Shown here piece by piece: positions 1 through 64,000 of a stretch of DNA of 64,000 nucleotides. Position numbers and translations under genes: made by a program. The notes below the pieces were generated by a model, which was not told the DNA's origin, ran no database searches, and saw only the letters and a program-made list of their open reading frames with translations. Numbering within the stretch: position 1 is the first letter of the stretch; each line of letters opens with the position of its first letter. Source of the DNA: Cellulomonas sp. (GTDB lineage: Bacteria > Actinomycetota > Actinomycetes > Actinomycetales > Cellulomonadaceae); the NCBI RefSeq assembly GCF_015234515.1, contig NZ_JADGMY010000023.1, positions 267,882 through 331,881 on the forward strand, read 5' to 3'.

Positions 1-82
1 GCACCGACCGCGGTCGGTGCCCGGACCGGCTGCCGGCGCGACGTGACGCCGACGCCGCCGGGACCTCTGGCAGGCTTGGCGG

Positions 83-1612
83 GTGCCCGAGCTCCCTGCC
101 GAACCGACCGACGCCCCCACCGACCCGCCCGCGGACCGGCCGGACCCGGCGGCCGTGCAGCAGCTGCGCCGCCGCGCGCTGGAGTCCCTCGCCGTCATGG
201 CACCGGACGCGATCGACCTCGGCAAGCGCTTCCGGGCCGCGGGGTACGACCTCGCGCTGGTCGGGGGCCCGGTCCGGGACGCCTTCCTGGGACGGGCCAG
301 CAACGACCTGGACCTGACGACGCCGGCGACGCCCGACCAGGCGGAACCGCTGATCGCGGCGTGGGGTGACGCGCACTGGGACATCGGGCGGGAGTTCGGC
401 ACGGTCGGCGCACGCCGCTTCGCCGGACGCCGCGGGCCCGGCTCGCAGGACGTGGTCGTCGAGGTGACGACCTACCGCACGGACGCGTACGACCCGACGT
501 CGCGCAAGCCGCTCGTGGAGTTCGGGGACACCCTCGAGGGGGACCTGTCGCGCCGCGACTTCACGGTCAACGCGATGGCGGTGCGCGTGCCCGACCTCGT
601 GTTCGTCGACCCGTTCGACGGCCTGGCCGACCTGGCGGCCGGTGTGCTGCGGACCCCGATCGACCCGCGGCGGTCGTTCGACGACGACCCGTTGCGCATG
701 ATGCGCGCCGCGCGGTTCGTCGCCCAGCTGGGCTTCCGCCTCGACGACGACGCCCGCGCCGCGATCGTCGACATGGCCTCGCGCATCGAGATCGTGTCGG
801 CCGAGCGCGTGCGCGACGAGCTGACGAAGCTGCTGCTCGCGCCGCACCCGCGCGCCGGGCTCGAGGTGCTCGTCGAGACGGGTCTGGCCGACCACGTCCT
901 GCCCGAGCTGCCCGCCCTGCGTCTTGAGATCGACGAGCACCACCGCCACAAGGACGTCTACCAGCACACGCTCATGGTGCTGGAGAAGGCGATCGCCCTG
1001 GAGACGGGCCCCGACGGCGAGGTGCCCGGCCCGGACCTGGTGCTGCGCCTGGCCGCCCTGCTGCACGACATCGGCAAGCCCCGCACGAAGCGGTTGGAGG
1101 AGGGCGGCGGCGTCAGCTTCCACCATCACGAGATCGTCGGCGCCAAGCTCGCGTCGAAGCGGCTCAAGGCCCTGCGCTTCGACAAGCAGACCGTGCAGGA
1201 CGTCGCGCGCCTCACCGAGCTGCACCTGCGGTTCCACGGCTACGGCGAGGGTGAGTGGACGGACTCCGCGGTGCGCCGCTACGTCACCGACGCCGGGCCG
1301 CTGCTCGAGCGTCTGCACCGCCTGACCCGCTCGGACTCCACGACGCGCAACCAGCGCAAGGCCGCGCGCCTGAAGGCCGCGTACGACGACCTGGAGAAGC
1401 GCATCGCGACGCTGCGGGAGGCGGAGGAGCTCGCGTCGATCCGCCCGGACCTCGACGGCACGCAGATCATGGAGATCCTCGGCATCGGTCCGGGGCGCGA
1501 CGTCGGTGAGGCGTACCGCCACCTGCTGGAGCTGCGGATGGAGCACGGGCCGCTGGGCGAGGAGCGGGCACGTGCGCTGCTGCTCGAGTGGTGGGCGGCG
1601 CGCGAGGCCTGA
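83..1612 (+). CDS. cca: CCA tRNA nucleotidyltransferase (poly(A) polymerase family, HD domain)
   Basis: LVGGPVRD, DLDLTT, DLSRRDFTVNAMA and DDPLRMMRAARF motifs; LLHDIGKP HD motif; usual actinobacterial position. Confidence 0.95.
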   Translation: MPELPAEPTDAPTDPPADRPDPAAVQQLRRRALESLAVMAPDAIDLGKRFRAAGYDLALVGGPVRDAFLGRASNDLDLTTPATPDQAEPLIAAWGDAHWDIGREFGTVGARRFAGRRGPGSQDVVVEVTTYRTDAYDPTSRKPLVEFGDTLEGDLSRRDFTVNAMAVRVPDLVFVDPFDGLADLAAGVLRTPIDPRRSFDDDPLRMMRAARFVAQLGFRLDDDARAAIVDMASRIEIVSAERVRDELTKLLLAPHPRAGLEVLVETGLADHVLPELPALRLEIDEHHRHKDVYQHTLMVLEKAIALETGPDGEVPGPDLVLRLAALLHDIGKPRTKRLEEGGGVSFHHHEIVGAKLASKRLKALRFDKQTVQDVARLTELHLRFHGYGEGEWTDSAVRRYVTDAGPLLERLHRLTRSDSTTRNQRKAARLKAAYDDLEKRIATLREAEELASIRPDLDGTQIMEILGIGPGRDVGEAYRHLLELRMEHGPLGEERARALLLEWWAAREA

Positions 1613-1644
1613 CAGGGGTGCCCGCGGTGCCGACGGCTCACGAC

Positions 1645-1669
1645 CAACCTCGCGGGGCCCCTCGTCGTT
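1645..1669 (+). promoter_or_regulatory. Putative ECF sigma promoter CAAC-N17-CGTT (module 1)
   Basis: CAAC 1645-1648 and CGTT 1666-1669, 39 nt before the sigma start; the motif recurs before the other three paralogs. Confidence 0.65.
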
Positions 1670-1708
1670 GTTGAGGGTGTGACGACGACCAGCGGGAGGA
1701 CGTGAGCC

Positions 1709-2263
1709 GTGGGACGGCACGACGTGCTCGACGAGCTCGTGCGCGACCGGTACCCGGCGCTGCTGGCGCGCGCCCGGATGCTCACGCAGGACCCGGTCGC
1801 GGCGCAGGACCTCGTGCAGGACGCGCTCGTCGCGACCTTCGCGGGGCGCGCGCGGTTCACGGCCGTGCAGGCAGCCGAGCAGTACGTGCGCCGCGCGCTG
1901 GCCACGCGGTACGTCGACGGTCTACGCCGCCGCAGCCGGGAGCGCGCCGGCGTCGAGCGCCTGGCGGCACTGCCCGCGGACGTCGCCCCGGACCCCGCCG
2001 ACACCCCCACCCGCCTGGCCGACGACGTCGAGGCAGCGCTGGGCACGCTCACGCCGCAGCAGCGCGCGTGCGTCGTGCTCCGGCACGTCGAGGACCTGTC
2101 CGTGCACGAGACCGCCCGGCTCCTGCACCTGTCCGACGGTGCCGTGAAGCGGTACACGTCCGACGCGGTACGCGCCCTGGGCGCGCTGCTGGGAGCCCGT
2201 CCGCCCGTCGACCCGGAGGTGCCCGTGCACCTCGTGCCCACCCCGGAGGACCGCCGTGGCTGA
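1709..2263 (+). CDS. ECF RNA polymerase sigma-70 factor (SigE-family-like), module 1
   Basis: AQDLVQDAL region 2; LTPQQRACVVLRHVEDLSVHETARLLHLSDGAVKRY region 4. Confidence 0.9.
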   Translation: MGRHDVLDELVRDRYPALLARARMLTQDPVAAQDLVQDALVATFAGRARFTAVQAAEQYVRRALATRYVDGLRRRSRERAGVERLAALPADVAPDPADTPTRLADDVEAALGTLTPQQRACVVLRHVEDLSVHETARLLHLSDGAVKRYTSDAVRALGALLGARPPVDPEVPVHLVPTPEDRRG

Positions 2264-3452
2264 GCGACCGCCCGACCTGGCCGACGTGCTGCACGCCGCC
2301 GAGGACCAGCGCACGCGCTTCCTGGCGGGCGCGCCGACCGACGAGGTGCTCGTCCGCACGCACGCCGCGCTGGCGGCCGCGCGCCGGCGACGGACCGCGC
2401 TCGCGGTGACCGGGGCGGCGGCGTGCCTCGCGCTGCTCGCCGCCGCAGTGCTGACGTGGCAGCCGCGGGCCGACGTGCAGCCGGCGGACCCCGACCCGAC
2501 GACGTCGACGGTCGAGGTGCCGGGCGTCGGCCCGCTGCGCCGCGCGACGGAGGACGAGGTGCGCGGTGCGCCGCCGGGCAGTGCGCTCGTGCTGTGGCAG
2601 CAGGCCTCGTACCGCGAGACCGAGCGGATCGGCAGGACACCCGCCGTCGGCGACCTGTGGTTCCTGCTCGTGGACCCCGACGGCACGGTCCTGCAGGTGG
2701 CGCCCGCACCGGTCGGGTACGACGTCCTGCTGTCGTGGGACCGCCCGACGGCGACGGCGGTCATGGCCGCCGACGGGGGCACCGGCTCCTCCGTCGTCGA
2801 CGTGCTCACCGGCCGCGTCGTCGGGGCGTCGGACGAGTGGGCCGGCGAGGCGGCGAGGTCGCCGGACGGCACCCGTGAGGCGCACGTGCTGCACGACTGG
2901 GAGGAGGGGATGCGCCTGGTCGTGGGGCCGGTGGGCGGCGCCGACGTCCGTCTCCCGCTGCCCGCGTCCCACTGCTCCTCGGTCGTGTGGCTCGACGACA
3001 CGCGTCTGGTGCTGTCGTGCGACTGGGAGGGCCCGGCGGACGAGGTCGGCCGGGGCAGCGAGCTGGTGCTCGTCGACGCGGTCACCGGCGCGGAGCTCGA
3101 ACGGGCGGCTCTCCCGCCGGACGCCGCGAACGTGCTCACCGGGCCCCAGCGGCTCGCGGACGGCACCGTGGTCCTGCCGACCACCGTCCGTGACGGTGAC
3201 GTGTGCCGGACGCGCGTCGAGCGGCTCGACGGCCTGGAGCGCGTCCCGCTCGGCGAGGTGCCCGTGGGGAAGCTGACCAGGCTGCTGGCGGGCACCGCCG
3301 ACCGGCTCCTGGCGGCCGGGGCGCCGACCTGCTGGGGGTCCACGAGCATCGGCGTGTGGTCGCTGGACACGGCGACCGGCGACGTCACCGAGGTCCTGCC
3401 ACCCCGCGCGTCCCCCGACGGTCCGCTCGGGATGATCCACTGGGTCGGCTGA
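2256..3452 (+). CDS. Single-pass membrane protein, putative anti-sigma/sensor partner of ECF module 1
   Basis: Overlaps the sigma stop by 8 nt; short N-terminus, RRRR, TM helix, QPADPDPT linker, then an extracytoplasmic domain with C-x4-W..SC. Confidence 0.7.
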   Translation: MAERPPDLADVLHAAEDQRTRFLAGAPTDEVLVRTHAALAAARRRRTALAVTGAAACLALLAAAVLTWQPRADVQPADPDPTTSTVEVPGVGPLRRATEDEVRGAPPGSALVLWQQASYRETERIGRTPAVGDLWFLLVDPDGTVLQVAPAPVGYDVLLSWDRPTATAVMAADGGTGSSVVDVLTGRVVGASDEWAGEAARSPDGTREAHVLHDWEEGMRLVVGPVGGADVRLPLPASHCSSVVWLDDTRLVLSCDWEGPADEVGRGSELVLVDAVTGAELERAALPPDAANVLTGPQRLADGTVVLPTTVRDGDVCRTRVERLDGLERVPLGEVPVGKLTRLLAGTADRLLAAGAPTCWGSTSIGVWSLDTATGDVTEVLPPRASPDGPLGMIHWVG

Positions 3453-3455
3453 GGT

Positions 3456-5192
3456 TCAATCGACCCGCACCACCAGCAGGCACACGTCGTCCTCCTGGTG
3501 CTCGTCGACGAGCGCGGACGTCAGCGCGTCGCACACCTGGGTCGCGCTCGCGTCGTCGGGGACGGACGCGAGTGCGGCGGACAGCGCGGCGATGCCCTCG
3601 CGCAGGCCGCGGTCGCGCCGCTCGACGAGGCCGTCGGAGTACAGGACGAGGAACGCGCCGTGCGGCACGTCGGCGGACTCCTCCGGGACGGTGCCCGGGC
3701 GCACGGGCGGCAGGCCGACGGGTGTGGAGCGGCCGCCGTCGAGCCCGTGGACCTCCCCGCCGGGCAGCCGCACGAGGGCCGGCGGGTGGCCCGCGCTCGC
3801 CCACGTCAGGTGCGCGCCCGTCGTCGTGCGCTCCCAGCGGACCAGCACGCACGTCGCGACGTCGGCGACGTCGAGCGCCCGCACCAGGCCGTCGAGGCGT
3901 TCGAGCGCCTCGCCCGGGCGGTCGCCGCGCCACACCGACGCGCGCAGCAGCGAGCGGAGCTGGCCCATCGACGCCGCGGCCTGCAGGTCGTGGCCGACGA
4001 CGTCGCCGACCGCGAGGCTGACCGCGCCGTCGGGCAGCACGAACGCGTCGAACCAGTCGCCGCCGACCTCGGAGCGGCGGCCCGACGGCAGGTACGACGC
4101 GGCCACGTCGAGGCCGCCGACGTCCCCGAGCACCGGCAGCAGGCTGTGCTGCAGCGTCAGGGCGGCGTCGCGCTCGGCCAGGTACAGGCGCACGTTCTCC
4201 AGCAGCACGCCCGCGCGCCGCCCCAGGTGGGCGGCGGTGACGACGACCTCCCGGTCGAACCCGTCGTGCTCGCGGTGCACCAGGCACAGCACGCCCAGGA
4301 CCCGGTCGCGGCCCGTGAGCGGCACGAGCAGTGCGCTGCCCAGGCCCAGGGTCTCGAGCAGGCGGAGCTCGGTCGGCGTGGTGCGGCCCGGCAGGCTCGC
4401 GACGTCCACCGGCATCGGCATGGGCACGTGGTTCACGCCCGCGGCCAGGGTCTGCGCGACCCGCGGGGACCGTGTCAGCCACGTCGTGCCCTGCGTCCCC
4501 AGCGCGTGCGCCACGGCGGCGTGCGCGGGGTCGGCGGTCACGACGTGCACGCGCTCCATGTGCCCCGTCTCCGAGGCCATCGCGACGAAGCCCCACGTGG
4601 CCAGCCGCGGCACCACCAGGTCGGCGAGCGCGTCGACGGCGTCGCCGTACTCCAGGTGCCGGGACAGCTCCTCACCCATGCGCGCGAGCAGCTCGAGCCG
4701 GTCCGCGGTGCGGTGCATGAGGGACAGCTCGAGCGTGCGCGCGGCCTCGCCGTCCGCCTCGGCCGTGACGTCGACCTGCACGCCGACGCGGTGCGTGACC
4801 TGGCCGTCGGCGTCGCGCAGCTGCGTGATCGCGAGCTGGTTCCAGAACGGTGAGCCGTCCTTGCGGACGTTGAGCAGCACCTCCTGCACGTCGTCCCCCC
4901 GCGCGAGCGCGGTCCGCAGCCGGTGCACGGCCTCGGGATCGGTCTCGTCGCACTGCAGGAACCGGCAGTTGCGGCCGCGGACCTCCTCGGCCGTGTACCC
5001 CGTCAGCACCGTGAAGGCGGTGTTGACCCAGACCAGGGGGTCGTCCGGCTGACGCGGGTCCGACACGGCCATGGCCAGGGGGCCGGCCTCGAGGATCGCG
5101 CGGGCCAGGGGCTCGGCGAGCACGTCCTGGGGGAGGGGGTTCTCGCCGTCGACGGCGCGCGGTGCGTCGTCGGGCGTGACCCTCGCGGTCAT
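3456..5192 (-). CDS. LOV-GAF-SpoIIE (PP2C) phosphatase, putative blue-light sensor
   Basis: GRNCRFLQ LOV motif, RKDGSPFWN and GVQVDVT; GAF segment; EVGGDWFD, VGDVVGHD, SAGHPP and YSDGLVE PP2C motifs; ATG at 5192 overlaps the MFS stop (ATGA). Confidence 0.9.
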   Translation of the reverse strand: MTARVTPDDAPRAVDGENPLPQDVLAEPLARAILEAGPLAMAVSDPRQPDDPLVWVNTAFTVLTGYTAEEVRGRNCRFLQCDETDPEAVHRLRTALARGDDVQEVLLNVRKDGSPFWNQLAITQLRDADGQVTHRVGVQVDVTAEADGEAARTLELSLMHRTADRLELLARMGEELSRHLEYGDAVDALADLVVPRLATWGFVAMASETGHMERVHVVTADPAHAAVAHALGTQGTTWLTRSPRVAQTLAAGVNHVPMPMPVDVASLPGRTTPTELRLLETLGLGSALLVPLTGRDRVLGVLCLVHREHDGFDREVVVTAAHLGRRAGVLLENVRLYLAERDAALTLQHSLLPVLGDVGGLDVAASYLPSGRRSEVGGDWFDAFVLPDGAVSLAVGDVVGHDLQAAASMGQLRSLLRASVWRGDRPGEALERLDGLVRALDVADVATCVLVRWERTTTGAHLTWASAGHPPALVRLPGGEVHGLDGGRSTPVGLPPVRPGTVPEESADVPHGAFLVLYSDGLVERRDRGLREGIAALSAALASVPDDASATQVCDALTSALVDEHQEDDVCLLVVRVD

Positions 5193-6499
5193 GCAGGCAC
5201 CTCGACCGGCGGCGTGCCGACGGGCGTCGGCGTGCGTGGGCTGCGCGCGAACGCCACGGCCCCGGCGAGGTAGACGGCGGCCAGCCCCGCGAACAGCGGG
5301 GGCGACCAGCCGGTGTCGGGCAGCGCCACGGCGGCCAGTGCGGCCGCGCCGACGAACGCGGCGTTGTACAGCACGTCGTACAGCGAGAACGCGCGGCCGC
5401 GGTAGGCGTCGGCGGTGTCGCGCTGGACGATCGTGTCGACCGCGATCTTCGCGCCCTGCGCGGCCAGGCCCAGCGCGCCGCCCGCGGCGAGCACCGCGGC
5501 CAGCGACACCGTCACGACGAGGACCAGCTGGCTCACCACGGCGAGCAGCAGGCACAGCACGATCCACACGTGCGGCCCGACCCGCGGGCTCAGCACGGGC
5601 GTCAGGACGACGGCGAGCGCGAACCCGACGGCGCTCGCGGCGAGCACCGTGCCGAACGTCGCCAGGCCCGCGGCCACGTCCGTGGGGTCGGACAGCAGGT
5701 TGCGGGAGATGAGGATGCTGGCGATGAACACCGCGCCGTAGCAGAACCGGTGCAGCGCCATGATGCCGAGCGCGTACGCGGGCGTGCGACGCGCGACGAG
5801 GTAGCGACCGCCGGCGACGAGACCGCGCGCGAGGTTCCCGAGGGCCTGGCGGACGCGCGAGGTGGGGGTGCGCTCGTCCGGACCGAGCTGGTCCGGTGCC
5901 AGGCGCGTGGCCAGGCCGGACGCGCACGCCATGACGGCGGCCGCGACGACCAGCGAGATCGCGTCCCGCACGCGTCCCGTGGGCAGCAGCAGCCCGAGGA
6001 CGAAGCCGAGGGCGCCCCCCACGCCCGCCGCGGCCGCGCCGAGCGTCGGCGTCAGCGAGTTCGCGGTCAGCAGCAGCGGCCCGTCGACGACCTTCGGCAG
6101 CGACGCGGACAGCGCCGCGAGCAGGAACCGGTTGACCGACAGCGTCACCAGGGCGAGCACGTACACCGCCGGCCCCACGCCGCTGGTCAGCATGATCGCC
6201 GCGATGACGAGCGTGAGGGCGACGCGCACGAGGTTGCCGAACAGCAGCACCTGACGGCGCCGCCAACGGTCCAGCAGCACGCCGGCCCACGGCCCGACGA
6301 TCGTGAACGGCAGCAGCAGGACCGCGAACGCGGCCGCGACCCCCGTCGCCGTGGACGCGTTCTCGGGCGAGAAGAAGAAGAGGGTGGCGAGCCCGATCTG
6401 GAACATCCCGTCCGACGCCTGGCTGACCAGGCGTACGGCGAAGAGCCGGCGGAAGCCGGTGAGGGGCCACAGGGCCCTGAGGTCGGAGATCACCTGCAC
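5189..6499 (-). CDS. MFS transporter
   Basis: About 12 hydrophobic segments; GVLLDRWRRRQVL loop motif. Confidence 0.88.
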   Translation of the reverse strand: MQVISDLRALWPLTGFRRLFAVRLVSQASDGMFQIGLATLFFFSPENASTATGVAAAFAVLLLPFTIVGPWAGVLLDRWRRRQVLLFGNLVRVALTLVIAAIMLTSGVGPAVYVLALVTLSVNRFLLAALSASLPKVVDGPLLLTANSLTPTLGAAAAGVGGALGFVLGLLLPTGRVRDAISLVVAAAVMACASGLATRLAPDQLGPDERTPTSRVRQALGNLARGLVAGGRYLVARRTPAYALGIMALHRFCYGAVFIASILISRNLLSDPTDVAAGLATFGTVLAASAVGFALAVVLTPVLSPRVGPHVWIVLCLLLAVVSQLVLVVTVSLAAVLAAGGALGLAAQGAKIAVDTIVQRDTADAYRGRAFSLYDVLYNAAFVGAAALAAVALPDTGWSPPLFAGLAAVYLAGAVAFARSPRTPTPVGTPPVEVPA

Positions 6500-6544
6500 C
6501 TGGCAAGGTTACGTCCCCGCCCTCGCGGGCGAGGGGGGACCCCC

Positions 6545-6570
6545 CAACCTTCCGGACGTGCTGCTCCGTT
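6545..6570 (+). promoter_or_regulatory. Putative ECF promoter CAAC-N18-CGTT (module 2)
   Basis: CAAC 6545-6548 and CGTT 6567-6570; spacer is 1 nt longer than in the other three copies. Confidence 0.5.
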
Positions 6571-6603
6571 CTCCCGTGGGGCGGGCGACACGAGGAGGAG
6601 CAG

Positions 6604-7181
6604 GTGAGCAGGAGCTGGGAACGGCTGCTCGAGGAGGTCGCGCGGGAGCGGTACGCGCGGCTGCTGGGGCGTGCCGCGCTCCTCGTGCCGACGGGGTCCG
6701 ACGCCGAGGACCTCGTGCAGGACGCGCTCGTGGCGACCTTCACCGGCCGCGCCCGGTTCAGGACCGCGGCCGAGGCCGAGCAGTACGTGCGTCGCGCGAT
6801 TGCCACGCGGTCGGTGGACCGGGCGCGCACGGCGGCGGCGGGCGTGTCGGACTGGGACGCGTCGCGCTGCCCGCGCCGTGCGCCGGCACGTCGGACCCCG
6901 CGCTCCCGGCCGACGGCACGGTCCGGTCGCTCACGGACGGCTGGTCGCCCTCCGACCACGGCACGTCGCTGGGCTTCGCCGGCGGCGCGGTGTGGACCCA
7001 CGTCAACGGGTGCTACCCCGGCAGCGGGCGCGCCGACCCGCAGCGCGACGTCCGCGTCGACCTGGCGACGGGGGAGACGACGACCCTCGCGTGGCTCGAC
7101 GACCGCCGCGACGCCGCCCACGTCGTCGTCGACGAGGACGTGTGGCTGGTGACGCAGGTGCGCCTCACGCACGGGCGCTGA
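6604..7181 (+). pseudogene. Collapsed ECF sigma/partner module: sigma region 2 joined out of frame to the partner C-terminus
   Basis: MSRSWERLLEE...AEDLVQDAL...EQYVRRAIATRSVDRAR has no region 4; from about 6860 another frame reads ...GCYPGSG...RVDLATGETTTLA, like the C-termini of the intact partners. Confidence 0.8.
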
Positions 7182-7210
7182 CCCGGCCGTCCCCCGTTCG
7201 GGCGCGCCCA

Positions 7211-7235
7211 CAACCCCGGGCAGGGCTGCGGCGTT
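7211..7235 (+). promoter_or_regulatory. Putative ECF promoter CAAC-N17-CGTT (module 3)
   Basis: CAAC 7211-7214 and CGTT 7232-7235. Confidence 0.65.
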
Positions 7236-7286
7236 GTAGGCGTGACAGGGTCGGGCGCGGAAGGTGATGACGATGGCGAGGACGAC

Positions 7287-7844
7287 GTGAGCCGGGGGTG
7301 GGCGCCCGCGCTCGACCGGCTCGTGCACGAGCGGTACGGCGGGCTCGTCGCGTACGCGACCGTGCTGGCCGGCGACCGGTCGGTCGCGCAGGACCTCGTG
7401 CACGACGCCCTCGTCAGCACGTTCACCGCGCGGGCGTCGTTCGCCTCCGTCCCGCAGGCCGAGGGGTACGTGCGGCGCGCGATCGCCTCGCGGTTCGTCG
7501 ACCGCGCACGTCGCGGCGGGCGCGAGCGCACCGCCGTGGTGCGGTTGGCGCACGCCACGCCGGAGGCCACCGAGCTCCGCTCGGACCTGCTCGACACCGA
7601 CGTCGCCGAGGCACTGGGCCGCCTGTCCGCCCAGCAGCGCGCGTGCGTCGTGCTGCGCCACCTCGACGACCTCTCCGTGCGGGACACCGCCCGGCTCCTC
7701 GGCATCAGCGAGGGCGCCGTCAAGCGCTACGTCTCCGACGGCGTGGCCACGTTGAACGCGCTGCTCGGCACCAGCACCGCACCGGCAGGCGAGACGCTGC
7801 CCGTGACGCTCGTGGACCGTGAGGAGGCCCGCCGTGACCGATGA
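7287..7844 (+). CDS. ECF sigma factor, module 3
   Basis: AQDLVHDAL; LSAQQRACVVLRHLDDLSVRDTARLLGISEGAVKRY; GTG start chosen by alignment to the paralogs (MSRGW). Confidence 0.9.
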   Translation: MSRGWAPALDRLVHERYGGLVAYATVLAGDRSVAQDLVHDALVSTFTARASFASVPQAEGYVRRAIASRFVDRARRGGRERTAVVRLAHATPEATELRSDLLDTDVAEALGRLSAQQRACVVLRHLDDLSVRDTARLLGISEGAVKRYVSDGVATLNALLGTSTAPAGETLPVTLVDREEARRDR

Positions 7845-9276
7845 CCTGACGGTGCGCCTCGAGCGCGCCCTGAGCACGCAGGAGCAGCACGAGGGCGACC
7901 TGCAGCCCGACGCGGCGGCGCTCGCCGGGATCCGGGCGGCCGTCGCCCGTGGACGCCGTGGCCGCACCACGCAGCACGCGGCCGTCGCGGCAGCGGTCGC
8001 AGCCGTCGTCGGCGTCGCCGGGTGGTTCGGCCTGCAGGAGCGCACCGCGCCGCTGCCGGCCCACACCCCGACGCCGTCGCCGACGGTCACGCCGACGCCG
8101 TCGCCGACTCCCACCCCCACGTCGACGCCCGACGCCCAGGCGTCCGCCCCCGCGCTCGAGCCGGTGTCCCTGCCCGGCATGCCGCCGATGTACCGGGCAC
8201 CGGAGGGGATCCTGGAGCAGGCGGGCCCGGGGTGGTACCTCGTGCGCTACGGCTCGCCCCTGTACGAGCCGGTGCCGGGCGACGGCGAACGGCAGTCGTT
8301 CGTCCTGGCGGCTCCCACCGGTGAGCTGTACCACCTGGTCGACCTCGCCCCGCCCTTCGCCTCGCTCGTCCGGTGGTCCGCCCCGGGTGCCGCGCGCGTC
8401 GTCACCACCGAGGACGGCCGCCCGGGGTCGCACGCGGCGACGGTCGATCTGCTCACGGGGGAGGTCGTCATCGACGACCGGGTGCCGGTGAACACGGAGT
8501 GGGTGGGCATGGCCGGCACCGACGAGATCTGGTTGTCCGCGGCCGCGTGGGACGGGTCGACGGGCGGGACCCTGCACGTCGTGCCCCCGGACGGGCCGAC
8601 CCGCGACCTCGCGACCTCACTGCTTTCGGCGTCCGTCTCACCGGACGGTCGGACCGTCGCGGGCGTCGGTGGCTACGGCGCCGGTCAGCGTGCCGAGGCC
8701 GTCGACCTCGCGACGGGCCGGCTCACGTCGCTGCTGACGCCGCCGGGGCAGGTGTGCACCGTCGTCGCCTGGCTCGACAGCACGGGCGTCATGGCGTCGT
8801 GCGTGGACCGGCACCCGGACGACCACCAGGGGCGCTGGAACATGGACGAGCACGGCGGGCAGCTGGTGCGGGTGGACACCACGGGCGGGCAGGTGCAGGT
8901 GCTCACGACGCTGCGCGCCGACGGCGTCGTGCCCTGGGCGGGGGAGCGTGTCCGTGACGGCGTGGTCGTCGCGACCGCCGCGCCTCTGCTGTCCGGCGCC
9001 ACCGACGACTGCTACGACTTCTGCTACGGCGGGGCGTACCTGTGGTCGGGTGGTGACGTGCGTCCCGTGACCGCGGTGGACCTCGGTGACGACGTCTGCG
9101 AGGTGCGTGCCGGAAGCGACGGCCTGCTGCTGCGCACGGGGTCCCTGTGCTACGAGGAGACGGGCCGCAACCAGTGGTGGCACGTCGACGAGGCCACGGG
9201 TGCCGCGCGGCTCGTCGCGCCCGCCGTGGAATCGGAGCTGGGCATCGGCGCGTTCGCCCTGGTCGAGCACCCCTGA
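7834..9276 (+). CDS. Single-pass membrane putative anti-sigma/sensor, module 3
   Basis: GTG at 7834 after a GAGGAGG RBS overlaps the sigma end; TM helix, PT-repeat linker, VDLLTG/VDLATG repeats, paired Cys. Confidence 0.7.
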   Translation: MTDDLTVRLERALSTQEQHEGDLQPDAAALAGIRAAVARGRRGRTTQHAAVAAAVAAVVGVAGWFGLQERTAPLPAHTPTPSPTVTPTPSPTPTPTSTPDAQASAPALEPVSLPGMPPMYRAPEGILEQAGPGWYLVRYGSPLYEPVPGDGERQSFVLAAPTGELYHLVDLAPPFASLVRWSAPGAARVVTTEDGRPGSHAATVDLLTGEVVIDDRVPVNTEWVGMAGTDEIWLSAAAWDGSTGGTLHVVPPDGPTRDLATSLLSASVSPDGRTVAGVGGYGAGQRAEAVDLATGRLTSLLTPPGQVCTVVAWLDSTGVMASCVDRHPDDHQGRWNMDEHGGQLVRVDTTGGQVQVLTTLRADGVVPWAGERVRDGVVVATAAPLLSGATDDCYDFCYGGAYLWSGGDVRPVTAVDLGDDVCEVRAGSDGLLLRTGSLCYEETGRNQWWHVDEATGAARLVAPAVESELGIGAFALVEHP

Positions 9277-9293
9277 CGTCCCGCTCCGGAACC

Positions 9294-9318
9294 CAACCGG
9301 TCCGGGCCCTCGTGCGTT
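9294..9318 (+). promoter_or_regulatory. Putative ECF promoter CAAC-N17-CGTT (module 4)
   Basis: CAAC 9294-9297 and CGTT 9315-9318. Confidence 0.65.
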
Positions 9319-9351
9319 CTCATCCCCGACGTCGGACGAGGAGGCACACAC

Positions 9352-9921
9352 GTGGTCAGACCGTGGGAGAGGCTGCTCGAGCAGCTCGTGCACGAGAGGT
9401 ACGGGACGCTCGTCGGGTGGGCGACCCTGGTGTGCGGGTCGCGCGAGGACGCGCAGGACCTGCTGCAGGACGCGCTCGTGGCGACGTTCTCCAGCCGCGC
9501 GCGCTTCACGACCCTGCCGGAGGCCGAGCAGTACGTCCGCCGGGCCGTCGCGACGCGCAGCATCGACGCTGCCCGTCGTCGCGGCCGTGAGCGCACCGCG
9601 ATCCGGACGGTCGCGGGGCACGCGCCCGTACCGACGCCGGGCGTCGAGGGCCACCACCTGCCCGCCGACGTGGTCCGCGCGCTCGCGGACCTGACGCAGC
9701 GTGAGCGGGCCTGCGTCGTGCTGCGCCACCTCGAGGACCTGAGCGTCCGTGAGACCGCGGGCCTCCTGGGCATCAGCGAGGGCGCCGTCAAGCGGTACAC
9801 GTCCGACGGCGTCGCCCGGCTCGACGTCGTCCTGGGTGGCGTCACGGCCGACAACCACGAGCCCATGACCGTCCAGCCCCTGCGCGGGGCCGGCGCGGCG
9901 ACGGAGGTGACGGAGCGATGA
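9352..9921 (+). CDS. ECF sigma factor, module 4
   Basis: AQDLLQDAL; LTQRERACVVLRHLEDLSVRETAGLLGISEGAVKRY. Confidence 0.9.
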   Translation: MVRPWERLLEQLVHERYGTLVGWATLVCGSREDAQDLLQDALVATFSSRARFTTLPEAEQYVRRAVATRSIDAARRRGRERTAIRTVAGHAPVPTPGVEGHHLPADVVRALADLTQRERACVVLRHLEDLSVRETAGLLGISEGAVKRYTSDGVARLDVVLGGVTADNHEPMTVQPLRGAGAATEVTER

Positions 9922-11315
9922 CCGACGTCCACGACCTGCTCGCGCGGACCCACGACGCCCTGGGGAGGGCCGAGGCCCCACTGGACGCTGCGCGTCACGA
10001 CGACCTGCTGTCCGGGATCCGTCGCCGCCGCCGTCGCCGTCACGCCGGCGAGGTGCTCGGTGTCGGTGCCGCCGTCGTGGTGCTCGGCGCCACCGGCTGG
10101 CTGGGCCTGCAGCGGGACCGGACGGTCCAGCCCGCCGACCCGACGCCGACGGCGACGTCCGAGCCGACCGGTGGCGCGACGCCGGACGCGGCGTCCGCCC
10201 CCACCGCCACGGGGCTGCTGCCCGCGCTCGTCCTGCCGGCCGGGACGCTTCAGGCGGCTACGCCCGGGTGGGTCCTGACGACCCAGGCGCCCACGTACTG
10301 GCTGGCCGACCGCACCGGCGTGTCGGGCCCGACGGCGAACGTCGTCGACCTCGTGTCGCCCGCGGGGGAGCGGTACCGGGTGCTGGACCTGCCGACCGAC
10401 CGGCCGGTGTCCGTCGTGCGCTGGGAGGCGGGCAGCACGCAGGCCCTGGTCGTCACCACCGACGAGGAGCGCGTCCGGCACGGGGCGACGCTCGACCTGC
10501 TGACCGGCGGGATCACGCTCGTCGCCGGGCTGGCCGGTGTCGACACCCACGTCGGACGCACGGCCGCCGACGAGGACCTGTGGGCGTCGTCCACGAGCTC
10601 ACCGCTGCTGGTCCACGACGGGACGCGTGCGGTGCGGGAGCTGCCCCCGCTCACCCTGCCGGTGCTCGACGCGGCGGGCTCCCGCGTGGCGGGCCTCGGC
10701 GGTGTGCCCGGTGCCGACGCGGGCGACGGGGACCCGGGCTCCCCGGTCGTCGTCGACGTGGCGAGCGGCGCGGTCACCGTGGTCCCCGCGCCGGTCGACG
10801 GGACGTGCGAGCCGTTCGGGTGGAGCGGCACCGAGGTGCTGCTGTCGTGCTGGGACCTCACGGCCGAGGGGATGGTCGCCACGGGGTCGTGGCGGTACGA
10901 CGCCGCGACACCGGACGTCGCTCCGCGCCCGCTGGTGACCGACACGGACCTCGGTGCCGCCACCGCCACCGGGGTCGGGCTGCCCGACGGCCGTCTCGTG
11001 GTCCCGGGCGAGCGCCTCCTGGAGTGCGGTGCCGCGTGGGGCGTCCTGGACGTCGACGCGGGGACCTTCACCCGCGGCACGTTCCTCGAGGACCGGGTCG
11101 TCGGCCGGATCGTGGGGACGGACGGGTCGGCCGCGTACGTGCACTCCGTCATCCATTGCTCGGGCACCCCGGGACCGGGCGAGCTGCACCGGATCGACCT
11201 CGCCACCGGTGAGGTGGTCACGCTGGCACCCGCACCGGACGGGTCCGGCCTGCCCGACGGCAGCGCGTGGTTCGGGGCGACGACGTCGGCGGTCGTGGCG
11301 GCGCCGGCCCGCTGA
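9918..11315 (+). CDS. Single-pass membrane putative anti-sigma/sensor, module 4
   Basis: ATGA coupling to the sigma gene; RRRRRRR, TM helix, QPADPTPT linker, LDLLTG/IDLATG repeats, C-x4-W..SC. Confidence 0.72.
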   Translation: MTDVHDLLARTHDALGRAEAPLDAARHDDLLSGIRRRRRRRHAGEVLGVGAAVVVLGATGWLGLQRDRTVQPADPTPTATSEPTGGATPDAASAPTATGLLPALVLPAGTLQAATPGWVLTTQAPTYWLADRTGVSGPTANVVDLVSPAGERYRVLDLPTDRPVSVVRWEAGSTQALVVTTDEERVRHGATLDLLTGGITLVAGLAGVDTHVGRTAADEDLWASSTSSPLLVHDGTRAVRELPPLTLPVLDAAGSRVAGLGGVPGADAGDGDPGSPVVVDVASGAVTVVPAPVDGTCEPFGWSGTEVLLSCWDLTAEGMVATGSWRYDAATPDVAPRPLVTDTDLGAATATGVGLPDGRLVVPGERLLECGAAWGVLDVDAGTFTRGTFLEDRVVGRIVGTDGSAAYVHSVIHCSGTPGPGELHRIDLATGEVVTLAPAPDGSGLPDGSAWFGATTSAVVAAPAR

Positions 11316-11330
11316 GGAGGGGCTCCGGGA

Positions 11331-11375
11331 AGTGTGAAGCGTTGTTGCCGGAATCCGGCAGCAACGCTTCACACT
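11331..11375. repeat. 45-bp palindrome, copy 1 (REP-like)
   Basis: AGTGTGAAGCGTTGTTGCCGG-AAT-CCGGCAGCAACGCTTCACACT; 21-bp arms with one mismatch. Confidence 0.95.
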
Positions 11376-11381
11376 CCTGCG

Positions 11382-12299
11382 TCACGTCGCCGTGCAGCCG
11401 GGGCCGCACGGCGCGACGGTGCCGCGCCAGCCACGCGAGCGCAGGGCCGTCGCGACCTGACGCGCCGTCGCGCACGGCGTCGAGACGACGTGGCGCCACC
11501 GGTAGCGCAGCGTCAGCTCCGCCCGCTCCACCAGCACGGCGTTGTCCCGCCAGACGTCCCGGTCCGTCCGCCCGTGCGGGTGTGCCAGCTGCCCGTCGAG
11601 CTCCACCCGGACCCCCCACCCCTCGAACACACGGTCGGCGCGCACCCACCGGCCGTCGACGACCTGCCGGACCTGCCCGCGCGAGCGCGGCAACCCGTGC
11701 GTGCGCTCGACGCGGTCGTACCGGTGCTCGAGCGGCGACTCGACGCGCGCGTCCGGGTCACCCAGCACGGCCACGACCAGGTCGCGGTGCCGCTGCCACG
11801 GCCGGGCGTCCAGCTCGGCGACGACGCGGGACGGCAGCACCCCGGTCCGCACGGCGTCGCACACCACGCCCACCGCCGCGTCCTCGTCCGCGTCCTCCTG
11901 CACCAGGTCCAGCACCGAGGCCTCCCGGCACACGCTGCGCAGCCGACCACCCGAACGCGGCATGACGCGACGGCGCCGGACATCGAGCCCTGGCTGCGGA
12001 CGCACCGCCCGGTGCGCGGGCACGCTCACCACGACGCGGGGCCCGGGCGTCGCCACGAACCCGTGGACGACGCCGGCCGACCGGTGCGACAGGGCCGCAC
12101 CCGGCCCCGCCGCCAGGAGCGCCGCACGCGCGAGCTGCCGCCACGCGACCGGACCCGACTGCAGCACCACGACCCCGCGGAACACTCGCTGCCAGTGGCC
12201 GGCGCGCACCCGGCGCGCGACCACCGACGGGCCGACGCCACCGAGCGCGAGCTGCGCCGTCGTCGCCACACCGTCCTGGCGCACGACGAGCGCCGTCAC
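11382..12299 (-). CDS. AbiEi-type HTH protein with C-terminal Vsr/DUF559-like PD-(D/E)XK nuclease domain (start uncertain)
   Basis: RQDGVATTAQL..G..WQRVFRGV N-terminus, ALSHRSA middle segment, ESPLE..AD..ELDG..H nuclease motifs; the frame stays open to 12584. Confidence 0.75.
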   Translation of the reverse strand: MTALVVRQDGVATTAQLALGGVGPSVVARRVRAGHWQRVFRGVVVLQSGPVAWRQLARAALLAAGPGAALSHRSAGVVHGFVATPGPRVVVSVPAHRAVRPQPGLDVRRRRVMPRSGGRLRSVCREASVLDLVQEDADEDAAVGVVCDAVRTGVLPSRVVAELDARPWQRHRDLVVAVLGDPDARVESPLEHRYDRVERTHGLPRSRGQVRQVVDGRWVRADRVFEGWGVRVELDGQLAHPHGRTDRDVWRDNAVLVERAELTLRYRWRHVVSTPCATARQVATALRSRGWRGTVAPCGPGCTAT

Positions 12300-12550
12300 G
12301 GAGGGGGACAGGCGCGTGAGCCCGGGCAGGGCGCCGACGCCCGCACCCGCCGTCCACGTGGGACGCGTCGACGCTCCGTTCGAGCTGCGCGCGCCGGCCG
12401 CAGCAGGCCGGGACGCGCCCTCACCCCCCGGCGCACGCCTCGACCCGTCGCCCGCCCTCACACCACCGCCGTCCCACCGCACGAGAGCACGCTCCCGCAC
12501 CGGACCCACCGACGGGCGCCGTCGGCGACGATCTGTGGACGACCCAGAAA

Positions 12551-12595
12551 AGCGTGAAGCGTTGTTGCCGGAATCCGGCAACAACGCTTCACACT
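12551..12595. repeat. 45-bp palindrome, copy 2 (REP-like)
   Basis: AGCGTGAAGCGTTGTTGCCGG-AAT-CCGGCAACAACGCTTCACACT; 43/45 identical to copy 1. Confidence 0.95.
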
Positions 12596-12613
12596 TCTTG
12601 GCTCAGCTGCGGC

Positions 12614-13708
12614 TCAGCGCTCCAGCTCGCCGCGGATGAAGGCCTCGACCTTGGCGCGACCCTCGGTGTCCTCGGTCTGCACCGGCGGGGACTTCATGAA
12701 GTACGTCGACGCCGACAGCAGGGGGCCACCGATGCCACGGTCCTTGGCGATCTTCGCGGCGCGCAGGGCGTCGATGATGATGCCGGCCGAGTTCGGGGAG
12801 TCCCAGACCTCGAGCTTGTACTCCAGGCTCAGGGGCACCTCGCCGAACGCGCGGCCCTCGAGGCGCACGTACGCCCACTTGCGGTCGTCGAGCCACGCGA
12901 CGTAGTCCGACGGGCCGATGTGGACGTTGCGGTCGTCCTTCTTGCCGGCCAGCGGGCCGTCGGTGAGGTTCGAGGTGACGGCCTGCGTCTTCGAGACCTT
13001 CTTGGACTCCAGGCGCTCGCGCTCGAGCATGTTCTTGAAGTCCATGTTGCCGCCGACGTTCAGCTGGTACGTGCGGTCCAGGATGACGCCGCGGTCCTCG
13101 AACAGACGCGCGAGGACGCGGTGCGTGATGGTTGCGCCGACCTGCGACTTGATGTCGTCGCCGACGATCGGCACACCGGCGGCCTCGAACTTCGCGGCCC
13201 ACACCGGGTCCGACGCGATGAAGACCGGCAGGGCGTTGACGAACGCGACGCCCGCGTCGATCGCGCACTGCGCGTAGAACTTGGCGGCGGCCTCGGAGCC
13301 GACGGGCAGGTAGCAGATCAGGACGTCGACCTGCAGGTCCTTGAGCGTCTGCACGACGTCGACGGGCTCGGCGTCCGACTCCTCGATGGTCTCGGCGTAG
13401 TACTTGCCGATGCCGTCGAGCGTGTGACCGCGCTGCACCGTGACACCCAGCGGCGGCACGTCGGCGATCTTGATGGTGTTGTTCTCCGAGTTGAAGATCG
13501 CCTCGGAGAGGTCGAAGCCGACCTTCTTGGCGTCCACGTCGAACGCGGCCACGAACTCGATGTCCCGCACGTGGTAGTCACCGAACTGCACGTGCATCAG
13601 GCCCGGGACCTTGCCCGCGGGGTCGGCGTCCCGGTAGTACTGCACGCCCTGGACAAGCGACGCGGCGCAGTTGCCGACGCCGACGATGGCGACGCGGATG
13701 GAGGTCAT
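12614..13708 (-). CDS. ino1: myo-inositol-1-phosphate synthase
   Basis: [38 protein letters not shown] and WDSPNSAG motifs; ATGA coupling to padR. Confidence 0.95.
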
Positions 13709-14343
13709 CCTCGCTCCTTCTCGTTTCGCGCCTCGGTGTTGCCCTCGGCGTCGTCTGCAGCGATGGCCGGTCGGCCACCGCCCTCGGGACGGGCACGACG
13801 CACGCCCCGCTCGTTGTCGATGAGGTCGTCCAGCCAACGGACCTCGCGCTCGACCTGCTCGAGCCCGTGACGCTGCAGCTCGAGCGTGTACTCGTCCATG
13901 CGCTCGCGGGTCCGGGCCACCGACTGGCGGAAGGTCTCCAGCCGTTCGGTGAGCCTGATGCGGCGCCCCTCGAGGATCCGCATCCGGGTCTCGGCGTCCG
14001 TCTGCGCGAAGAACGCGAAGCGGACGTCGAAGTTCTCGTCCTCCCAGGCTGCCGGACCGGAGGAGGAGAGCACCTGCTGGAGGTGCTCCTTGCCCTCGGC
14101 GGTGAGCTGGTAGACGATGCGGGCTCGTTTGCTGGCGACCGTGCGGTCGTCCGGCGCCTCGACGCCGACGATCCACCCACGGTCGGCGAGCCCCTTGAGG
14201 CAGGGGTACAGCGACCCGTAGGACAGTGCGCGGAACGAGCCGAGCACGAGGTTGAGCCGCTTGCGCAGCTCGTACCCGTGCATGGGGGACTCGGCGAGCA
14301 GGCCCAGGATCGCCGGCTCGAGCACGTCGTGACGCCCGCGCAT
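13705..14343 (-). CDS. PadR-family regulator upstream of ino1
   Basis: [18 protein letters not shown]...SYGSLYPCL...YQLTAEGKE winged HTH. Confidence 0.9.
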
Positions 14344-14396
14344 CCGGCCCTCCCGTCGTCGCCGCCCGTCTCTCGGATCCGACGGTTGCCGGTTCC

Positions 14397-14428
14397 GATG
14401 TATCGACTCGATACATCCGGAGAGTATG
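14397..14428 (-). promoter_or_regulatory. padR-ino1 promoter: -10 CATACT plus perfect inverted repeat GATGTATCGA-C-TCGATACATC
   Basis: 10-bp arms at 14397-14406 and 14408-14417, just downstream of minus-strand CATACT (14428-14423). Confidence 0.7.
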
Positions 14429-14693
14429 TCGGGTCGGCGGTCGTGCACAACACGCCGGGTGGGAGACGGCCTGTGGCGCGCCTCACACCGGCCCCGCAAC
14501 GGTCGACGTCCTGTCGTGGCGCCGTGCCGATCGTGTGAACGCTCGATCGGATCCGGACAAGTCGAGCCCCACCCCGGCTGTCGGCCCCAGGCACTTCCTC
14601 CATACTGAGCCCCGGCAGCGTCCGCCCGGCGTGCTCGCCGGACGGGTCGCCGGGGGGCTGCCGCAGCAACGTCGTCGCACGAGAGGTCCCCCC

Positions 14694-17114
14694 TTGGCAG
14701 CCAGCAACCGTCGCGCAGCGCCTTCCCGCGCTCGACGCGCGACGCGTCGACCCGCCACCTCCGAGCGCCGCGGGTTCTGGAACTACCCCCGCCGCGAGCA
14801 CACCGGTCTGCACCGGTGGCTGCCGTCGTGGCGCGTGGTCCTCGGCGCGTTCATCAGCGGGATCTTCCTCGCGCTGGGCGCCGGCGCGGCCGCGTTCGCG
14901 TTCATCCAGCCGCCCGACCCGCTGGCCGAGGTCGAGTACCAGACGACCACGGTGTACTACGCCGGTGCCGAGCCCGGCACGCCGGGTGAGGTGATGGGGA
15001 GGTTCGCGGACCAGCGGCGGGACCTCGTCGACTACGAGTCCCTGCCCCCGCACATCGGCCACGCGGTCGCGGCCGGCGAGGACAAGACCTTCTTCACCAA
15101 CCGCGGGGTCTCGCTGCGGGCGATCGGGCGCGCGTTCCTCAACAACGTCCAGGGCAAGCCGACGCAGGGCGCGTCGACGCTGACCCAGCAGTACGTCGAG
15201 CGGTACTACCAGGACACGACGACGGACTACTGGGGGAAGGCGAAGGAAGCGATCCTCGCGATCAAGATCTCTCAGAACGAGTCCAAAGAGATGATCATGG
15301 GGCGCTACCTCAACACCATCTACTTCGGTCGTGACTCGTACGGGATCCAGGCTGCCGCGCAGTCGTACTACGGCGTGGACGCCGCGGACCTGACCGTCGC
15401 GCAGTCCGCCGTGCTCGCGGCCGTCATCCCGTCCCCCAACAACTGGGACCCGGCGAACAACCGCGCCAAGGCGGAGCAGCGCTGGGGGATCATCCTCGAC
15501 AACATGGTCGAGATGGGCTGGCTCACGAGCGAGGAGCGAGCCGCGCAGGTCTTCCCGGACCCGGTGGTCTACCAGGAGTCCGAGACGTACCGCGGTCCCA
15601 ACGGCCACCTGCTGAAGATGGTCGAGAAGGAGATGCTCGCCACCAAGCTGTGGACCGAGGGCGAGCTGCGCACCAAGGGGCTGACGATCGTCACCACGAT
15701 CGACAAGGCCGTCCAGGACCTCGCGATCCAGTCCGCCGACGCACTGCGTGCCGGAGAGCTCACCGACGGTGCCACGCCGGCCCCGCTCCTGCGCATGTCG
15801 ATCGTCACGATCGACCCGGCGACGGGCGGCATCGTCGCCCTCTACGGGGGTCCGGACTACCTCGCCGACACCCGCAACAACGCGACGTACGAGAAGATCC
15901 AGGCCGGTTCGACGTACAAGCCGTTCACGCTCGTCGCGGCGCTCGAGCAGGGCATCGGGCTGGGGACGACGTACGACGCGGCGTCGCCGCAGGAGTTCGA
16001 CATCGGCGAGGCGAAGCCGTGGCGCGTCCAGAACTTCGCCAACTCCAGCCGCTACGGGACCATCGACCTCGCCGCGGCGACGGCCGACTCGGTCAACACG
16101 GTCTACGCCCAGCTCAACCTCGAGGTCGGCCCGGAGGAGACCGCGCGGGTCGCGTCTGCCGCAGGGGCGACGACCGAGCCGACGGTGGTGCCCTCGAACG
16201 TGCTCGGGTCCGACATGGTCCACCCGGCCGACATGGCGAGCGCCTACGCGACGTTCGCCGCCCAGGGTGTGCAGCGAGACCGGCACATCGTCCAGTCGGT
16301 GCTCGACGCCGACGGCGCCGTGATCTGGAGCCCCGACACGAGCGGCGAGCAGGTCTTCGCCCCCGACGTCATGGCCGACACGACGTACGCGCTCACGCAG
16401 GTCGTCGAGCGTGGGTCGGCGCGGGCGAACGTCAAGCCCGTCGGACGGCCCCTCGCCGGCAAGACGGGAACGTCGCAGGAGAACAAGTCGGCGTGGTTCA
16501 TCGGCTACGCGCCACAGCTGGCGACGGCGGTCGCGCTCTTCGAGAACGGCGAGAACGGCAAGGACCTCAACTCGATCACCGCCTGGGGTGGCCTGAAGCA
16601 GGTCACCGGTGGTTCGCACCCGGCGGCGCTGTGGGCGCACTACATGAAGCAGGTCTTCGAGCAGCCGAAGTACGCGCCCGTGGTGGACTTCCCGCCGCGC
16701 GCGAACGTCGGCCGCACCGCGCCGCCGACGCCGACCGAGCTGCCCTCGGAGGAGCCCACGCCGCAGGAGACCCAGGCGCCCGCCGAGGTGCAGGTCCCGG
16801 ACGGGCTGGTCGAGCGCACGGAGGCGGACGCCGTCGGGGCGCTGCAGGCCGCAGGTCTGACCCCGCGGGTCGTGACCGAGCGGTCCGCGACGGTTCCGGT
16901 CGGGCGCGTGATCCGCGTCGAACCGGGGGAGGGGTCGACCGTCGCGACGGGAGCGACCGTCACGATCGTCGTGTCCAGCGGTGCGCCGCAACCCAGCCCG
17001 ACGCCTCCGCCCCCGCCGCCGACGGTCGAGCCGACCCCGGCCCCGACGCCCGCGCCGACCGCACCCGGCGGCGGCGACGCCGCGCCGCCACCGGAGCAGG
17101 GGCAGGGCGACTAG
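14694..17114 (+). CDS. ponA: Class A penicillin-binding protein (transglycosylase/transpeptidase + PASTA)
   Basis: EDKTF and GASTLTQQYV glycosyltransferase motifs; STYK, SVN and KTG transpeptidase motifs; PASTA domain and Pro-rich tail; TTG start after GAGAGG is inferred (frame open from 14535). Confidence 0.9.
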   Translation: MAASNRRAAPSRARRATRRPATSERRGFWNYPRREHTGLHRWLPSWRVVLGAFISGIFLALGAGAAAFAFIQPPDPLAEVEYQTTTVYYAGAEPGTPGEVMGRFADQRRDLVDYESLPPHIGHAVAAGEDKTFFTNRGVSLRAIGRAFLNNVQGKPTQGASTLTQQYVERYYQDTTTDYWGKAKEAILAIKISQNESKEMIMGRYLNTIYFGRDSYGIQAAAQSYYGVDAADLTVAQSAVLAAVIPSPNNWDPANNRAKAEQRWGIILDNMVEMGWLTSEERAAQVFPDPVVYQESETYRGPNGHLLKMVEKEMLATKLWTEGELRTKGLTIVTTIDKAVQDLAIQSADALRAGELTDGATPAPLLRMSIVTIDPATGGIVALYGGPDYLADTRNNATYEKIQAGSTYKPFTLVAALEQGIGLGTTYDAASPQEFDIGEAKPWRVQNFANSSRYGTIDLAAATADSVNTVYAQLNLEVGPEETARVASAAGATTEPTVVPSNVLGSDMVHPADMASAYATFAAQGVQRDRHIVQSVLDADGAVIWSPDTSGEQVFAPDVMADTTYALTQVVERGSARANVKPVGRPLAGKTGTSQENKSAWFIGYAPQLATAVALFENGENGKDLNSITAWGGLKQVTGGSHPAALWAHYMKQVFEQPKYAPVVDFPPRANVGRTAPPTPTELPSEEPTPQETQAPAEVQVPDGLVERTEADAVGALQAAGLTPRVVTERSATVPVGRVIRVEPGEGSTVATGATVTIVVSSGAPQPSPTPPPPPPTVEPTPAPTPAPTAPGGGDAAPPPEQGQGD

Positions 17115-17237
17115 CAACGATTCGGTCGACCGGCCGCGAACCGGTAGGCTGTGCCACCGCCGTCCCTCACGGGACGGTTCGTCGTGCCCGCCCACCCCGA
17201 CACTCGTCGGGAACGGGCGCGTCGAGACGCTTGAGAC

Positions 17238-17280
17238 CCTCCTGTCACGGACCGACCGTGACCGCGAAGACCAGAGGAGG
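17238..17280 (+). ncRNA. rpsF leader, putative S6:S18-binding autogenous control element
   Basis: CCTCCT (17238-43) pairs with the SD AGGAGG (17275-80) around the GTCACGG/CCGTGAC hairpin, with CCG at its 3' base; candidate -10 TAGGCT at 17145-50. Confidence 0.7.
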
Positions 17281-17285
17281 TGGGT

Positions 17286-17579
17286 ATGAGCCTGCGTCAG
17301 TACGAGATCATGATCATCCTCGACCCCGAGATCGAGGAGCGCACCGTCGCCCCGTCGCTCGACAAGTACCTGACGGTCGTCAAGACCGACGGTGGCACTG
17401 TCGACAAGGTGGACGTGTGGGGCCGTCGTCGCCTCGCGTACGACATCCAGAAGAAGAGCGAGGGCATCTACGCCGTCGTCGACTTCACCGCGTCGCCCGC
17501 CACGGCCAAGGAGCTGGACCGTCAGCTCGGCCTCAACGAGGTCGTCCTGCGCACGAAGGTCATGCGCCGCGAGGCCTGA
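17286..17579 (+). CDS. rpsF: 30S ribosomal protein S6
   Basis: [11 protein letters not shown]...[12 protein letters not shown]...[19 protein letters not shown]. Confidence 0.97.
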
Positions 17580-17673
17580 TCTTCTGTGTGTCGGTGCCCG
17601 CCGCTAGCGTCGGGCCCCAGCATCCGCGGCATCACGCCGCAGCCGAACCTTACGAACGAGCGAGGAGGCCGTC

Positions 17674-18204
17674 ATGGCCGGCGAGACCACCATCACGGTG
17701 ATCGGGAACCTGACCGGGGACCCGGAGCTGCGCTTCACCCCGTCGGGCGCCGCGGTCGCGAACTTCACCGTCGCGTCCACGCCCCGCACGTTCGACCGCC
17801 AGTCCAACGAGTGGAAGGACGGGGAGACCCTGTTCCTGCGCTGCTCGATCTGGCGGGAGGCGGCCGAGTCCGTCGCCGAGTCCCTCACCAAGGGCACCCG
17901 CGTCATCGTGCAGGGCCGGCTCTCGCAGCGGTCGTACGAGACCCGCGAGGGCGAGAAGCGCACCGTGTACGAGCTGCAGGTCGACGAGGTCGGCCCGTCG
18001 CTGCGGTACGCGACCGCCAAGGTCACCCGGACCCAGCGCTCCGGCGGTGGCAACTTCGGTGGCGGTGGCGGTGGCAATTCCGGCGGTGGCGGCTTCGGTG
18101 GCGGCGGTTCGTCGTCCGGTGGCGGCGGCCAGACCGACGACCCGTGGGCGACGCCCGCGGGTGGTGGGTCCGGCGGCGGCTACTCCGACGAGCCCCCGTT
18201 CTGA
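17674..18204 (+). CDS. ssb: Single-stranded DNA-binding protein
   Basis: [21 protein letters not shown]; Gly-rich linker; DEPPF tail. Confidence 0.97.
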
Positions 18205-18281
18205 TCGGCGCCTCGCACACCTGAACACTCCATCCCCGAGCACGGCAACGCTCGGGGCTCCACAGACAAAGGAGCACCGCG

Positions 18282-18518
18282 ATGGCCAAGCCCGTCGTCC
18301 GCAAGCCCAAGAAGAAGCAGAACCCCCTCAAGGCCGCCAAGATCGACACGGTCGACTACAAGGACACGGCTCTGCTCCGCAAGTTCATCTCCGACCGCGG
18401 GAAGATCCGTGCGCGTCGCGTGACCGGTGTCTCCGTGCAGGAGCAGCGCCAGATCGCCCGTGCCGTCAAGAACGCGCGCGAGATGGCCCTCCTGGCGTAC
18501 TCGTCGTCGGCTCGCTGA
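18282..18518 (+). CDS. rpsR: 30S ribosomal protein S18 (Cys-less form)
   Basis: [25 protein letters not shown]...[11 protein letters not shown]. Confidence 0.97.
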
Positions 18519-18532
18519 GAAAGGACTGACCC

Positions 18533-18982
18533 ATGGCGAAGATCATCCTGACCCACGAGGTCACCGGTCTCGGTGCCCCTGGCGACATCGTCGAGGTGAA
18601 GGACGGGTACGCCCGTAACTACCTCATCCCGCGCAGCCTGGCCACGCCGTGGACCAAGGGTGCCGAGAAGGACGTCTCTGCGATCCGCCGTGCCCGCAAG
18701 GCGCGCGAGATCGCGGGTCTCGACGACGCGAAGGCCGTGCGGGACTCCCTGCAGGCCAACCCGGTGACCGTCTCGGCCAAGTCCGGCGAGTCGGGCCGGC
18801 TGTTCGGTGCCGTCACCACGGCCGAGATCGCTGCCGCGATCAAGGCCGCCGGCGCCCCGGCCGTCGACAAGCGCAAGATCGAGGTCGCCCAGGCGATCAA
18901 GTCGACCGGCGAGTACACGGTGCAGGTCCGCCTGCACCCCGAGGTCTCGGCCAAGGTGACCGTCAAGGTCGTCGCCGCCTGA
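18533..18982 (+). CDS. rplI: 50S ribosomal protein L9
   Basis: [21 protein letters not shown]; GRLFGAVT; VRLHPEV. Confidence 0.97.
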
Positions 18983-19000
18983 TCTGCTCCACGTGAGCCA

Positions 19001-19036
19001 CGAGGCCCCGCACCGGTGATCCGGTGCGGGGCCTCG
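19001..19036 (+). terminator. Hairpin terminator after rplI
   Basis: CGAGGCCCCGCACCGG-TGAT-CCGGTGCGGGGCCTCG, perfect 16-bp stem. Confidence 0.85.
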
Positions 19037-19179
19037 TCGCGTCGGCGGAGTCCGGGGTGAGCTCGTCCTCCGCAAGGTGGACAGCGGGTCCTCCCTGGGA
19101 CGGTCGGCAGCAGGGCCGCCGCTGCGTAGCGTCGGTGACATGGCGCGGAGGTCCCGCGGCGGTTACCCAGGAGGTCGAC

Positions 19180-19434
19180 GTGAGCAGGGCGAGCAGCTGG
19201 ACGCGGGGCGAGCCGTTGCCCCTGGCCGTGCAGGTGGCCGCGAGCGTCGCGCTGGGCGTCGTGCTGATGGTGAGCGGTGCGTTGCGGGCCGCGCACGACG
19301 TCCCGATGGCGATCGCGCTCGCGACCATGGGCGTCGCGCTGCTGGCGCACGCGCTCACGCAGCCGGGCAGCCGCGCAGAGCGAGTCGCGGACGACGGGGC
19401 GCCCGGGCGTCTCGTCGGTCTGCGGACGGAGTGA
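19180..19434 (+). CDS. Small 2-TM hypothetical protein
   Basis: AGGAGG RBS before GTG; two hydrophobic segments. Confidence 0.55.
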   Translation: MSRASSWTRGEPLPLAVQVAASVALGVVLMVSGALRAAHDVPMAIALATMGVALLAHALTQPGSRAERVADDGAPGRLVGLRTE

Positions 19435-19512
19435 CGGATCGTCCTCGCGACGGTGTCGGGCGCCGGCACCCGTCCCTAGGCTGGCGCGTATGACGACATA
19501 CGGGACATCGAG

Positions 19513-19839
19513 ATGACCGGGCGGCAGCCCGACCCCGAGGCCGGACCCGACGGGAAGCCACCGGTGGACGGGACGAACGGCGCGTTCGTCGTCCTGGGCC
19601 TGGTGTTCTTCGTCCTCGGCATCAGCGGGATCGCGAGCGGCGAGACGTCGCGGATCGCCTTCCTCCCGGTCGGGGTCGTGTTCTTCGCGGTGTCCGTGGC
19701 GCGGTCCCGGGAGGCCCGCCAGGCCCGCGAGACCGGTAGCGGGTCCGACGGGGGACCGGCCGCCCACGGCGACGACGCCCACGGCGGGTCCTCGGACGGT
19801 GGCGCTCGTGGTGACGCAGGCGTTGGCGGCGGCGACTGA
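19513..19839 (+). CDS. Small 2-TM protein (paralog A)
   Basis: NGAFVVLGLVFFVLGIS...AFLPVGVVFFA. Confidence 0.65.
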   Translation: MTGRQPDPEAGPDGKPPVDGTNGAFVVLGLVFFVLGISGIASGETSRIAFLPVGVVFFAVSVARSREARQARETGSGSDGGPAAHGDDAHGGSSDGGARGDAGVGGGD

Positions 19840-19922
19840 TCGACGCCCGGGGCGTGCTCGGCGAACGGAGGTCCGCATGAGTGACGAGGTGGCTCCGGCG
19901 GAGCGAGCAGAAGGAGAGAGAG

Positions 19923-20210
19923 ATGAGCGACGACAAGGCCGCCGACGGCGCGCAGCAGGAGCCCGCCAAGTCGCCGGCGTTCAACGGTGCGTTCCTCGGG
20001 ATCGGCTTCGTGTTCCTGATCCTGGGGATCACGCAGATGTCCAACGACGACGGGGGCGGGGTGGCCTTCCTGGGTGTCGGCCTCACGTTCATCGCGCTCG
20101 GGGGCGCGTCCGGGGTGGCATCTGCCAAGAGGTCCGGGCCCGGGGGGACCGCCGGCCCTGACGCGTCGTCCGACGGCGCCGGCACCGACGGGCCGACCGA
20201 CCGCGGCTGA
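19923..20210 (+). CDS. Small 2-TM protein (paralog B)
   Basis: NGAFLGIGFVFLILGIT...AFLGVGLTFIA; AAGGAGAG RBS. Confidence 0.65.
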   Translation: MSDDKAADGAQQEPAKSPAFNGAFLGIGFVFLILGITQMSNDDGGGVAFLGVGLTFIALGGASGVASAKRSGPGGTAGPDASSDGAGTDGPTDRG

Positions 20211-20231
20211 GTGGACTCCCACGTCCGCGCG

Positions 20232-21593
20232 TTACACGCGGACGTCCCCGACGACCATCCACGCCGTACCGCGGGCACGGAGCCCCGTCGTCAGGGCGCG
20301 GGCGGCCATGAACACCACGGCGAACGCGACCCACAGCCAGGCCAGCCCGGCCGGGCCGGGCGGTGCCCAGGCGTGCACGGCGAGGGCGGCGGGGACGTAG
20401 GCGACGAGCGTCGCGACGCCCGCCCACGCGAGGAACGGGCCGTCGCCGGCGCCGATGAGCACGCCGTCGAGGACGAACACCCAGCCGGCCATCGGCAGCG
20501 CGACGGCCGCGACGACGAGGCCGAGGACGGCCGCGTGCTGCACGTCGGCGTCGGGGGAGAACACCTGCACGTACAGGGGGGCGAGCGCCCCGACGAGAAC
20601 GCCCAGCACGACGCCCGCCCCGAGGCCCCACTGCAGCGTGCGGCGCAGGACGGCCCGCGTGCGGGCGAGGTCGCGGGCGCCGAGCGCCTGACCGACGAGC
20701 GCCTGGGCGGCGATGGCGAGGGCGTCGAGCGCGAAGGCCGTCAGGCCCCAGACCGCGTTGACGACCTGGTGCCCGGCCAGCGCCGTGGGACCGAGCCCGG
20801 TCGCCGTCCACACCGTCAGGAGGATCGCGAGCCGCAGCGTCGCGGTGCGGACCAGCAGCGGGAGTCCGGCGCGCGCGTTGGCCCAGATCCCACCGGCGGC
20901 CGGGGTGAGGCGCGCGCCGGCCGCCCGGGCGCCGCGCACGACCACGACGACGAGCCACGCGGCCATGCCGAGCTGCGCGAGCGCGGTCCCGAGCCCGGAG
21001 CCGGCGATGCCGAGCCCGGCGCCGTAGATGAGGACGGCGTTGAGGGCGGCGTTCGCGACCGCGCCCGACGCGGCCACCACCAGGGGTGTGCGGGTGTCCT
21101 GCAGGCCGCGCAGCGCACCGGTCGCTGCCAGGACGAGGAGCATGCCGGGCAGCCCGGGCACCGACCAGCGCAGGTACGCGACGGCCTGCGTCGCGACCGC
21201 GCCGTCGGCGCCGAGCAGGGTGACGAGCCAGGGGGCGGCCGCCCACGTGCCTGCCGCGAGCACGATCCCGAGTCCCAGCCCGAGCCACATGCCGTCGACG
21301 CCGGTCTGCAGCGCGCCGCGTAGGTCGCCGGCGCCGACGCGGCGTGCGACGGCGGCGGTCGTGGCGTACGCGAGGAAGACGCACAGGCCGACGACGGTGA
21401 CCAGGACCGTGGACGCGAGGGCCAGGCCGGCGAGGGAGTCGGTGCCGAGGTGACCGACCATGGCGGAGTCGACGAGGACGAACAGCGGCTCGGCGACGAG
21501 GGCGCCGAGGGCGGGGACGGCGAGGGCGAGGATCTGGCGGTCCACGCCGGAGCGGTCGCGCCGGCGTCCCCCGGGCGGCGCAGCGGGGGTCAC
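20232..21593 (-). CDS. MATE family efflux transporter (DinF-like)
   Basis: ILALAVPALGALVAEPLFVLVDSAMVGHLG; GALRGLQDTRTP; DALAIAAQALVG; start inferred. Confidence 0.9.
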   Translation of the reverse strand: MTPAAPPGGRRRDRSGVDRQILALAVPALGALVAEPLFVLVDSAMVGHLGTDSLAGLALASTVLVTVVGLCVFLAYATTAAVARRVGAGDLRGALQTGVDGMWLGLGLGIVLAAGTWAAAPWLVTLLGADGAVATQAVAYLRWSVPGLPGMLLVLAATGALRGLQDTRTPLVVAASGAVANAALNAVLIYGAGLGIAGSGLGTALAQLGMAAWLVVVVVRGARAAGARLTPAAGGIWANARAGLPLLVRTATLRLAILLTVWTATGLGPTALAGHQVVNAVWGLTAFALDALAIAAQALVGQALGARDLARTRAVLRRTLQWGLGAGVVLGVLVGALAPLYVQVFSPDADVQHAAVLGLVVAAVALPMAGWVFVLDGVLIGAGDGPFLAWAGVATLVAYVPAALAVHAWAPPGPAGLAWLWVAFAVVFMAARALTTGLRARGTAWMVVGDVRV

Positions 21594-21736
21594 AGAGCCG
21601 GACGACTCCGGTTCGCGGGCGTCCGAAGGGCGGTTCAGAAGTCCACCAGGTGAACGCCGGACGAATCTTCTTCGCTCCACAGCACGTGCACAGCGTATGC
21701 GCCGGTGGGACGCCTGCGCGGGGCTCCTCACCCGCT

Positions 21737-21814
21737 CTGTCCACAGGCTCGTCCCCAACCTGTGCACACAGGCGTGAACGGGTTGTCCACACGTCGTCCA
21801 CCGGCCTGTGCACA
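21737..21814 (+). promoter_or_regulatory. Cluster of six DnaA-box-like 9-mers upstream of dnaB
   Basis: CTGTCCACA 21737, TCGTCCCCA 21749, CTGTGCACA 21760, TTGTCCACA 21783 (exact consensus), TCGTCCACC 21794, CTGTGCACA 21806. Confidence 0.7.
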
Positions 21815-21970
21815 CACCCGTTTGGGTCCCGGCCCACCCGGGCCTAGCCTCGCGAAGGCAGGTCCCGGTGGGAGTCGTCGTCCCGCAGCGGACGCGCTCG
21901 AGGGTGGCTGTCGGTGGGTCCCGGTAGAACACGTGTTCTACGGGTGTGAACGAGCAGGAGTAGGTGACAG

Positions 21971-24900
21971 GTGACCATCGAGGACCTCGAGTACGGCGCG
22001 CCGCCGGACAGCGGGCGCAGCAGCGGCGGCGGTTTCGACCGGACCCCCCCGCAGGACCTCGAGGCCGAGCGGTCCGTGCTCGGCGGCATGATGATCAGCA
22101 AGGACGCCATCGCCGACGTCATCGAGCAGATCAAGGGCACCGACTTCTACCGCCCCGCGCACGAGGCGATCTACGACTCGATCCTCGACCTGTACGGCCG
22201 CGGCGAGCCCGCCGACGCCATCACCGTCGCGGACGAGCTGACCAAGCGCGGCGAGATGGGCCGCATCGGCGGCGCGGCCTACCTGCACACGCTCATCGCG
22301 GGCGTCCCGACCGCCGCCAACGCCGGCTTCTACGCGCGGATCGTGCGGGAGCGCGCCATCCTGCGCAAGCTCGTCGAGGCGGGCACCCGCATCGTGCAGC
22401 TCGGCTACGCGACCGACGGCGGCGACGTCGACGAGCTCGTCAACAACGCGCAGGCCGAGGTCTACGCCGTCACCGAGCGCCGTGCGTCCGAGGACTACCT
22501 GCCGCTGTCCGAGGTCATCGGCGGCACCGTCGACGAGATCGAGGCCGCCGGCCACCGCGGCGAGGGCATGGTGGGCGTGCCCACCGGGTTCTCCGACCTC
22601 GACCGGCTGACGAACGGATTGCACCCCGGGCAGATGATCGTGCTGGCGGCGCGTCCGGCAATTGGTAAGGCGCTCGCGCTCGACACGCCGTTGCCCACGC
22701 CCACGGGGTGGACGACGATGGGCGAGGTGCAGGTCGGTGACCTGCTGCTCGCAGCGGACGGCACCGTCACGCGCGTCGTCGCCGCGACCGACGTGATGGT
22801 CGACCGTCCCTGCTACCGCGTCACGTTCGACGACGGGTCCACGATCGTCGCCGACGCGCAGCACCAGTGGGTCACGCGCACCCGCGCGGAGCGTCGCATC
22901 GACGCGGACGGCGCCGTGCGGACGACGGAGGCGCTCGCGGCGACCGTGCGGTGCGCGACCGCGGACGCACGCGCGAACCACTCGGTGGCGACGGCCGCAC
23001 CGTTGTCCCTGCCGGAGCGGGACCTGCTCGTCGACCCGTACCTGCTCGGTGCGTGGCTGGGCGACGGCCACTCGGCGTCGGCGCGGTTCACGAGTGCTGA
23101 CCCGGAGATCGCGATGCGGATCGAGGGGCGCGGGTACGAGGTGCGTGCGGTGTCGGCGGTACTCGCTTCTCTCGGGCTGTTCGACAACAAGCACATCCCC
23201 GCCAAGTACCTGCGAGCGAGCGAGGCGCAGCGACGCGACCTGCTGGCAGGTCTGCTCGATACCGACGGCACGGTGAACCCGACGGGGTCGGTGCAGTTCG
23301 CCGTGACAGATGAGCGCCTCGCGCGCGACGTCCGGGAGCTCGTGCACTCGCTCGGCTACCGGACGGGGTGGTCGGTGAAGCCTGTGCGCGGTCGCTCGCT
23401 GGCGTCGTCGACCTGCTTCACGATCACGTTCACGACGGACGACGACGTGTTCGCGCTCGAGCGCAAGAAGCTCGTCCACAAGGAGCGGCGCCGCCGCTCG
23501 ACGCCGCGACTGCACCAGCGCTTCGTCGTGTCCGTCGAGCCGGTCGCGTCGGTGCCCGTGCGCTGCGTCGAGATCTCGCACCCGACGCACCTGTACCTCG
23601 CGGGCGAGTCGATGATCCCGACGCACAACTCGACGCTCGGCATCGACATCGTCCGCTCGTCCGCCATCAAGCACAACATGGCGGCCGTCGTGTTCTCGCT
23701 CGAGATGAGCCGCAACGAGATCACCATGCGTCTGCTCTCCGCCGAGGCGCGCGTGCACCTGCAGAAGCTGCGCACCGGTGCGATGGGCGAGGACGACTGG
23801 GCGAAGATCGCCGCGACCATGGGCCGCATCAGCGAGGCCCCGCTGTTCATCGACGACTCCCCGAACATGTCGCTCATGGAGATCCGCGCCAAGTGCCGGC
23901 GCCTCAAGCAGCGCCATGACCTCAAGCTGGTCGTCATCGACTACCTGCAGCTCATGACGTCCGGCAAGCGCGTCGAGTCCCGCCAGCAGGAGGTCTCCGA
24001 GTTCTCCCGTGCCCTCAAGCTGCTCGCCAAGGAGATCGAGGTCCCCGTGATCGCGATCTCGCAGCTGAACCGTGGTCCTGAGCAGCGAACGGACAAGAAG
24101 CCGCAGATGAGCGACCTTCGCGAGTCGGGCTGCCTCACCGAGGACACCCGCGTGCTGCGCGCCGACACGGGCGCAGAAGTCACGCTGGGGGAGATGTACG
24201 CGCTCGGGCACACCGATGTCCCGATCTGGGCGCTCGACGACCGGCTGCAGTACGTGCGACGGCACCTGACCCACGTCTTCCCCACGGGAGTCAAGCCGGT
24301 GTACCGGCTGCGGCTCGCGTCGGGCAAGGAGGTCACCGCGACCGCCAACCACCCGTTCCTCACGTACGAGGGGTGGACGCCGCTCGGGGAGCTGGCGGCG
24401 GGGTCCCGGGTCGGGGTGCCGCGGCACGTGCCGGGGCCCGAGCGCAGCCAGGAGTGGGACGACCGCAAGGTCGTGATGCTGGCGCACCTCATCGGCGACG
24501 GCTCCTTCGTGAAGCGTCAGCCGCTGCGGTACGCGTCCGTCGACGAGGCGAACCTCGCTGCCGTGAGCGAGGCAGCGACGGCCTTCGGCATCACGCCGAT
24601 CCGTGACGACTACGCCGCAGCTCGCGTCACGACGTTGCGGTTGCCGGCCCCTTACCGCCTCGCCAGGGGTAAGCGGAACCCCGTCGCGGAGTGGCTCGAC
24701 GAGTTCGGGCTCTTCGGCGCCCGGAGTCACGAGAAGTTCGTCCCGACCGCGGTCTTCCACCTGCCGAAGGCACAGATCTCTCTCTTCATCCGTCACATCT
24801 GGGCGACGGACGGATCGGTCACGGTCAACGCGAACGGCCGATCCGGTCGGGTCTACTACGCGTCCACCTCCCGCCGTCTCGTCGACGACCTGTCGCGGCT

Positions 24901-25588
24901 GCTGCTGAGATTCGGCATCTCCACCCGGATCCGAAGGACGCAGAAGACCGGGTACCGCGACGGCTGGACGCTCGACATCTCCGGTGTCGACGACCAGCGC
25001 CGCTTTCTCCAGGAGATCGGTGTCCACGGCGCACGCGGCGTGAACGCCGAGCGTCTGCTCGAGATCGTCCGTGACACCCAGGCGAACACGAACGTCGACA
25101 CGATCCCACGTCAGGTCTGGGACGACGTCCGCGATCTCCTCGTGGAACGAGGGATGACGCACCGGGAGTTCGCTTCGGCGCTCGGTACGCAGTTCTGCGG
25201 CTCGACGATGTGGGAGCACGCGCCCTCGCGCCAGCGGCTGGGACGCATCGCGGAGGTCCTCGACGCCCAGGAGCTCGAGATCATGGCAGTGAACGACCTG
25301 CTGTGGGACGAGGTCGTGGAGATCGATCCGATCGGTGAGCGCCCGGTATTCGATGCGACCGTCGTGGGCACCCACAACTTCATCGCCAACGGGATCGCGG
25401 TCCACAACAGCATCGAGCAGGACGCGGACATGGTCATCCTGCTGCACCGCGAAGACGCGTACGAGAAGGAGTCCCCGCGTGCGGGAGAGGCGGATCTGAT
25501 CGTCGCCAAGCACCGTAACGGGCCCACCGACACGATCACCGTGGCGTTCCAGGGTCACTACTCGCGGTTCGTGGATATGCAGATGTAG
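21971..25588 (+). CDS. dnaB: Replicative DNA helicase DnaB with two inteins (about 459 aa after splicing)
   Basis: PPQDLEAERSVLG; Walker A ARPAIGK|ST; FSLEMS; VIDYLQLM; SQLNR; DLRESG|SIEQDAD. Confidence 0.97.
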   Translation: MTIEDLEYGAPPDSGRSSGGGFDRTPPQDLEAERSVLGGMMISKDAIADVIEQIKGTDFYRPAHEAIYDSILDLYGRGEPADAITVADELTKRGEMGRIGGAAYLHTLIAGVPTAANAGFYARIVRERAILRKLVEAGTRIVQLGYATDGGDVDELVNNAQAEVYAVTERRASEDYLPLSEVIGGTVDEIEAAGHRGEGMVGVPTGFSDLDRLTNGLHPGQMIVLAARPAIGKALALDTPLPTPTGWTTMGEVQVGDLLLAADGTVTRVVAATDVMVDRPCYRVTFDDGSTIVADAQHQWVTRTRAERRIDADGAVRTTEALAATVRCATADARANHSVATAAPLSLPERDLLVDPYLLGAWLGDGHSASARFTSADPEIAMRIEGRGYEVRAVSAVLASLGLFDNKHIPAKYLRASEAQRRDLLAGLLDTDGTVNPTGSVQFAVTDERLARDVRELVHSLGYRTGWSVKPVRGRSLASSTCFTITFTTDDDVFALERKKLVHKERRRRSTPRLHQRFVVSVEPVASVPVRCVEISHPTHLYLAGESMIPTHNSTLGIDIVRSSAIKHNMAAVVFSLEMSRNEITMRLLSAEARVHLQKLRTGAMGEDDWAKIAATMGRISEAPLFIDDSPNMSLMEIRAKCRRLKQRHDLKLVVIDYLQLMTSGKRVESRQQEVSEFSRALKLLAKEIEVPVIAISQLNRGPEQRTDKKPQMSDLRESGCLTEDTRVLRADTGAEVTLGEMYALGHTDVPIWALDDRLQYVRRHLTHVFPTGVKPVYRLRLASGKEVTATANHPFLTYEGWTPLGELAAGSRVGVPRHVPGPERSQEWDDRKVVMLAHLIGDGSFVKRQPLRYASVDEANLAAVSEAATAFGITPIRDDYAAARVTTLRLPAPYRLARGKRNPVAEWLDEFGLFGARSHEKFVPTAVFHLPKAQISLFIRHIWATDGSVTVNANGRSGRVYYASTSRRLVDDLSRLLLRFGISTRIRRTQKTGYRDGWTLDISGVDDQRRFLQEIGVHGARGVNAERLLEIVRDTQANTNVDTIPRQVWDDVRDLLVERGMTHREFASALGTQFCGSTMWEHAPSRQRLGRIAEVLDAQELEIMAVNDLLWDEVVEIDPIGERPVFDATVVGTHNFIANGIAVHNSIEQDADMVILLHREDAYEKESPRAGEADLIVAKHRNGPTDTITVAFQGHYSRFVDMQM
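22670..23629 (+). mobile_element. DnaB intein 1 (320 aa, Ala-initiated class 3, LAGLIDADG-type endonuclease)
   Basis: Starts ALALDTPLPTPTGW inside the P-loop; QHQW, VRCV and PTHN (W-C-T triplet); LGAWLGDG and LAGLLDTDG; ends HN before Ser. Confidence 0.92.
24131..25408 (+). mobile_element. DnaB intein 2 (426 aa, class 1, LAGLIDADG-type endonuclease)
   Basis: Starts CLTEDT after DLRESG; ATANHPF block B; LIGDG and IWATDG; ends VHN before SIEQDAD. Confidence 0.93.
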
Positions 25589-25727
25589 GTCCGTCGTCGA
25601 GTTGTCGAGATGTAAGATAGCTTGACTAACCGCCGTCGATAGTCTGACTAAACGACCGTCCAGCACGACACGCTCGACCAAACCTCGCTCGCGGCGGACC
25701 ACCCCGGCGGTCACGTCCGCTGCTGGC

Positions 25728-25761
25728 GGGCCAGGTCCCCCGCTGCGTCGGGACCTGGCCC
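25728..25761. terminator. GC-rich hairpin downstream of dnaB
   Basis: GGGCCAGGTCCC-N10-GGGACCTGGCCC. Confidence 0.45.
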
Positions 25762-25924
25762 CGTCAAGTAGATGGTTCCCCGTGCCATGCGGTTGGCCGT
25801 CGCAGCGATGTCCCGGGCGACGTCCAAGATCGGTCGCCCTGGGTCGACACTGAGATCGGACAGGAGGACTGGCGTCGGTTCCTTGGCGACCGGGACCTTG
25901 AGGTTCGGCCATCCGAGCCGGTCA

Positions 25925-26821
25925 GGGCGAGCTCGATCGCGGTGATCGCGTCGTGCTGGTTCGCCGTCGGTGAGACGTGCCAGGGGTGCTCGTACTTCGA
26001 CCAGTAGTCCTGGCACCCGGCGATGCGCCAGGCCCCGCCGGTGGTGGTCTCGAACTCGCTGAAGTCCAGCTGCCAGACCTGGTTCGCCCCGGTCGGCTCG
26101 GTCGCGAACGCGGCCTTCCTGCGCGCGGCGAGCTGGCGGCGTTCGCGCTGGTAGGCCGCGGGCAGCATCAGTCCTTCGTCGCGCAGCAACCGCAGGACGG
26201 TGCCTGAGACACCTGGTGGCCGTCGTGGCGGCACATCGCCCAGACCTTGCGATGACCCCAGGCCGGATGCGCGAGCGCGTGCCGGCGGGCGGCGTCCTTG
26301 ACGCCCTCGCGGGCCGGGCGCGGCCAGGGCCCTTTGACCGCGGCACCGCGGCGGGCGCGGGCCTGGTGGCGGCACCCGGTCCGCTCGGGCAGGCCGATCA
26401 GCGCGCAGAACCTCGACGTCGGCATGCCCGCCTCGGTGCGGATCACCTCGGGGTCCTCGAAGGGCCCAGGCGGCCCTCGGCGGACTCCTTCCACACCCGC
26501 AGCTCGACAGCAGACCCCCCCAGCGCCTGGGTCAGGTCGGCGACCTCGGCCTCGAGCTGCTGCTCACGGCTCGAGGGACCGGCCATCCGTGCGACCAGTC
26601 CCGCGCGGACGGACTCCAAGACCTGGCGCTTCCCAGTTCCCGACCGGCTGCCCGGAGACCTTCGCCTTGCGCGCGGCCTCAGCCACACTGGCCTCACCGG
26701 CCAGGGCCGACAACACGATCCAGACCTTCTCCTCGGCCGGCAGCACCGGCGGTCTCGCCATGATCGATCAGACTCCTTCGCAGGTCAGCCAGCAGACAAC
26801 CGGCCCGACCCCCAAGTCTGA
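25925..26821 (-). mobile_element. Degenerate IS (IS3-like orfA/orfB), frameshifted and 3'-truncated
   Basis: HTH orfA from 26761 (MARPPVLPAEEK...EAARKAKVS) broken near 26635; orfB HPAWGHRKVW and NQVWQLDFSEF integrase-core start, cut before the remaining catalytic residues. Confidence 0.8.
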
Positions 26822-27040
26822 TGCGCGACGCGGGCCGGGCCGCGGTGTTGGGCCAAATGGAGGAGAATCCGACGTTCCGCCTACATCGGAGTGTCGTTCT
26901 GGGATGCTTCGCAGCGTTGCGCGCTGAGTGCAACTGTCGACAAGAGATCCGGGCGCTCGTCGGTGGAAGAGACCTTTCGCTGCGTTCGGGGTGGATCGTT
27001 CTTGGGCTGACGTCTGCCGCAACAACGCTTGGAGTGCTTC

Positions 27041-30000
27041 ATGCTGGTCGGTCTTGCCCGTCGCCTCGCGACAGTCGTCCTGGTGACGATCGTGTTGCTG
27101 GTGGACATGCCTGCTGCGACCGGTGCGCCACAAGCGGCCGTTGGCGCTGTCGGCCCCATCTCGAGCGGCCAGCTTGCCGCGTCACTAGCCGGCTCCGGCG
27201 CAGCACTCCAGAGTGCGGGCGTCAGGGCCGCTGGCCCCGTCCGCATGGCTGCCTATCCGGGTCACGTCGTCGGACCAGAGGGGGATGAGTGGGGATTCAG
27301 CATCGGCGAGTCGACCCTGGCGTGCTCCACGGTGTCCTACTCGCTTCGGCTCAACGCCTGGGGCTCGCAGTACGGGGGGTACTGCGGAACCTTCGCCACG
27401 GTCGGTGGTGTCACATACGGGCAGGCGGGGAACGCGTACCCAGCCCTGCCGACGTACACGCCGGTCTCTCAGACCGCGACCGGAAACGAGATCCGGACGG
27501 TCGTTGATGTCGGCATCAGCGGTATTCGGATCACCCAGACCGACAGGTACAACCCTGCACGTGACGGCTGGATCAGCGACGTACGGGTCGACAACCTCGG
27601 AGCCACAGAGCAGCAGGTGTCCGTGCGACGTAGCGCCACGAGGTGCAACCCCTGGTCCGGTGTGAACCTGGTCGAGCGGTACTTCGACGCCGTCAAGGGC
27701 GTGGCGGCGTGCAAGAACGGGCTGAACACCGTCACCTTCGTCCGGCGTAGCAGCGAGATGTTCCGCGACGGCACCGGGAACATGTGGGGTGAGGGGAGCG
27801 AGGAGTTGCTCTCGCCCGGGCAGTCGTTCACCTTCTCGGGAGAGATCGTTTGGCGCAAGAACGGAACGATCCCGACCCCGAGCGCTGCGGTGGTACTGCC
27901 TGACGCGCAGATCGCTGGTGAGCCGTCCGCGTGCATGTCCAACAGCGCCTCGATGCTCCGCGAGGACCCGGTCAACACCGCGACCGGGCACCTGGTCGAG
28001 TCCGCCACCGACGTTCAGGTCGGTAGTGCCTCGATGCCGCTGCGGCTGCGGCGCTCGTACGACTCGGGACGCACCGCCACGAGTGCCTTCGGGCCGAGCT
28101 GGACGTATGAGTTCGGCGCCTTCCTGACACGGGATGCCGCCACCGGCCGAGCCGTCGTCGACACCGGCGCGGGCAACCTCGTCGGGTTCACCAAGCAGCC
28201 CGACGGCTCCTACCTGTCCGATCCTGCCGTCACCTCCGAGCTCAGCGAGACTGCCGACGGCTACCGGCTGCGAATGGACTGCTCCGGGGTGAGCATGACC
28301 TTCGACGCCAGTGGCGGCTTGACGGGGATCGTCGGTGACGACAGCGGGTATGAGCTGTCACTGACCAGGGATGCTGCTGGGCGTTTGGCAACCCTGACGA
28401 ACACCGACGGCCAGACGTTGACCTTCACCCACTCCGCAGACCTGTTGACGCAGGTCCGCCTCGCCGACGGTCGGCACGTCGACTACGCCTACACCGGCGG
28501 CCGGCTGACTTCTGTGACCACACTCGACGGCTCGGTCGTGACCTACGCCTACGACTCGCAGGGGCACCTGACCGCGAAGTCCGCGGGGGACCGGACCATC
28601 ACCACTGCGTACGACCCGGCGACCGGGCGGGTGGTCAGCCAGACCGACGGCGTGGGCGCCACGACCACCTTCGCGTGGGACGAGGCGACCCAGACCGCCA
28701 CGACGACGTTCCCCGGTGGCGGGATCGCGACGGACGTCTATGCCGGGAACCTCCTGGCCCGTACGAGTGACGCCACCGGGAACCTCACGCAGTACGAGTA
28801 CGACTCCGACGGGCAGATCTCGGCAGTGATCGACCCACTGGGGCGCTACACGACGCTCCGCCACGATGCGCGCGGGCTGCTGCTGGAGCGCATCGGTCCT
28901 GCACCGCAGGCCTACCGCGAGGCATGGACCTATGACGACGCCGGGCGAGTGCTGACTGAGACCGACCGGAACAACGAGGTCACGACCTACACCTACAACC
29001 CCGACGGGCTGGTCGAGAAGGTCACTGATCCCCTGGGACGGGTCACGTCCTACACCTACGTCAACGGGCGGGTCGCGAGCGTCACCGAGCCCCGCGGCAA
29101 CCTCTCGGGCGCCGTCCGCAGCGACTTCACCACGACGTACACCTACGACACCCGCGGTCACCCGCACTCCGCCACCGACCCCCTCGGCCGCACTGTCACG
29201 ACCGTGCACGACGACGCCGGGAACCTCGTCTCGGCGACCGACGCCGCCGGAGCCACGACGACCTTCACCTACGACGAGTCCGGGCGAAGGCTGACCGTCA
29301 CCGAACCACGCGGGAACGTGACCGGTGCAGACCCGGCGCTCTACACGTCCACGAACACCTACGACGACCTGGGTCAGCTCACGTCCGTGACCGATCCGGC
29401 GGGCAACGTCGTGCGCTACCGGTACGACGCCCAGGGCCGCCTGACCTCCGCCACGGCACCCGGGAACCGGGTCACGACGTACGAGCACGACCTCGACGGG
29501 AACGTCACTGGCGTCACCGATCCCGAGGGTGCCCGCACCACCTACACCTATGACGTCGCCGGACGTCGGACGTCCATGACGACCCCGCGCGGCAACGCCC
29601 TGCCCGCAGGCTCGGACCGCACCCCCTACACCTGGAAGTACACCTACGACGGCGCCGGTCAGCTCCTCACCGAGGAGAACCCGACAACAGGCCGCACGAC
29701 GTCGACCTACGACACTTACGGCCGCACCACCGTCCGGACGGGACCGACGGGCATCTCGACGGCCTGGACGTACGACGGCACCGGCAACACCCTGACCCAG
29801 ACCACCAACCTGCCCACGGTCGACGGCGAGTTCACCGCACCGGGGGTGACCACGACCCACCAGTACGACGCCGCCGGGCAGCTCTCGGCCACGATCGACC
29901 CCCGGGGCGCGCTGTCGGGTGCGGACCCGGAGCAGTACGCCACGACCTACGCCTACGACGCCGCCGGGCACCTGCTCAAGGAGACCGACCCGCTCGGTGG

Positions 30001-32644
30001 TGCCAGGACGTACACCTACGACCGAGCCGGACAGCTCGTGAAGGTGGTCGAACCGCGCGGCAACGTCACCGGGGCCAACCCGGCGACCTACGCCACGAGC
30101 TTCGGCTACGACGCCGCCGGCCGCCAGAACCGCATCACCACACCGTCGGGAGCTATCACCACCCAGGCGTTCGACCTGTCCGGGCACTTGGTCAGCACGA
30201 CCGATCCCCGCGGCAACGTCACCGGGGTCTCCCCTCAGCAGTTCACCACCACCTACACCGTCGACCGCCTCGGGCGAGTCACGGACGTCGTCGAGCCGGG
30301 TGGTGCCGCCACGCACCTGGAGTACGACGCCGCAGGCAATATCGCGAGCCGCAAGAACGCGAACAACCGCGTCACCTCCTACACCTATGACAAGGCAGGG
30401 CGGCTGCTGACGAAGAGCTCACCCGTGGGCCAGGTCTGGGAGACCACCTACGACGCCGACGGCAATGTCGCCAGCCTCACCACCCCGATCGGCACCGCTA
30501 CCGCCGCGGTGGGGGACGGAACCATCACTTACGCCAACGACCCGGCCGGTCGCCTGACCACGATCGATTACTCCGACGCCACACCTGACGTCACGTACAC
30601 CCGCGCCCTCGACGGCTTCGTCACGGCAGCCGCCACCACCGCCGGAGCCAAGCAGACCTTCGGGCGCACCCCTGGGGGTCAGCTGTCCTCGGTGTACAGC
30701 GACGGCCAGGCAGCGGGCACCGCGGACAGCAACACCATCGGGTACCGGTACGACGCTGCCGGGTTCCTGATCGGGCGAGACGCCAAGCAGCACTCGACGG
30801 CGTACACCTACGACCGAGCGGGCCGACTCGCCAGCGCCGGAGCGGGCACGGCGGTGGTCAAGCTGGGCTACGACGCTGCCGGGAACACCACCACCCTCAC
30901 GCCACCGACCGGCAACGGGTACGTCGAGACCCGCACCTGGGACCCCGACGGGCGCCTGTCCGCGGTGACGAGCAAGCGCGGCACCGCGGTGCTGTCCTCG
31001 TTCACCCAGACCTTCGACCGCGCGTCCAACCCCGCCACGCTCACCATGGTCAGCGGCGGCACGACCACCAGAACCGCCAACACCTACGACGCCGCGGGCC
31101 GGCTCACCAAGACCTGCTACGCCGCGTCGTGCACCAACGCCACCGCCTACCTCGAGTACGCCTACGACCCGGTCGGCAACCGCCTGAGCGACAAGCGCGT
31201 CGGAGTCACCAACCCGGCCACCACCACCTACGCCTACGACGCCGCCGACCGGCTGCTGACCACCAAGGTCGGCACCACGACGACGAGCTACACCCACGAC
31301 CTCAACGGCAACCGCACCGCCGCCGGCGCGCGGACCTTCACCTACGACCTCGCCAACCGCGTCATCACCACGACCCTGTCCGGCACGACCACGACCTACC
31401 GGTACGACCCCAGCGGCAACCGCGCCTCACAGACCGTCGGCACCACCACCACCCACTTCGCCTGGGACCTGCTCGCGGGCGTCCCGCAGCTCGCCCAGGA
31501 GACCGACAACGCCGGCGCTCCCCTGCGCAGCTACACCCACACCCCTGACGGTGACCCGCTCACGCTCACCACACCGCAGGCCACCTCGTACTACCACCAC
31601 GACCAGCTCGGCGGCGTCGCGAACGTCACCAGTGGCACCGGTGCCACCCAGCACACCTACACCTACGAGCCCTTCGGAGCCCAGCGCACCGCCACCAGCG
31701 CCAGCGGAGCACCGGTCAACCCGCTGCGGTTCACCGGTGAGTCCCTCGACGGCACCGGGCTGTACAACCTGCGCGCACGCCTCTACGACCCCACCCGCGG
31801 CCAGTTCACCGCGCTCGACCCCCTCGTGGAAACCACCGCCCAGCCCTACGCCTACGCACGCAACAACCCCCTGCGCTACATCGACCCCACCGGAACCATC
31901 GACTGCGAGGTCTACAGCGACGCCTGCGTCGCAGGTTCCGCCCTCAAGGGCCTAGGGCTCGGTGTCCTCGATACCGTCAAGACGATCTTCTACCCCTGGG
32001 ACGCGATCAACGAGCACCTGCGCGTCTGCACAGCGGGTATGTACAACGGCCAGCAAGCCGAAGCCGACCTGCTCTGCCTCGACGGCATGAACCCCATCGC
32101 CGGCATCCGCGACGGCTTCACCGCCGCCTGGAGCTCCGCAGAACGCGGATGCTACGAAGACTTCGGACGACAGTTCGCCGCCCCAGTGATCGGCACCGCA
32201 CTCACCGTCGCACCCTTCGCCAAGGGCACATCAAGAGCGCCCTCGGGCAGCCGAGCCGGTGGTGGCGGTTCAGGCGCGACTACCCAGAGAGCGGAGTCAG
32301 TACTCGCGCCAGTGGCCATAGGACCCGGAGCGAGGCTGTTGGATGACGCGGCGCGCATCGAGACCCATCTCGCCCGGTTGGATCACTCGCCCGCGAACGA
32401 CGCGATGCTTGCGCGGATCCGCGCCGCCGCAGCGGCCGGCCGGCCGCTCAGCGCTGCCGACCAGAGCTTCATGAGGCACGAACTGACGGAGGCGGGTCTC
32501 ATGGACCGCGGGATGGGCTACGAGGAAGCGCATGGACTGGCGGGCCAGACGCACCCGACCTTCGGCAACTATGACCCTGAGGTCATCAAGCAGTTCCCAG
32601 AGCTGTTCAACCAGAACTGGCGCAACTATTGGGGAATCGAGTGA
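27041..32644 (+). CDS. Secreted RHS/YD-repeat polymorphic toxin
   Basis: N-terminal signal-like helix; EDPVNTATG; many YD repeats; core LRFTGE..LYNLRARLYDP..GQFTALDP..YARNNPLRYIDPTG (DPTG at 31883); distinct C-terminal tip. Confidence 0.93.
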   Translation: MLVGLARRLATVVLVTIVLLVDMPAATGAPQAAVGAVGPISSGQLAASLAGSGAALQSAGVRAAGPVRMAAYPGHVVGPEGDEWGFSIGESTLACSTVSYSLRLNAWGSQYGGYCGTFATVGGVTYGQAGNAYPALPTYTPVSQTATGNEIRTVVDVGISGIRITQTDRYNPARDGWISDVRVDNLGATEQQVSVRRSATRCNPWSGVNLVERYFDAVKGVAACKNGLNTVTFVRRSSEMFRDGTGNMWGEGSEELLSPGQSFTFSGEIVWRKNGTIPTPSAAVVLPDAQIAGEPSACMSNSASMLREDPVNTATGHLVESATDVQVGSASMPLRLRRSYDSGRTATSAFGPSWTYEFGAFLTRDAATGRAVVDTGAGNLVGFTKQPDGSYLSDPAVTSELSETADGYRLRMDCSGVSMTFDASGGLTGIVGDDSGYELSLTRDAAGRLATLTNTDGQTLTFTHSADLLTQVRLADGRHVDYAYTGGRLTSVTTLDGSVVTYAYDSQGHLTAKSAGDRTITTAYDPATGRVVSQTDGVGATTTFAWDEATQTATTTFPGGGIATDVYAGNLLARTSDATGNLTQYEYDSDGQISAVIDPLGRYTTLRHDARGLLLERIGPAPQAYREAWTYDDAGRVLTETDRNNEVTTYTYNPDGLVEKVTDPLGRVTSYTYVNGRVASVTEPRGNLSGAVRSDFTTTYTYDTRGHPHSATDPLGRTVTTVHDDAGNLVSATDAAGATTTFTYDESGRRLTVTEPRGNVTGADPALYTSTNTYDDLGQLTSVTDPAGNVVRYRYDAQGRLTSATAPGNRVTTYEHDLDGNVTGVTDPEGARTTYTYDVAGRRTSMTTPRGNALPAGSDRTPYTWKYTYDGAGQLLTEENPTTGRTTSTYDTYGRTTVRTGPTGISTAWTYDGTGNTLTQTTNLPTVDGEFTAPGVTTTHQYDAAGQLSATIDPRGALSGADPEQYATTYAYDAAGHLLKETDPLGGARTYTYDRAGQLVKVVEPRGNVTGANPATYATSFGYDAAGRQNRITTPSGAITTQAFDLSGHLVSTTDPRGNVTGVSPQQFTTTYTVDRLGRVTDVVEPGGAATHLEYDAAGNIASRKNANNRVTSYTYDKAGRLLTKSSPVGQVWETTYDADGNVASLTTPIGTATAAVGDGTITYANDPAGRLTTIDYSDATPDVTYTRALDGFVTAAATTAGAKQTFGRTPGGQLSSVYSDGQAAGTADSNTIGYRYDAAGFLIGRDAKQHSTAYTYDRAGRLASAGAGTAVVKLGYDAAGNTTTLTPPTGNGYVETRTWDPDGRLSAVTSKRGTAVLSSFTQTFDRASNPATLTMVSGGTTTRTANTYDAAGRLTKTCYAASCTNATAYLEYAYDPVGNRLSDKRVGVTNPATTTYAYDAADRLLTTKVGTTTTSYTHDLNGNRTAAGARTFTYDLANRVITTTLSGTTTTYRYDPSGNRASQTVGTTTTHFAWDLLAGVPQLAQETDNAGAPLRSYTHTPDGDPLTLTTPQATSYYHHDQLGGVANVTSGTGATQHTYTYEPFGAQRTATSASGAPVNPLRFTGESLDGTGLYNLRARLYDPTRGQFTALDPLVETTAQPYAYARNNPLRYIDPTGTIDCEVYSDACVAGSALKGLGLGVLDTVKTIFYPWDAINEHLRVCTAGMYNGQQAEADLLCLDGMNPIAGIRDGFTAAWSSAERGCYEDFGRQFAAPVIGTALTVAPFAKGTSRAPSGSRAGGGGSGATTQRAESVLAPVAIGPGARLLDDAARIETHLARLDHSPANDAMLARIRAAAAAGRPLSAADQSFMRHELTEAGLMDRGMGYEEAHGLAGQTHPTFGNYDPEVIKQFPELFNQNWRNYWGIE

Positions 32645-33165
32645 TTATTTCGGTTGGGTCTCGCCGCGCCGCGGTCGTTAGCGACGAGGAGACGGCGAGG
32701 TTCGACGCCGTGCGAATGGTGGGTGCTTCGGTTCCTAGAGTGCCCGACGAGACCTCGTTGCAAGCGGTTCGGTGTGTCGTTGAGATCCTCCGACACGGGG
32801 GTGGGCTCATGCCGCGTGCCCTGCTGGGCGGCTCCTACGCGCCGGGTAGGACCGACGGACTGGTCATCGAGGTGGGCACCTCTGGGTCGTGTGTTGATGG
32901 GATGCCGACCTGCAGGAGCGCGTTGTCACGCCCACTCGTCCCTGGTCTGCCCTCGGAGTTCGCGTCCGCGGCTGAGGACGGCCTGCTGCGAAGCGCGCTG
33001 CCACCGGGAGTCGTCGTCGTCGATCGTGCGGCGTTTGATCCGGTCGAGTCCTCGCCGCTGTCCTTCGAGCTGGCAGCGGAACTTCTCGCGGTTGCACTCG
33101 GAGCGATGTCCGCGGGCCGAGTTGTCCGAGAAGCGGTGCGTGCCGCGGTTGAGGCCTGGTCGTGA
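32641..33165 (+). CDS. Putative cognate immunity protein with EF-G domain IV-like (S5 domain 2) signature
   Basis: GTGA overlap with the toxin stop; GLPSEFASAAEDGL...AAFDPVESSPLSFELAA resembles the EF-G domain IV C-terminal half. Confidence 0.65.
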   Translation: MIISVGSRRAAVVSDEETARFDAVRMVGASVPRVPDETSLQAVRCVVEILRHGGGLMPRALLGGSYAPGRTDGLVIEVGTSGSCVDGMPTCRSALSRPLVPGLPSEFASAAEDGLLRSALPPGVVVVDRAAFDPVESSPLSFELAAELLAVALGAMSAGRVVREAVRAAVEAWS

Positions 33166-33900
33166 GGTTCGTCCCGCGCGTGTACCACCGGCCATGCTGC
33201 GCGCGACCAGCAACCTCGCCGCGCACGAACTAGAGCGCTGGCCCCGACCACCAGCCGCCACCGGCGCAGCACCCGGCCCAAGCGCACCGTGCGTCGGGTG
33301 CTGCGCTTGTGCCATCGCGTTTCTCCGGGGCGAGACAACTCAGCACGCAACTGGGCTCGCAGCATCGGTGCCGTCGGGACTGCCAGGGGTGTCGGGCGGG
33401 ACCGAAGACGGCCTGCGGGTCATCGAGTCGTTCCGTACTGTCGAGCCGATCGAGGCGGATCGCCTCCGGGCAGGGTTTCGTCGTCGGCAGCACGGCGATA
33501 GGGCTCTGCGGCGGCCGAGCGGTGATCGTCGAGCCGATCAGCCGTCCCGATGATTCGGAGCGGGACGGCTGACAGGACCTGACGATCCTGCTGCTCTCGC
33601 AGCTGCCGTTCGTGGGCGAGGGCATCGAGATGTGGAGGCTGACGGTCCGGGAGAGGGGGTGAGCCCGGTCGGCGCACCAACCGTCGTGACATCGGCTCCC
33701 TCGCAACGAGCGACCGGGCGGCGGGGCCTCCGTACTTTGACCGACGGCGGCTCCGAACGCCCTGTGGTTCAAACTAGCCCGCACGCGAGCAGTCAAGCTG
33801 TGCCGCATCTCGACACTCTGCCGCAGACAGGTACCTGTCGATGGCGTGCCACTCAGATGTCGAGATGGTGTGACCAATCGGCCTGGATGCTCTGGCTACG

Positions 33901-34080
33901 CATTCGACGGACGGCGTCTACGTCTGGCCGGAAGGTCTTGCTCACTACGTGCTGGACCACAGGGTGCGGCTTCCCCGCGAGTTCGTCGCCCATGTGGAGG
34001 CTCGCGACGAACTCGCGGACGACGTGCGGGTCGACGAGTCGTGGTGGCGCTCGGTCCAGCCACCTGCGGGCATCGTCCTG
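33901..34080 (+). pseudogene. Fragment of a DGVYVWPEGLAHYV..H.VRLP-type hypothetical protein
   Basis: Protein-like motif in frame, but an in-frame TGA at 33871 removes the N-terminus; function unknown. Confidence 0.4.
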
Positions 34081-34120
34081 ACGCCTCGCGCTGTCGCCGC
34101 TCCCACGTGCTCAAGACCTC

Positions 34121-34179
34121 AAGATCGCGGCAGCGACGAGCGCAAGCATGAGCACTCCAAGGGAAGGGGTCCGGCGAGC
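34121..34179. repeat. 59-bp direct repeat, copy 1 (second copy at 43838-43895)
   Basis: 53/59 identical including one gap; matches the RBS and first codons of the small gene at 43663-43866. Confidence 0.85.
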
Positions 34180-34321
34180 GCCGCCCGCGCCTACGACCCG
34201 ATCGTGCGCGGCGAGGCCGGTGAGGACCTGTCCGGCTACTTCCTCAAGGACTACGCACGCTCGCACTGGTGAGGATCCCGTGACGTCACCGCCGGCGGGA
34301 GGCCGGCCCGCGGCTCCGGCG

Positions 34322-37246
34322 TCACTCCCCCCGGTGGGTCCCCGGACCGTCGTCCCGACGCTCGGCCCAGACAACGGCGGCCTCCGCCCGGGTCGCGGTG
34401 CCCGTCTTGCGGAGGATCGCCGCGACGTGGACGCCGGCGGTCCGGGGACTGATGAAGAGCCGCTGCGCGATCTGCGGGTTGGTCAGCCCCGCCGCGACGA
34501 GCTCGAGCACCTGGACCTCCCGGGCGCTCAGCGACGCGATCCCCGTGACCGCTGGCGTCCCTCGACGCACGACCGCACCCCGCAGCCCGCCCCGCGCTGC
34601 CAGTCGCTGCGCCCACCCCGCCACGACCGACGCGCCGACGCGCGGACCCAGGTCCGTGCAGCGCGACAGGGCGTCGGCAGCCGTGGCCCGGTCACCGGCC
34701 GCGAGCGCCACCTCACCCCACCGGTACAGGGCGTAGGGCGGGTACCACGCGGGCGCCGGGACCCGGTCGAGCACGGCCACGGCGTGGGCCCACGCCTCCG
34801 GCGCGAGCCGGGAGGTCGCGAGCTCCGCGTCGACCAGTGACCGCCAGACTTCCGCCACCCCGTACCCCGGCAGGTCGGCGCGAAGCAGCTCGAGGACCTC
34901 CTCGGCGCGCGGTGAGTACCGGCCGAGCCGACGCCAGGCGCCGACGGCGCGCGCCACCGTCGGCACCGCCTCGAAGCGCATCGGCTCGAACTCCGCACGC
35001 ACCGTGAGCAGCCGCGCGACCTCCGTGAGCGCTGCGTCGACCTCCGCCTCCCACCGCGCCGGCGCCTCCACCGCCCGGCGCAGGTGGAGGTCCGCCGCGA
35101 GCTGCGGCCACCGGTACGCCTCGTGCTCCTCGAGGGAAGGGTCCTCGCGCACGTGCTCAAGGAACTGCGCCGCGTGGTCCGCCGGACCGTTCCACACGTG
35201 GTGGGTGGCCTGCATCCACCAGACGAACACGCGCATCGGCAGATCGGTGACCGGCGTCGTGACGGCGAGCCGGACCGCCCGCTCGGCCTGCCCGGCGCAC
35301 ATGCACGCCCAGACCAGCCGGCTTGCGACGGCTCCGACCCACCCGCCGCCGGCGCCCGCGGCCCGGATGCCCGCCAGGGCGCGCTCGCCCGTCGCGACCG
35401 CCTCGTCGTAGCGGCCGAGATGGGTCTGGTAGCAGATGAGGTACTGCCGGGTGTGAGCGAGGTGGTGGGTCGCCTCGGTCGACCGCTCCGCCATCAGGAA
35501 GGAGTCGACCGCGGCGGGCACGTCGAGCCGATCGGCGAGCAACCTGCCGCGCACGGTCTGGCAGTAGGCGACGGTGTCACCGTCGCCCGCGGCCTGCGCG
35601 AGCGCGAGCGCCTGCTCGACCCGCGACCACGCCTCCTGCCCCGTGGTGTCCCCCACGATCACCGACAGCCCGAGGACGCGTGCGAGCAGGACCTGGTCCT
35701 CCGGCGCCGTCCGGTCTCGCAGCAGGCGTTCCGCCTCCGTGAGCAGCCCTGGGTCCGCCGGCGCTCCGCTGTTGAACCCGAACATCCGCTGCAGCCACAT
35801 CAGCCGCGCGCGTGACGACGGCTCGGCGGGCGGGCACAGCTCCAGGGCGCGCCGAGCCAGGTCGAGCCCACGCGCCGCGTCGGACACGAACTCCACGTGG
35901 ACCAGTGCGGCCTCCAGCAGCAGTCGCCACAGCGGCGAATCCGCGGCGGCCGGCGCGTCCTCGACCGACGGCCACACCTGCGCGCACGCCTCAGTCAGGT
36001 CCGCGACGCTCGCGTACGCGCCCGTCGCCGCGGCCTCGCGCAGCGCCGCCGCGTACGCCGCAAGGGCGCGCCGCGGCTCGCGCGCCCGGCGCCAGTGCAG
36101 CGCCGTCTCCGCCACGTCGGGTGACGCGTCCGCGCCGGCCCGCGCGTCCATGGCCCGCGCGAAGGCGGCGTGCAGGCGAACGCGCTCGCCCGGCAGCACG
36201 TCGTCGTACAGCGCCTCCTGGATGAGCGCGTGCCGGAACCGGTAGCGCGTGCCCTCGACGACCACGAGCTTGACGTCCGCGGCCTGGCGCAGGGACGCGT
36301 CGAGCGCCGCCTCCGTCAGGTCGACCACCTCGCGGAGCACGTCGTGCTCGACGGCACCACCGCCGACCGCCAGGACCCGCAGCACCTGCCGGGCCCGCGG
36401 GTCCAGGGGCAGGCACCGCGCGAGGATCACCTCGCGCATGGTCTCCGGCAGCGGGCCGTCCCCGACGTGCAGGAGCTCCTCGACGAAGAACGGGTTGCCG
36501 CCGCTGCGCTGGACGACGGAGTCGACGGACCGCAGAAGCCCTGCTGGCAGCAGTATCGCGGCCGCCTGCGCCCGCACGAGGTCGTCGTCCAGCGGTGCCA
36601 GCTCCACCAGCGTCGTCGCGCGGCCACGCTCGAGCTCGGCGATCGCCGGCCGTAGCGGTGGCCGCACCACCTCGTCCGAGCGCAGGGTGACCAGCATCGT
36701 CAGGTGCTCGCCGCGCAGCGACTTCGCGAGGGAGCGGAGCAGCGCGAGCGTCGCGGCGTCCGCCCAGTGCACGTCCTCGACGACGAGCACGACGTGGTGG
36801 CGCACGCTCAGGGCAGCCACCAGCACCTCGACCGCGTCGTTGACGAGTGCCGGGCGGGGCGCGTCGTCAGCAGGCCCGTGCCCCAGGTCCGGGAGCAGGG
36901 GCGCGACGGCGGCCAGCACGGCCGCCGGTGCGGCCGCGACGAACGCCTCCCGTCCCACGCCCACGAGCAGGTCGCGCAGCTGCCACCGCAGCGGGCCGAA
37001 CGGCGTCCCCGCGGAGCCCAGGTCGACGCACTGCGCGGTCGCGACCACGAGGGGTGGGCCGTCGCCTGGCGCCGTGCTGACGGCCCGCAGCGCCTCCTGG
37101 ACGAGCCGCGACTTGCCGAGGCCCGCGTCGCCGCGCACGACGACCACCCGGGGCCGCCCGGCGCGCCCGTCCGTCAGCGCGCCCACGAGCACGCCGAGCT
37201 CGGACTCCCGGCCGACCATCACCGGCGCAGACGTCGTACGCGCCAT
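34322..37246 (-). CDS. AAA-ATPase (STAND-like) LuxR-family transcriptional regulator
   Basis: VGRESEL, GDAGLGKS Walker A, VVEDVHWAD Walker B, SGGNPFFVEEL; C-terminal LSAREVQVLELVAAGLTNPQIA HTH. Confidence 0.92.
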   Translation of the reverse strand: MARTTSAPVMVGRESELGVLVGALTDGRAGRPRVVVVRGDAGLGKSRLVQEALRAVSTAPGDGPPLVVATAQCVDLGSAGTPFGPLRWQLRDLLVGVGREAFVAAAPAAVLAAVAPLLPDLGHGPADDAPRPALVNDAVEVLVAALSVRHHVVLVVEDVHWADAATLALLRSLAKSLRGEHLTMLVTLRSDEVVRPPLRPAIAELERGRATTLVELAPLDDDLVRAQAAAILLPAGLLRSVDSVVQRSGGNPFFVEELLHVGDGPLPETMREVILARCLPLDPRARQVLRVLAVGGGAVEHDVLREVVDLTEAALDASLRQAADVKLVVVEGTRYRFRHALIQEALYDDVLPGERVRLHAAFARAMDARAGADASPDVAETALHWRRAREPRRALAAYAAALREAAATGAYASVADLTEACAQVWPSVEDAPAAADSPLWRLLLEAALVHVEFVSDAARGLDLARRALELCPPAEPSSRARLMWLQRMFGFNSGAPADPGLLTEAERLLRDRTAPEDQVLLARVLGLSVIVGDTTGQEAWSRVEQALALAQAAGDGDTVAYCQTVRGRLLADRLDVPAAVDSFLMAERSTEATHHLAHTRQYLICYQTHLGRYDEAVATGERALAGIRAAGAGGGWVGAVASRLVWACMCAGQAERAVRLAVTTPVTDLPMRVFVWWMQATHHVWNGPADHAAQFLEHVREDPSLEEHEAYRWPQLAADLHLRRAVEAPARWEAEVDAALTEVARLLTVRAEFEPMRFEAVPTVARAVGAWRRLGRYSPRAEEVLELLRADLPGYGVAEVWRSLVDAELATSRLAPEAWAHAVAVLDRVPAPAWYPPYALYRWGEVALAAGDRATAADALSRCTDLGPRVGASVVAGWAQRLAARGGLRGAVVRRGTPAVTGIASLSAREVQVLELVAAGLTNPQIAQRLFISPRTAGVHVAAILRKTGTATRAEAAVVWAERRDDGPGTHRGE

Positions 37247-37339
37247 ACCGCCACTGTAGGAGCGGTCCGACGGCTCGTGGCCGATCTTCGCGGCGTCCTG
37301 CCCCGGGTGCAGCGCACAGCGGGTTAGGACGCCCGGTGG

Positions 37340-37376
37340 TGACGTACCGGGACGAACACGTCGTCGCGGTACGTCA
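37340..37376. promoter_or_regulatory. Inverted repeat in the divergent regulator/protease intergenic region
   Basis: TGACGTACCG-g-GACGA-acacg-TCGTC-g-CGGTACGTCA; 15-bp stem with one mismatch. Confidence 0.5.
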
Positions 37377-37457
37377 TCCTGCCGATCCGCGTCGGCCGCC
37401 CACGGTCGAACCTCTCCGGTGGGGGAACACCCCACCACATGTCGAGAGGAACGTCCG

Positions 37458-39206
37458 ATGACCGAGAACGACCCGAGGAGCGACGGCGGCACGACGCCGC
37501 ACGGCTCCGTCTTCGACGAGCACGACGTCGTCCGCGGCGAGGTGCTCGTCACGCTCACCCCCTCCGCCGCACAGGCACGGACCGCGTCCGTCCCCGTGCA
37601 CCCCGGCCCCGCAGGCGGCTCCGCCGTGCGGGCGCTGGGCATCGCCCCGCTCGACGAGGTGCTGACGGCACTCGGCGCGCACGACATCGTGCAGCTGGCG
37701 CCCGATGCCGGCGTCACGGCGACGCGCGCCCTCGACGGCGGGCGGGCACGCACGGCCTCCCCGCTGGCCCGGACCTACCGGGTGCCGACCGAGTCGGACG
37801 TCGACGAGGCCGTCGAGCAGCTGGTCGCGCTCGACGAGGTCGAGTCCGCCGAGCCGAACCGCTGGCGGGAGGCGACCCAGCTGCCCAACGATCCGCTGCT
37901 GCCGGACCAGTGGGGGCTGGCGGCGATCGACGCCCCGTCCGCCTGGGACGTCTCCACGGGATCCTCGTCGGTGGTCGTCGCCGTCGTGGACACCGGCGTC
38001 GACCTCGCCCACCCCGAGCTCGCACCGCTGCTGGTGCAGGGCTCCGACCAGGTCGACTTCTCGCGGCTCCTGCCCAAGCCGGGCTGGCGCTTCGACGGCG
38101 ACGTCACCCAGCGCGACAGCGTCCCCGCCGACGAGATCGGCCACGGCACGCACGTCGCCGGCACGATCTCCGCCCTGTCGAACAACGGCATCGGTGTCGC
38201 TGGTGTCGGGTGGCAGACGCGGATCATGCCCGTCCGCGTGCTGGGCACCATGGTCAACGTCAGCGACACGAGCGCACCGATCGGCTACACGACGGGTGTG
38301 GGGACGGCCGCGGACATCGCGGCCGGCATCACCTGGGCCACGGACCACGGCGCCCACGTCATCAACCTCAGCCTCGGCGGGGCCGTCGCCACCGCGGTCG
38401 AGCAGGCCGCGGTGGACCACGCGCTGGCCAACGACCTCGTCGTGGTCGCTGCGATGGGCAACGACGGGACGGCCGTCCCGTTCTTCCCCGCAGCGTTCCC
38501 CGGTGTCGTCGCGGTCGGGTCCGTCGGCCGCACCGAGCGCCGTTCATCGTTCTCCCAGACCGGGCCGCACATCGACCTGGTCGCACCCGGGGAGGACGTG
38601 CTCTCGACGTGGCCGGGTCAACGTGCGGCGTGGAGGAGCGGGACGTCCATGGCGGCGCCGCACGTCTCCGGCGTGGCGGCGCTCCTGCGAGCCGTCAGTC
38701 CCGGTCTGACGGCCGCGAGGGTCGCCGACGTCCTGCGGCGGACCGCGCGCCCACTGCGGGACGACCCTGCGGACCCGGTCCCGAACGACCGCTACGGCCA
38801 CGGCATCCTCGACGCAGGCGCCGCGGTGCGCGCGGTCCGGCGGCCGGTCCTCGACGAGATCATCATCACCAAGCTCCGCTCGAAGCTTCTCGTCTGGTGC
38901 CCTGCGCCCACCCTGCTGATCAAGGACTGCCCGGACCTGACGTTCCTGATCACGGTGCTGCCCCCGCGGTGCGACCTGCGGACCTCCCCGGTGATCTGCG
39001 AGAGCGAGCGCGAGATCCCCAGCCTCACCACCCCGCTGATCCGGACCATCGGCCGTCCCGACGGTCTGCGCGTGCGCTCGGGCGACGACCCGTTCGGTCT
39101 CGTCCGCAGCCACGAGGTGGCGTACGTCGCGGGGCACGCTGCGGCGATGCAGGAGGTGCGCGACGCCGTCGAGGCGTACGGCACCGACCTGTTCGAGGAG
39201 CAGTGA
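37458..39206 (+). CDS. S8 subtilisin-like serine protease, no signal peptide, with Cys/Thr-rich C-terminal extension
   Basis: Triad motifs VVDTG, HGTHVAG and GTSMAAPHV; oxyanion AMGN; all four Cys lie in the tail. Confidence 0.92.
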   Translation: MTENDPRSDGGTTPHGSVFDEHDVVRGEVLVTLTPSAAQARTASVPVHPGPAGGSAVRALGIAPLDEVLTALGAHDIVQLAPDAGVTATRALDGGRARTASPLARTYRVPTESDVDEAVEQLVALDEVESAEPNRWREATQLPNDPLLPDQWGLAAIDAPSAWDVSTGSSSVVVAVVDTGVDLAHPELAPLLVQGSDQVDFSRLLPKPGWRFDGDVTQRDSVPADEIGHGTHVAGTISALSNNGIGVAGVGWQTRIMPVRVLGTMVNVSDTSAPIGYTTGVGTAADIAAGITWATDHGAHVINLSLGGAVATAVEQAAVDHALANDLVVVAAMGNDGTAVPFFPAAFPGVVAVGSVGRTERRSSFSQTGPHIDLVAPGEDVLSTWPGQRAAWRSGTSMAAPHVSGVAALLRAVSPGLTAARVADVLRRTARPLRDDPADPVPNDRYGHGILDAGAAVRAVRRPVLDEIIITKLRSKLLVWCPAPTLLIKDCPDLTFLITVLPPRCDLRTSPVICESEREIPSLTTPLIRTIGRPDGLRVRSGDDPFGLVRSHEVAYVAGHAAAMQEVRDAVEAYGTDLFEEQ

Positions 39207-40168
39207 GCACCGCCACCCGGGAGCGCGCCGCGACGGAGGTCCACCCCTCCGTCGCGGCGTTGCGGGCCGTCGGGCTGATCGGTTCCGGGAAAGCCCCGGC
39301 CGGTGCGCCGCGCGACCTGTCCCGGGCGCACGGGGTGTGGGCCGTCACGCTGGAGGACGTCGGCGACGTCGTCGTGAAGACCGCGCCGTACACGCAGGAC
39401 GACGACGGGCCCGGGACGCTGGGGGCCGAGCTGTTCGTCCACCGCCTGGCGCTGTGGTGCGAGCCGCTGCGGCGCGTGCTGCCCACGCCGGTCGTCGTCG
39501 ACGAAGCAGCGATGGTGCTGGTCACGCACGAGGTCGTCGGCCCCGAGCCGAACGCGGCGTTCCTCGCCGATTCCGACCTCGCGCACCGGCTCGGTGAGCG
39601 GACGGGTCGGGTTCACCGAGCCACGGCAGGGCTTCCGGTACCGCCGGCCCCGCACCCGCACGTGCTTGCGGTCGTGCACGAGGGTACGGCGACGGGCGTC
39701 GCCGCCGACCTCGCCGGGCACCCGGAGGTGCTGGCGGCGGCCGACGAGCTGCGCCGACCCGCCGGGGGGTGCCTCGTGCACGGCGACCTGAAATGGTCGA
39801 ACCTCGCCGTCGGCGCGGACGGTCCGGTCGTCCTGGACTGGGAGCTCGCCGGGGGTGGCGACCCGGCGTGGGACGTCGGCAGCCTCGCCGCCGAGCACCT
39901 CGTGCGGCCCGGCGCGCGGGCCGGGCTCGGCCCGCTGCTCACCGGGTACGCGGCGGGGGCACGCCCGGCGTCCCGGGTGCTCCCGGCGTTCAGCCGTCGC
40001 GTCGCGCTCGCGGCAGGGCTGCGCGTCGCGCAGCTCGCGCTCGAGATCGCGTCGCAGGAGCTCGCGGACGTCGACGCGCTCGTCCGGGACGTCGTCGACC
40101 GCGCGGTCGGGCTGGTCCTTGACCGGGCGGCCCTGGAACGGGAGGTGTGGTCATGGCTCGCAGCGTGA
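39203..40168 (+). CDS. APH-like kinase (LanK-type split-dehydratase kinase)
   Basis: GTGA coupling; VVVK, HGDLKWSN and DWE..GGGDPAWD motifs. Confidence 0.82.
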   Translation: MSTATRERAATEVHPSVAALRAVGLIGSGKAPAGAPRDLSRAHGVWAVTLEDVGDVVVKTAPYTQDDDGPGTLGAELFVHRLALWCEPLRRVLPTPVVVDEAAMVLVTHEVVGPEPNAAFLADSDLAHRLGERTGRVHRATAGLPVPPAPHPHVLAVVHEGTATGVAADLAGHPEVLAAADELRRPAGGCLVHGDLKWSNLAVGADGPVVLDWELAGGGDPAWDVGSLAAEHLVRPGARAGLGPLLTGYAAGARPASRVLPAFSRRVALAAGLRVAQLALEIASQELADVDALVRDVVDRAVGLVLDRAALEREVWSWLAA

Positions 40169-41094
40169 GCACACAGGTCCGGCGCACCACGACGTCGCCG
40201 ACCGCGGCGCGGGTGCTGCGCGAGGTGCGGACGGCCCTCGACGTCGTCGACCTGGTCCCGGAGCACCGCGCGCTGGCCGACGTCGGCCTCGTCACCGAGC
40301 TGGCGGACGTCCTCTACGCCGCGTGGTGGGTCGCTCGCCCCACGCCCCGTGCGACGGGCCCGGGCTCGCCGGCCTCGCGCCCGGGCGTCCTCGAGGCGGC
40401 GCGGCGCAGCGTCGTCGGCACGAGCGAGCGGCTCGTGCTCGCCGTGACCGACGCGCACGTGGTGACCGTCCCGCTCCGGGGCGGTGCACCCGTCCTCGTC
40501 GACGTCGACGAGGTGGTGCGCACGTCCCGGCCCGGCAGCACGCCCGCACCGGGCGACCTGGCGCACGTCCTGGACGGCGCCTCGCACTACGAGCCCGACG
40601 GCTGGTGGTGGGTGCACTCGTCGTGCCGGGGCGAGCCGCCGGCCGCACCCGTCGACCGCTGGTACCTGCACGCCGCGGGGCTCGAGCACGCCGCCGCACT
40701 GCTGCGCGTGCTGCTGCCGGAGCTCACCGCCGCGCAGGTGCCGTTCTCGCTCAAGGCGGGCCCCGCCGAGGACCGCTACGACCGCGCCGACGCCGTGGTC
40801 GTCTACGCGCCGCGTGCCGAGACCGGCGCCCTGCGCGACGTGCTCCGCCGGGCGGCGCCCCTGGTCGCGGCACACCTGCGTCCCGTGACCCCGCCGACGA
40901 CGGATCGGGTCCTGCCCGGGGTTGCCACCGCCCAGGACCCCGGCGGCGGCCGCAGCTTCGGTCAGGTCCGGTGCGAGCAGGTCGCTCGCGTCGCCGTCGC
41001 ACGGGACCCGCAGCGCGCGTGGGACGACGCGGCGCTCGCGGCCGCGCTGGGCGAGGTCGGGGTCGACGTCGACCACCCGGGGGTGACCCGATGA
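40153..41094 (+). CDS. HopA1-like protein (LanY-type phospho-lyase)
   Basis: RWYLH...VPFSLK...YDRADAVVVY...PGVATAQDPGGGRSFGQVRC. Confidence 0.78.
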   Translation: MARSVSTQVRRTTTSPTAARVLREVRTALDVVDLVPEHRALADVGLVTELADVLYAAWWVARPTPRATGPGSPASRPGVLEAARRSVVGTSERLVLAVTDAHVVTVPLRGGAPVLVDVDEVVRTSRPGSTPAPGDLAHVLDGASHYEPDGWWWVHSSCRGEPPAAPVDRWYLHAAGLEHAAALLRVLLPELTAAQVPFSLKAGPAEDRYDRADAVVVYAPRAETGALRDVLRRAAPLVAAHLRPVTPPTTDRVLPGVATAQDPGGGRSFGQVRCEQVARVAVARDPQRAWDDAALAAALGEVGVDVDHPGVTR

Positions 41095-42296
41095 GCGCTC
41101 TCGAGCAGGCCGCGCTCATGCTGGCCGGACGGCTCGCGGACGACGCCGTCCCAGGGCCCCGCGGACCGGCCTGGTCGGGCGACCGGTTCGACTTGCAGAC
41201 AGGGGACCAGCTGGTCCGGGGACCGGTGGACGACGGCCTGCTCACGGGACGCGCCGGTGTCGCGCTCGCTCTGGCGGCCGCCGGGTCGCTCCCGGGTGCG
41301 GACCCGCGGTTGACCTCGCTCGCGGTCACGACCATGCGGCACCTCACCGACGACCGAGCGCCGGTGCGCGGTGCGGACTGGATGTCCGGCGACCTGGGCG
41401 TCGCGCGGGCCGCCTGGGCCGTCGCCGGGCTCACCGGCGCCGACGACCTGCGGGCGTCGGCGGCGCGCACCGCGGCGCGCTGCGTGAGCGCGCTGGCGCG
41501 GGGCGTCGACGTGCCTCCGCAGGCGGACCTGATCGACGGCAGAGCAGGCGCCCTCATGGCGGTGTTGGCCGCGTCGCTGCCCGACAGCGCGGAGCGTGAC
41601 CGGCGTGCTGCGGCCGAGTTGCTCGTCCGTGCGCTGCGCACGGACGCCGAGCGCGACGCGTGGGGAACGAGGTGGCCCATGGAGGTGCACTGGCCGCCGG
41701 TCGCAGGGCTCGCGCACGGCGCCGCGGGCGTCGCCCTCGCGCTGCGGGCGGCCCGCGCCTGCGGGTTCGACGACGACGGCCTGGCGGACGACGCCGCCGT
41801 CTGGGAGGACGGCTGGTACGACGCCGCGCGCGGCGGCTGGCCGGACCTGCGCGACGGCACAGGTGACGGCCCGGCGGTCGCGTGGTGCCACGGAGCGCTG
41901 GGCATCGGCATCGCCGCGGCGGTCCGCAGCCGCCTCGGCGATGACGGCGAGGTCACGTTCCGGCGCGCCGCGCGGGGCGCGTCCGCGCTGCCCGCGGTGG
42001 TCGACGGCGTCGACGGGACGCTGTGCCACGGTCGCACGGGTGTCGTCGAGCTGCACCTCACGGCGGCGCGCACGTGGCCCCGGGACGGTACGCACCTGCG
42101 TGCAGCCCGGGCCGCCGCGCGACCGCTGGCCGACGGCACGCACCCCGACGGGACGACGTGGCTCCATGGTCTGCGCGGGGGGCGCACGCCCGACCTGCTC
42201 ACGGGGACGGCCGGCGTCGTCGTGTCGCTCGTACGGTGCGTCGATCCGCTGCGCGTCCCGGAGACGACGCACCCGGGGCTTCGGGTGGACGGCTGA
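41091..42296 (+). CDS. LanC-like lanthionine cyclase (LanM C-terminal-like)
   Basis: ATGA coupling; GLAHGAAG, WPDLR, AWCHG, LCHG (zinc ligands) and LLTGTAG. Confidence 0.85.
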   Translation: MSALEQAALMLAGRLADDAVPGPRGPAWSGDRFDLQTGDQLVRGPVDDGLLTGRAGVALALAAAGSLPGADPRLTSLAVTTMRHLTDDRAPVRGADWMSGDLGVARAAWAVAGLTGADDLRASAARTAARCVSALARGVDVPPQADLIDGRAGALMAVLAASLPDSAERDRRAAAELLVRALRTDAERDAWGTRWPMEVHWPPVAGLAHGAAGVALALRAARACGFDDDGLADDAAVWEDGWYDAARGGWPDLRDGTGDGPAVAWCHGALGIGIAAAVRSRLGDDGEVTFRRAARGASALPAVVDGVDGTLCHGRTGVVELHLTAARTWPRDGTHLRAARAAARPLADGTHPDGTTWLHGLRGGRTPDLLTGTAGVVVSLVRCVDPLRVPETTHPGLRVDG

Positions 42297-42934
42297 GCCG
42301 GGACCGTCGGCCGTGTGGACGAGCCGCCCGCGTGGACGACCACGACCGTGCTTGAACGTGCGGAGGACCAGTCCCATCAGTACGGGGGCTGGTGGCGCGG
42401 CGTAGATGGGTCGCCGACGGGCCCAGTCGGCCAGTCCGAGGACCTCGTGGCGGCACTCGTGGACGTCGGAGCCTCGCCGCCGGCTGTCACAGATCGTCTC
42501 GGGGGCGGTGACCGGAGGTGTCCGAGCGCCTCGTCTCCAGGAGGACGACATGCCTTCGACCCGCACACCATGGCCCACAGCCACTGCGCCTGCCCTCGCG
42601 CTGCCGCCGCCGGCCCACCCGCGCGACCGTCGCCGAGCCGGGCACCCACTGGGCGGACCGCACACATTGATTGGTGACCAGTCGAGACCGGTAGCCGGTC
42701 AAAGTTCGACGCCCAGCCCTGGTCAGTCTGTCTTGCATCTCGACACGCGAAACAGGCGGTGGCACCAGGAGGACGATCGTGGACCTCGACCTCTGCTGTC
42801 CACGCCCGTTGTCGTCACCGTGGACCCGGTAGTCGTCTGCTGATCAGGCGCTCGAGCGTCGTCGGGGCGTTGGACACGGCGTCCACGACGGCACGCGCTG
42901 GCTGCGGACGCCGACCCGTACTGACCCCACCGGG

Positions 42935-43345
42935 TCAGGGCTCGTAGCTCGGCACCTGGGTGTCCGCACCGTCGCGCCGGATCGTCAGCAGGTCGTCTGC
43001 TGACATCCCCTCGTGCAGTATCGGCAGTACCCACGCCCAGTCAGCCAGGATCACCGTGGAGCCGGCGGCGAATCCGGGGATCGAGGCGATCACAGAGACG
43101 ACCTCGGCGAGAACCTCCGGCGCCCGCCAGTCGACGTCGATCCCTTCCCCCTCGATGTCCAACCCGACCAGTGCGATCGGGTCCTCGCGCTCGAACACGG
43201 TGATCTGACCGGAGGACACCTCAGCGACCCTGCCGGTCGCCTTGACGAACGTGCTGTCGGGCCACCGTGACCGCAGGGTGTCGAAAACGACGGACGACTC
43301 GAAGCGGAACGCACCGTCCACGACGGCGATGATGGAGTTAGGCAC
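42935..43345 (-). CDS. Hypothetical protein, likely orphan immunity protein
   Basis: Starts 12 nt after the toxin-like tip; 136 aa, acidic; AT-richer codons. Confidence 0.5.
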   Translation of the reverse strand: MPNSIIAVVDGAFRFESSVVFDTLRSRWPDSTFVKATGRVAEVSSGQITVFEREDPIALVGLDIEGEGIDVDWRAPEVLAEVVSVIASIPGFAAGSTVILADWAWVLPILHEGMSADDLLTIRRDGADTQVPSYEP

Positions 43346-43357
43346 CCTTCAACCCTT

Positions 43358-43591
43358 TCACGGGACGATCCGAACGTAACCACGCAGCCCGAGAGTGCTC
43401 ATACGACTCTCGAAGAAGCGCGCCGCTGCCGGGGTGTTCGTGACCCACTCGAACACACCATTCCCCCCGAACTGTTCGGCAGCCTCTGCCATCACCAGGA
43501 GACGCTCGTCGATTCTGCTTGCCGCGACGCGCTCGAGGCGGTGTTCGTTCACATCTACACAGCCACCAGGAGCCAGGCACCAAGAGGCCAC
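43358..43591 (-). pseudogene. Truncated toxin C-terminal tip (REase-5-like end)
   Basis: LLVMAEAAEQFGGNGVFEWVTNTPAAARFFE..GYVRIVP resembles the end of restriction-endonuclease-fold toxin tips; no delivery domain. Confidence 0.4.
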
Positions 43592-43662
43592 GAACGCGTG
43601 GAGCGCGTCGTGACCTCTTGGGGCATTCCGGCGTGATGAGGCCGAGCGGGTGGTACGAGCCC

Positions 43663-43866
43663 CTACCGCCGGCGGGAGCTCCCCCCACGCCCTCGCCAGC
43701 CGCCGTTCACCGGCGACGAGCCGCCGACCCCGCCCAGGTGCAGCGCGATGCAGAACAGACCGGCAAACATCAGCGTCTGTGGGGTCAGGGCGTCCCCGAC
43801 GTTCGCCTCGACGAGGTCGAGGAGCAGGGCGAGAGCGAAGATGATGGCAGCGACGAGCGCGAGCAT
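43663..43866 (-). CDS. Small 2-TM membrane protein (67 aa)
   Basis: GGAG RBS; MLALVAAIIFALALLL...TPQTLMFAGLFCIALHLGG, basic tail. Confidence 0.7.
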   Translation of the reverse strand: MLALVAAIIFALALLLDLVEANVGDALTPQTLMFAGLFCIALHLGGVGGSSPVNGGWRGRGGSSRRR

Positions 43867-43895
43867 GGGCACTCCAAGGGAGGGGTCCGGCGAGC
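43838..43895. repeat. Direct repeat, copy 2
   Basis: Matches 34121-34179. Confidence 0.85.
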
Positions 43896-44177
43896 CTGCC
43901 GGAGGGGCTGATGCTTCCGGTGATTCGAAAGCACCCGGATCATGGCCCACAGTCACGACGACCGCGAGCGGAGAAGGGCTCCGAGGGCTCATACACGCCA
44001 CCTCGTCGCTGGTCCGCTCGCTAGCGCCCCCGAAGGACCCTAGGCGCCGTCGATGGCCGCGCCGCGCACTGCCTTCGGGCGTGTCTCCTGTGCGACGTGC
44101 GCGTATGGCCCATCGTTTGCTCGGTGAGCCTGAGGGAGGAGTAGGACCGGAAGACCGCTGCCCTGGTCGGGGTCGTC

Positions 44178-44723
44178 GTGGAGGGTGTCGAGTACTGGGA
44201 CATTCACAACTTCAGCGATGAGCCTCGGGAGTGGGACTACGGCGACTGGCACCACGCCGTCCTGGGCGTGGACCTGACGACCAGCTCCGGGCCCGTCGCG
44301 GTGACGTGGACCAACACGTTCGACACCTACGGGGTCGAGGTCTTCCCCGAGCCGATGACGAGGTTCCTCGTGTCGGGCGATGACGATGCCGGCCCGGAGA
44401 GGTGGGCAGTCACGCCCCACCCCGAGTGGACGACGCGCGCCGGGCAGCCGGTCTCAGCGGTCGACACCTTCTGGGATCGGTGGGAGTACGGCCCCGCGAG
44501 GTACTCCGATGGGCGCATCGCGGAGCCGGCCAGGACTGTCGAGGTGCCGGTGGCGATTCGTCTCGAGTTCGCGTCGGGCCCGGTGTGGTTCGTCGCTGGT
44601 ATGCCCGTCGAGGATGGCAAGACCTTCGTCGGCGGCGACGAGATCATGGTCGTCTTCACCTCGGAGACGATGCTGCGACTGGGGTTCCCGGCAGATGAGT
44701 TCACTGCCACGGAGAAGCAGTAG
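44178..44723 (+). CDS. Hypothetical protein (possibly 5'-truncated)
   Basis: Trp/acidic-rich globular ORF; in-frame TAG at 44142 just upstream. Confidence 0.55.
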   Translation: MEGVEYWDIHNFSDEPREWDYGDWHHAVLGVDLTTSSGPVAVTWTNTFDTYGVEVFPEPMTRFLVSGDDDAGPERWAVTPHPEWTTRAGQPVSAVDTFWDRWEYGPARYSDGRIAEPARTVEVPVAIRLEFASGPVWFVAGMPVEDGKTFVGGDEIMVVFTSETMLRLGFPADEFTATEKQ

Positions 44724-44972
44724 TAGCGACCTCGGTTCGTGGCTCGAAGCAGGCGCCGAAGCCTCTTGCCGCTGCACCGTTCTCTGACCGACGGCACCCT
44801 TGGCGCGCTGCCGTTCACGGTGGCCCGCCCAGGAACAGTGAATCCGTCCCGCGCCTCGACAAGAGTGCCGAGGGTTCGGCCGTAGCGGCCCTGCGTCTCA
44901 CCTGGTCGACGCCCAGGCCCGGCATGGTCTCCATCGCGCGACGGTCCCACGAGGGCCGGAGGTGAGTGCACC

Positions 44973-45872
44973 TCACCCCACGGGGAACGTCACGCCCGTG
45001 AGCTCCTCGGAGACGCTCCACAGCCGCTGCTGCGTGGCCCGGTCGTGGGACTCGGGGCTCGAGGTCACGACCTTCGGGTACCCGCGGATCTCCCTGCGTC
45101 CGCCGGGCCCGTAGTACTGCCCGCCGACCACGCCCAGGTCGGTGGCCGCGCGCAGGGTGGGGAGGGCGCCCATCTCGGCCGGCTGGAACAGGGGAGCGAG
45201 CCAGCCGAGGACCACCCGGGCCGCGACGTGCGCCTGGCGGGTGAGCTCGGTGCGGGACACGCCGGGGTGGGATGCCACCGCGACGGTGGTGCCGTGGGGC
45301 GCGAGCCGGCGCTGCAGCTCGTAGGTGAACATCAGGTTGGCGAGCTTGGCCTGGCCGTAGGCGGCGACGCGGCTGTACGACCGCTCCCACTGCAGGTCGT
45401 CGAAGTGGATGGCGGCGCGGAGGCGGTGGCCGGTGCTGCTGACGGTCACGACGCGTGACCCGGGGACGGGCAGGAGCCGGTCCAGCAGCAGGCCGGTGAG
45501 GGCGAAGTGACCGAGGTGGTTGGTGCCGAGCTGCAGCTCGAAGCCGTCGGCGGTGGTCTGCTTCGGCGTGTGCATCACGCCCGCGTTGTTGACCAGGAGG
45601 TCGATTCGCGGGTGGGTGGCGCGCAGGTCGGCGGCCGCGGAGCGGATCGACGCGAGGGACGCCAGGTCGAGGGCCTGGACGGACACGTCGCCCTGGATGC
45701 GCGCGGCCGCCTGCTTGCCCTTCTCGACGTCGCGGACGGCGAGGACCACGCTCGCACCGTGCTCGGCGAGCATCCGAGCCGTCTCGAAGCCCAGCCCGGA
45801 GTTGGCGCCGGTCACGACGGCCACCCGCCCGTGCTGGTCGGGGATGTGCTGCTCGGTCCAGGCCTCGCTCAT
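44973..45872 (-). CDS. Short-chain dehydrogenase/reductase
   Basis: VVTGANSGLG, NNAG, YGQAK (YxxxK). Confidence 0.93.
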   Translation of the reverse strand: MSEAWTEQHIPDQHGRVAVVTGANSGLGFETARMLAEHGASVVLAVRDVEKGKQAAARIQGDVSVQALDLASLASIRSAAADLRATHPRIDLLVNNAGVMHTPKQTTADGFELQLGTNHLGHFALTGLLLDRLLPVPGSRVVTVSSTGHRLRAAIHFDDLQWERSYSRVAAYGQAKLANLMFTYELQRRLAPHGTTVAVASHPGVSRTELTRQAHVAARVVLGWLAPLFQPAEMGALPTLRAATDLGVVGGQYYGPGGRREIRGYPKVVTSSPESHDRATQQRLWSVSEELTGVTFPVG

Positions 45873-45886
45873 GAACACTCCTAAGA

Positions 45887-45951
45887 AACCGCCGGTCTGT
45901 TGTGGTCCGAACGTAAGGGACCGGTGGTCTGCTGTCAACGGACCGGCGGTC
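45887..45951. promoter_or_regulatory. Three GACC-N3-GGTC-type palindromes, likely TetR operators
   Basis: AACCGCCGGTC 45887, GACCGGTGGTC 45919, GACCGGCGGTC 45941, between the divergent SDR and TetR genes. Confidence 0.6.
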
Positions 45952-45970
45952 TCTAAGTTAGCCTGGGCGC

Positions 45971-46636
45971 GTGACGTTCCAACGGGCGCGAAGCGAGGAG
46001 CAGCGGGCGATCCGCCGTCGCGCGATCCTGGACACGGCCGCCGCGATGCTCGACGAGATGCCCGTGGCCGACGTCAGCCTCAACGAGCTCAGCCGTCGCG
46101 TGGGCCTGGCCAAGTCGAACGTCCTGCGGTACTTCGAGTCCCGCGAGGCTGTCCTGCTCGAGCTGCTCGACGACTTCCTCGCGACCTGGCTGACCGAGCT
46201 GGCCGACGAGCTGGCGGCGGGCATCGAGCCGGATGTCTCACCCGAGCTCCGGGCGGGCCTGCTCGCCGAGGTCGTCAGTCGGTCGCTGGCGCGCCGGCCC
46301 GTGCTGTGCGACCTCTTCGGCGCGCAGGGCGGCGTCCTGGAGCACAACGTCTCCACCGAGGTGGTCAAGCGCCACAAGCGGTCCTCGCTCGCGCTGCTCG
46401 ACGAGATGTCCCAGCTCGTCCGTCGCCACGTGCCGGAGCTCGGCGACGGCGCGCGGACGTTCTGCCTGATGAGCCTCGTGTCGGCGGGCGCCCTGTCGGC
46501 GTACATCCCGCCGCCGGCCAGCGTCCTCACCGCCTACGCGGACGAGCCCGCGCTCGCGGTGCTCCACCTCGACCTGCAGGACGCCCTGCGGCTCGCCCTC
46601 ACGTCGACGCTCCTGGGCCTGGTGCCGCGCGACTGA
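45971..46636 (+). CDS. TetR-family regulator
   Basis: RARSEEQR..ILDTAAAML..SLNELSRRVGLAKSNVLRYF. Confidence 0.92.
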   Translation: MTFQRARSEEQRAIRRRAILDTAAAMLDEMPVADVSLNELSRRVGLAKSNVLRYFESREAVLLELLDDFLATWLTELADELAAGIEPDVSPELRAGLLAEVVSRSLARRPVLCDLFGAQGGVLEHNVSTEVVKRHKRSSLALLDEMSQLVRRHVPELGDGARTFCLMSLVSAGALSAYIPPPASVLTAYADEPALAVLHLDLQDALRLALTSTLLGLVPRD

Positions 46637-46670
46637 GCTCGCCGTGCGCAGACCCGCCGGGGTCGTCGTG

Positions 46671-47036
46671 CTACCGGTCCATCGTGATGAGGGCCTTCCA
46701 CAGCGCCCACCCCCGCGCTCTTCGCCGCCACGAGGGGTCGACCGTGACGCCGCCGAGGTAGTGACCTGTGGGGGCTGCATCCACTGCCGCGGCGTGGAGG
46801 TACGTCTGGGCCCAGCCGACGATGATCGGGTCGCCCGCGTGTGACGAGCACTCTGCGACGAGGACGCAGCAGTCCGGGTTCTCCACCGCACGGCGGTACG
46901 CATCCGGATGGGCCGGCCTGCCCGCCCGTCGCTGGATCTCCTGCATGGCGTCGACATCACCCCGTACTGCCGGCCGCACGGCGACCTGCACCGGGCGATG
47001 CTTCTCACCGGGACGGAAATCGGCGAACCCGGGCAT
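46671..47036 (-). pseudogene. GNAT acetyltransferase, C-terminally truncated
   Basis: VRPAVRGDVDAM...LGGVTVDPSWRRR; the acetyl-CoA motif A breaks off and the ORF ends shortly after. Confidence 0.6.
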
Positions 47037-47086
47037 GCGCACGACGGTATCGGGCACAGTTGAGGGTGACGTGGAAGGAGTGTCGC

Positions 47087-47677
47087 GTGAGCACGAGGCT
47101 GCAGCGGGCTCTTGAGGATCCGGGCGACCCGCCCGTGGCACCCCTGCCTCAGGCGTGCGCCGACCTGCTCGTCGAACTTGCGGCGCCACCACGCCTGGCA
47201 GCGCACCTGCGGCTGGTCCACGATGTCGCTGCTCAGCTCAGCGCGTGGCTCGCCGGGCAGCACCCCGCCGTCACCTTCGACCGGGATGCCGTGCTCTTCG
47301 GCGCCGCCACCCACGACATCGGCAAGGTCCGGCACGTCGAGGAGCTGTCGGGGCCCGGCTCCCTGCACGAGCGAGCCGGGCAGCAGCTGCTGCTCGATGC
47401 GGGAGTCGACCCGTCGCTGGCCCGCTTCGCCGCGACCCACGGCGACTGGGACGGGCCAGGGATCCAGGTGGAGGACCTCCTCGTCAGCGTCGCGGACAAG
47501 ACATGGAAGGCCAAGCGCGTCCCTGAGCTGGAGCAGCTGCTGATAGACCGCCTGGTCCAGGCATCCGGACACGAGCCGTGGCAGGTCTTCCTCGACCTGG
47601 ACGACCATCTCGGCCAACTGGCTGCCGGAGCAGACCAGCGACTGGCGTTCCAGAACAGCCACCCGATCACCGGTTGA
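47087..47677 (+). CDS. HD-domain phosphohydrolase
   Basis: AHLRLVH...ATHDIGK...LHE...ATH...ADK. Confidence 0.8.
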   Translation: MSTRLQRALEDPGDPPVAPLPQACADLLVELAAPPRLAAHLRLVHDVAAQLSAWLAGQHPAVTFDRDAVLFGAATHDIGKVRHVEELSGPGSLHERAGQQLLLDAGVDPSLARFAATHGDWDGPGIQVEDLLVSVADKTWKAKRVPELEQLLIDRLVQASGHEPWQVFLDLDDHLGQLAAGADQRLAFQNSHPITG

Positions 47678-47702
47678 CGGTGGACGGGCCGGGCTGCGGC
47701 AA

Positions 47703-48695
47703 ATGCTGCTGCGGTACGGTCCCCGGGTGGACCTGCAGACGCGACTCCTGGAGCGGGACGCGGAGCTCCTCTTCTTTGCCTTGACCCCGCCCCGGGCGAC
47801 GACACCGCCGGCGAGAATTCAGGAGATCGCGGACGCCACGGCTGCACGCCTCCGACCGCTGGAGCTCGACGCTCTCGTTCTCTACGACATCGACGAGGAG
47901 AGCGACCGGAACCCCGAGGAGCGTCCCTTTCCGTTCTTGCCGACCATCGACCCCGGGGACTACCTGGAACGGCATCTGCGGAAATTCCACGCGCCGGTCG
48001 TCGTCTACCGTTCCGTCGGCAAGTACGACGATTCGGAGCTGAAGACGTGGCTGTGTGCTCAGGACGCCCGGCAGACGCTGACCGTCTTCGTCGGGGCGTC
48101 TTCTCGCGAGACGCCGGTGAAGACGACCCTGGTCAGGGCACAAGCAATGCGGACCGAGGTCCGGCCGGACCTGCTGCTGGGGGGCGTCGCCATCCCCGAA
48201 CGTCACACCCGGAACGGTGAGGAGCACGTGCGGCTGCTCACGAAGCAGTCCGCGGGATGCTCGTTCTTCGTCACCCAGGTGGTCTACGACGCCAATGCCG
48301 CCAAGAATCTTGTCTCCGACTACTACTACGAGTGCACGCGGCGCCCCGACGTTCCCCCGGCTCCCATCATCTTCACGCTCTCGGTGTGCGGATCCGTCAA
48401 GACCATGCGGTTCCTCAACTGGCTGGGTGTCGATCTTCCGCGGTGGCTCGAGAACGAGCTGGTGCACGCCGAGGACACCCTCCAGGCGTCGCTCGACTAC
48501 GCCCTGGCCACGGCGACGGACCTGATCGCCTACTGCCGCGGCCTCGGCATCCCGTTCGGCTTCAACGTCGAGAGCGTCTCGATCCGACGCGACGAGATCG
48601 ACGCTTCCATCGAGCTCGCGGCCGACCTCAGGAAGCTGCTCCGGCGAGCCGGGACCACCACTCGCCACGTGGACCGCGTGCACCACACACGGTGA
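47703..48695 (+). CDS. Methylenetetrahydrofolate reductase-like flavoprotein
   Basis: LTPP..YDIDEESDR N-terminus; GGVAIPERH, FFVTQVVYD and WLGV segments typical of the MTHFR-like barrel; start uncertain. Confidence 0.6.
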   Translation: MLLRYGPRVDLQTRLLERDAELLFFALTPPRATTPPARIQEIADATAARLRPLELDALVLYDIDEESDRNPEERPFPFLPTIDPGDYLERHLRKFHAPVVVYRSVGKYDDSELKTWLCAQDARQTLTVFVGASSRETPVKTTLVRAQAMRTEVRPDLLLGGVAIPERHTRNGEEHVRLLTKQSAGCSFFVTQVVYDANAAKNLVSDYYYECTRRPDVPPAPIIFTLSVCGSVKTMRFLNWLGVDLPRWLENELVHAEDTLQASLDYALATATDLIAYCRGLGIPFGFNVESVSIRRDEIDASIELAADLRKLLRRAGTTTRHVDRVHHTR

Positions 48696-48839
48696 GGAGC
48701 CAGGAAGCGGATCCTCCATGGGCGACGACCTGACCTCGGAGTAACCCAAGCTCAGCCACGAGGGCCGCGTCGCCTTCGGCCGCCAGCCCACCGGACAAAC
48801 CCGTGGACGTGCGGCGTCGACCGGTGCCACGGTCGACTC

Positions 48840-49613
48840 GTGGCAGAGGAGCAGGAGATCTGGGACGCCGACACCGCGGCGAGCTACGACACACCCGGCA
48901 CCGGCATGTTCGCGCCCGAGGTGCTCGGGCCGACGGTCGACAGGCTCGTCGCGCTCGCGGACGGCGGTGCCGCGCTCGAGCTGGCGATCGGCACCGGTCG
49001 GGTCGCCGTGCCGCTGGCCGGGCGAGGGGTGCCCGTGACGGGCATCGAGCTGTCGCAGCCGATGGTCGACGTGCTCCGCACGAAGGTCGACGAGGCGACG
49101 GTCCCCGTGGTGATCGGCGACATGGCGACGGCCCGGGCACCGGGTCGGTTCTCGCTCGTCTACCTCGTGTTCAACACCATCTCCAACCTGCTCACGCAGG
49201 CCGAGCAGGTCGAGTGCTTCCGTAACGCCGCCCGGCACCTGGCACCGGGTGGGCGGTTCGTCATCGAGCTGTGGGTGCCGCGGCTGCGGGTGCTCCCGCC
49301 CGGCGTGGGGGCGACGGTGTGGCGCGCCGAGCCCGGGTACCTGGGCATCGACACGTACGACGTGCTCGAGCAGCGCGTGGAGTCCCACCACGTCTGGTTC
49401 GCTGAGGGGCGCGACGCGCACCTGTTCCGCAGCCCTCACCGGTACGTGTGGCCCGCGGAGCTCGACCTCATGGGCCAGCTCGCCGGGTTCGGGCTGGAGA
49501 GCCGGCACGCGGACTGGAGCGGCGCCGCGTTCACCGCCGACTCCAGGTCGCACGTATCGGTGTACCGGCTCCTCGACGGGCGCACGTCGTCGCGCACCGG
49601 CCCGCTGCCCTGA
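48840..49613 (+). CDS. Class I SAM-dependent methyltransferase
   Basis: ALELAIGTGR, GIELS..M, GDM, LVYLVFNT, HLAPGGRF. Confidence 0.9.
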   Translation: MAEEQEIWDADTAASYDTPGTGMFAPEVLGPTVDRLVALADGGAALELAIGTGRVAVPLAGRGVPVTGIELSQPMVDVLRTKVDEATVPVVIGDMATARAPGRFSLVYLVFNTISNLLTQAEQVECFRNAARHLAPGGRFVIELWVPRLRVLPPGVGATVWRAEPGYLGIDTYDVLEQRVESHHVWFAEGRDAHLFRSPHRYVWPAELDLMGQLAGFGLESRHADWSGAAFTADSRSHVSVYRLLDGRTSSRTGPLP

Positions 49614-49663
49614 CCTGGGACGGCGGGGGAGCGGGTGTGACGCGCGAGGAGTAGGCGACAGGC

Positions 49664-51427
49664 TCACCGCGCGAGCACCGCGCGCACCCGCTCCGTGTCG
49701 GCGGCCGTCCACCCGTCGGGCGGCACCACGCCCGCCCACCCGTCGAGGACCAGCCCGTCGTAGTTGTGCCCGTACCCGTCGGGCACCGACTTCGCGTTGA
49801 GCAGGTCGAACGTCAGCTGCCAGAACGTCACCACGGGGAACCACCGCATCGTCGGGCGGTCGGTGCCGACGGGTGGCTCGCGCAGTCGGTCGGGCGCGGA
49901 CAGCAGCACGTCGGGGCTCCACCACACGACCGGGTCGTCGGCGTGCTGCAGGTACAGGGCCCGCGGCGGCTCCCACGGCGTCGTCGGCACGGCGATCTGC
50001 GCGGCGTCGCCCGCGAAGCGGACGAGCAGGCCGCTCGCGTAGACGGGCGCCACGGCGGGCGTCCCGGGGTCCCGCCGCTCGACCAGGGCGTGCCAGACGG
50101 GGTTCGCGTCCGGCGGCCCCGCCCACAGCACCCCGTCGGTGCGCTCGCGGATGTCCGCCAGGGACGTGAACGCCGTCTCGCTGCCGTACGAGCCCAGGCT
50201 CTCGCCGTAGGCGAGCAGCAGCGGGCGCTCGTCGGCGGGCAGCCCGGCGAGGTGCGCCTCGACGGCCGCGAGCAGGGCCCGCGACTCCTCGCTGACCCGG
50301 GCGCGGTCGAAGAGGAAGGACAGCCAGCTCGGCAGGTACGAGTACTGGGTGGCGACCGCCGCGGTGTCCCCGGCGTACATCAGCTCGAGGGACTCGACCG
50401 CGGAGTTGTTGGCCCACCCGCTGCCCGTCGTGGTCACCAGCAGCAGCACCTGCCGCTCGAACGCGCCGGTGCGCTCGAGCTCCTCGACCGCCAGGGCGGC
50501 GCGTTCACGGGGCGTGTCGGCGTTCTCGATGCCGACGTAGACGCGCACGGGCGTCGTCGGTGCGGCGCCCGGTGCGGCCGTCCGCAGCTCGTCGGCGCTC
50601 GGACCCCCGGCGACGAAGCGGCGGCCCTCGCGACCGAGCGACCCCCACGCCACGAGCGACCCCGGCGCACCGGAGCGCTCGGCCACCGACGGACGCTCCA
50701 CGCCCGGGTGGTCGCGGTCGTTGCGTGCGGCGAACGCCGCGTCCGCCGCCCCGAGCGCACGTTGCAGCAGGACGTCGTTGACGATCACGACCCCGCCGAG
50801 CACGACCACCGTCGCGACCACGGACGCCACCGCGTGCGGCCACCTCAGCCGCCGCTCCAGGAGCGCGTCGACGCGGCGGCTCACCCACCACACCCCGCGC
50901 GCCGCCAGGACGAACGCGGCCGCGATGAGCACGAGCAGTGGCCCGGCCCGCAGCCAGTCGAGGGTCGAGGGCGGCGGCATGCCGATGGCCGCCGTCATCG
51001 CCCTCTGCCAACGGGCGCCCACCACGAGCATGACGACCACGGCCACGGCGGCGACGAGCGCCGGCACCAGCCGGGAGGCGAGCGCCGACGGGACCCGTCC
51101 GCGTGCCGTCTGCACGAGGCGGCGCCACGCGGGCACGAACCGCAGGACCCGGGCGAGCGCGACCCCGACCCCGTACCCCAGCGCCCCGGAGATCCCGGAC
51201 ACGAGCCCCTGGTAGAGCCAGTCGCGCGGCAGCAGGGAGGGCGTCATCGCGACCACCGCGAACAGCGTCCCCATCGCGAGCCCTGCGGGGTGCGGGGGCC
51301 GGGGGAGTCGTCGACGTCGCCGCCGCGGGTCCGTGCCCGCCTGGTGCCGGTCGCCCGTGGGGGAGACCCCCGACGCCGTGCGGGTGGCCCCGGACAGGGG
51401 CGCGACCTCGCCCGGACGCTGCGTCAT
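49664..51427 (-). CDS. Membrane-anchored alpha/beta-hydrolase family protein
   Basis: N-terminal TM helices; TTGSGW, QYSYLPSW, GESLGS nucleophile elbow, QHADDP. Confidence 0.85.
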   Translation of the reverse strand: MTQRPGEVAPLSGATRTASGVSPTGDRHQAGTDPRRRRRRLPRPPHPAGLAMGTLFAVVAMTPSLLPRDWLYQGLVSGISGALGYGVGVALARVLRFVPAWRRLVQTARGRVPSALASRLVPALVAAVAVVVMLVVGARWQRAMTAAIGMPPPSTLDWLRAGPLLVLIAAAFVLAARGVWWVSRRVDALLERRLRWPHAVASVVATVVVLGGVVIVNDVLLQRALGAADAAFAARNDRDHPGVERPSVAERSGAPGSLVAWGSLGREGRRFVAGGPSADELRTAAPGAAPTTPVRVYVGIENADTPRERAALAVEELERTGAFERQVLLLVTTTGSGWANNSAVESLELMYAGDTAAVATQYSYLPSWLSFLFDRARVSEESRALLAAVEAHLAGLPADERPLLLAYGESLGSYGSETAFTSLADIRERTDGVLWAGPPDANPVWHALVERRDPGTPAVAPVYASGLLVRFAGDAAQIAVPTTPWEPPRALYLQHADDPVVWWSPDVLLSAPDRLREPPVGTDRPTMRWFPVVTFWQLTFDLLNAKSVPDGYGHNYDGLVLDGWAGVVPPDGWTAADTERVRAVLAR

Positions 51428-51539
51428 GCGCGCCTCCCCCGGGGCGGTGACGTCACGCCCCGGACAGGGCCGCGCACGCCGTCACCCGAGCATCGCACCG
51501 GCTCGGACGGGCCGCCAGCAGCGCGTCGTCGGGTGCACG

Positions 51540-51626
51540 GCCCACGCCCACGGTGCCGTGCTGTTCACGAGGAACGTCGGGGACGTCGCGGGCCTCGGCG
51601 ACCTCCCCGAGGTCCTCGCGGCGTAG
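51540..51626 (+). pseudogene. Possible 3' remnant of a PIN-domain (VapC) gene
   Basis: AHAHGAVLFTRNVGDVAGLGDLPEV resembles a PIN C-terminus (L.T.N..DF.G); no start. Confidence 0.35.
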
Positions 51627-51657
51627 CAGCAGGCCGCGCCCTCCCACCTCGTCAGTG

Positions 51658-52116
51658 TCAGACGGTCGCCAGCGACGACCAGACCTCGTTGGGGCTGTTG
51701 GTGCAGGCCCCCCACGTGAGCGTGTCCGTGCGGAAGTCCTCGATGCAGCCGATGCCCCAGTCGAGCTGGTGGATGCGGCCGTCGGACGTCTGCCCCCAAC
51801 GCACCAGCAGACCGCTGTCGCAGGCCGTGACGAAGATCCCGGAGGAGCTTCCGGTGGCCAGGCACCGGCCGTCCGGGGTGCGGATGGTCTGGTCCACCGC
51901 CGAGTAGACCCAGCGCTGCGTGGCGGAACCGTCGCACTTCGTGGTGAACGCCGCCACCGGCCGCTCGGGGTGCTCACGGCGGTCGACGCACAGTCCGGTG
52001 TCCTTGTTGCGCAGCTCGCCGCCGGGCGCGGCGGCCTGTGCCGGCTGTGCCGCGCCGAACAGGCTGAGGGCCAGCAGGGCGGATGCCGCCAGCGTCGAGA
52101 TGATCTTGCGCACCAT
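51658..52116 (-). CDS. Small secreted ricin-B lectin protein
   Basis: Signal peptide ending AQA; GLCVD, QRW, GRCLA, GCIE, CTNSPNEVW repeats. Confidence 0.82.
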   Translation of the reverse strand: MVRKIISTLAASALLALSLFGAAQPAQAAAPGGELRNKDTGLCVDRREHPERPVAAFTTKCDGSATQRWVYSAVDQTIRTPDGRCLATGSSSGIFVTACDSGLLVRWGQTSDGRIHQLDWGIGCIEDFRTDTLTWGACTNSPNEVWSSLATV

Positions 52117-52492
52117 CGTCGGGCTCCTTCTCGCGAGGCTGAGACCGGGCGGTCGCGCCGACGCCTGACGACGTCGGCGGTGACGTCGATCCGTGGAGAT
52201 AGTGGAACGTTGCACTACCCACTGTCCTCGTCGCGATGCAGAGTCCTTTGAGAATCGGCCCCGGATTGAGCCGCACGTCGACGGCCTCGAGATCACACCC
52301 GCAGCAGGCACCCGCGAGCGGACCATCGACATCACGACCCCGGGGGCGCCGCACCGGCCGGCCCCGACTCTCGTACGCGGTGGCTCCCTCGTGCCGGTCA
52401 CCCCGATCACTGGACGCAGCCCTCCCCGGTGGGATGCTGGAGACAAGCGGGCCGGAGCTATACCTCCTTGTTGACCGCCTCAGGAGAGAGCC

Positions 52493-53188
52493 ATGCCAGA
52501 CCATTCGGAGCTCCGGCGGCAGAGGGCCCACTACATCTGCCCTGCGTGCGGCGATGAGCACGTCGTCCCTGTCGATGTGCACCTGGAACCCGAGCCGATC
52601 GTCTTCGGCGGACCAGGGGACACCATCCCGCACTCGAGGAAGGTGACCCTGGAGTGTCCCCGTGATCATGTCCTGGCCGATGTCCTCCTCCCGCTGACGG
52701 CACCCGCCGGGTACCTGGTTGCCTCGTGCGCGGTGGTCGGTAAGCCGGAACCGGCGGCGGGGAACGACGTCGACGCACGCCATGTGGGTGAGGACGTCCC
52801 CGGTCCGGCGCCCGTCGTCTACGACGAAGCACGAAAGCAGTCGGTGGAGGCGATCCGGCGGTTCTCGGCGTCGCTGCTGACGACGTCCACAGGAGGCGTG
52901 GCTGTCTACTTCGCGGTGCTGAAGTACCTGGGTCTCGAGTCGGCCCAGCCCGAGTCCCTGCTCGGCAGAGCCATGACCGTCCTGCCGGCGGCACTGCTGG
53001 TGGGAGCGGCGGCAGTGTCGCTCTGGGCGTGCCAACCTCTGCTCGCCGCCGTGCCGATGCAGGACTTCGACGCCAGCAGGGCCAGGTACCTCAGGAGCAG
53101 GATGCGACGAGTGAACATCGCGGCCGCGCTGCTGCTCGCCGCGACGCTCGTGAGCGTGGGCGTGTGGACCATGCTGGTGTTCCGGTGA
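52493..53188 (+). CDS. Hypothetical: CxxC zinc-ribbon-like N-terminus plus three TM helices
   Basis: CPACGDEH...ECPRDH; three hydrophobic segments in the C-terminal half. Confidence 0.6.
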   Translation: MPDHSELRRQRAHYICPACGDEHVVPVDVHLEPEPIVFGGPGDTIPHSRKVTLECPRDHVLADVLLPLTAPAGYLVASCAVVGKPEPAAGNDVDARHVGEDVPGPAPVVYDEARKQSVEAIRRFSASLLTTSTGGVAVYFAVLKYLGLESAQPESLLGRAMTVLPAALLVGAAAVSLWACQPLLAAVPMQDFDASRARYLRSRMRRVNIAAALLLAATLVSVGVWTMLVFR

Positions 53189-54738
53189 CCGGCGACCCGC
53201 CCGACGTGGCGGTCGTCGCGGCCCTCGTTGCGGCCGTCGACCTCTGGCAGAGCCGGACCGGCAAGACCGCTGCCGTCTACGTCGTCGGCATGCCCCGCGG
53301 CCCCGCGCGCCTGCACCAGCTCGACGCAGACGGGTGCCAAGGGGACTGGCTCCTCCGGTGGCTCAGCCGCCGGCGCGAGCACGGCATCGACACCGATCCC
53401 GTGCTCGTGATCCGCACCGGGGCAGGCGTCGAGACCGTGGCCTACCTGGGCGCCGACGATCTCACGGGGTTGATCACACTCCGCGACGCTGGCGGCCGTC
53501 ACGCGACGGTCACGCAGCCCGCGCTCGCGCCCCGGCTCCTCGGTGCAGTGGTCGATCGCGACGATGCGCCCGGCGACTTCGGGGAAGCCCCGTACGTCCC
53601 GCCTGCGCAGGAGATGCCGGACGACATCTACGACGAACGCGTGCTGGCATACCGGACCGATGACGGCATGTACCCCGAGGCGATCTGGCTCGACGTGTAC
53701 AGGAAGGCACAGTCGACGCCGTGGGTATGCGTCATCAACAGTGACCATCTTCCCGACCTGCGGAGGATTCCGTACCGGTACTCCGTCGAGACAGAGCGGC
53801 TCGCACGCCTCGCGGAGAAGGCCCGCCCCATCCTCCTCGGGGTGTCGACCGGGCGTGGGCTGCACTTCGTCTCAGGGCTGGGCGCGGACGGTGCGGGGAG
53901 GTTCCACTTCCGCGACCCCTGGGGAGGGCGGAGCCTCCTGTGTCGCGAGAACAACACCCTTGGCATCGCCGCGCAGCGAGATCCGGACGCCAGGACGGTC
54001 GGGGACTGGACGATCGCGGCGGACGAGCTGCGGACGGCAGTGCGTATCGCGCTCGTCTGGTGGCGAACGTGGGCCGAGCTGAACGCGGTCGAGGTGTATC
54101 CGAGGGCAGACGACTTCACCGCGCAGGTGTTCGGCCCAGGTAGGGACACCCCCGGCTGCGCTCAGAACCGGTTGTCCGAGGACGCCGTCGAGCACCGGTG
54201 GCAGGGCGTGTCCGATGGCGCGCACCGCTTCGACCTCCGGGTGACCGTCGACCGCGACGAACGTGTGAGGTGGGTCCGGACGACCCTGGACCGTACCGAC
54301 CAGCCAGGGCTCTGGCCGTCAGCCATGGGAGTCGACGTGCTGTCACGAGTCCTCCGAGCGGTGCTCGCGCAATCCGACCTTGACGAGCTGCGACCGTTGT
54401 TGAGCGCGCTTCCCGGCCTGACCAGCGCCACCTCGATCTCGGTGCACGGCGCGCCGGCTCATCTGCAGCAGGCTCTGGCGGGAGCGGCCGACGTCCTGAG
54501 TGGCGCAGCGGCGAGACAGTACGTGCCGCTCCTCTACTCGAGCCTCAGCCTCAAGCGTTCCCCGCTGTGGCCCTCGACGGTCATGATCGATGTCGTTCTC
54601 GGGGAGAGTCGTCTTCGCACGCGCGGCACGGCCAGCAGCGCCGCCGTGATGGACGCGGCGCTGGGCGCCCTCGGCTTACCGGTCCATGAGGGACGGTTCC
54701 CGTGGGAGCCCCGCCCGGGGACATTCGACGCGCCCTGA
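53185..54738 (+). CDS. Hypothetical protein, possible papain/C39-like central segment
   Basis: GTGA coupling; GLHFVSGLG...FHFRDPWG pattern. Confidence 0.55.
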   Translation: MTGDPPDVAVVAALVAAVDLWQSRTGKTAAVYVVGMPRGPARLHQLDADGCQGDWLLRWLSRRREHGIDTDPVLVIRTGAGVETVAYLGADDLTGLITLRDAGGRHATVTQPALAPRLLGAVVDRDDAPGDFGEAPYVPPAQEMPDDIYDERVLAYRTDDGMYPEAIWLDVYRKAQSTPWVCVINSDHLPDLRRIPYRYSVETERLARLAEKARPILLGVSTGRGLHFVSGLGADGAGRFHFRDPWGGRSLLCRENNTLGIAAQRDPDARTVGDWTIAADELRTAVRIALVWWRTWAELNAVEVYPRADDFTAQVFGPGRDTPGCAQNRLSEDAVEHRWQGVSDGAHRFDLRVTVDRDERVRWVRTTLDRTDQPGLWPSAMGVDVLSRVLRAVLAQSDLDELRPLLSALPGLTSATSISVHGAPAHLQQALAGAADVLSGAAARQYVPLLYSSLSLKRSPLWPSTVMIDVVLGESRLRTRGTASSAAVMDAALGALGLPVHEGRFPWEPRPGTFDAP

Positions 54739-54975
54739 CGACCCGGTCATCGATCGCGCGGCTGGTCAGGGTACGACGCTCGACGTCGGTCGATCACTCG
54801 CGCATCTCGACACCCGCCATCGACGTGGACTGTCGAGATGCAGCACGGTTCGACTGAGCGGCGTCATGGTCTGCCGTGAAGACCGGCTCGTGCTCGCCCC
54901 GGGCCGAACCCGGTCCTGGCCCGGGCGGGCTGTGGCAGAGCGACTCTCGCTGCAGGCTGCCCGCCATGAGGGGCG

Positions 54976-55573
54976 CTACTGGTCCACGACGTCATCCGGC
55001 CAGAGCCCGATCACGCTGCTGAAGCGGTCCACGACGGCCGCGACGACTCCGTCGCCGTCGAGCGCGCGCTGGACGTCCTGACGTGACGGGGATGCTCTCC
55101 GTCGACCCACCGGTGCAGCGACGTGAGCGGGCCGGCGAGTCCGGGCTCGATCTCGGACCACCGTCGGCCGGGTAGGCCGTCAGGCCGGCGGCTGGATCCG
55201 GGCCGGTGAGATGAACGCAGTAGTGGCGGAGGAAGACCCGCAGGCCGTAGGCGGCGTCGGTGTCACCTGCGAGCTCCTCGCTCGCGGCGGCCGCGACCTC
55301 GACTCCCCGGCACCGGTCGGCGTAGCGGGCCGAGAGGCGTCGCCCGACGACGGCCGCGTCGGGCAGGTCGATCGACAGCAGGTCCACGTCCGACGACCCG
55401 GGACGCGCAGAGCCGGTGGCGACGGAGCCGTAGAGGTACAGGGACGCCCCCGGCTCGCCGACGAGGGCGACGGCGTCCCTCAGGACGTCCTCGAAGACGC
55501 CGGGCACGCGGTCCCGGCGCGCGCCCGTGCGGATGGTGCCGTCACTCGCCACGCCCTCGTCCGGGTCGGTCAA
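54976..55573 (-). pseudogene. Pol-beta-type nucleotidyltransferase gene with internal deletion/frameshifts
   Basis: LYLYGSVATG..SDVDL motif; frame breaks after YPADG; C-terminal remnant QDVQRALDGDGVVAAVVDRFSSVIGLW. Confidence 0.65.
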
Positions 55574-55667
55574 CGTGCGCTCCCCTCCGCGGGCGGGCCC
55601 GGCTCACCGGTCAACGTAGCGGGGGCGGTGGAGGCGCGCGCAGGGACCGGTCCGCGAGGATGGGCCG

Positions 55668-56345
55668 ATGAGCGAGCGCTTCCGACCCGGCGAGAGCGTC
55701 GTGGTCCGCGAGGTCGTCGACGGCCTGCTGTGGACGGAACGCCCTGTCACGGTGGTCGTCGACGATCCCGACCGGCTCGTCCTGCACCAGGCCGCCGGCA
55801 GCGTGACGCGGGAGCCCATCGACCCGTCCGAGCGCACGGACTACCTGCGGATCATGGCGGGCAGGCGCTGGACCCTGCGCGACAAGGTGTGGCAGCCGCC
55901 CGGTCGTCTGCGGATCGGTCGCGTCGGCCAGCCCTTCGAGGTGTGGCGGCTGTCGACCCCCGACGAGCGGGAGGTGAGCGCCTGGTACGTGAACCTGCAG
56001 GAACCGTTGCGACGCACGGCCGACGGCTTCGAGACCCTCGACCACGTGCTCGACATCCTCGTCGCGCCCGACCTGTCGTGGTGGCGGTGGAAGGACGAGG
56101 ACGAGCTCGTCGCGGCCGTGGAGCACGGGGTCCTGACGGCGAGGGAGGCCGCCGCCGTCAGGGCCACCGGCGAGGCGGTGATCGCCGACATCGAGCGCGG
56201 CGACCCGCCGTGGGACCTCACCTGGGCGACCTGGCGGCCGGGAGAGCGCGACCCGGGCCCAGGTGAGCAGGCGCAGAGCAGGGCGGCGAGCGCGGTGCGA
56301 CACCTCCCCGGACGGCACCGCCTACGGCGCCGGGACCGGCGTTGA
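55668..56345 (+). CDS. DUF402-family protein
   Basis: WYVNLQEP.RRT..GFETLDHVLDILV..D..W.WKDEDEL. Confidence 0.82.
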   Translation: MSERFRPGESVVVREVVDGLLWTERPVTVVVDDPDRLVLHQAAGSVTREPIDPSERTDYLRIMAGRRWTLRDKVWQPPGRLRIGRVGQPFEVWRLSTPDEREVSAWYVNLQEPLRRTADGFETLDHVLDILVAPDLSWWRWKDEDELVAAVEHGVLTAREAAAVRATGEAVIADIERGDPPWDLTWATWRPGERDPGPGEQAQSRAASAVRHLPGRHRLRRRDRR

Positions 56346-57134
56346 GCGGGCGTGCTCGAGCGCCCAGGCCAGGGCGTGGTCCGCGACCTCCTCCCAGCCC
56401 GGTTCGGCGCAGATCCAGTGCGAGCGGCCCGGGAACTCGTGGTACTCGGTGAGGGCGGGCGACTTCGCGTAGTGCTTCGCGTTCGACCTGTTCACCGAGG
56501 GCGGCATGATGTGGTCCTTCTCGCCGCCGATGAACAGCAGGGGCGCACGATCGGCGTCGTAGTCCACCCACGTCTCCTGCTTGCCCGGCTTGAGGTTCGC
56601 GATCAGGCCGTAGGCCCACACCCAGCTGCCCGGCGCGGGGATCGCGAACTCGCGCCACACCGCGTCGGAGTCCTCGCGCGAGAGCGTGTTCGCGAACGCG
56701 TAGTGGAACTCCTCGGGTGTGAACGCCACGGCCCGGTGCGCGTTCGCCGGGTTCCGCAGTGCCGGGAACAGTGACCTGACCTGCGACAGGGGGGTCACGT
56801 GAACCCCCTCGGTCGGTGCGGAGTCCACGACCACGCCCGCCGCTCCCAGGCCGCGAGCCAGGAGCAGCTGGGTGAGGGTGCCGCCGAAGGAGTGGCCCAT
56901 GATGATCGGCGGCTCAGGCAGTGCCGCGATCTGCGTCGCGAGGTGGTCGACGGTCTCAGGCACCGTGAGCCGGGCGATCACCTCAGTGTTCTCCCGCAGC
57001 GCCTCGACCTCGACCTCGAAGCCGGGATAGGCCGGGACGAGGACGTCGTGGCCCGCGGCCTCGAAGCGGTCCTTCCAGCCGCGCCAGCTGCGCGGGGTCA
57101 TCCACAGGCCGTGCACGAGCACGATGGTGGTCAT
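56322..57134 (-). CDS. Alpha/beta hydrolase
   Basis: VLVHGLW, GHSFGG, GEKDH, RSHW. Confidence 0.9.
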   Translation of the reverse strand: MTTIVLVHGLWMTPRSWRGWKDRFEAAGHDVLVPAYPGFEVEVEALRENTEVIARLTVPETVDHLATQIAALPEPPIIMGHSFGGTLTQLLLARGLGAAGVVVDSAPTEGVHVTPLSQVRSLFPALRNPANAHRAVAFTPEEFHYAFANTLSREDSDAVWREFAIPAPGSWVWAYGLIANLKPGKQETWVDYDADRAPLLFIGGEKDHIMPPSVNRSNAKHYAKSPALTEYHEFPGRSHWICAEPGWEEVADHALAWALEHARSTPVPAP

Positions 57135-57416
57135 GATCGGTTCCTCTCAGGCTGTCGGGGAGTCGATGAAGATGAGAGATCGCCTGTCGTCGAACGGCAC
57201 AGATCGGCTCTGGCGGGGGATGTGGTCGACCACCCCGGCGACGTACGCTGGGGCCTCGACGCGGTACACACTGGTCCAGCGGGGAACCGTCGGACCTGCG
57301 CAGGTCCGTCAGAGACCTGCTGTTGGCAGCCACAGACCAGCCAGAGGGCGGGGTCCCGCACGGGGACGGCGCCCTCGACCTCACGACCCACGGCCACGAG
57401 GGGAAGGGGCGGTGGC

Positions 57417-58391
57417 ATGGTGGTGCTGCTGGACACCCGGACCGTCGCGTCCACGGACAGGCTGTCGGCGATCTCGGCCGCCCTGGAGGGGACCACAGCT
57501 CCGTGCGACGTCCGCTACGACGACGCCCCGGACCGTGTCTTCACGCGTATCGAGGCCTGGCGGCTGGGCGACGTGGACGTGTGGCGGAACCAGGCCTCCG
57601 GGATGCGGATGGTCCGCGGCAGCCGTCACCTCCGGGTCGACCCGGACTGCCGGATCTCGATCGCCGTCCAGGAGGCCGGTCGGTCGCTGATCAGCTACGA
57701 CGACGCCGACCCCGACGTTCGCGCGGGGACGGGCGGCTTGATCTGCGTCGACCTGACGAAGCCGTACGACTACGCGTGGCGGGGGCTGGGCTCGGCCTTC
57801 TGCATCTCCGTACCTGCCGACCAGGTCGGGCTGCCGGCACACGTCGTCCGCACCGCCTCACGCCAGCTGAGGACCAGCCCGCTCTACGGCCTGTTCCAGC
57901 GGCACCTGCTCGGTCTGGCACACCGCACCGACGCGGTCACGGCGGATCCGACCGCCACTGCGGTCGGTAGCGCCTCGGTCGACCTGCTGCGTGCCCTGCT
58001 CGCGTCCGCCGCGCACGACGCCAGGTTCGCACGGAGCACGATCGCGGCGACGCTGCTGGTCCAGGTGCGCGCCTACGTCCAGCAGCACCTGCGCGACGCC
58101 GACCTGACGCCCGCCACGGTCGCGCAGGCGCACAACATCTCCGAGCGGCACCTCTTCAGGATCTGTGCCGCGGCGGACTTCAGCCTGGAGCAGTGGATCA
58201 TCGGCCGACGCCTGGTGGGCGCGCACGACGAGCTCGCTCGCGCCTCGAACGTCATGGTCCCGATCTCCTCGATCGCCCGCCGCTGGGGCTTCCGTGACCC
58301 CGCGCACTTCACGCGTCGCTTCAAGGCGGCCTACGGGCTCACCCCGCGGGACTGGCGTCGCATCGCGCTCTCCGAGCCTGCCGGAACCTGA
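57417..58391 (+). CDS. AraC-family regulator
   Basis: N-terminal ligand-binding cupin-like part; LTPATVAQAHNISERHL...ARRWGFRDPAHFTRRFKAAYG. Confidence 0.9.
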   Translation: MVVLLDTRTVASTDRLSAISAALEGTTAPCDVRYDDAPDRVFTRIEAWRLGDVDVWRNQASGMRMVRGSRHLRVDPDCRISIAVQEAGRSLISYDDADPDVRAGTGGLICVDLTKPYDYAWRGLGSAFCISVPADQVGLPAHVVRTASRQLRTSPLYGLFQRHLLGLAHRTDAVTADPTATAVGSASVDLLRALLASAAHDARFARSTIAATLLVQVRAYVQQHLRDADLTPATVAQAHNISERHLFRICAAADFSLEQWIIGRRLVGAHDELARASNVMVPISSIARRWGFRDPAHFTRRFKAAYGLTPRDWRRIALSEPAGT

Positions 58392-59704
58392 CCGCGCCGT
58401 GCGCTCAGGTGCGGACCTCGACGCACGAGGCCGAGCACACCGAGTGCCACCAGCACGCCGAGCGTGCCGAGCGCGACCGGTCGCAGCGTCAGCGCCCACG
58501 GCCAGGACGGGCCGTCGAGCGGCAGGCCGTCGACGGGGTACTCGAGGACCTTCGCCGTCCACCGCGCGGTGGCCACGTCGGTCGTCCGGGCCAGGTCCTG
58601 CAGCACGGCGTCGTACGCGAAGCCGGGTCGCTCGTGGGGGTGCACGACGTCGATGCCGGGGACGGTGCGGGGCCCGGTCGTGCCCGGGACGACGAGCCGG
58701 TCGAGCCCGGCCACCGACGCGGTGCGCGGCACGAACGTCAGACCGTGACGCGACCTCACCGGCCGGTCGCCCACGGCGACCGTGTCCGCGGCCAGCGACT
58801 GCGCGTACGTGTCGAACACCGAGGCGAGCTCGAGCTCGCCGACGCCGTCCGTGAGCTGGACGCCGATGCGCGGCCGGTCCCAGCCGAAGGCGCTGTGGAG
58901 GGCGACGACCGCGTCGGGCGGTGCGAGCCGCGTCCGCGCCATCCGCGGCGGGCCGCTCGACGCGTCGTACGACCAGCCGATCGCCCGTGCGGCCCGCACC
59001 GCGGCGTCCTGCCCGACCAGCCGCTGCACGGCGTGCAGGGTGCCGTCGATCCCTGACAGGACGCCGGCCGTGCTGATCACGGCACCGTCGTCCACGTACC
59101 GCGTCCCGGCGACCCAGTCGACGGCGGGGTAGGCGCCGGCCCACTCGTCGAGGCGCAGCCAGTGGGCGGTGGCCCGGTGGCCGTCGAGCAGCCCCGCCGA
59201 GGCGACCACGGCGCCCCCGTTGCAGACGCTGAGGATGACGGCGCCGCCGTGCGCCTGGGTCGTGAGCCACGCGGTGACGGGCTTCGTCGTGGGCCGGCCG
59301 ACGTCGGGCATCGCCGGCACGACCACGAGGTCCGCCGGCCCACCGAGCAGGTCCTCGAGGCCGGTGAACGTGAGGTCCGGCACGAGGTCGAGCCCGCCGG
59401 TGAGCGGCACCGGGTGGCTCCCGGGGGCCACGGTGTAGACGTTGAACGCACCCGTGGCGGCGAGGATCTCGTACGGGGCCAGGACGTCGGACGCGACGGC
59501 ACCCTTGGCCCCGACCACGACGGCCGCTGTCGGTCTGGTCGGGTCGTACGCGGTCGGCGCCGGGCTCGGGGACGCGCCGTCGGTCCGCGCGGCGTTGAGG
59601 CCGGTGACCGTGTCGACGGCCGTCGGGCCGCCGAGTGCGGCCGGGAGCGCCAGCGCTGCGAGCACGAGCAGGACGACCCTGAGGAACGCGCGCACCGGGC
59701 TCAC
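58331..59704 (-). CDS. DJ-1/PfpI family protein with N- and C-terminal membrane segments
   Basis: DVLAPYEIL, LSVCNG, ATAHW, STAGVLSGIDG; 3' end overlaps araC by 61 nt. Confidence 0.85.
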   Translation of the reverse strand: MSPVRAFLRVVLLVLAALALPAALGGPTAVDTVTGLNAARTDGASPSPAPTAYDPTRPTAAVVVGAKGAVASDVLAPYEILAATGAFNVYTVAPGSHPVPLTGGLDLVPDLTFTGLEDLLGGPADLVVVPAMPDVGRPTTKPVTAWLTTQAHGGAVILSVCNGGAVVASAGLLDGHRATAHWLRLDEWAGAYPAVDWVAGTRYVDDGAVISTAGVLSGIDGTLHAVQRLVGQDAAVRAARAIGWSYDASSGPPRMARTRLAPPDAVVALHSAFGWDRPRIGVQLTDGVGELELASVFDTYAQSLAADTVAVGDRPVRSRHGLTFVPRTASVAGLDRLVVPGTTGPRTVPGIDVVHPHERPGFAYDAVLQDLARTTDVATARWTAKVLEYPVDGLPLDGPSWPWALTLRPVALGTLGVLVALGVLGLVRRGPHLSARRGQVPAGSESAMRRQSRGVSP

Positions 59705-60096
59705 CACCCGTACTCGTGGCGGCGGCGCAGCATCACGGCGACCATCGCCGCCAGCATCATCACGTGCCCGGCCGTCATCAGCTCCATGTCGGTCACGGCT
59801 CCGGCCCGGCTGAACGGCAGCAGCACCAGGAACGGCAGGTACATCGCGGCGGCCATCTCGGCGACGGACGCCACCCCGTGCCCCCGGACCCGCATCCACA
59901 CCGCCATGCCGATCGACATGTTCGTCGCCATCACCAGCACCTGCGCGGTGGTGCTCTCGCTCAGGGCCGGCCAGGCGAACGACCAGACGGGCTCCAGCAG
60001 GACCATGCCCGCCACCATCGCGACCACCATCTCCGCCGCGTGCCGCGTGAACCGCAGCGCCGGGTGGCGGGCGGTGCCGTGCTCTTCGTGGTTCAT
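59701..60096 (-). CDS. Met-rich 4-TM membrane protein
   Basis: HAAEMVVAMVAGM, MATNMSIGMAVWM, GHVMMLAAM; GTGA coupling to the DJ-1 gene. Confidence 0.7.
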   Translation of the reverse strand: MNHEEHGTARHPALRFTRHAAEMVVAMVAGMVLLEPVWSFAWPALSESTTAQVLVMATNMSIGMAVWMRVRGHGVASVAEMAAAMYLPFLVLLPFSRAGAVTDMELMTAGHVMMLAAMVAVMLRRRHEYGW

Positions 60097-60219
60097 CTCG
60101 ACTCCTCGTGGATCCGATGTGCGGACACACGACAGCGTCGACCGGCCCACGGCCGCGGTCAGGTGCCGATCGTCACGCCTCGGGTCACCCTCCGGGAGTG
60201 ACCCCGGCGCCGCCCATGG

Positions 60220-60858
60220 TCAGAGGATCCCGAGGTCCCGGGCCCGCAGGGCCGCCTGCGTGCGGTCGCGCACCTCGAGCTTCGACAGCACGCTGCTGAC
60301 GAGGTTCTTCACGGTCCCCTCGGCGAGGTACAGGGTGCCGGCGATCTCGCGGTTGCTGAGCCCGTCGGCCAGCAGCCGCACCAGCGCGACCTCCCGCTCG
60401 GACAGCGGGTGCGTCGACGGCGCCGTGTCCGCGGGGATCCGCACCACCCGCGCGACGACCTTGGCCGCCACCGACGGCTGGAGCACGGTCTCCCCGTGAG
60501 CGGCCGCGACGAGCGCCTCGACCAACCGTGCCGAGCTCACGTCCTTGAGGAGGTAGCCGACCGCGCCAGCCCGCAGCGCGGCGAAGACGTCCTCGTCGTC
60601 GTCGAACGTCGTCAGCGCGATCACCCGGACCTCCGGCTGCTCGGCACGGAGCCGAGCCGTGGCCGCGATGCCGTCGAGCACCGGCATGCGCAGGTCCATG
60701 AGGACAACGTCGGGTCGCGCCGCGGCGCTCGCGCGGACGGCTTCCTCACCGTTCGACGCCTCACCGACGACCTCGATCCCGGGCTGCACCTCCAGCAGGG
60801 TCGTGAGCGCCTCGCGGAAGAGGGCCTGGTCGTCGGCCAGCAGCACACGGACCGTCAC
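60220..60858 (-). CDS. NarL-family response regulator
   Basis: LLADDQ, VLMDLRMP, LTTFD, YLLKD; LSERE..GLSNREIA HTH. Confidence 0.95.
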   Translation of the reverse strand: MTVRVLLADDQALFREALTTLLEVQPGIEVVGEASNGEEAVRASAAARPDVVLMDLRMPVLDGIAATARLRAEQPEVRVIALTTFDDDEDVFAALRAGAVGYLLKDVSSARLVEALVAAAHGETVLQPSVAAKVVARVVRIPADTAPSTHPLSEREVALVRLLADGLSNREIAGTLYLAEGTVKNLVSSVLSKLEVRDRTQAALRARDLGIL

Positions 60859-61958
60859 CCGGGCACCTCGACGACGAGGCTGGTGACGCCGTCGGGCGGG
60901 GTGGAGACGAGGGAGAGGCGCCCCCCGACGTTGGCCATGCGCTCGCGGAGCCCCGCGAGCCCGAAACCGTCCGCCGGCTCCTCCGCCAGGCCGCGACCGT
61001 CGTCGCGCACCTCGAGCCGGACGTGGTCGTCGTCGCGGAAGTCCAGCACGACCGCGGTGCGCGTGGCGGCCGCGTGCTTCCTGACGTTGGTCAGGCCCTC
61101 CTGGGCCGCTCGGAAGAGGGACTCGTCCACGTCGGCGCGCAGCGGACGGGCACTGCCCCGGACGTCCAGCTCGGTCGGGACGCCGGCCTCCGTCGCCTCG
61201 GCGGCGAGCGTCCGCAACGCGTCCGCGAGGACGGGACGGTGCTCACGCAGCGCCGCCACGGACCGCCGGACCTCGGCGAGGGCCTGTCCCGACTGGTCCT
61301 GCGCCTGGGCCAGCATGGCGTCGAGGCGATCGGGGTCTGCGGTGGGGATGACGGCGCGGGCCGCCGCCAGCAGCATCCGCACGACCGTCAGGTGGTGGCC
61401 GACGCCGTCGTGGATGTCGCGCGCCAGGCGGTTGCGTTCCTGGGTGGTGGCCAGCTGCTCGGCCTGCGCGGCATACCCGTGCAGGCGCTCGTGCGCGGCC
61501 GCGAGCTCGGCCCTGGCCCGCTGCTCGCGGACGAGCAGCTCGATCACGATCACCGTGAACGTGCTGACCGCCAGGGTGCTCAGGGCCTCGCCGAGCACGC
61601 GCGGCCACTGCATGCCGAGGTGGACGAGCGGGACGACGGCGGCTACGCCGACCGCGGCCGGCAGCGGCAGCAGCAGGACCGCCTGCGCGACCAGCACGAC
61701 CAGGAGCAGCACGGCACCGACCGCGGCACCGGACAGGGAGAAGACCGCGAAGCCGAGCACCAGCTGCACGCCGACGTACCCGGCCGCCCACCCGGCAGGA
61801 CGCTCCTCGACGAAGCGGAACCCCAGGATCGCCAGTGCGGCGTACGCGAGACCCACCAGCAGCGTCGGCAGGAGCTCCGCGGACCTCGCGGACCCGAGCG
61901 GCAGCGTCAGGTAGGCGACCACGGTGAGAACGGCGAGCGCCCGGTTCACCCGATTCAC
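60855..61958 (-). CDS. Sensor histidine kinase (HisKA_3)
   Basis: ERNRLARDIHDGVGH; QEGLTNVRKHA; DDGRG; GFGLAGLRER. Confidence 0.93.
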   Translation of the reverse strand: MNRVNRALAVLTVVAYLTLPLGSARSAELLPTLLVGLAYAALAILGFRFVEERPAGWAAGYVGVQLVLGFAVFSLSGAAVGAVLLLVVLVAQAVLLLPLPAAVGVAAVVPLVHLGMQWPRVLGEALSTLAVSTFTVIVIELLVREQRARAELAAAHERLHGYAAQAEQLATTQERNRLARDIHDGVGHHLTVVRMLLAAARAVIPTADPDRLDAMLAQAQDQSGQALAEVRRSVAALREHRPVLADALRTLAAEATEAGVPTELDVRGSARPLRADVDESLFRAAQEGLTNVRKHAAATRTAVVLDFRDDDHVRLEVRDDGRGLAEEPADGFGLAGLRERMANVGGRLSLVSTPPDGVTSLVVEVPG

Positions 61959-62095
61959 TGTGCAGGACGAGGTGTCGCCGGTCAATGACGCGACGGCGGG
62001 TGTCAGGCGGGTCCGATCAGTCCGCGACCCGCGCCACCAGCGTCGTGAGCGCGGCCTCGGCCCGTGCCGACGTCGACGACGTCACCCGGAACCCC

Positions 62096-63145
62096 TCAGA
62101 GCCAGCCGTTGCGGCGGAACGACCGGTGGAGCCCGACGCACACCGCAGCGATGACCCCCAGCACGAGGAAGTACCCGTACCGCCACCGCAGCTCGGGGAT
62201 GAACTCGAAGTTCATGCCGTACACACCGGCGATCGCCGTGGGGACCAGCGCGATGGCCGCCCACGAGGAGATCTTGCGCATGTCGCCGTTCTGGCGCAGC
62301 GCGACCTCGCTCTGCGCCACCGTCACGCGGGCGGTGTTGGCCTGCAGCACGTCACCGAGCTGGCGCTCGACCGCCTCCACCGCGTCCGCGGCCCGCAGCA
62401 GGTGGTCCTGCACGTCGCGGAAGTAGGGGGCGGACGTCGGCGGCACGTGGGGGACGTCGCCGTCGACGAGTCGCTGCAGCGGACGGCCGAGCGGCAGCAC
62501 CGCCCGGCGCACCTCCGCCGCCTCCTGCTTGAGCTTGTAGATGCGCTCGGCGTGGTTGACCTGCCCCGGCCCGAACACGCGCGCCTCGATGTCGTCCACG
62601 TCGACGTCGATCTCGCCGAGCGCCGACTCGTACCCGTCGACGACGAGGTCCGCCGCCCGGTAGAGCACGCCGGCGGGCCCGAACCCGGCCGCGGGGCCGT
62701 CCCCGCGGTCCAGCTCCTCGCGCACGCGCCGCAGCACGTCACCCTGCCCGTGCCGCACGGTGACGACGAAGTGCTCGCCGAGGAACAGCGCGATCTCCCC
62801 GACGTCCACGACCTCGTCGTGGTCGACGTAGCGCACGGGCTTGAGCACGACGAACACCACGTCGCCGTACACCTCGAGCTTCGGGCGCTGGTGCGCCTTG
62901 ACCGCGTCCTCGACCGCGAGCGCCGGCAGCCCGAACTCGCCCGCCACCGCCGCGACGTCCGCGACCGTCGGCCCCTCGAGCCCCAGCCAGACGAAGCCGC
63001 CGCTCTCGCGCGCCACGTCGCCGGCGCGCCCCAGCGGCAGGCGGCCCGGTGCGCGCCGGCCGTCGACGTACAGTCCGCAGTCGACGACGACGCGGTCCGC
63101 GTCCACCACGCGTTCGGCGTCGTCCGCGCCACCGTCCACGTCCAC
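62096..63145 (-). CDS. corA: CorA magnesium/cobalt transporter
   Basis: AVEDAVKAHQRPKLE; YGMNF signature; two C-terminal TM helices. Confidence 0.93.
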   Translation of the reverse strand: MDVDGGADDAERVVDADRVVVDCGLYVDGRRAPGRLPLGRAGDVARESGGFVWLGLEGPTVADVAAVAGEFGLPALAVEDAVKAHQRPKLEVYGDVVFVVLKPVRYVDHDEVVDVGEIALFLGEHFVVTVRHGQGDVLRRVREELDRGDGPAAGFGPAGVLYRAADLVVDGYESALGEIDVDVDDIEARVFGPGQVNHAERIYKLKQEAAEVRRAVLPLGRPLQRLVDGDVPHVPPTSAPYFRDVQDHLLRAADAVEAVERQLGDVLQANTARVTVAQSEVALRQNGDMRKISSWAAIALVPTAIAGVYGMNFEFIPELRWRYGYFLVLGVIAAVCVGLHRSFRRNGWL

Positions 63146-63222
63146 GTGCGGCTCCTCTCGTCGCCGTGACCGTACCCGCAGGGCAGGGGCTGCGGGCGGA
63201 GGTCGCGCGGTCGAGCACGTCG

Positions 63223-63891
63223 TCACGTGCGCACCTCGTGCCGCACCGGCCGCAGTGCGCCGGGCGCGTCGACCGCGTCGGGGAACTCGCACGTGAACGT
63301 GCCGCGGTAGCCGAACAGGAACCCGAGCAGCCGGTTGCGGACCTCGAGGTCGACGTGGAACTGCTGCTCCTCGTCGTCGAACCACTCGTGCAACCGGGCC
63401 TCACCGCTGAGGAGCATCGGGAAGCGGAAGCCGACCGGCCCCTCGTAGAACCGCTGCCCGTGGGTCGTCAGGTGCAGCGAGCCGTCGTCGAGGACGCGCA
63501 GGTCGAGGTCCACGGCCAGGTGCTGGTGCGTCCCGAGGTAGTCGATGACGCGTCCCTCGTGGAGGACCATCGTCGCGTCGAACCGCCGCGTCCGGTCGCG
63601 CACGCGGTACTCCCGCACGAACGTGACGGTCTCCCTGCCGAAGGGGTCGCGGTACGGGAAGTTCGAGATCGTGAATGGCACGTCGCGCCCGATGTCGGGG
63701 ACGAGGATGTTGCGCACGGCCCCGAGCTGCAGGAACGGCAGCGTCCACCACGGTCCGCGGCGGATCTCCTGCATGACGCCGCGGCCCACGCACGCGTACC
63801 CCGCGTCGAGCCCGACGCCGAACCTCTGCTGCAGCATGGGGTGCAGGCGGGCGAAGTCGGCACCGAGTGCCTGGGCGAACACGGATGTCAC
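63223..63891 (-). CDS. DUF4166-family protein
   Basis: VFAQALGADFARLHPMLQ..F; ETVTFVR..RFDATM; FGYRGTF. Confidence 0.75.
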   Translation of the reverse strand: MTSVFAQALGADFARLHPMLQQRFGVGLDAGYACVGRGVMQEIRRGPWWTLPFLQLGAVRNILVPDIGRDVPFTISNFPYRDPFGRETVTFVREYRVRDRTRRFDATMVLHEGRVIDYLGTHQHLAVDLDLRVLDDGSLHLTTHGQRFYEGPVGFRFPMLLSGEARLHEWFDDEEQQFHVDLEVRNRLLGFLFGYRGTFTCEFPDAVDAPGALRPVRHEVRT

Positions 63892-64000
63892 GGTGCCTCC
63901 AGCTGGTCGAGCGTCGTGGGGGCGTCGTCCATGACGGACGGCCCGGAGGGAGGGGCGGTCCGGCGGGTCGATCCCCGGCGGGGTGCGCGCAGGCAGCGGC
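63888..64000 (-). CDS. 3' end of an upstream gene (partial at window edge)
   Basis: Open frame ...RCLRAPRR...LEAP* whose TGA overlaps the DUF4166 GTG. Confidence 0.5.
   Translation of the reverse strand, partial: RCLRAPRRGSTRRTAPPSGPSVMDDAPTTLDQLEAP

What the first reader, a model, noticed from the sequence alone, without database searches (positions are those of the whole stretch)
37458..42296. Split-dehydratase lanthipeptide-like operon whose likely substrate is the protease's own tail
Seen: four overlapping genes encode an S8 protease, an APH kinase, a HopA1-like protein and a LanC-like cyclase with intact WCHG/LCHG. There is no transporter, decarboxylase or clear stand-alone precursor. 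The 582-aa protease lacks a signal peptide, and all four of its Cys fall in one 34-residue stretch (38898-38999): CPAPT-LLIKD-CPDLT-FLITVLPPR-CDLRT-SPVI-C. It has three CxxxT units and is followed by a tail of about 70 aa. Known: kinase plus HopA1-like lyase dehydrates Ser/Thr in class V lanthipeptides and thioamitides, and LanC adds Cys to dehydro residues. Inferred: a precursor fused to its own maturation protease, or a protease regulated by thioether stapling. Either would be an unusual RiPP/PTM design.
Basis: partly seen in the sequence, partly recalled or inferred. Interest (0 to 1): 0.85.

Follow-up and report, generated by a model that had tools for sequence, protein, structure and literature searches.

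The report
Protease carrying its own lanthipeptide tail
A four-gene operon encodes a subtilisin-type protease without a signal peptide whose floppy Cys/Ser/Thr tail is very probably cross-linked by the kinase, lyase and cyclase encoded right behind it. Relatives of the same protease carry other tails paired with other peptide-modifying enzymes, which points to a family of proteases that are their own RiPP-type substrates; I found no description of it in the papers I could search.

Summary
Window 37458-42296 holds four translationally coupled genes. They encode an S8 protease (582 aa, no signal peptide, all four Cys at residues 481-514), an APH-type kinase, a HopA1-type phospho-Ser/Thr lyase and a LanC cyclase. 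All have intact catalytic motifs.

The same cassette follows the same S8 clade in Actinobacteria, Acidobacteria, Nitrospira and Cyanobacteria, with unrelated flanks. 115 of the 120 closest homologues carry 4-24 periodic tail Cys. 72% of these Cys have Ser/Thr 5-6 residues upstream, against 31% in shuffles.

Tail chemistry also co-varies with the next gene:
- Cys-Pro tails without Ser/Thr are followed by YcaO (with or without a dehydrogenase).
- Lys/Asp tails are followed by an MvdD-type ATP-grasp.
- A Thr/Pro tail without Cys sits beside a LanC that has lost its zinc ligands.

The only other conserved gene is a small stand-alone prodomain-like protein. It is not a precursor and is absent from this window.

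In the window I predict four rings: Ser475-Cys481, Thr485-Cys491, Thr499-Cys505 and Thr509-Cys514. Whether the tail stays attached or is excised is open. I found no published description. Nothing is biochemically shown.

The parts
37458..39206 (+). Gene for a 582-aa S8 (subtilisin-family) protease with no signal peptide. Layout: N-terminal leader, prodomain, catalytic domain, disordered Cys/Ser/Thr tail, follower helix.
   Evidence: Catalytic D178, H229, N335 and S397 are present and conserved in the family alignment.
37515..37871 (+). Prodomain-like region of the protease (residues about 20-138).
   Evidence: Weak Pfam hits to Fervidolysin_NPro-like and Peptidase_S8_N. Confident beta-alpha fold in the AF2 model. 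The profile of the stand-alone small prodomain-like protein hits it at E 0.003.
37878..38843 (+). S8 catalytic domain (residues about 141-462).
   Evidence: Pfam Peptidase_S8 over residues 170-449. pLDDT is mostly above 90. 59-61% identical to the closest homologues.
38877..38999 (+). Predicted core: residues 474-514, RSKLLVWCPAPTLLIKDCPDLTFLITVLPPRCDLRTSPVIC. It holds four [Ser/Thr]-x4-5-Cys units: S475-C481, T485-C491, T499-C505 and T509-C514.
   Evidence: All four Cys of the protein lie here. The four Cys and their upstream Ser/Thr are conserved in P0002-P0004 although the region is only 22-27% identical. The AF2 model has pLDDT below 50. Third-position GC of 0.93-0.97 shows the frame is really coding.
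39102..39176 (+). Follower helix (residues 549-573), preceded by the DPFG motif. It is a candidate recognition or docking element.
   Evidence: It is the only structured element of the tail in AF2, with pLDDT 78-86. The DP[FY]G motif and a Tyr/Ala-rich helix recur in homologues.
39203..40168 (+). APH-family kinase (LanK-like), 321 aa.
   Evidence: Pfam APH 1.3e-12. Weak NCBIfam hit to LxmK, 43 bits against a cut-off of 315. The HGDLKWSN and DWE motifs are present. It lies directly after the S8 gene in all 11 other loci that carry the kinase/lyase/LanC set.
40153..41094 (+). HopA1-family phospho-Ser/Thr lyase (LanY-like), 313 aa.
   Evidence: Pfam HopA1 1.4e-22. R169, K201, R211 and Y218 are invariant in seven cassette homologues. 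They have exactly the spacing (32/10/7) of R187/K219/R229/Y236 of CaoY: R187, K219 and R229 were tested there by mutagenesis, and Y236 is the equivalent of SpvC Tyr158 (PMC9486802).
41091..42296 (+). Stand-alone LanC-type cyclase, 401 aa, with an intact acid and zinc site.
   Evidence: Pfam LANC_like 4.4e-26. GLAHG, WCHG and LCHG align with the corresponding motifs of the LicM2 cyclase domain. The motifs are kept in 7 of 7 LanC proteins encoded next to Cys+Ser/Thr tails.
34322..37246 (-). Divergently transcribed LAL-type regulator (AAA_16 + LuxR/GerE). It is a neighbour only and is not conserved next to the cassette elsewhere.
   Evidence: for the domains, for the likely start. The flanks of the other loci are unrelated.
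42297..42934 (.). A 638-nt stretch with weak coding signal after LanC. In relatives this position holds the small prodomain-like gene, which is absent here.
   Evidence: Frame plot. No hit of the small-protein profile anywhere in the window. No terminator-like site found.

Best explanation
The operon is a self-contained protein-modification module. The substrate is the disordered C-terminal tail (about residues 468-549) of the protease encoded by the first gene.

Inferred steps, from homology to characterised enzymes:
1. The APH-type kinase phosphorylates Ser475, Thr485, Thr499 and Thr509 (or Ser510).
2. The HopA1-type lyase eliminates phosphate to give dehydroalanine or dehydrobutyrine.
3. 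The zinc-dependent LanC adds Cys481, Cys491, Cys505 and Cys514 to them. This gives up to four consecutive, non-overlapping (methyl)lanthionine rings of 6-7 residues.

The protease body and/or the follower helix (549-573) would play the part of a leader or follower for enzyme recognition.

What is shown here:
- the anatomy of the operon;
- the intact catalytic motifs;
- conservation of the cassette and of the [Ser/Thr]-x4-5-Cys register;
- co-variation, across the protease clade, between tail composition and the type of maturase encoded next door.

What is inferred:
- that the modifications occur at all;
- the ring pattern;
- the fate of the tail.

On the fate, I lean (about 45:30) towards a tail that stays attached. 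It would be a cross-linked, protease-resistant appendage or tethered regulator of a protease that has no signal peptide. The alternative is excision by the protease domain as a free four-ring lanthipeptide. No exporter is conserved, and three unrelated cross-linking chemistries substitute for each other on the same scaffold.
For: Cassette conservation. S8-APH-HopA1-LanC is conserved with unrelated flanks in:
- Microbacterium, Luteitalea (Acidobacteria), Nitrospira (HopA1 and LanC fused) and Thalassiella;
- Terrabacter and an Actinomycetota MAG;
- Allostreptomyces and a further metagenome-assembled contig.

Tail repeats. 115 of the 120 closest S8 homologues have 4-24 tail Cys. The modal spacing is 7-8 residues and Pro follows Cys in 48% of cases. 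71.6% of tail Cys have Ser/Thr at -5 or -6, against 31% (maximum 34%) in 500 shuffles.

Window clade. The four Cys and their upstream Ser/Thr are conserved although the region is only 22-27% identical, against about 60% in the catalytic domain.

Co-variation of tail and neighbouring enzyme:
- Cys-Pro tails without Ser/Thr sit beside YcaO (L091) or YcaO plus a nitroreductase-type enzyme (L093).
- Lys/Asp tails sit beside an MvdD-type ATP-grasp, in a bacterial contig and in a Methanosarcina. I predicted this pairing from composition before the look-up.
- Thr/Pro tails without Cys sit beside kinase+lyase+LanC (L005, L096). The one such LanC seen whole (L096) has lost GLAHG, WCHG and LCHG.

Controls and enzyme integrity:
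- 80 generic S8 loci have neither the cassette nor a periodic Cys tail.
- The only conserved flanking ORF is a prodomain-like protein without conserved Cys.
- No candidate small precursor exists in the window.
- The lyase residues match CaoY and the LanC motifs are intact.
- AF2 models the tail as disordered plus one helix.
- No signal peptide is present.
Against: There are no biochemical data of any kind.

- The context sample is small: 15 distinct loci of the clade. The last five were chosen by tail type, so they were not blind.
- The window's tail has only four Cys. It also lacks the small prodomain-like gene that nearly all relatives have, so this copy could be atypical.
- Ring connectivity cannot be deduced from sequence. 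C-x3-T pairings, or Cys adding to other dehydro residues, are equally allowed chemically.
- Thr-only tails show that the kinase/lyase pair can be kept without tail Cys. In L005 the partial LanC still has its first motif.
- Low AF2 confidence is not proof of disorder.
- No recognition element (RRE or similar) was identified in the enzymes.
- The kinase scores far below the curated LxmK cut-off.
Confidence: 0.78

Rival explanations
1. The tail is modified as in the best explanation, but it is a true RiPP precursor. After ring formation the protease domain, acting as a giant leader with a built-in peptidase, cuts out the ~40-residue four-ring peptide (or single rings in the many-repeat relatives). 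The peptide acts as a free natural product.
For: - The core of 41 residues with four non-overlapping rings has typical lanthipeptide size.
- The repeat tails of relatives look like multi-core precursors.
- One leader family served by several maturase classes has a precedent in Nif11/NHLP precursors (PMC4603692).
- The protease is catalytically intact.
Against: - No exporter, immunity gene or conserved cleavage motif accompanies the cassette in any of 15 loci.
- The protein has no signal peptide.
- The C-terminal aromatic/acidic end is conserved after the repeats, which suggests a function for the intact tail.
- A stand-alone prodomain-like protein (a possible inhibitor) is conserved. That fits control of the protease better than peptide production.
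Confidence: 0.3
2. The protease is only a leader peptidase. The real lanthipeptide precursor is a short peptide encoded elsewhere in the genome, and the Cys-rich tail is unrelated to the three enzymes.
For: - S8 proteases are the usual class I and some class III leader peptidases (PMC10885120).
- Earlier surveys of precursor-less ATP-grasp loci proposed precursors encoded in other genomic regions (PMC8939145).
Against: - This does not explain why tail composition tracks the neighbouring enzyme class across four chemistries.
- It does not explain why Ser/Thr sit in fixed register before tail Cys.
- It does not explain why a 4- to 5-gene cassette with no short Cys-containing ORF is conserved across phyla.
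- No candidate short precursor exists in 64 kb.
Confidence: 0.07
3. The kinase/lyase/LanC trio acts on other cellular proteins or on small thiols, in the manner of eukaryotic LanCL enzymes that add glutathione to dehydroamino acids. The protease tail would be a structural Cys repeat that binds metal or forms disulfides.
For: - LanC relatives can add low-molecular-weight thiols. This rests on my own knowledge of LanCL and was not tested here.
- Thr-only tails coexist with a LanC gene.
- A PIG-L family deacetylase gene lies beside the cassette in two loci. From my own knowledge this family includes enzymes of low-molecular-weight thiol synthesis.
Against: - The one complete LanC next to a Cys-free tail has lost its catalytic motifs. 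That argues the LanC chemistry is tied to tail Cys.
- The protein has no signal peptide, and a protein that stays in the reducing cytoplasm is unlikely to use disulfides.
- YcaO and ATP-grasp replacements on the same scaffold point to the tail as the common target.
Confidence: 0.06

Closest known systems
Class V lanthipeptide dehydratase pair LanK/LanY (CaoK/CaoY, LxmK/LxmY; also TvaC/TvaD of thioamitides)
   Same: An APH-fold kinase plus a HopA1-fold phospho-Ser/Thr lyase, encoded side by side. The residues R187, K219, R229 and Y236 of CaoY are conserved with identical spacing.
   Different: - The cyclase is a zinc LanC, not the kinase-fold LanX.
- There is no short leader-core precursor, no cysteine decarboxylase and no transporter.
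- The kinase scores only 43 bits against the LxmK model, whose cut-off is 315.
- The presumed substrate is the tail of a 582-aa enzyme.
Class IV lanthionine synthetase LanL (and class I LanC)
   Same: Same overall logic of phosphorylation, elimination and zinc-LanC cyclisation. The predicted non-overlapping rings recall class IV products (the latter point from my own knowledge).
   Different: There are three separate proteins. The kinase (APH, not Pkinase) and the lyase (HopA1, not the OspF type) come from other families. No LanB is present.
HopA1-LanC gene clusters noted by Eyles et al. 2021 (PMC8153245)
   Same: [quoted passage not shown] The Nitrospira locus here has such a fusion.
   Different: The survey searched only for short peptides (RiPPER). 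Its co-occurrence table lumps peptidases together. I found no statement in the text or supplements that a protease tail is the substrate.
Precursor-less, peptidase-linked ATP-grasp branches 7 and 8 (Makarova et al. 2022, PMC8939145)
   Same: A RiPP-type maturase tightly linked to peptidase genes with no detectable precursor. The S8 + MvdD-type ATP-grasp loci found here look like that situation.
   Different: The authors proposed that the precursors lie elsewhere, or that the peptidases cut other cellular proteins. Here the Lys/Asp repeat tail of the peptidase itself is the obvious candidate. I did not test whether L094 and L095 belong to their branches 7 or 8.
Borosins (OphMA type): precursor fused to an enzyme
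   Same: A RiPP core sits at the C-terminus of a full-size enzyme (from my own knowledge).
   Different: In borosins the fused enzyme is the modifying enzyme itself and acts autocatalytically. Here the fused enzyme is a protease and the maturases are separate proteins.
Nif11/NHLP leader families shared between RiPP classes
   Same: One conserved N-terminal part is combined with different cores and different maturase classes (PMC4603692).
   Different: Those leaders are about 70-100-aa non-enzymatic domains. Here the constant part is a ~465-aa prodomain plus an active-looking protease.
T7SS mycosin (closest curated S8 model)
   Same: Best NCBIfam hit for the catalytic domain, at 210.8 bits.
   Different: The score is below the cut-off of 278.75. 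There is no signal peptide or C-terminal membrane anchor. The family also occurs in phyla that, from my own knowledge, have no ESX systems.

Membership tests
Class V lanthipeptide system (LanK/LanY/LanX + LanA) | APH-family kinase LanK | tested here: inconclusive
   Pfam APH 1.3e-12 with catalytic motifs present. The NCBIfam LxmK equivalog model gives only 43 bits against a cut-off of 315.
Class V lanthipeptide system (LanK/LanY/LanX + LanA) | HopA1-fold lyase LanY with catalytic Arg/Lys/Arg/Tyr | tested here: met
   Pfam HopA1 1.4e-22. R169, K201, R211 and Y218 are invariant and spaced as in CaoY.
Class V lanthipeptide system (LanK/LanY/LanX + LanA) | LanC-independent cyclisation by a second kinase-fold protein (LanX) | tested here: not met
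   There is only one APH gene. A zinc-type LanC takes the cyclase position.
Class V lanthipeptide system (LanK/LanY/LanX + LanA) | Short stand-alone precursor with leader and core | tested here: not met
   None was found beside the operon, in the 64-kb window, or conserved in related loci.
Class I lanthipeptide system | LanB glutamyl-tRNA-dependent dehydratase | tested here: not met
   No LanB domain appears in the operon or among the neighbouring window genes that were scanned.
Class I lanthipeptide system | Stand-alone LanC with His acid and Cys-Cys-His zinc site | tested here: met
   GLAHG, WCHG and LCHG align to the LicM2 cyclase domain and are conserved in 7 of 7 cassettes with Cys+Ser/Thr tails.
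Class IV lanthionine synthetase LanL | Single polypeptide: OspF-type lyase + Pkinase + zinc LanC | tested here: not met
   There are three proteins. The kinase is APH and the lyase is HopA1.
Subtilase (MEROPS S8) | Asp-His-Ser triad and oxyanion Asn in the subtilisin order | tested here: met
   D178, H229, N335 and S397. They are invariant or nearly so in 65 relatives. Pfam 1.5e-49.
T7SS mycosin | Score above the curated cut-off; signal peptide and C-terminal membrane anchor | tested here: not met
   210.8 bits against a cut-off of 278.75. No hydrophobic N-terminal stretch; maximum 19-residue hydropathy 1.57, against the 1.9 I used as the line.
RiPP (general definition) | Ribosomal precursor whose core is modified by enzymes encoded alongside and then released by proteolysis | not testable with these tools
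   The core-like tail and the maturases are present and co-vary. Modification and release need mass spectrometry.
Protease-borne RiPP-type tail family (proposed here) | S8 of this clade, plus a repeat tail whose reactive residues match the maturase encoded immediately downstream, plus a small prodomain-like gene | tested here: inconclusive
   The first two features are met for the window. The small prodomain-like gene is absent from the window.

The most novel reading that the evidence does not exclude
This operon would be one member of an undescribed, phylum-spanning family (with at least one archaeal member). In it, a subtilisin-type protease lacking a signal peptide carries a RiPP-type repeat tail in cis, and interchangeable maturases encoded next door staple that tail. 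Lanthionine, thiazol(in)e and lactam/lactone chemistries are swapped on one scaffold. I know of no earlier example of enzymatically installed lanthionine in a full-length bacterial enzyme. The family would also explain the 'precursor-less' peptidase-linked ATP-grasp, HopA1-LanC and unclassified LanC loci left open in earlier surveys.
Probability: 0.6. Interest if true: 0.92.

Novelty: new variant of a known kind. Interest (0 to 1): 0.87.

Why it matters
If the tail is modified as predicted, three things follow.

1. RiPP maturases would be seen acting on the tail of a large, catalytically active protein. This blurs the line between natural-product biosynthesis and protein post-translational modification in prokaryotes.

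2. It gives a concrete, testable answer to a puzzle left open in at least three genome-mining studies. These are peptidase-linked ATP-grasp branches without precursors, HopA1-LanC clusters, and the 'unclassified' LanC loci that were discarded. All of those searches looked only for ORFs of about 30-120 aa.

3. It offers a natural series of the same scaffold stapled by three different chemistries. That series is useful for asking what macrocyclisation does for a protein: protease resistance, tethered inhibition or assembly. It is also useful for engineering stapled protein tags.

For annotation, it shows that genome-mining rules restricted to short precursors miss a whole architecture.

Tried and rejected
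1. A word-indexed homologue search with the HopA1-like protein gave only 2 hits, because the sequence is low in complexity.

2. The seven-sequence HopA1 alignment had no stretch conserved enough for a locus scan. The four-sequence version found only 3 loci in genome contigs, one of them a remnant without the protease.

3. The metagenome scan, using an alignment of residues 126-200 around the prodomain/catalytic-domain junction, was swamped by the generic S8 Asp-box pattern. It returned 80 ordinary subtilases. These served only as a negative control: no cassette, no periodic Cys tail.

4. The all-against-library search with the N-terminal 143 residues gave just 20 hits, so it gives no estimate of family size.

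5. PADLOC gave no link to known defence systems beyond a generic subtilase model.

6. 'Class VI lanthipeptide' turned out to be an unrelated streptococcal LanKC-type enzyme.

7. I considered the small conserved gene next to the cassettes as the missing precursor and rejected it. It matches the fervidolysin-type S8 prodomain and has no conserved Cys.

8. I considered a mycosin/ESX secretion reading and rejected it. The score is below the cut-off, there is no anchor, and the family occurs in non-ESX phyla.

9. No terminator-like or sigma-70-like site was found downstream of LanC.

10. Nine literature searches found no description of a protease-borne core.

Full report
**1. What is in the window**

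The window is about 70-77% G+C, so raw ORF lists are noisy. A third-position GC frame plot singles out four co-directional genes on the + strand. Their translations and domain scans give:

| Gene | Coordinates | Size | Pfam match |
|---|---|---|---|
| S8 protease | 37458-39206 | 582 aa | Peptidase_S8, 1.5e-49 |
| APH-family kinase | 39203-40168 | 321 aa | APH, 1.3e-12 |
| HopA1-family protein | 40153-41094 | 313 aa | HopA1, 1.4e-22 |
| LanC-like protein | 41091-42296 | 401 aa | LANC_like, 4.4e-26 |

The genes overlap by GTGA, 16 nt and ATGA, and an SD-like GAGAGGA precedes ATG 37458.

The protease has Cys only at residues 481, 491, 505 and 514 (nt 38898-38999). Four random positions fall within 34 residues with P = 6.7e-4. 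Third-position GC stays at 0.93-0.97 through the tail, so the frame is real. The N-terminus is hydrophilic.

Neighbours:
- Upstream and divergent lies a LAL-type regulator.
- Downstream come 638 nt of weak coding signal, a 136-aa protein with only a sub-threshold DUF211 match, a 192-aa protein with no Pfam match, an SDR and a TetR.
- There is no transporter, decarboxylase or plausible short precursor beside the operon or elsewhere in the 64 kb.

**2. Are the enzymes competent?**

- Protease: it keeps D178, H229, N335 and S397, which are invariant or nearly so in 65 relatives.
- LanC: its GLAHG, WCHG and LCHG motifs align with the acid and zinc-ligand motifs of the LicM2 cyclase domain.
- Lyase: in the class V lyase CaoY, mutagenesis showed R187 and K219 to be essential and R229 to matter for efficiency, and Y236 is the equivalent of SpvC Tyr158 (PMC9486802). 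The window protein has R169, K201, R211 and Y218 with the same 32/10/7 spacing. All four are invariant in seven cassette homologues from four phyla.
- Kinase: it has the HxDxxxxN and D-W-E motifs, but it is only distantly related to LxmK, at 43 bits against a cut-off of 315.

**3. The cassette is conserved and the flanks are not**

The closest relatives of the protease are about 50% identical. Looking up their genomic contexts showed S8-APH-HopA1-LanC in the same order in:
- Microbacterium sp. Leaf288, and an identical metagenome contig;
- Luteitalea sp. TBR-22, an acidobacterium;
- a Nitrospira MAG, with HopA1 and LanC fused;
- Thalassiella azotivora;
- Allostreptomyces psammosilenae;
- a further metagenome-assembled contig;
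- an Actinomycetota MAG and Terrabacter tumescens, found through the HopA1 protein.

One more locus from that scan is a remnant: a HopA1 fragment plus LanC beside clpC, with no protease.

Flanking genes differ everywhere. An all-against-all comparison of every ORF within 3 kb of eleven cassettes found a single conserved extra gene.

**4. The conserved extra gene is not a precursor**

It encodes a protein of about 76 aa, usually convergent and directly after LanC. It matches the fervidolysin-type S8 prodomain (PF22148; 24.8 bits against a cut-off of 21). Its profile weakly hits the protease's own prodomain. It has no conserved Cys.

I read it as a stand-alone prodomain-like partner of the protease, possibly an inhibitor or chaperone. 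It is absent from the window.

**5. The tails**

Of the 120 closest protease homologues, 115 have 4-24 Cys in the tail. Three have none, and two end at the catalytic domain and so have no tail in the stored sequence. Pooled over these tails:
- Cys-Cys spacing peaks at 7-8 residues;
- Pro follows Cys in 48% of cases;
- Ser/Thr is most enriched five residues before a Cys (48%).

71.6% of 1325 tail Cys have Ser/Thr at -5 or -6, against a mean of 31% and a maximum of 34% in 500 composition-preserving shuffles.

In the window's own clade (P0002-P0004), the Cys/Thr region is only 22-27% identical, against 59-61% for the catalytic domain. All four Cys and the Ser/Thr 5-6 residues before each of them are nevertheless conserved.

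So the conserved unit is [Ser/Thr]-x4-5-Cys rather than CxxxT. In the window the units are S475-C481, T485-C491, T499-C505 and T509-C514.

AlphaFold2 with a 65-sequence alignment gives a confident prodomain and catalytic domain. Residues 468-549 have pLDDT below 50, and there is one helix at 549-573. The tails end in conserved aromatic-acidic motifs (DPYG, DPFG).

None of 110 family N-termini has a signal-like hydrophobic stretch.

**6. The decisive comparison: tail chemistry tracks the next gene**

One close homologue (P0093) has a tail made of Cys and Pro with practically no Ser/Thr. Its downstream gene is not the kinase/lyase/LanC set but a 624-aa YcaO.

A search from that protein showed that the same S8 clade, 50-65% identical in the aligned part, carries at least four tail types:

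| Tail type | Example loci | Gene(s) directly downstream |
|---|---|---|
| Cys + Ser/Thr repeats | window and 8 other distinct loci (section 3) | APH kinase, HopA1 lyase, LanC with intact motifs (7 of 7 checked) |
| Cys-Pro, no Ser/Thr | L091; L093 (Roseobacter sinensis protein) | YcaO; YcaO plus nitroreductase-family enzyme |
| (L/F)KFxDD Lys/Asp repeats | L094 (2-Mb bacterial contig); L095 (Methanosarcina) | MvdD-type ATP-grasp |
| Thr/Pro, no Cys | L005; L096 (Cyanobium MAG) | APH kinase, HopA1 lyase, LanC |

I predicted the ATP-grasp pairing from the tail composition before the look-up.

In the Cyanobium locus the LanC has lost all three catalytic motifs: GLTGG, LSGG and LATG. The L005 LanC is cut off by the contig end after its first motif, which is intact.

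In the YcaO and ATP-grasp loci, and in the Cyanobium locus, the small prodomain-like gene lies upstream of the protease gene. It is immediately upstream in the YcaO and ATP-grasp loci and about 2.6 kb upstream in the Cyanobium locus.

As a control, 80 ordinary S8 loci from metagenomes have neither such tails nor these neighbours.

In all 15 distinct loci of the clade that I could inspect, a RiPP-type maturase follows the protease gene. The residues it would need are the ones enriched in the tail.

**7. Mechanism proposed**

By homology, the kinase phosphorylates the four Ser/Thr. The lyase eliminates phosphate. LanC adds the four Cys thiolates, giving up to four non-overlapping (methyl)lanthionine rings in a disordered tail. 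The protease body and/or the follower helix would serve for recognition. All of this is inference. The anatomy, motif integrity, conservation and co-variation are what the tools show.

The fate of the tail is open. I lean towards a tail that stays attached, as a protease-resistant stalk or tethered regulator of a protease that has no signal peptide, for three reasons:
- No exporter or immunity gene is conserved.
- The C-terminal end after the repeats is conserved.
- Three unrelated cross-linking chemistries replace one another on the same scaffold. That suggests a generic property, such as rigidity or resistance to the attached protease, rather than a specific bioactivity.

The alternative is self-excision of a free four-ring peptide, and it remains quite possible.

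**8. Comparison with what is known**

- The kinase/lyase pair works like class V LanK/LanY. The system is not class V, because the cyclase is a zinc LanC and there is no short precursor.
- Functionally it resembles a split class IV LanL built from non-homologous kinase and lyase folds.
- Eyles et al. 2021 noted that about 20% of HopA1 proteins lie near or fused to LanC, but searched only for short peptides.
- Walker et al. 2020 discarded LanC loci without LanB, LanM or Pkinase as unclassified, and searched for precursors of 30-120 aa.
- Makarova et al. 2022 found ATP-grasp branches tied to peptidases with no detectable precursor, and proposed precursors elsewhere.
- A 2023 review of RiPP proteases mentions no protease-borne core.
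- Nine full-text searches found no description of this architecture. The library does not cover subscription journals, so prior description cannot be excluded.

**9. Verdict**

The window's operon is a somewhat reduced member (four rings, no small prodomain-like gene) of what appears to be a broad family of subtilases that carry their own RiPP-type substrate, for which I found no description.

Limits: there is no biochemistry, the context sample is small and partly non-blind, and ring topology and tail fate are unknown.

Noticed in passing
L001 13105-13413 (-), L003 13162-13389 (-), L004 13313-13540 (-), L006 14616-14903 (-), L007 10050-10280 (+), L008 9330-9557 (-), L090 ~11607-11855 (-), L092 ~11556-11777 (-); upstream of the protease gene in L091 5523-5786, L093 5581-5862, L094 5680-5931, L095 5700-5972, L096 3158-3406: A ~76-aa stand-alone protein resembling the S8 prodomain (PF22148) accompanies nearly every locus of this protease clade, whatever the maturase. 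It has no conserved Cys. It is missing from the window. It may be a trans-acting inhibitor or chaperone of the protease.
   Followed up: yes
L091 6001-9789 and L093 6001-10872: The same protease clade with Cys-Pro tails almost free of Ser/Thr (CFPCFPPPPPP and CRPCLPPPPC types). It is followed by YcaO (L091), or by YcaO plus a nitroreductase-family enzyme (L093; the protein is named as from Roseobacter sinensis). These tails would be candidates for thiazol(in)e or thioamide formation on a protein.
   Followed up: partly
L094 6001-8843 and L095 6001-8961: The same protease clade with (L/F)KFxDD Lys/Asp repeat tails plus a conserved PFVLATPHHS motif and a helical end. It is followed by an MvdD-type ATP-grasp (PF21068), including in Methanosarcina sp. 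MTP4, an archaeon. This may explain the precursor-less, peptidase-linked ATP-grasp branches of PMC8939145.
   Followed up: partly
L096 6001-11162; L005 8001-13010: Tails made of Thr/Pro repeats (PTFPTRPT) with no Cys still have kinase, lyase and LanC genes. In L096 the LanC has lost its His and zinc-ligand motifs. Such tails might end as poly-dehydrobutyrine or phospho-Thr tracts.
   Followed up: partly
L004 10984-13302: In a Nitrospira MAG the HopA1-type lyase and LanC are fused into one 772-aa protein. This is the fusion type mentioned as hypothetical in PMC8153245.
   Followed up: no
L007 3689-5893, L008 ~3500-5663, P0023, P0038, P0025: Some family members have the whole tail module duplicated or triplicated: Cys repeats, then DPYG, then a Tyr/Ala helix, then Cys repeats again, ending in ...YDPYGQSPFQG. 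The proteins reach up to 932 aa with 20 tail Cys.
   Followed up: no
L009 7001-9280: A remnant: a 5'-truncated HopA1 gene, LanC and the small prodomain-like gene lie beside clpC, with no protease or kinase. This is either decay of a cassette or a MAG assembly join.
   Followed up: partly
L003 7057-7857 (-) and L005 7009-7752 (+): A PIG-L family deacetylase gene lies directly upstream of the protease gene in two unrelated loci. From my own knowledge this family includes enzymes of low-molecular-weight thiol synthesis.
   Followed up: no
window 21968-25588 (+): A replicative DnaB helicase gene is interrupted by intein sequence with a LAGLIDADG homing-endonuclease domain. The ORF is 1206 aa.
   Followed up: no
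window 27011-32644 (+): An 1877-aa RHS-repeat protein (DUF6531, 11 RHS repeats, YD-shell) lies in a stretch with lower G+C and strongly negative GC skew (-0.1 to -0.2). It is a likely polymorphic toxin. Two ORFs without Pfam matches follow it (32654-33553 +, 33230-33877 -).
   Followed up: no
window 42297-42934: 638 nt after LanC have weak coding signal and lower G+C, with no terminator-like site. This is the position where relatives carry the small prodomain-like gene, so a deletion or replacement is possible.
   Followed up: partly
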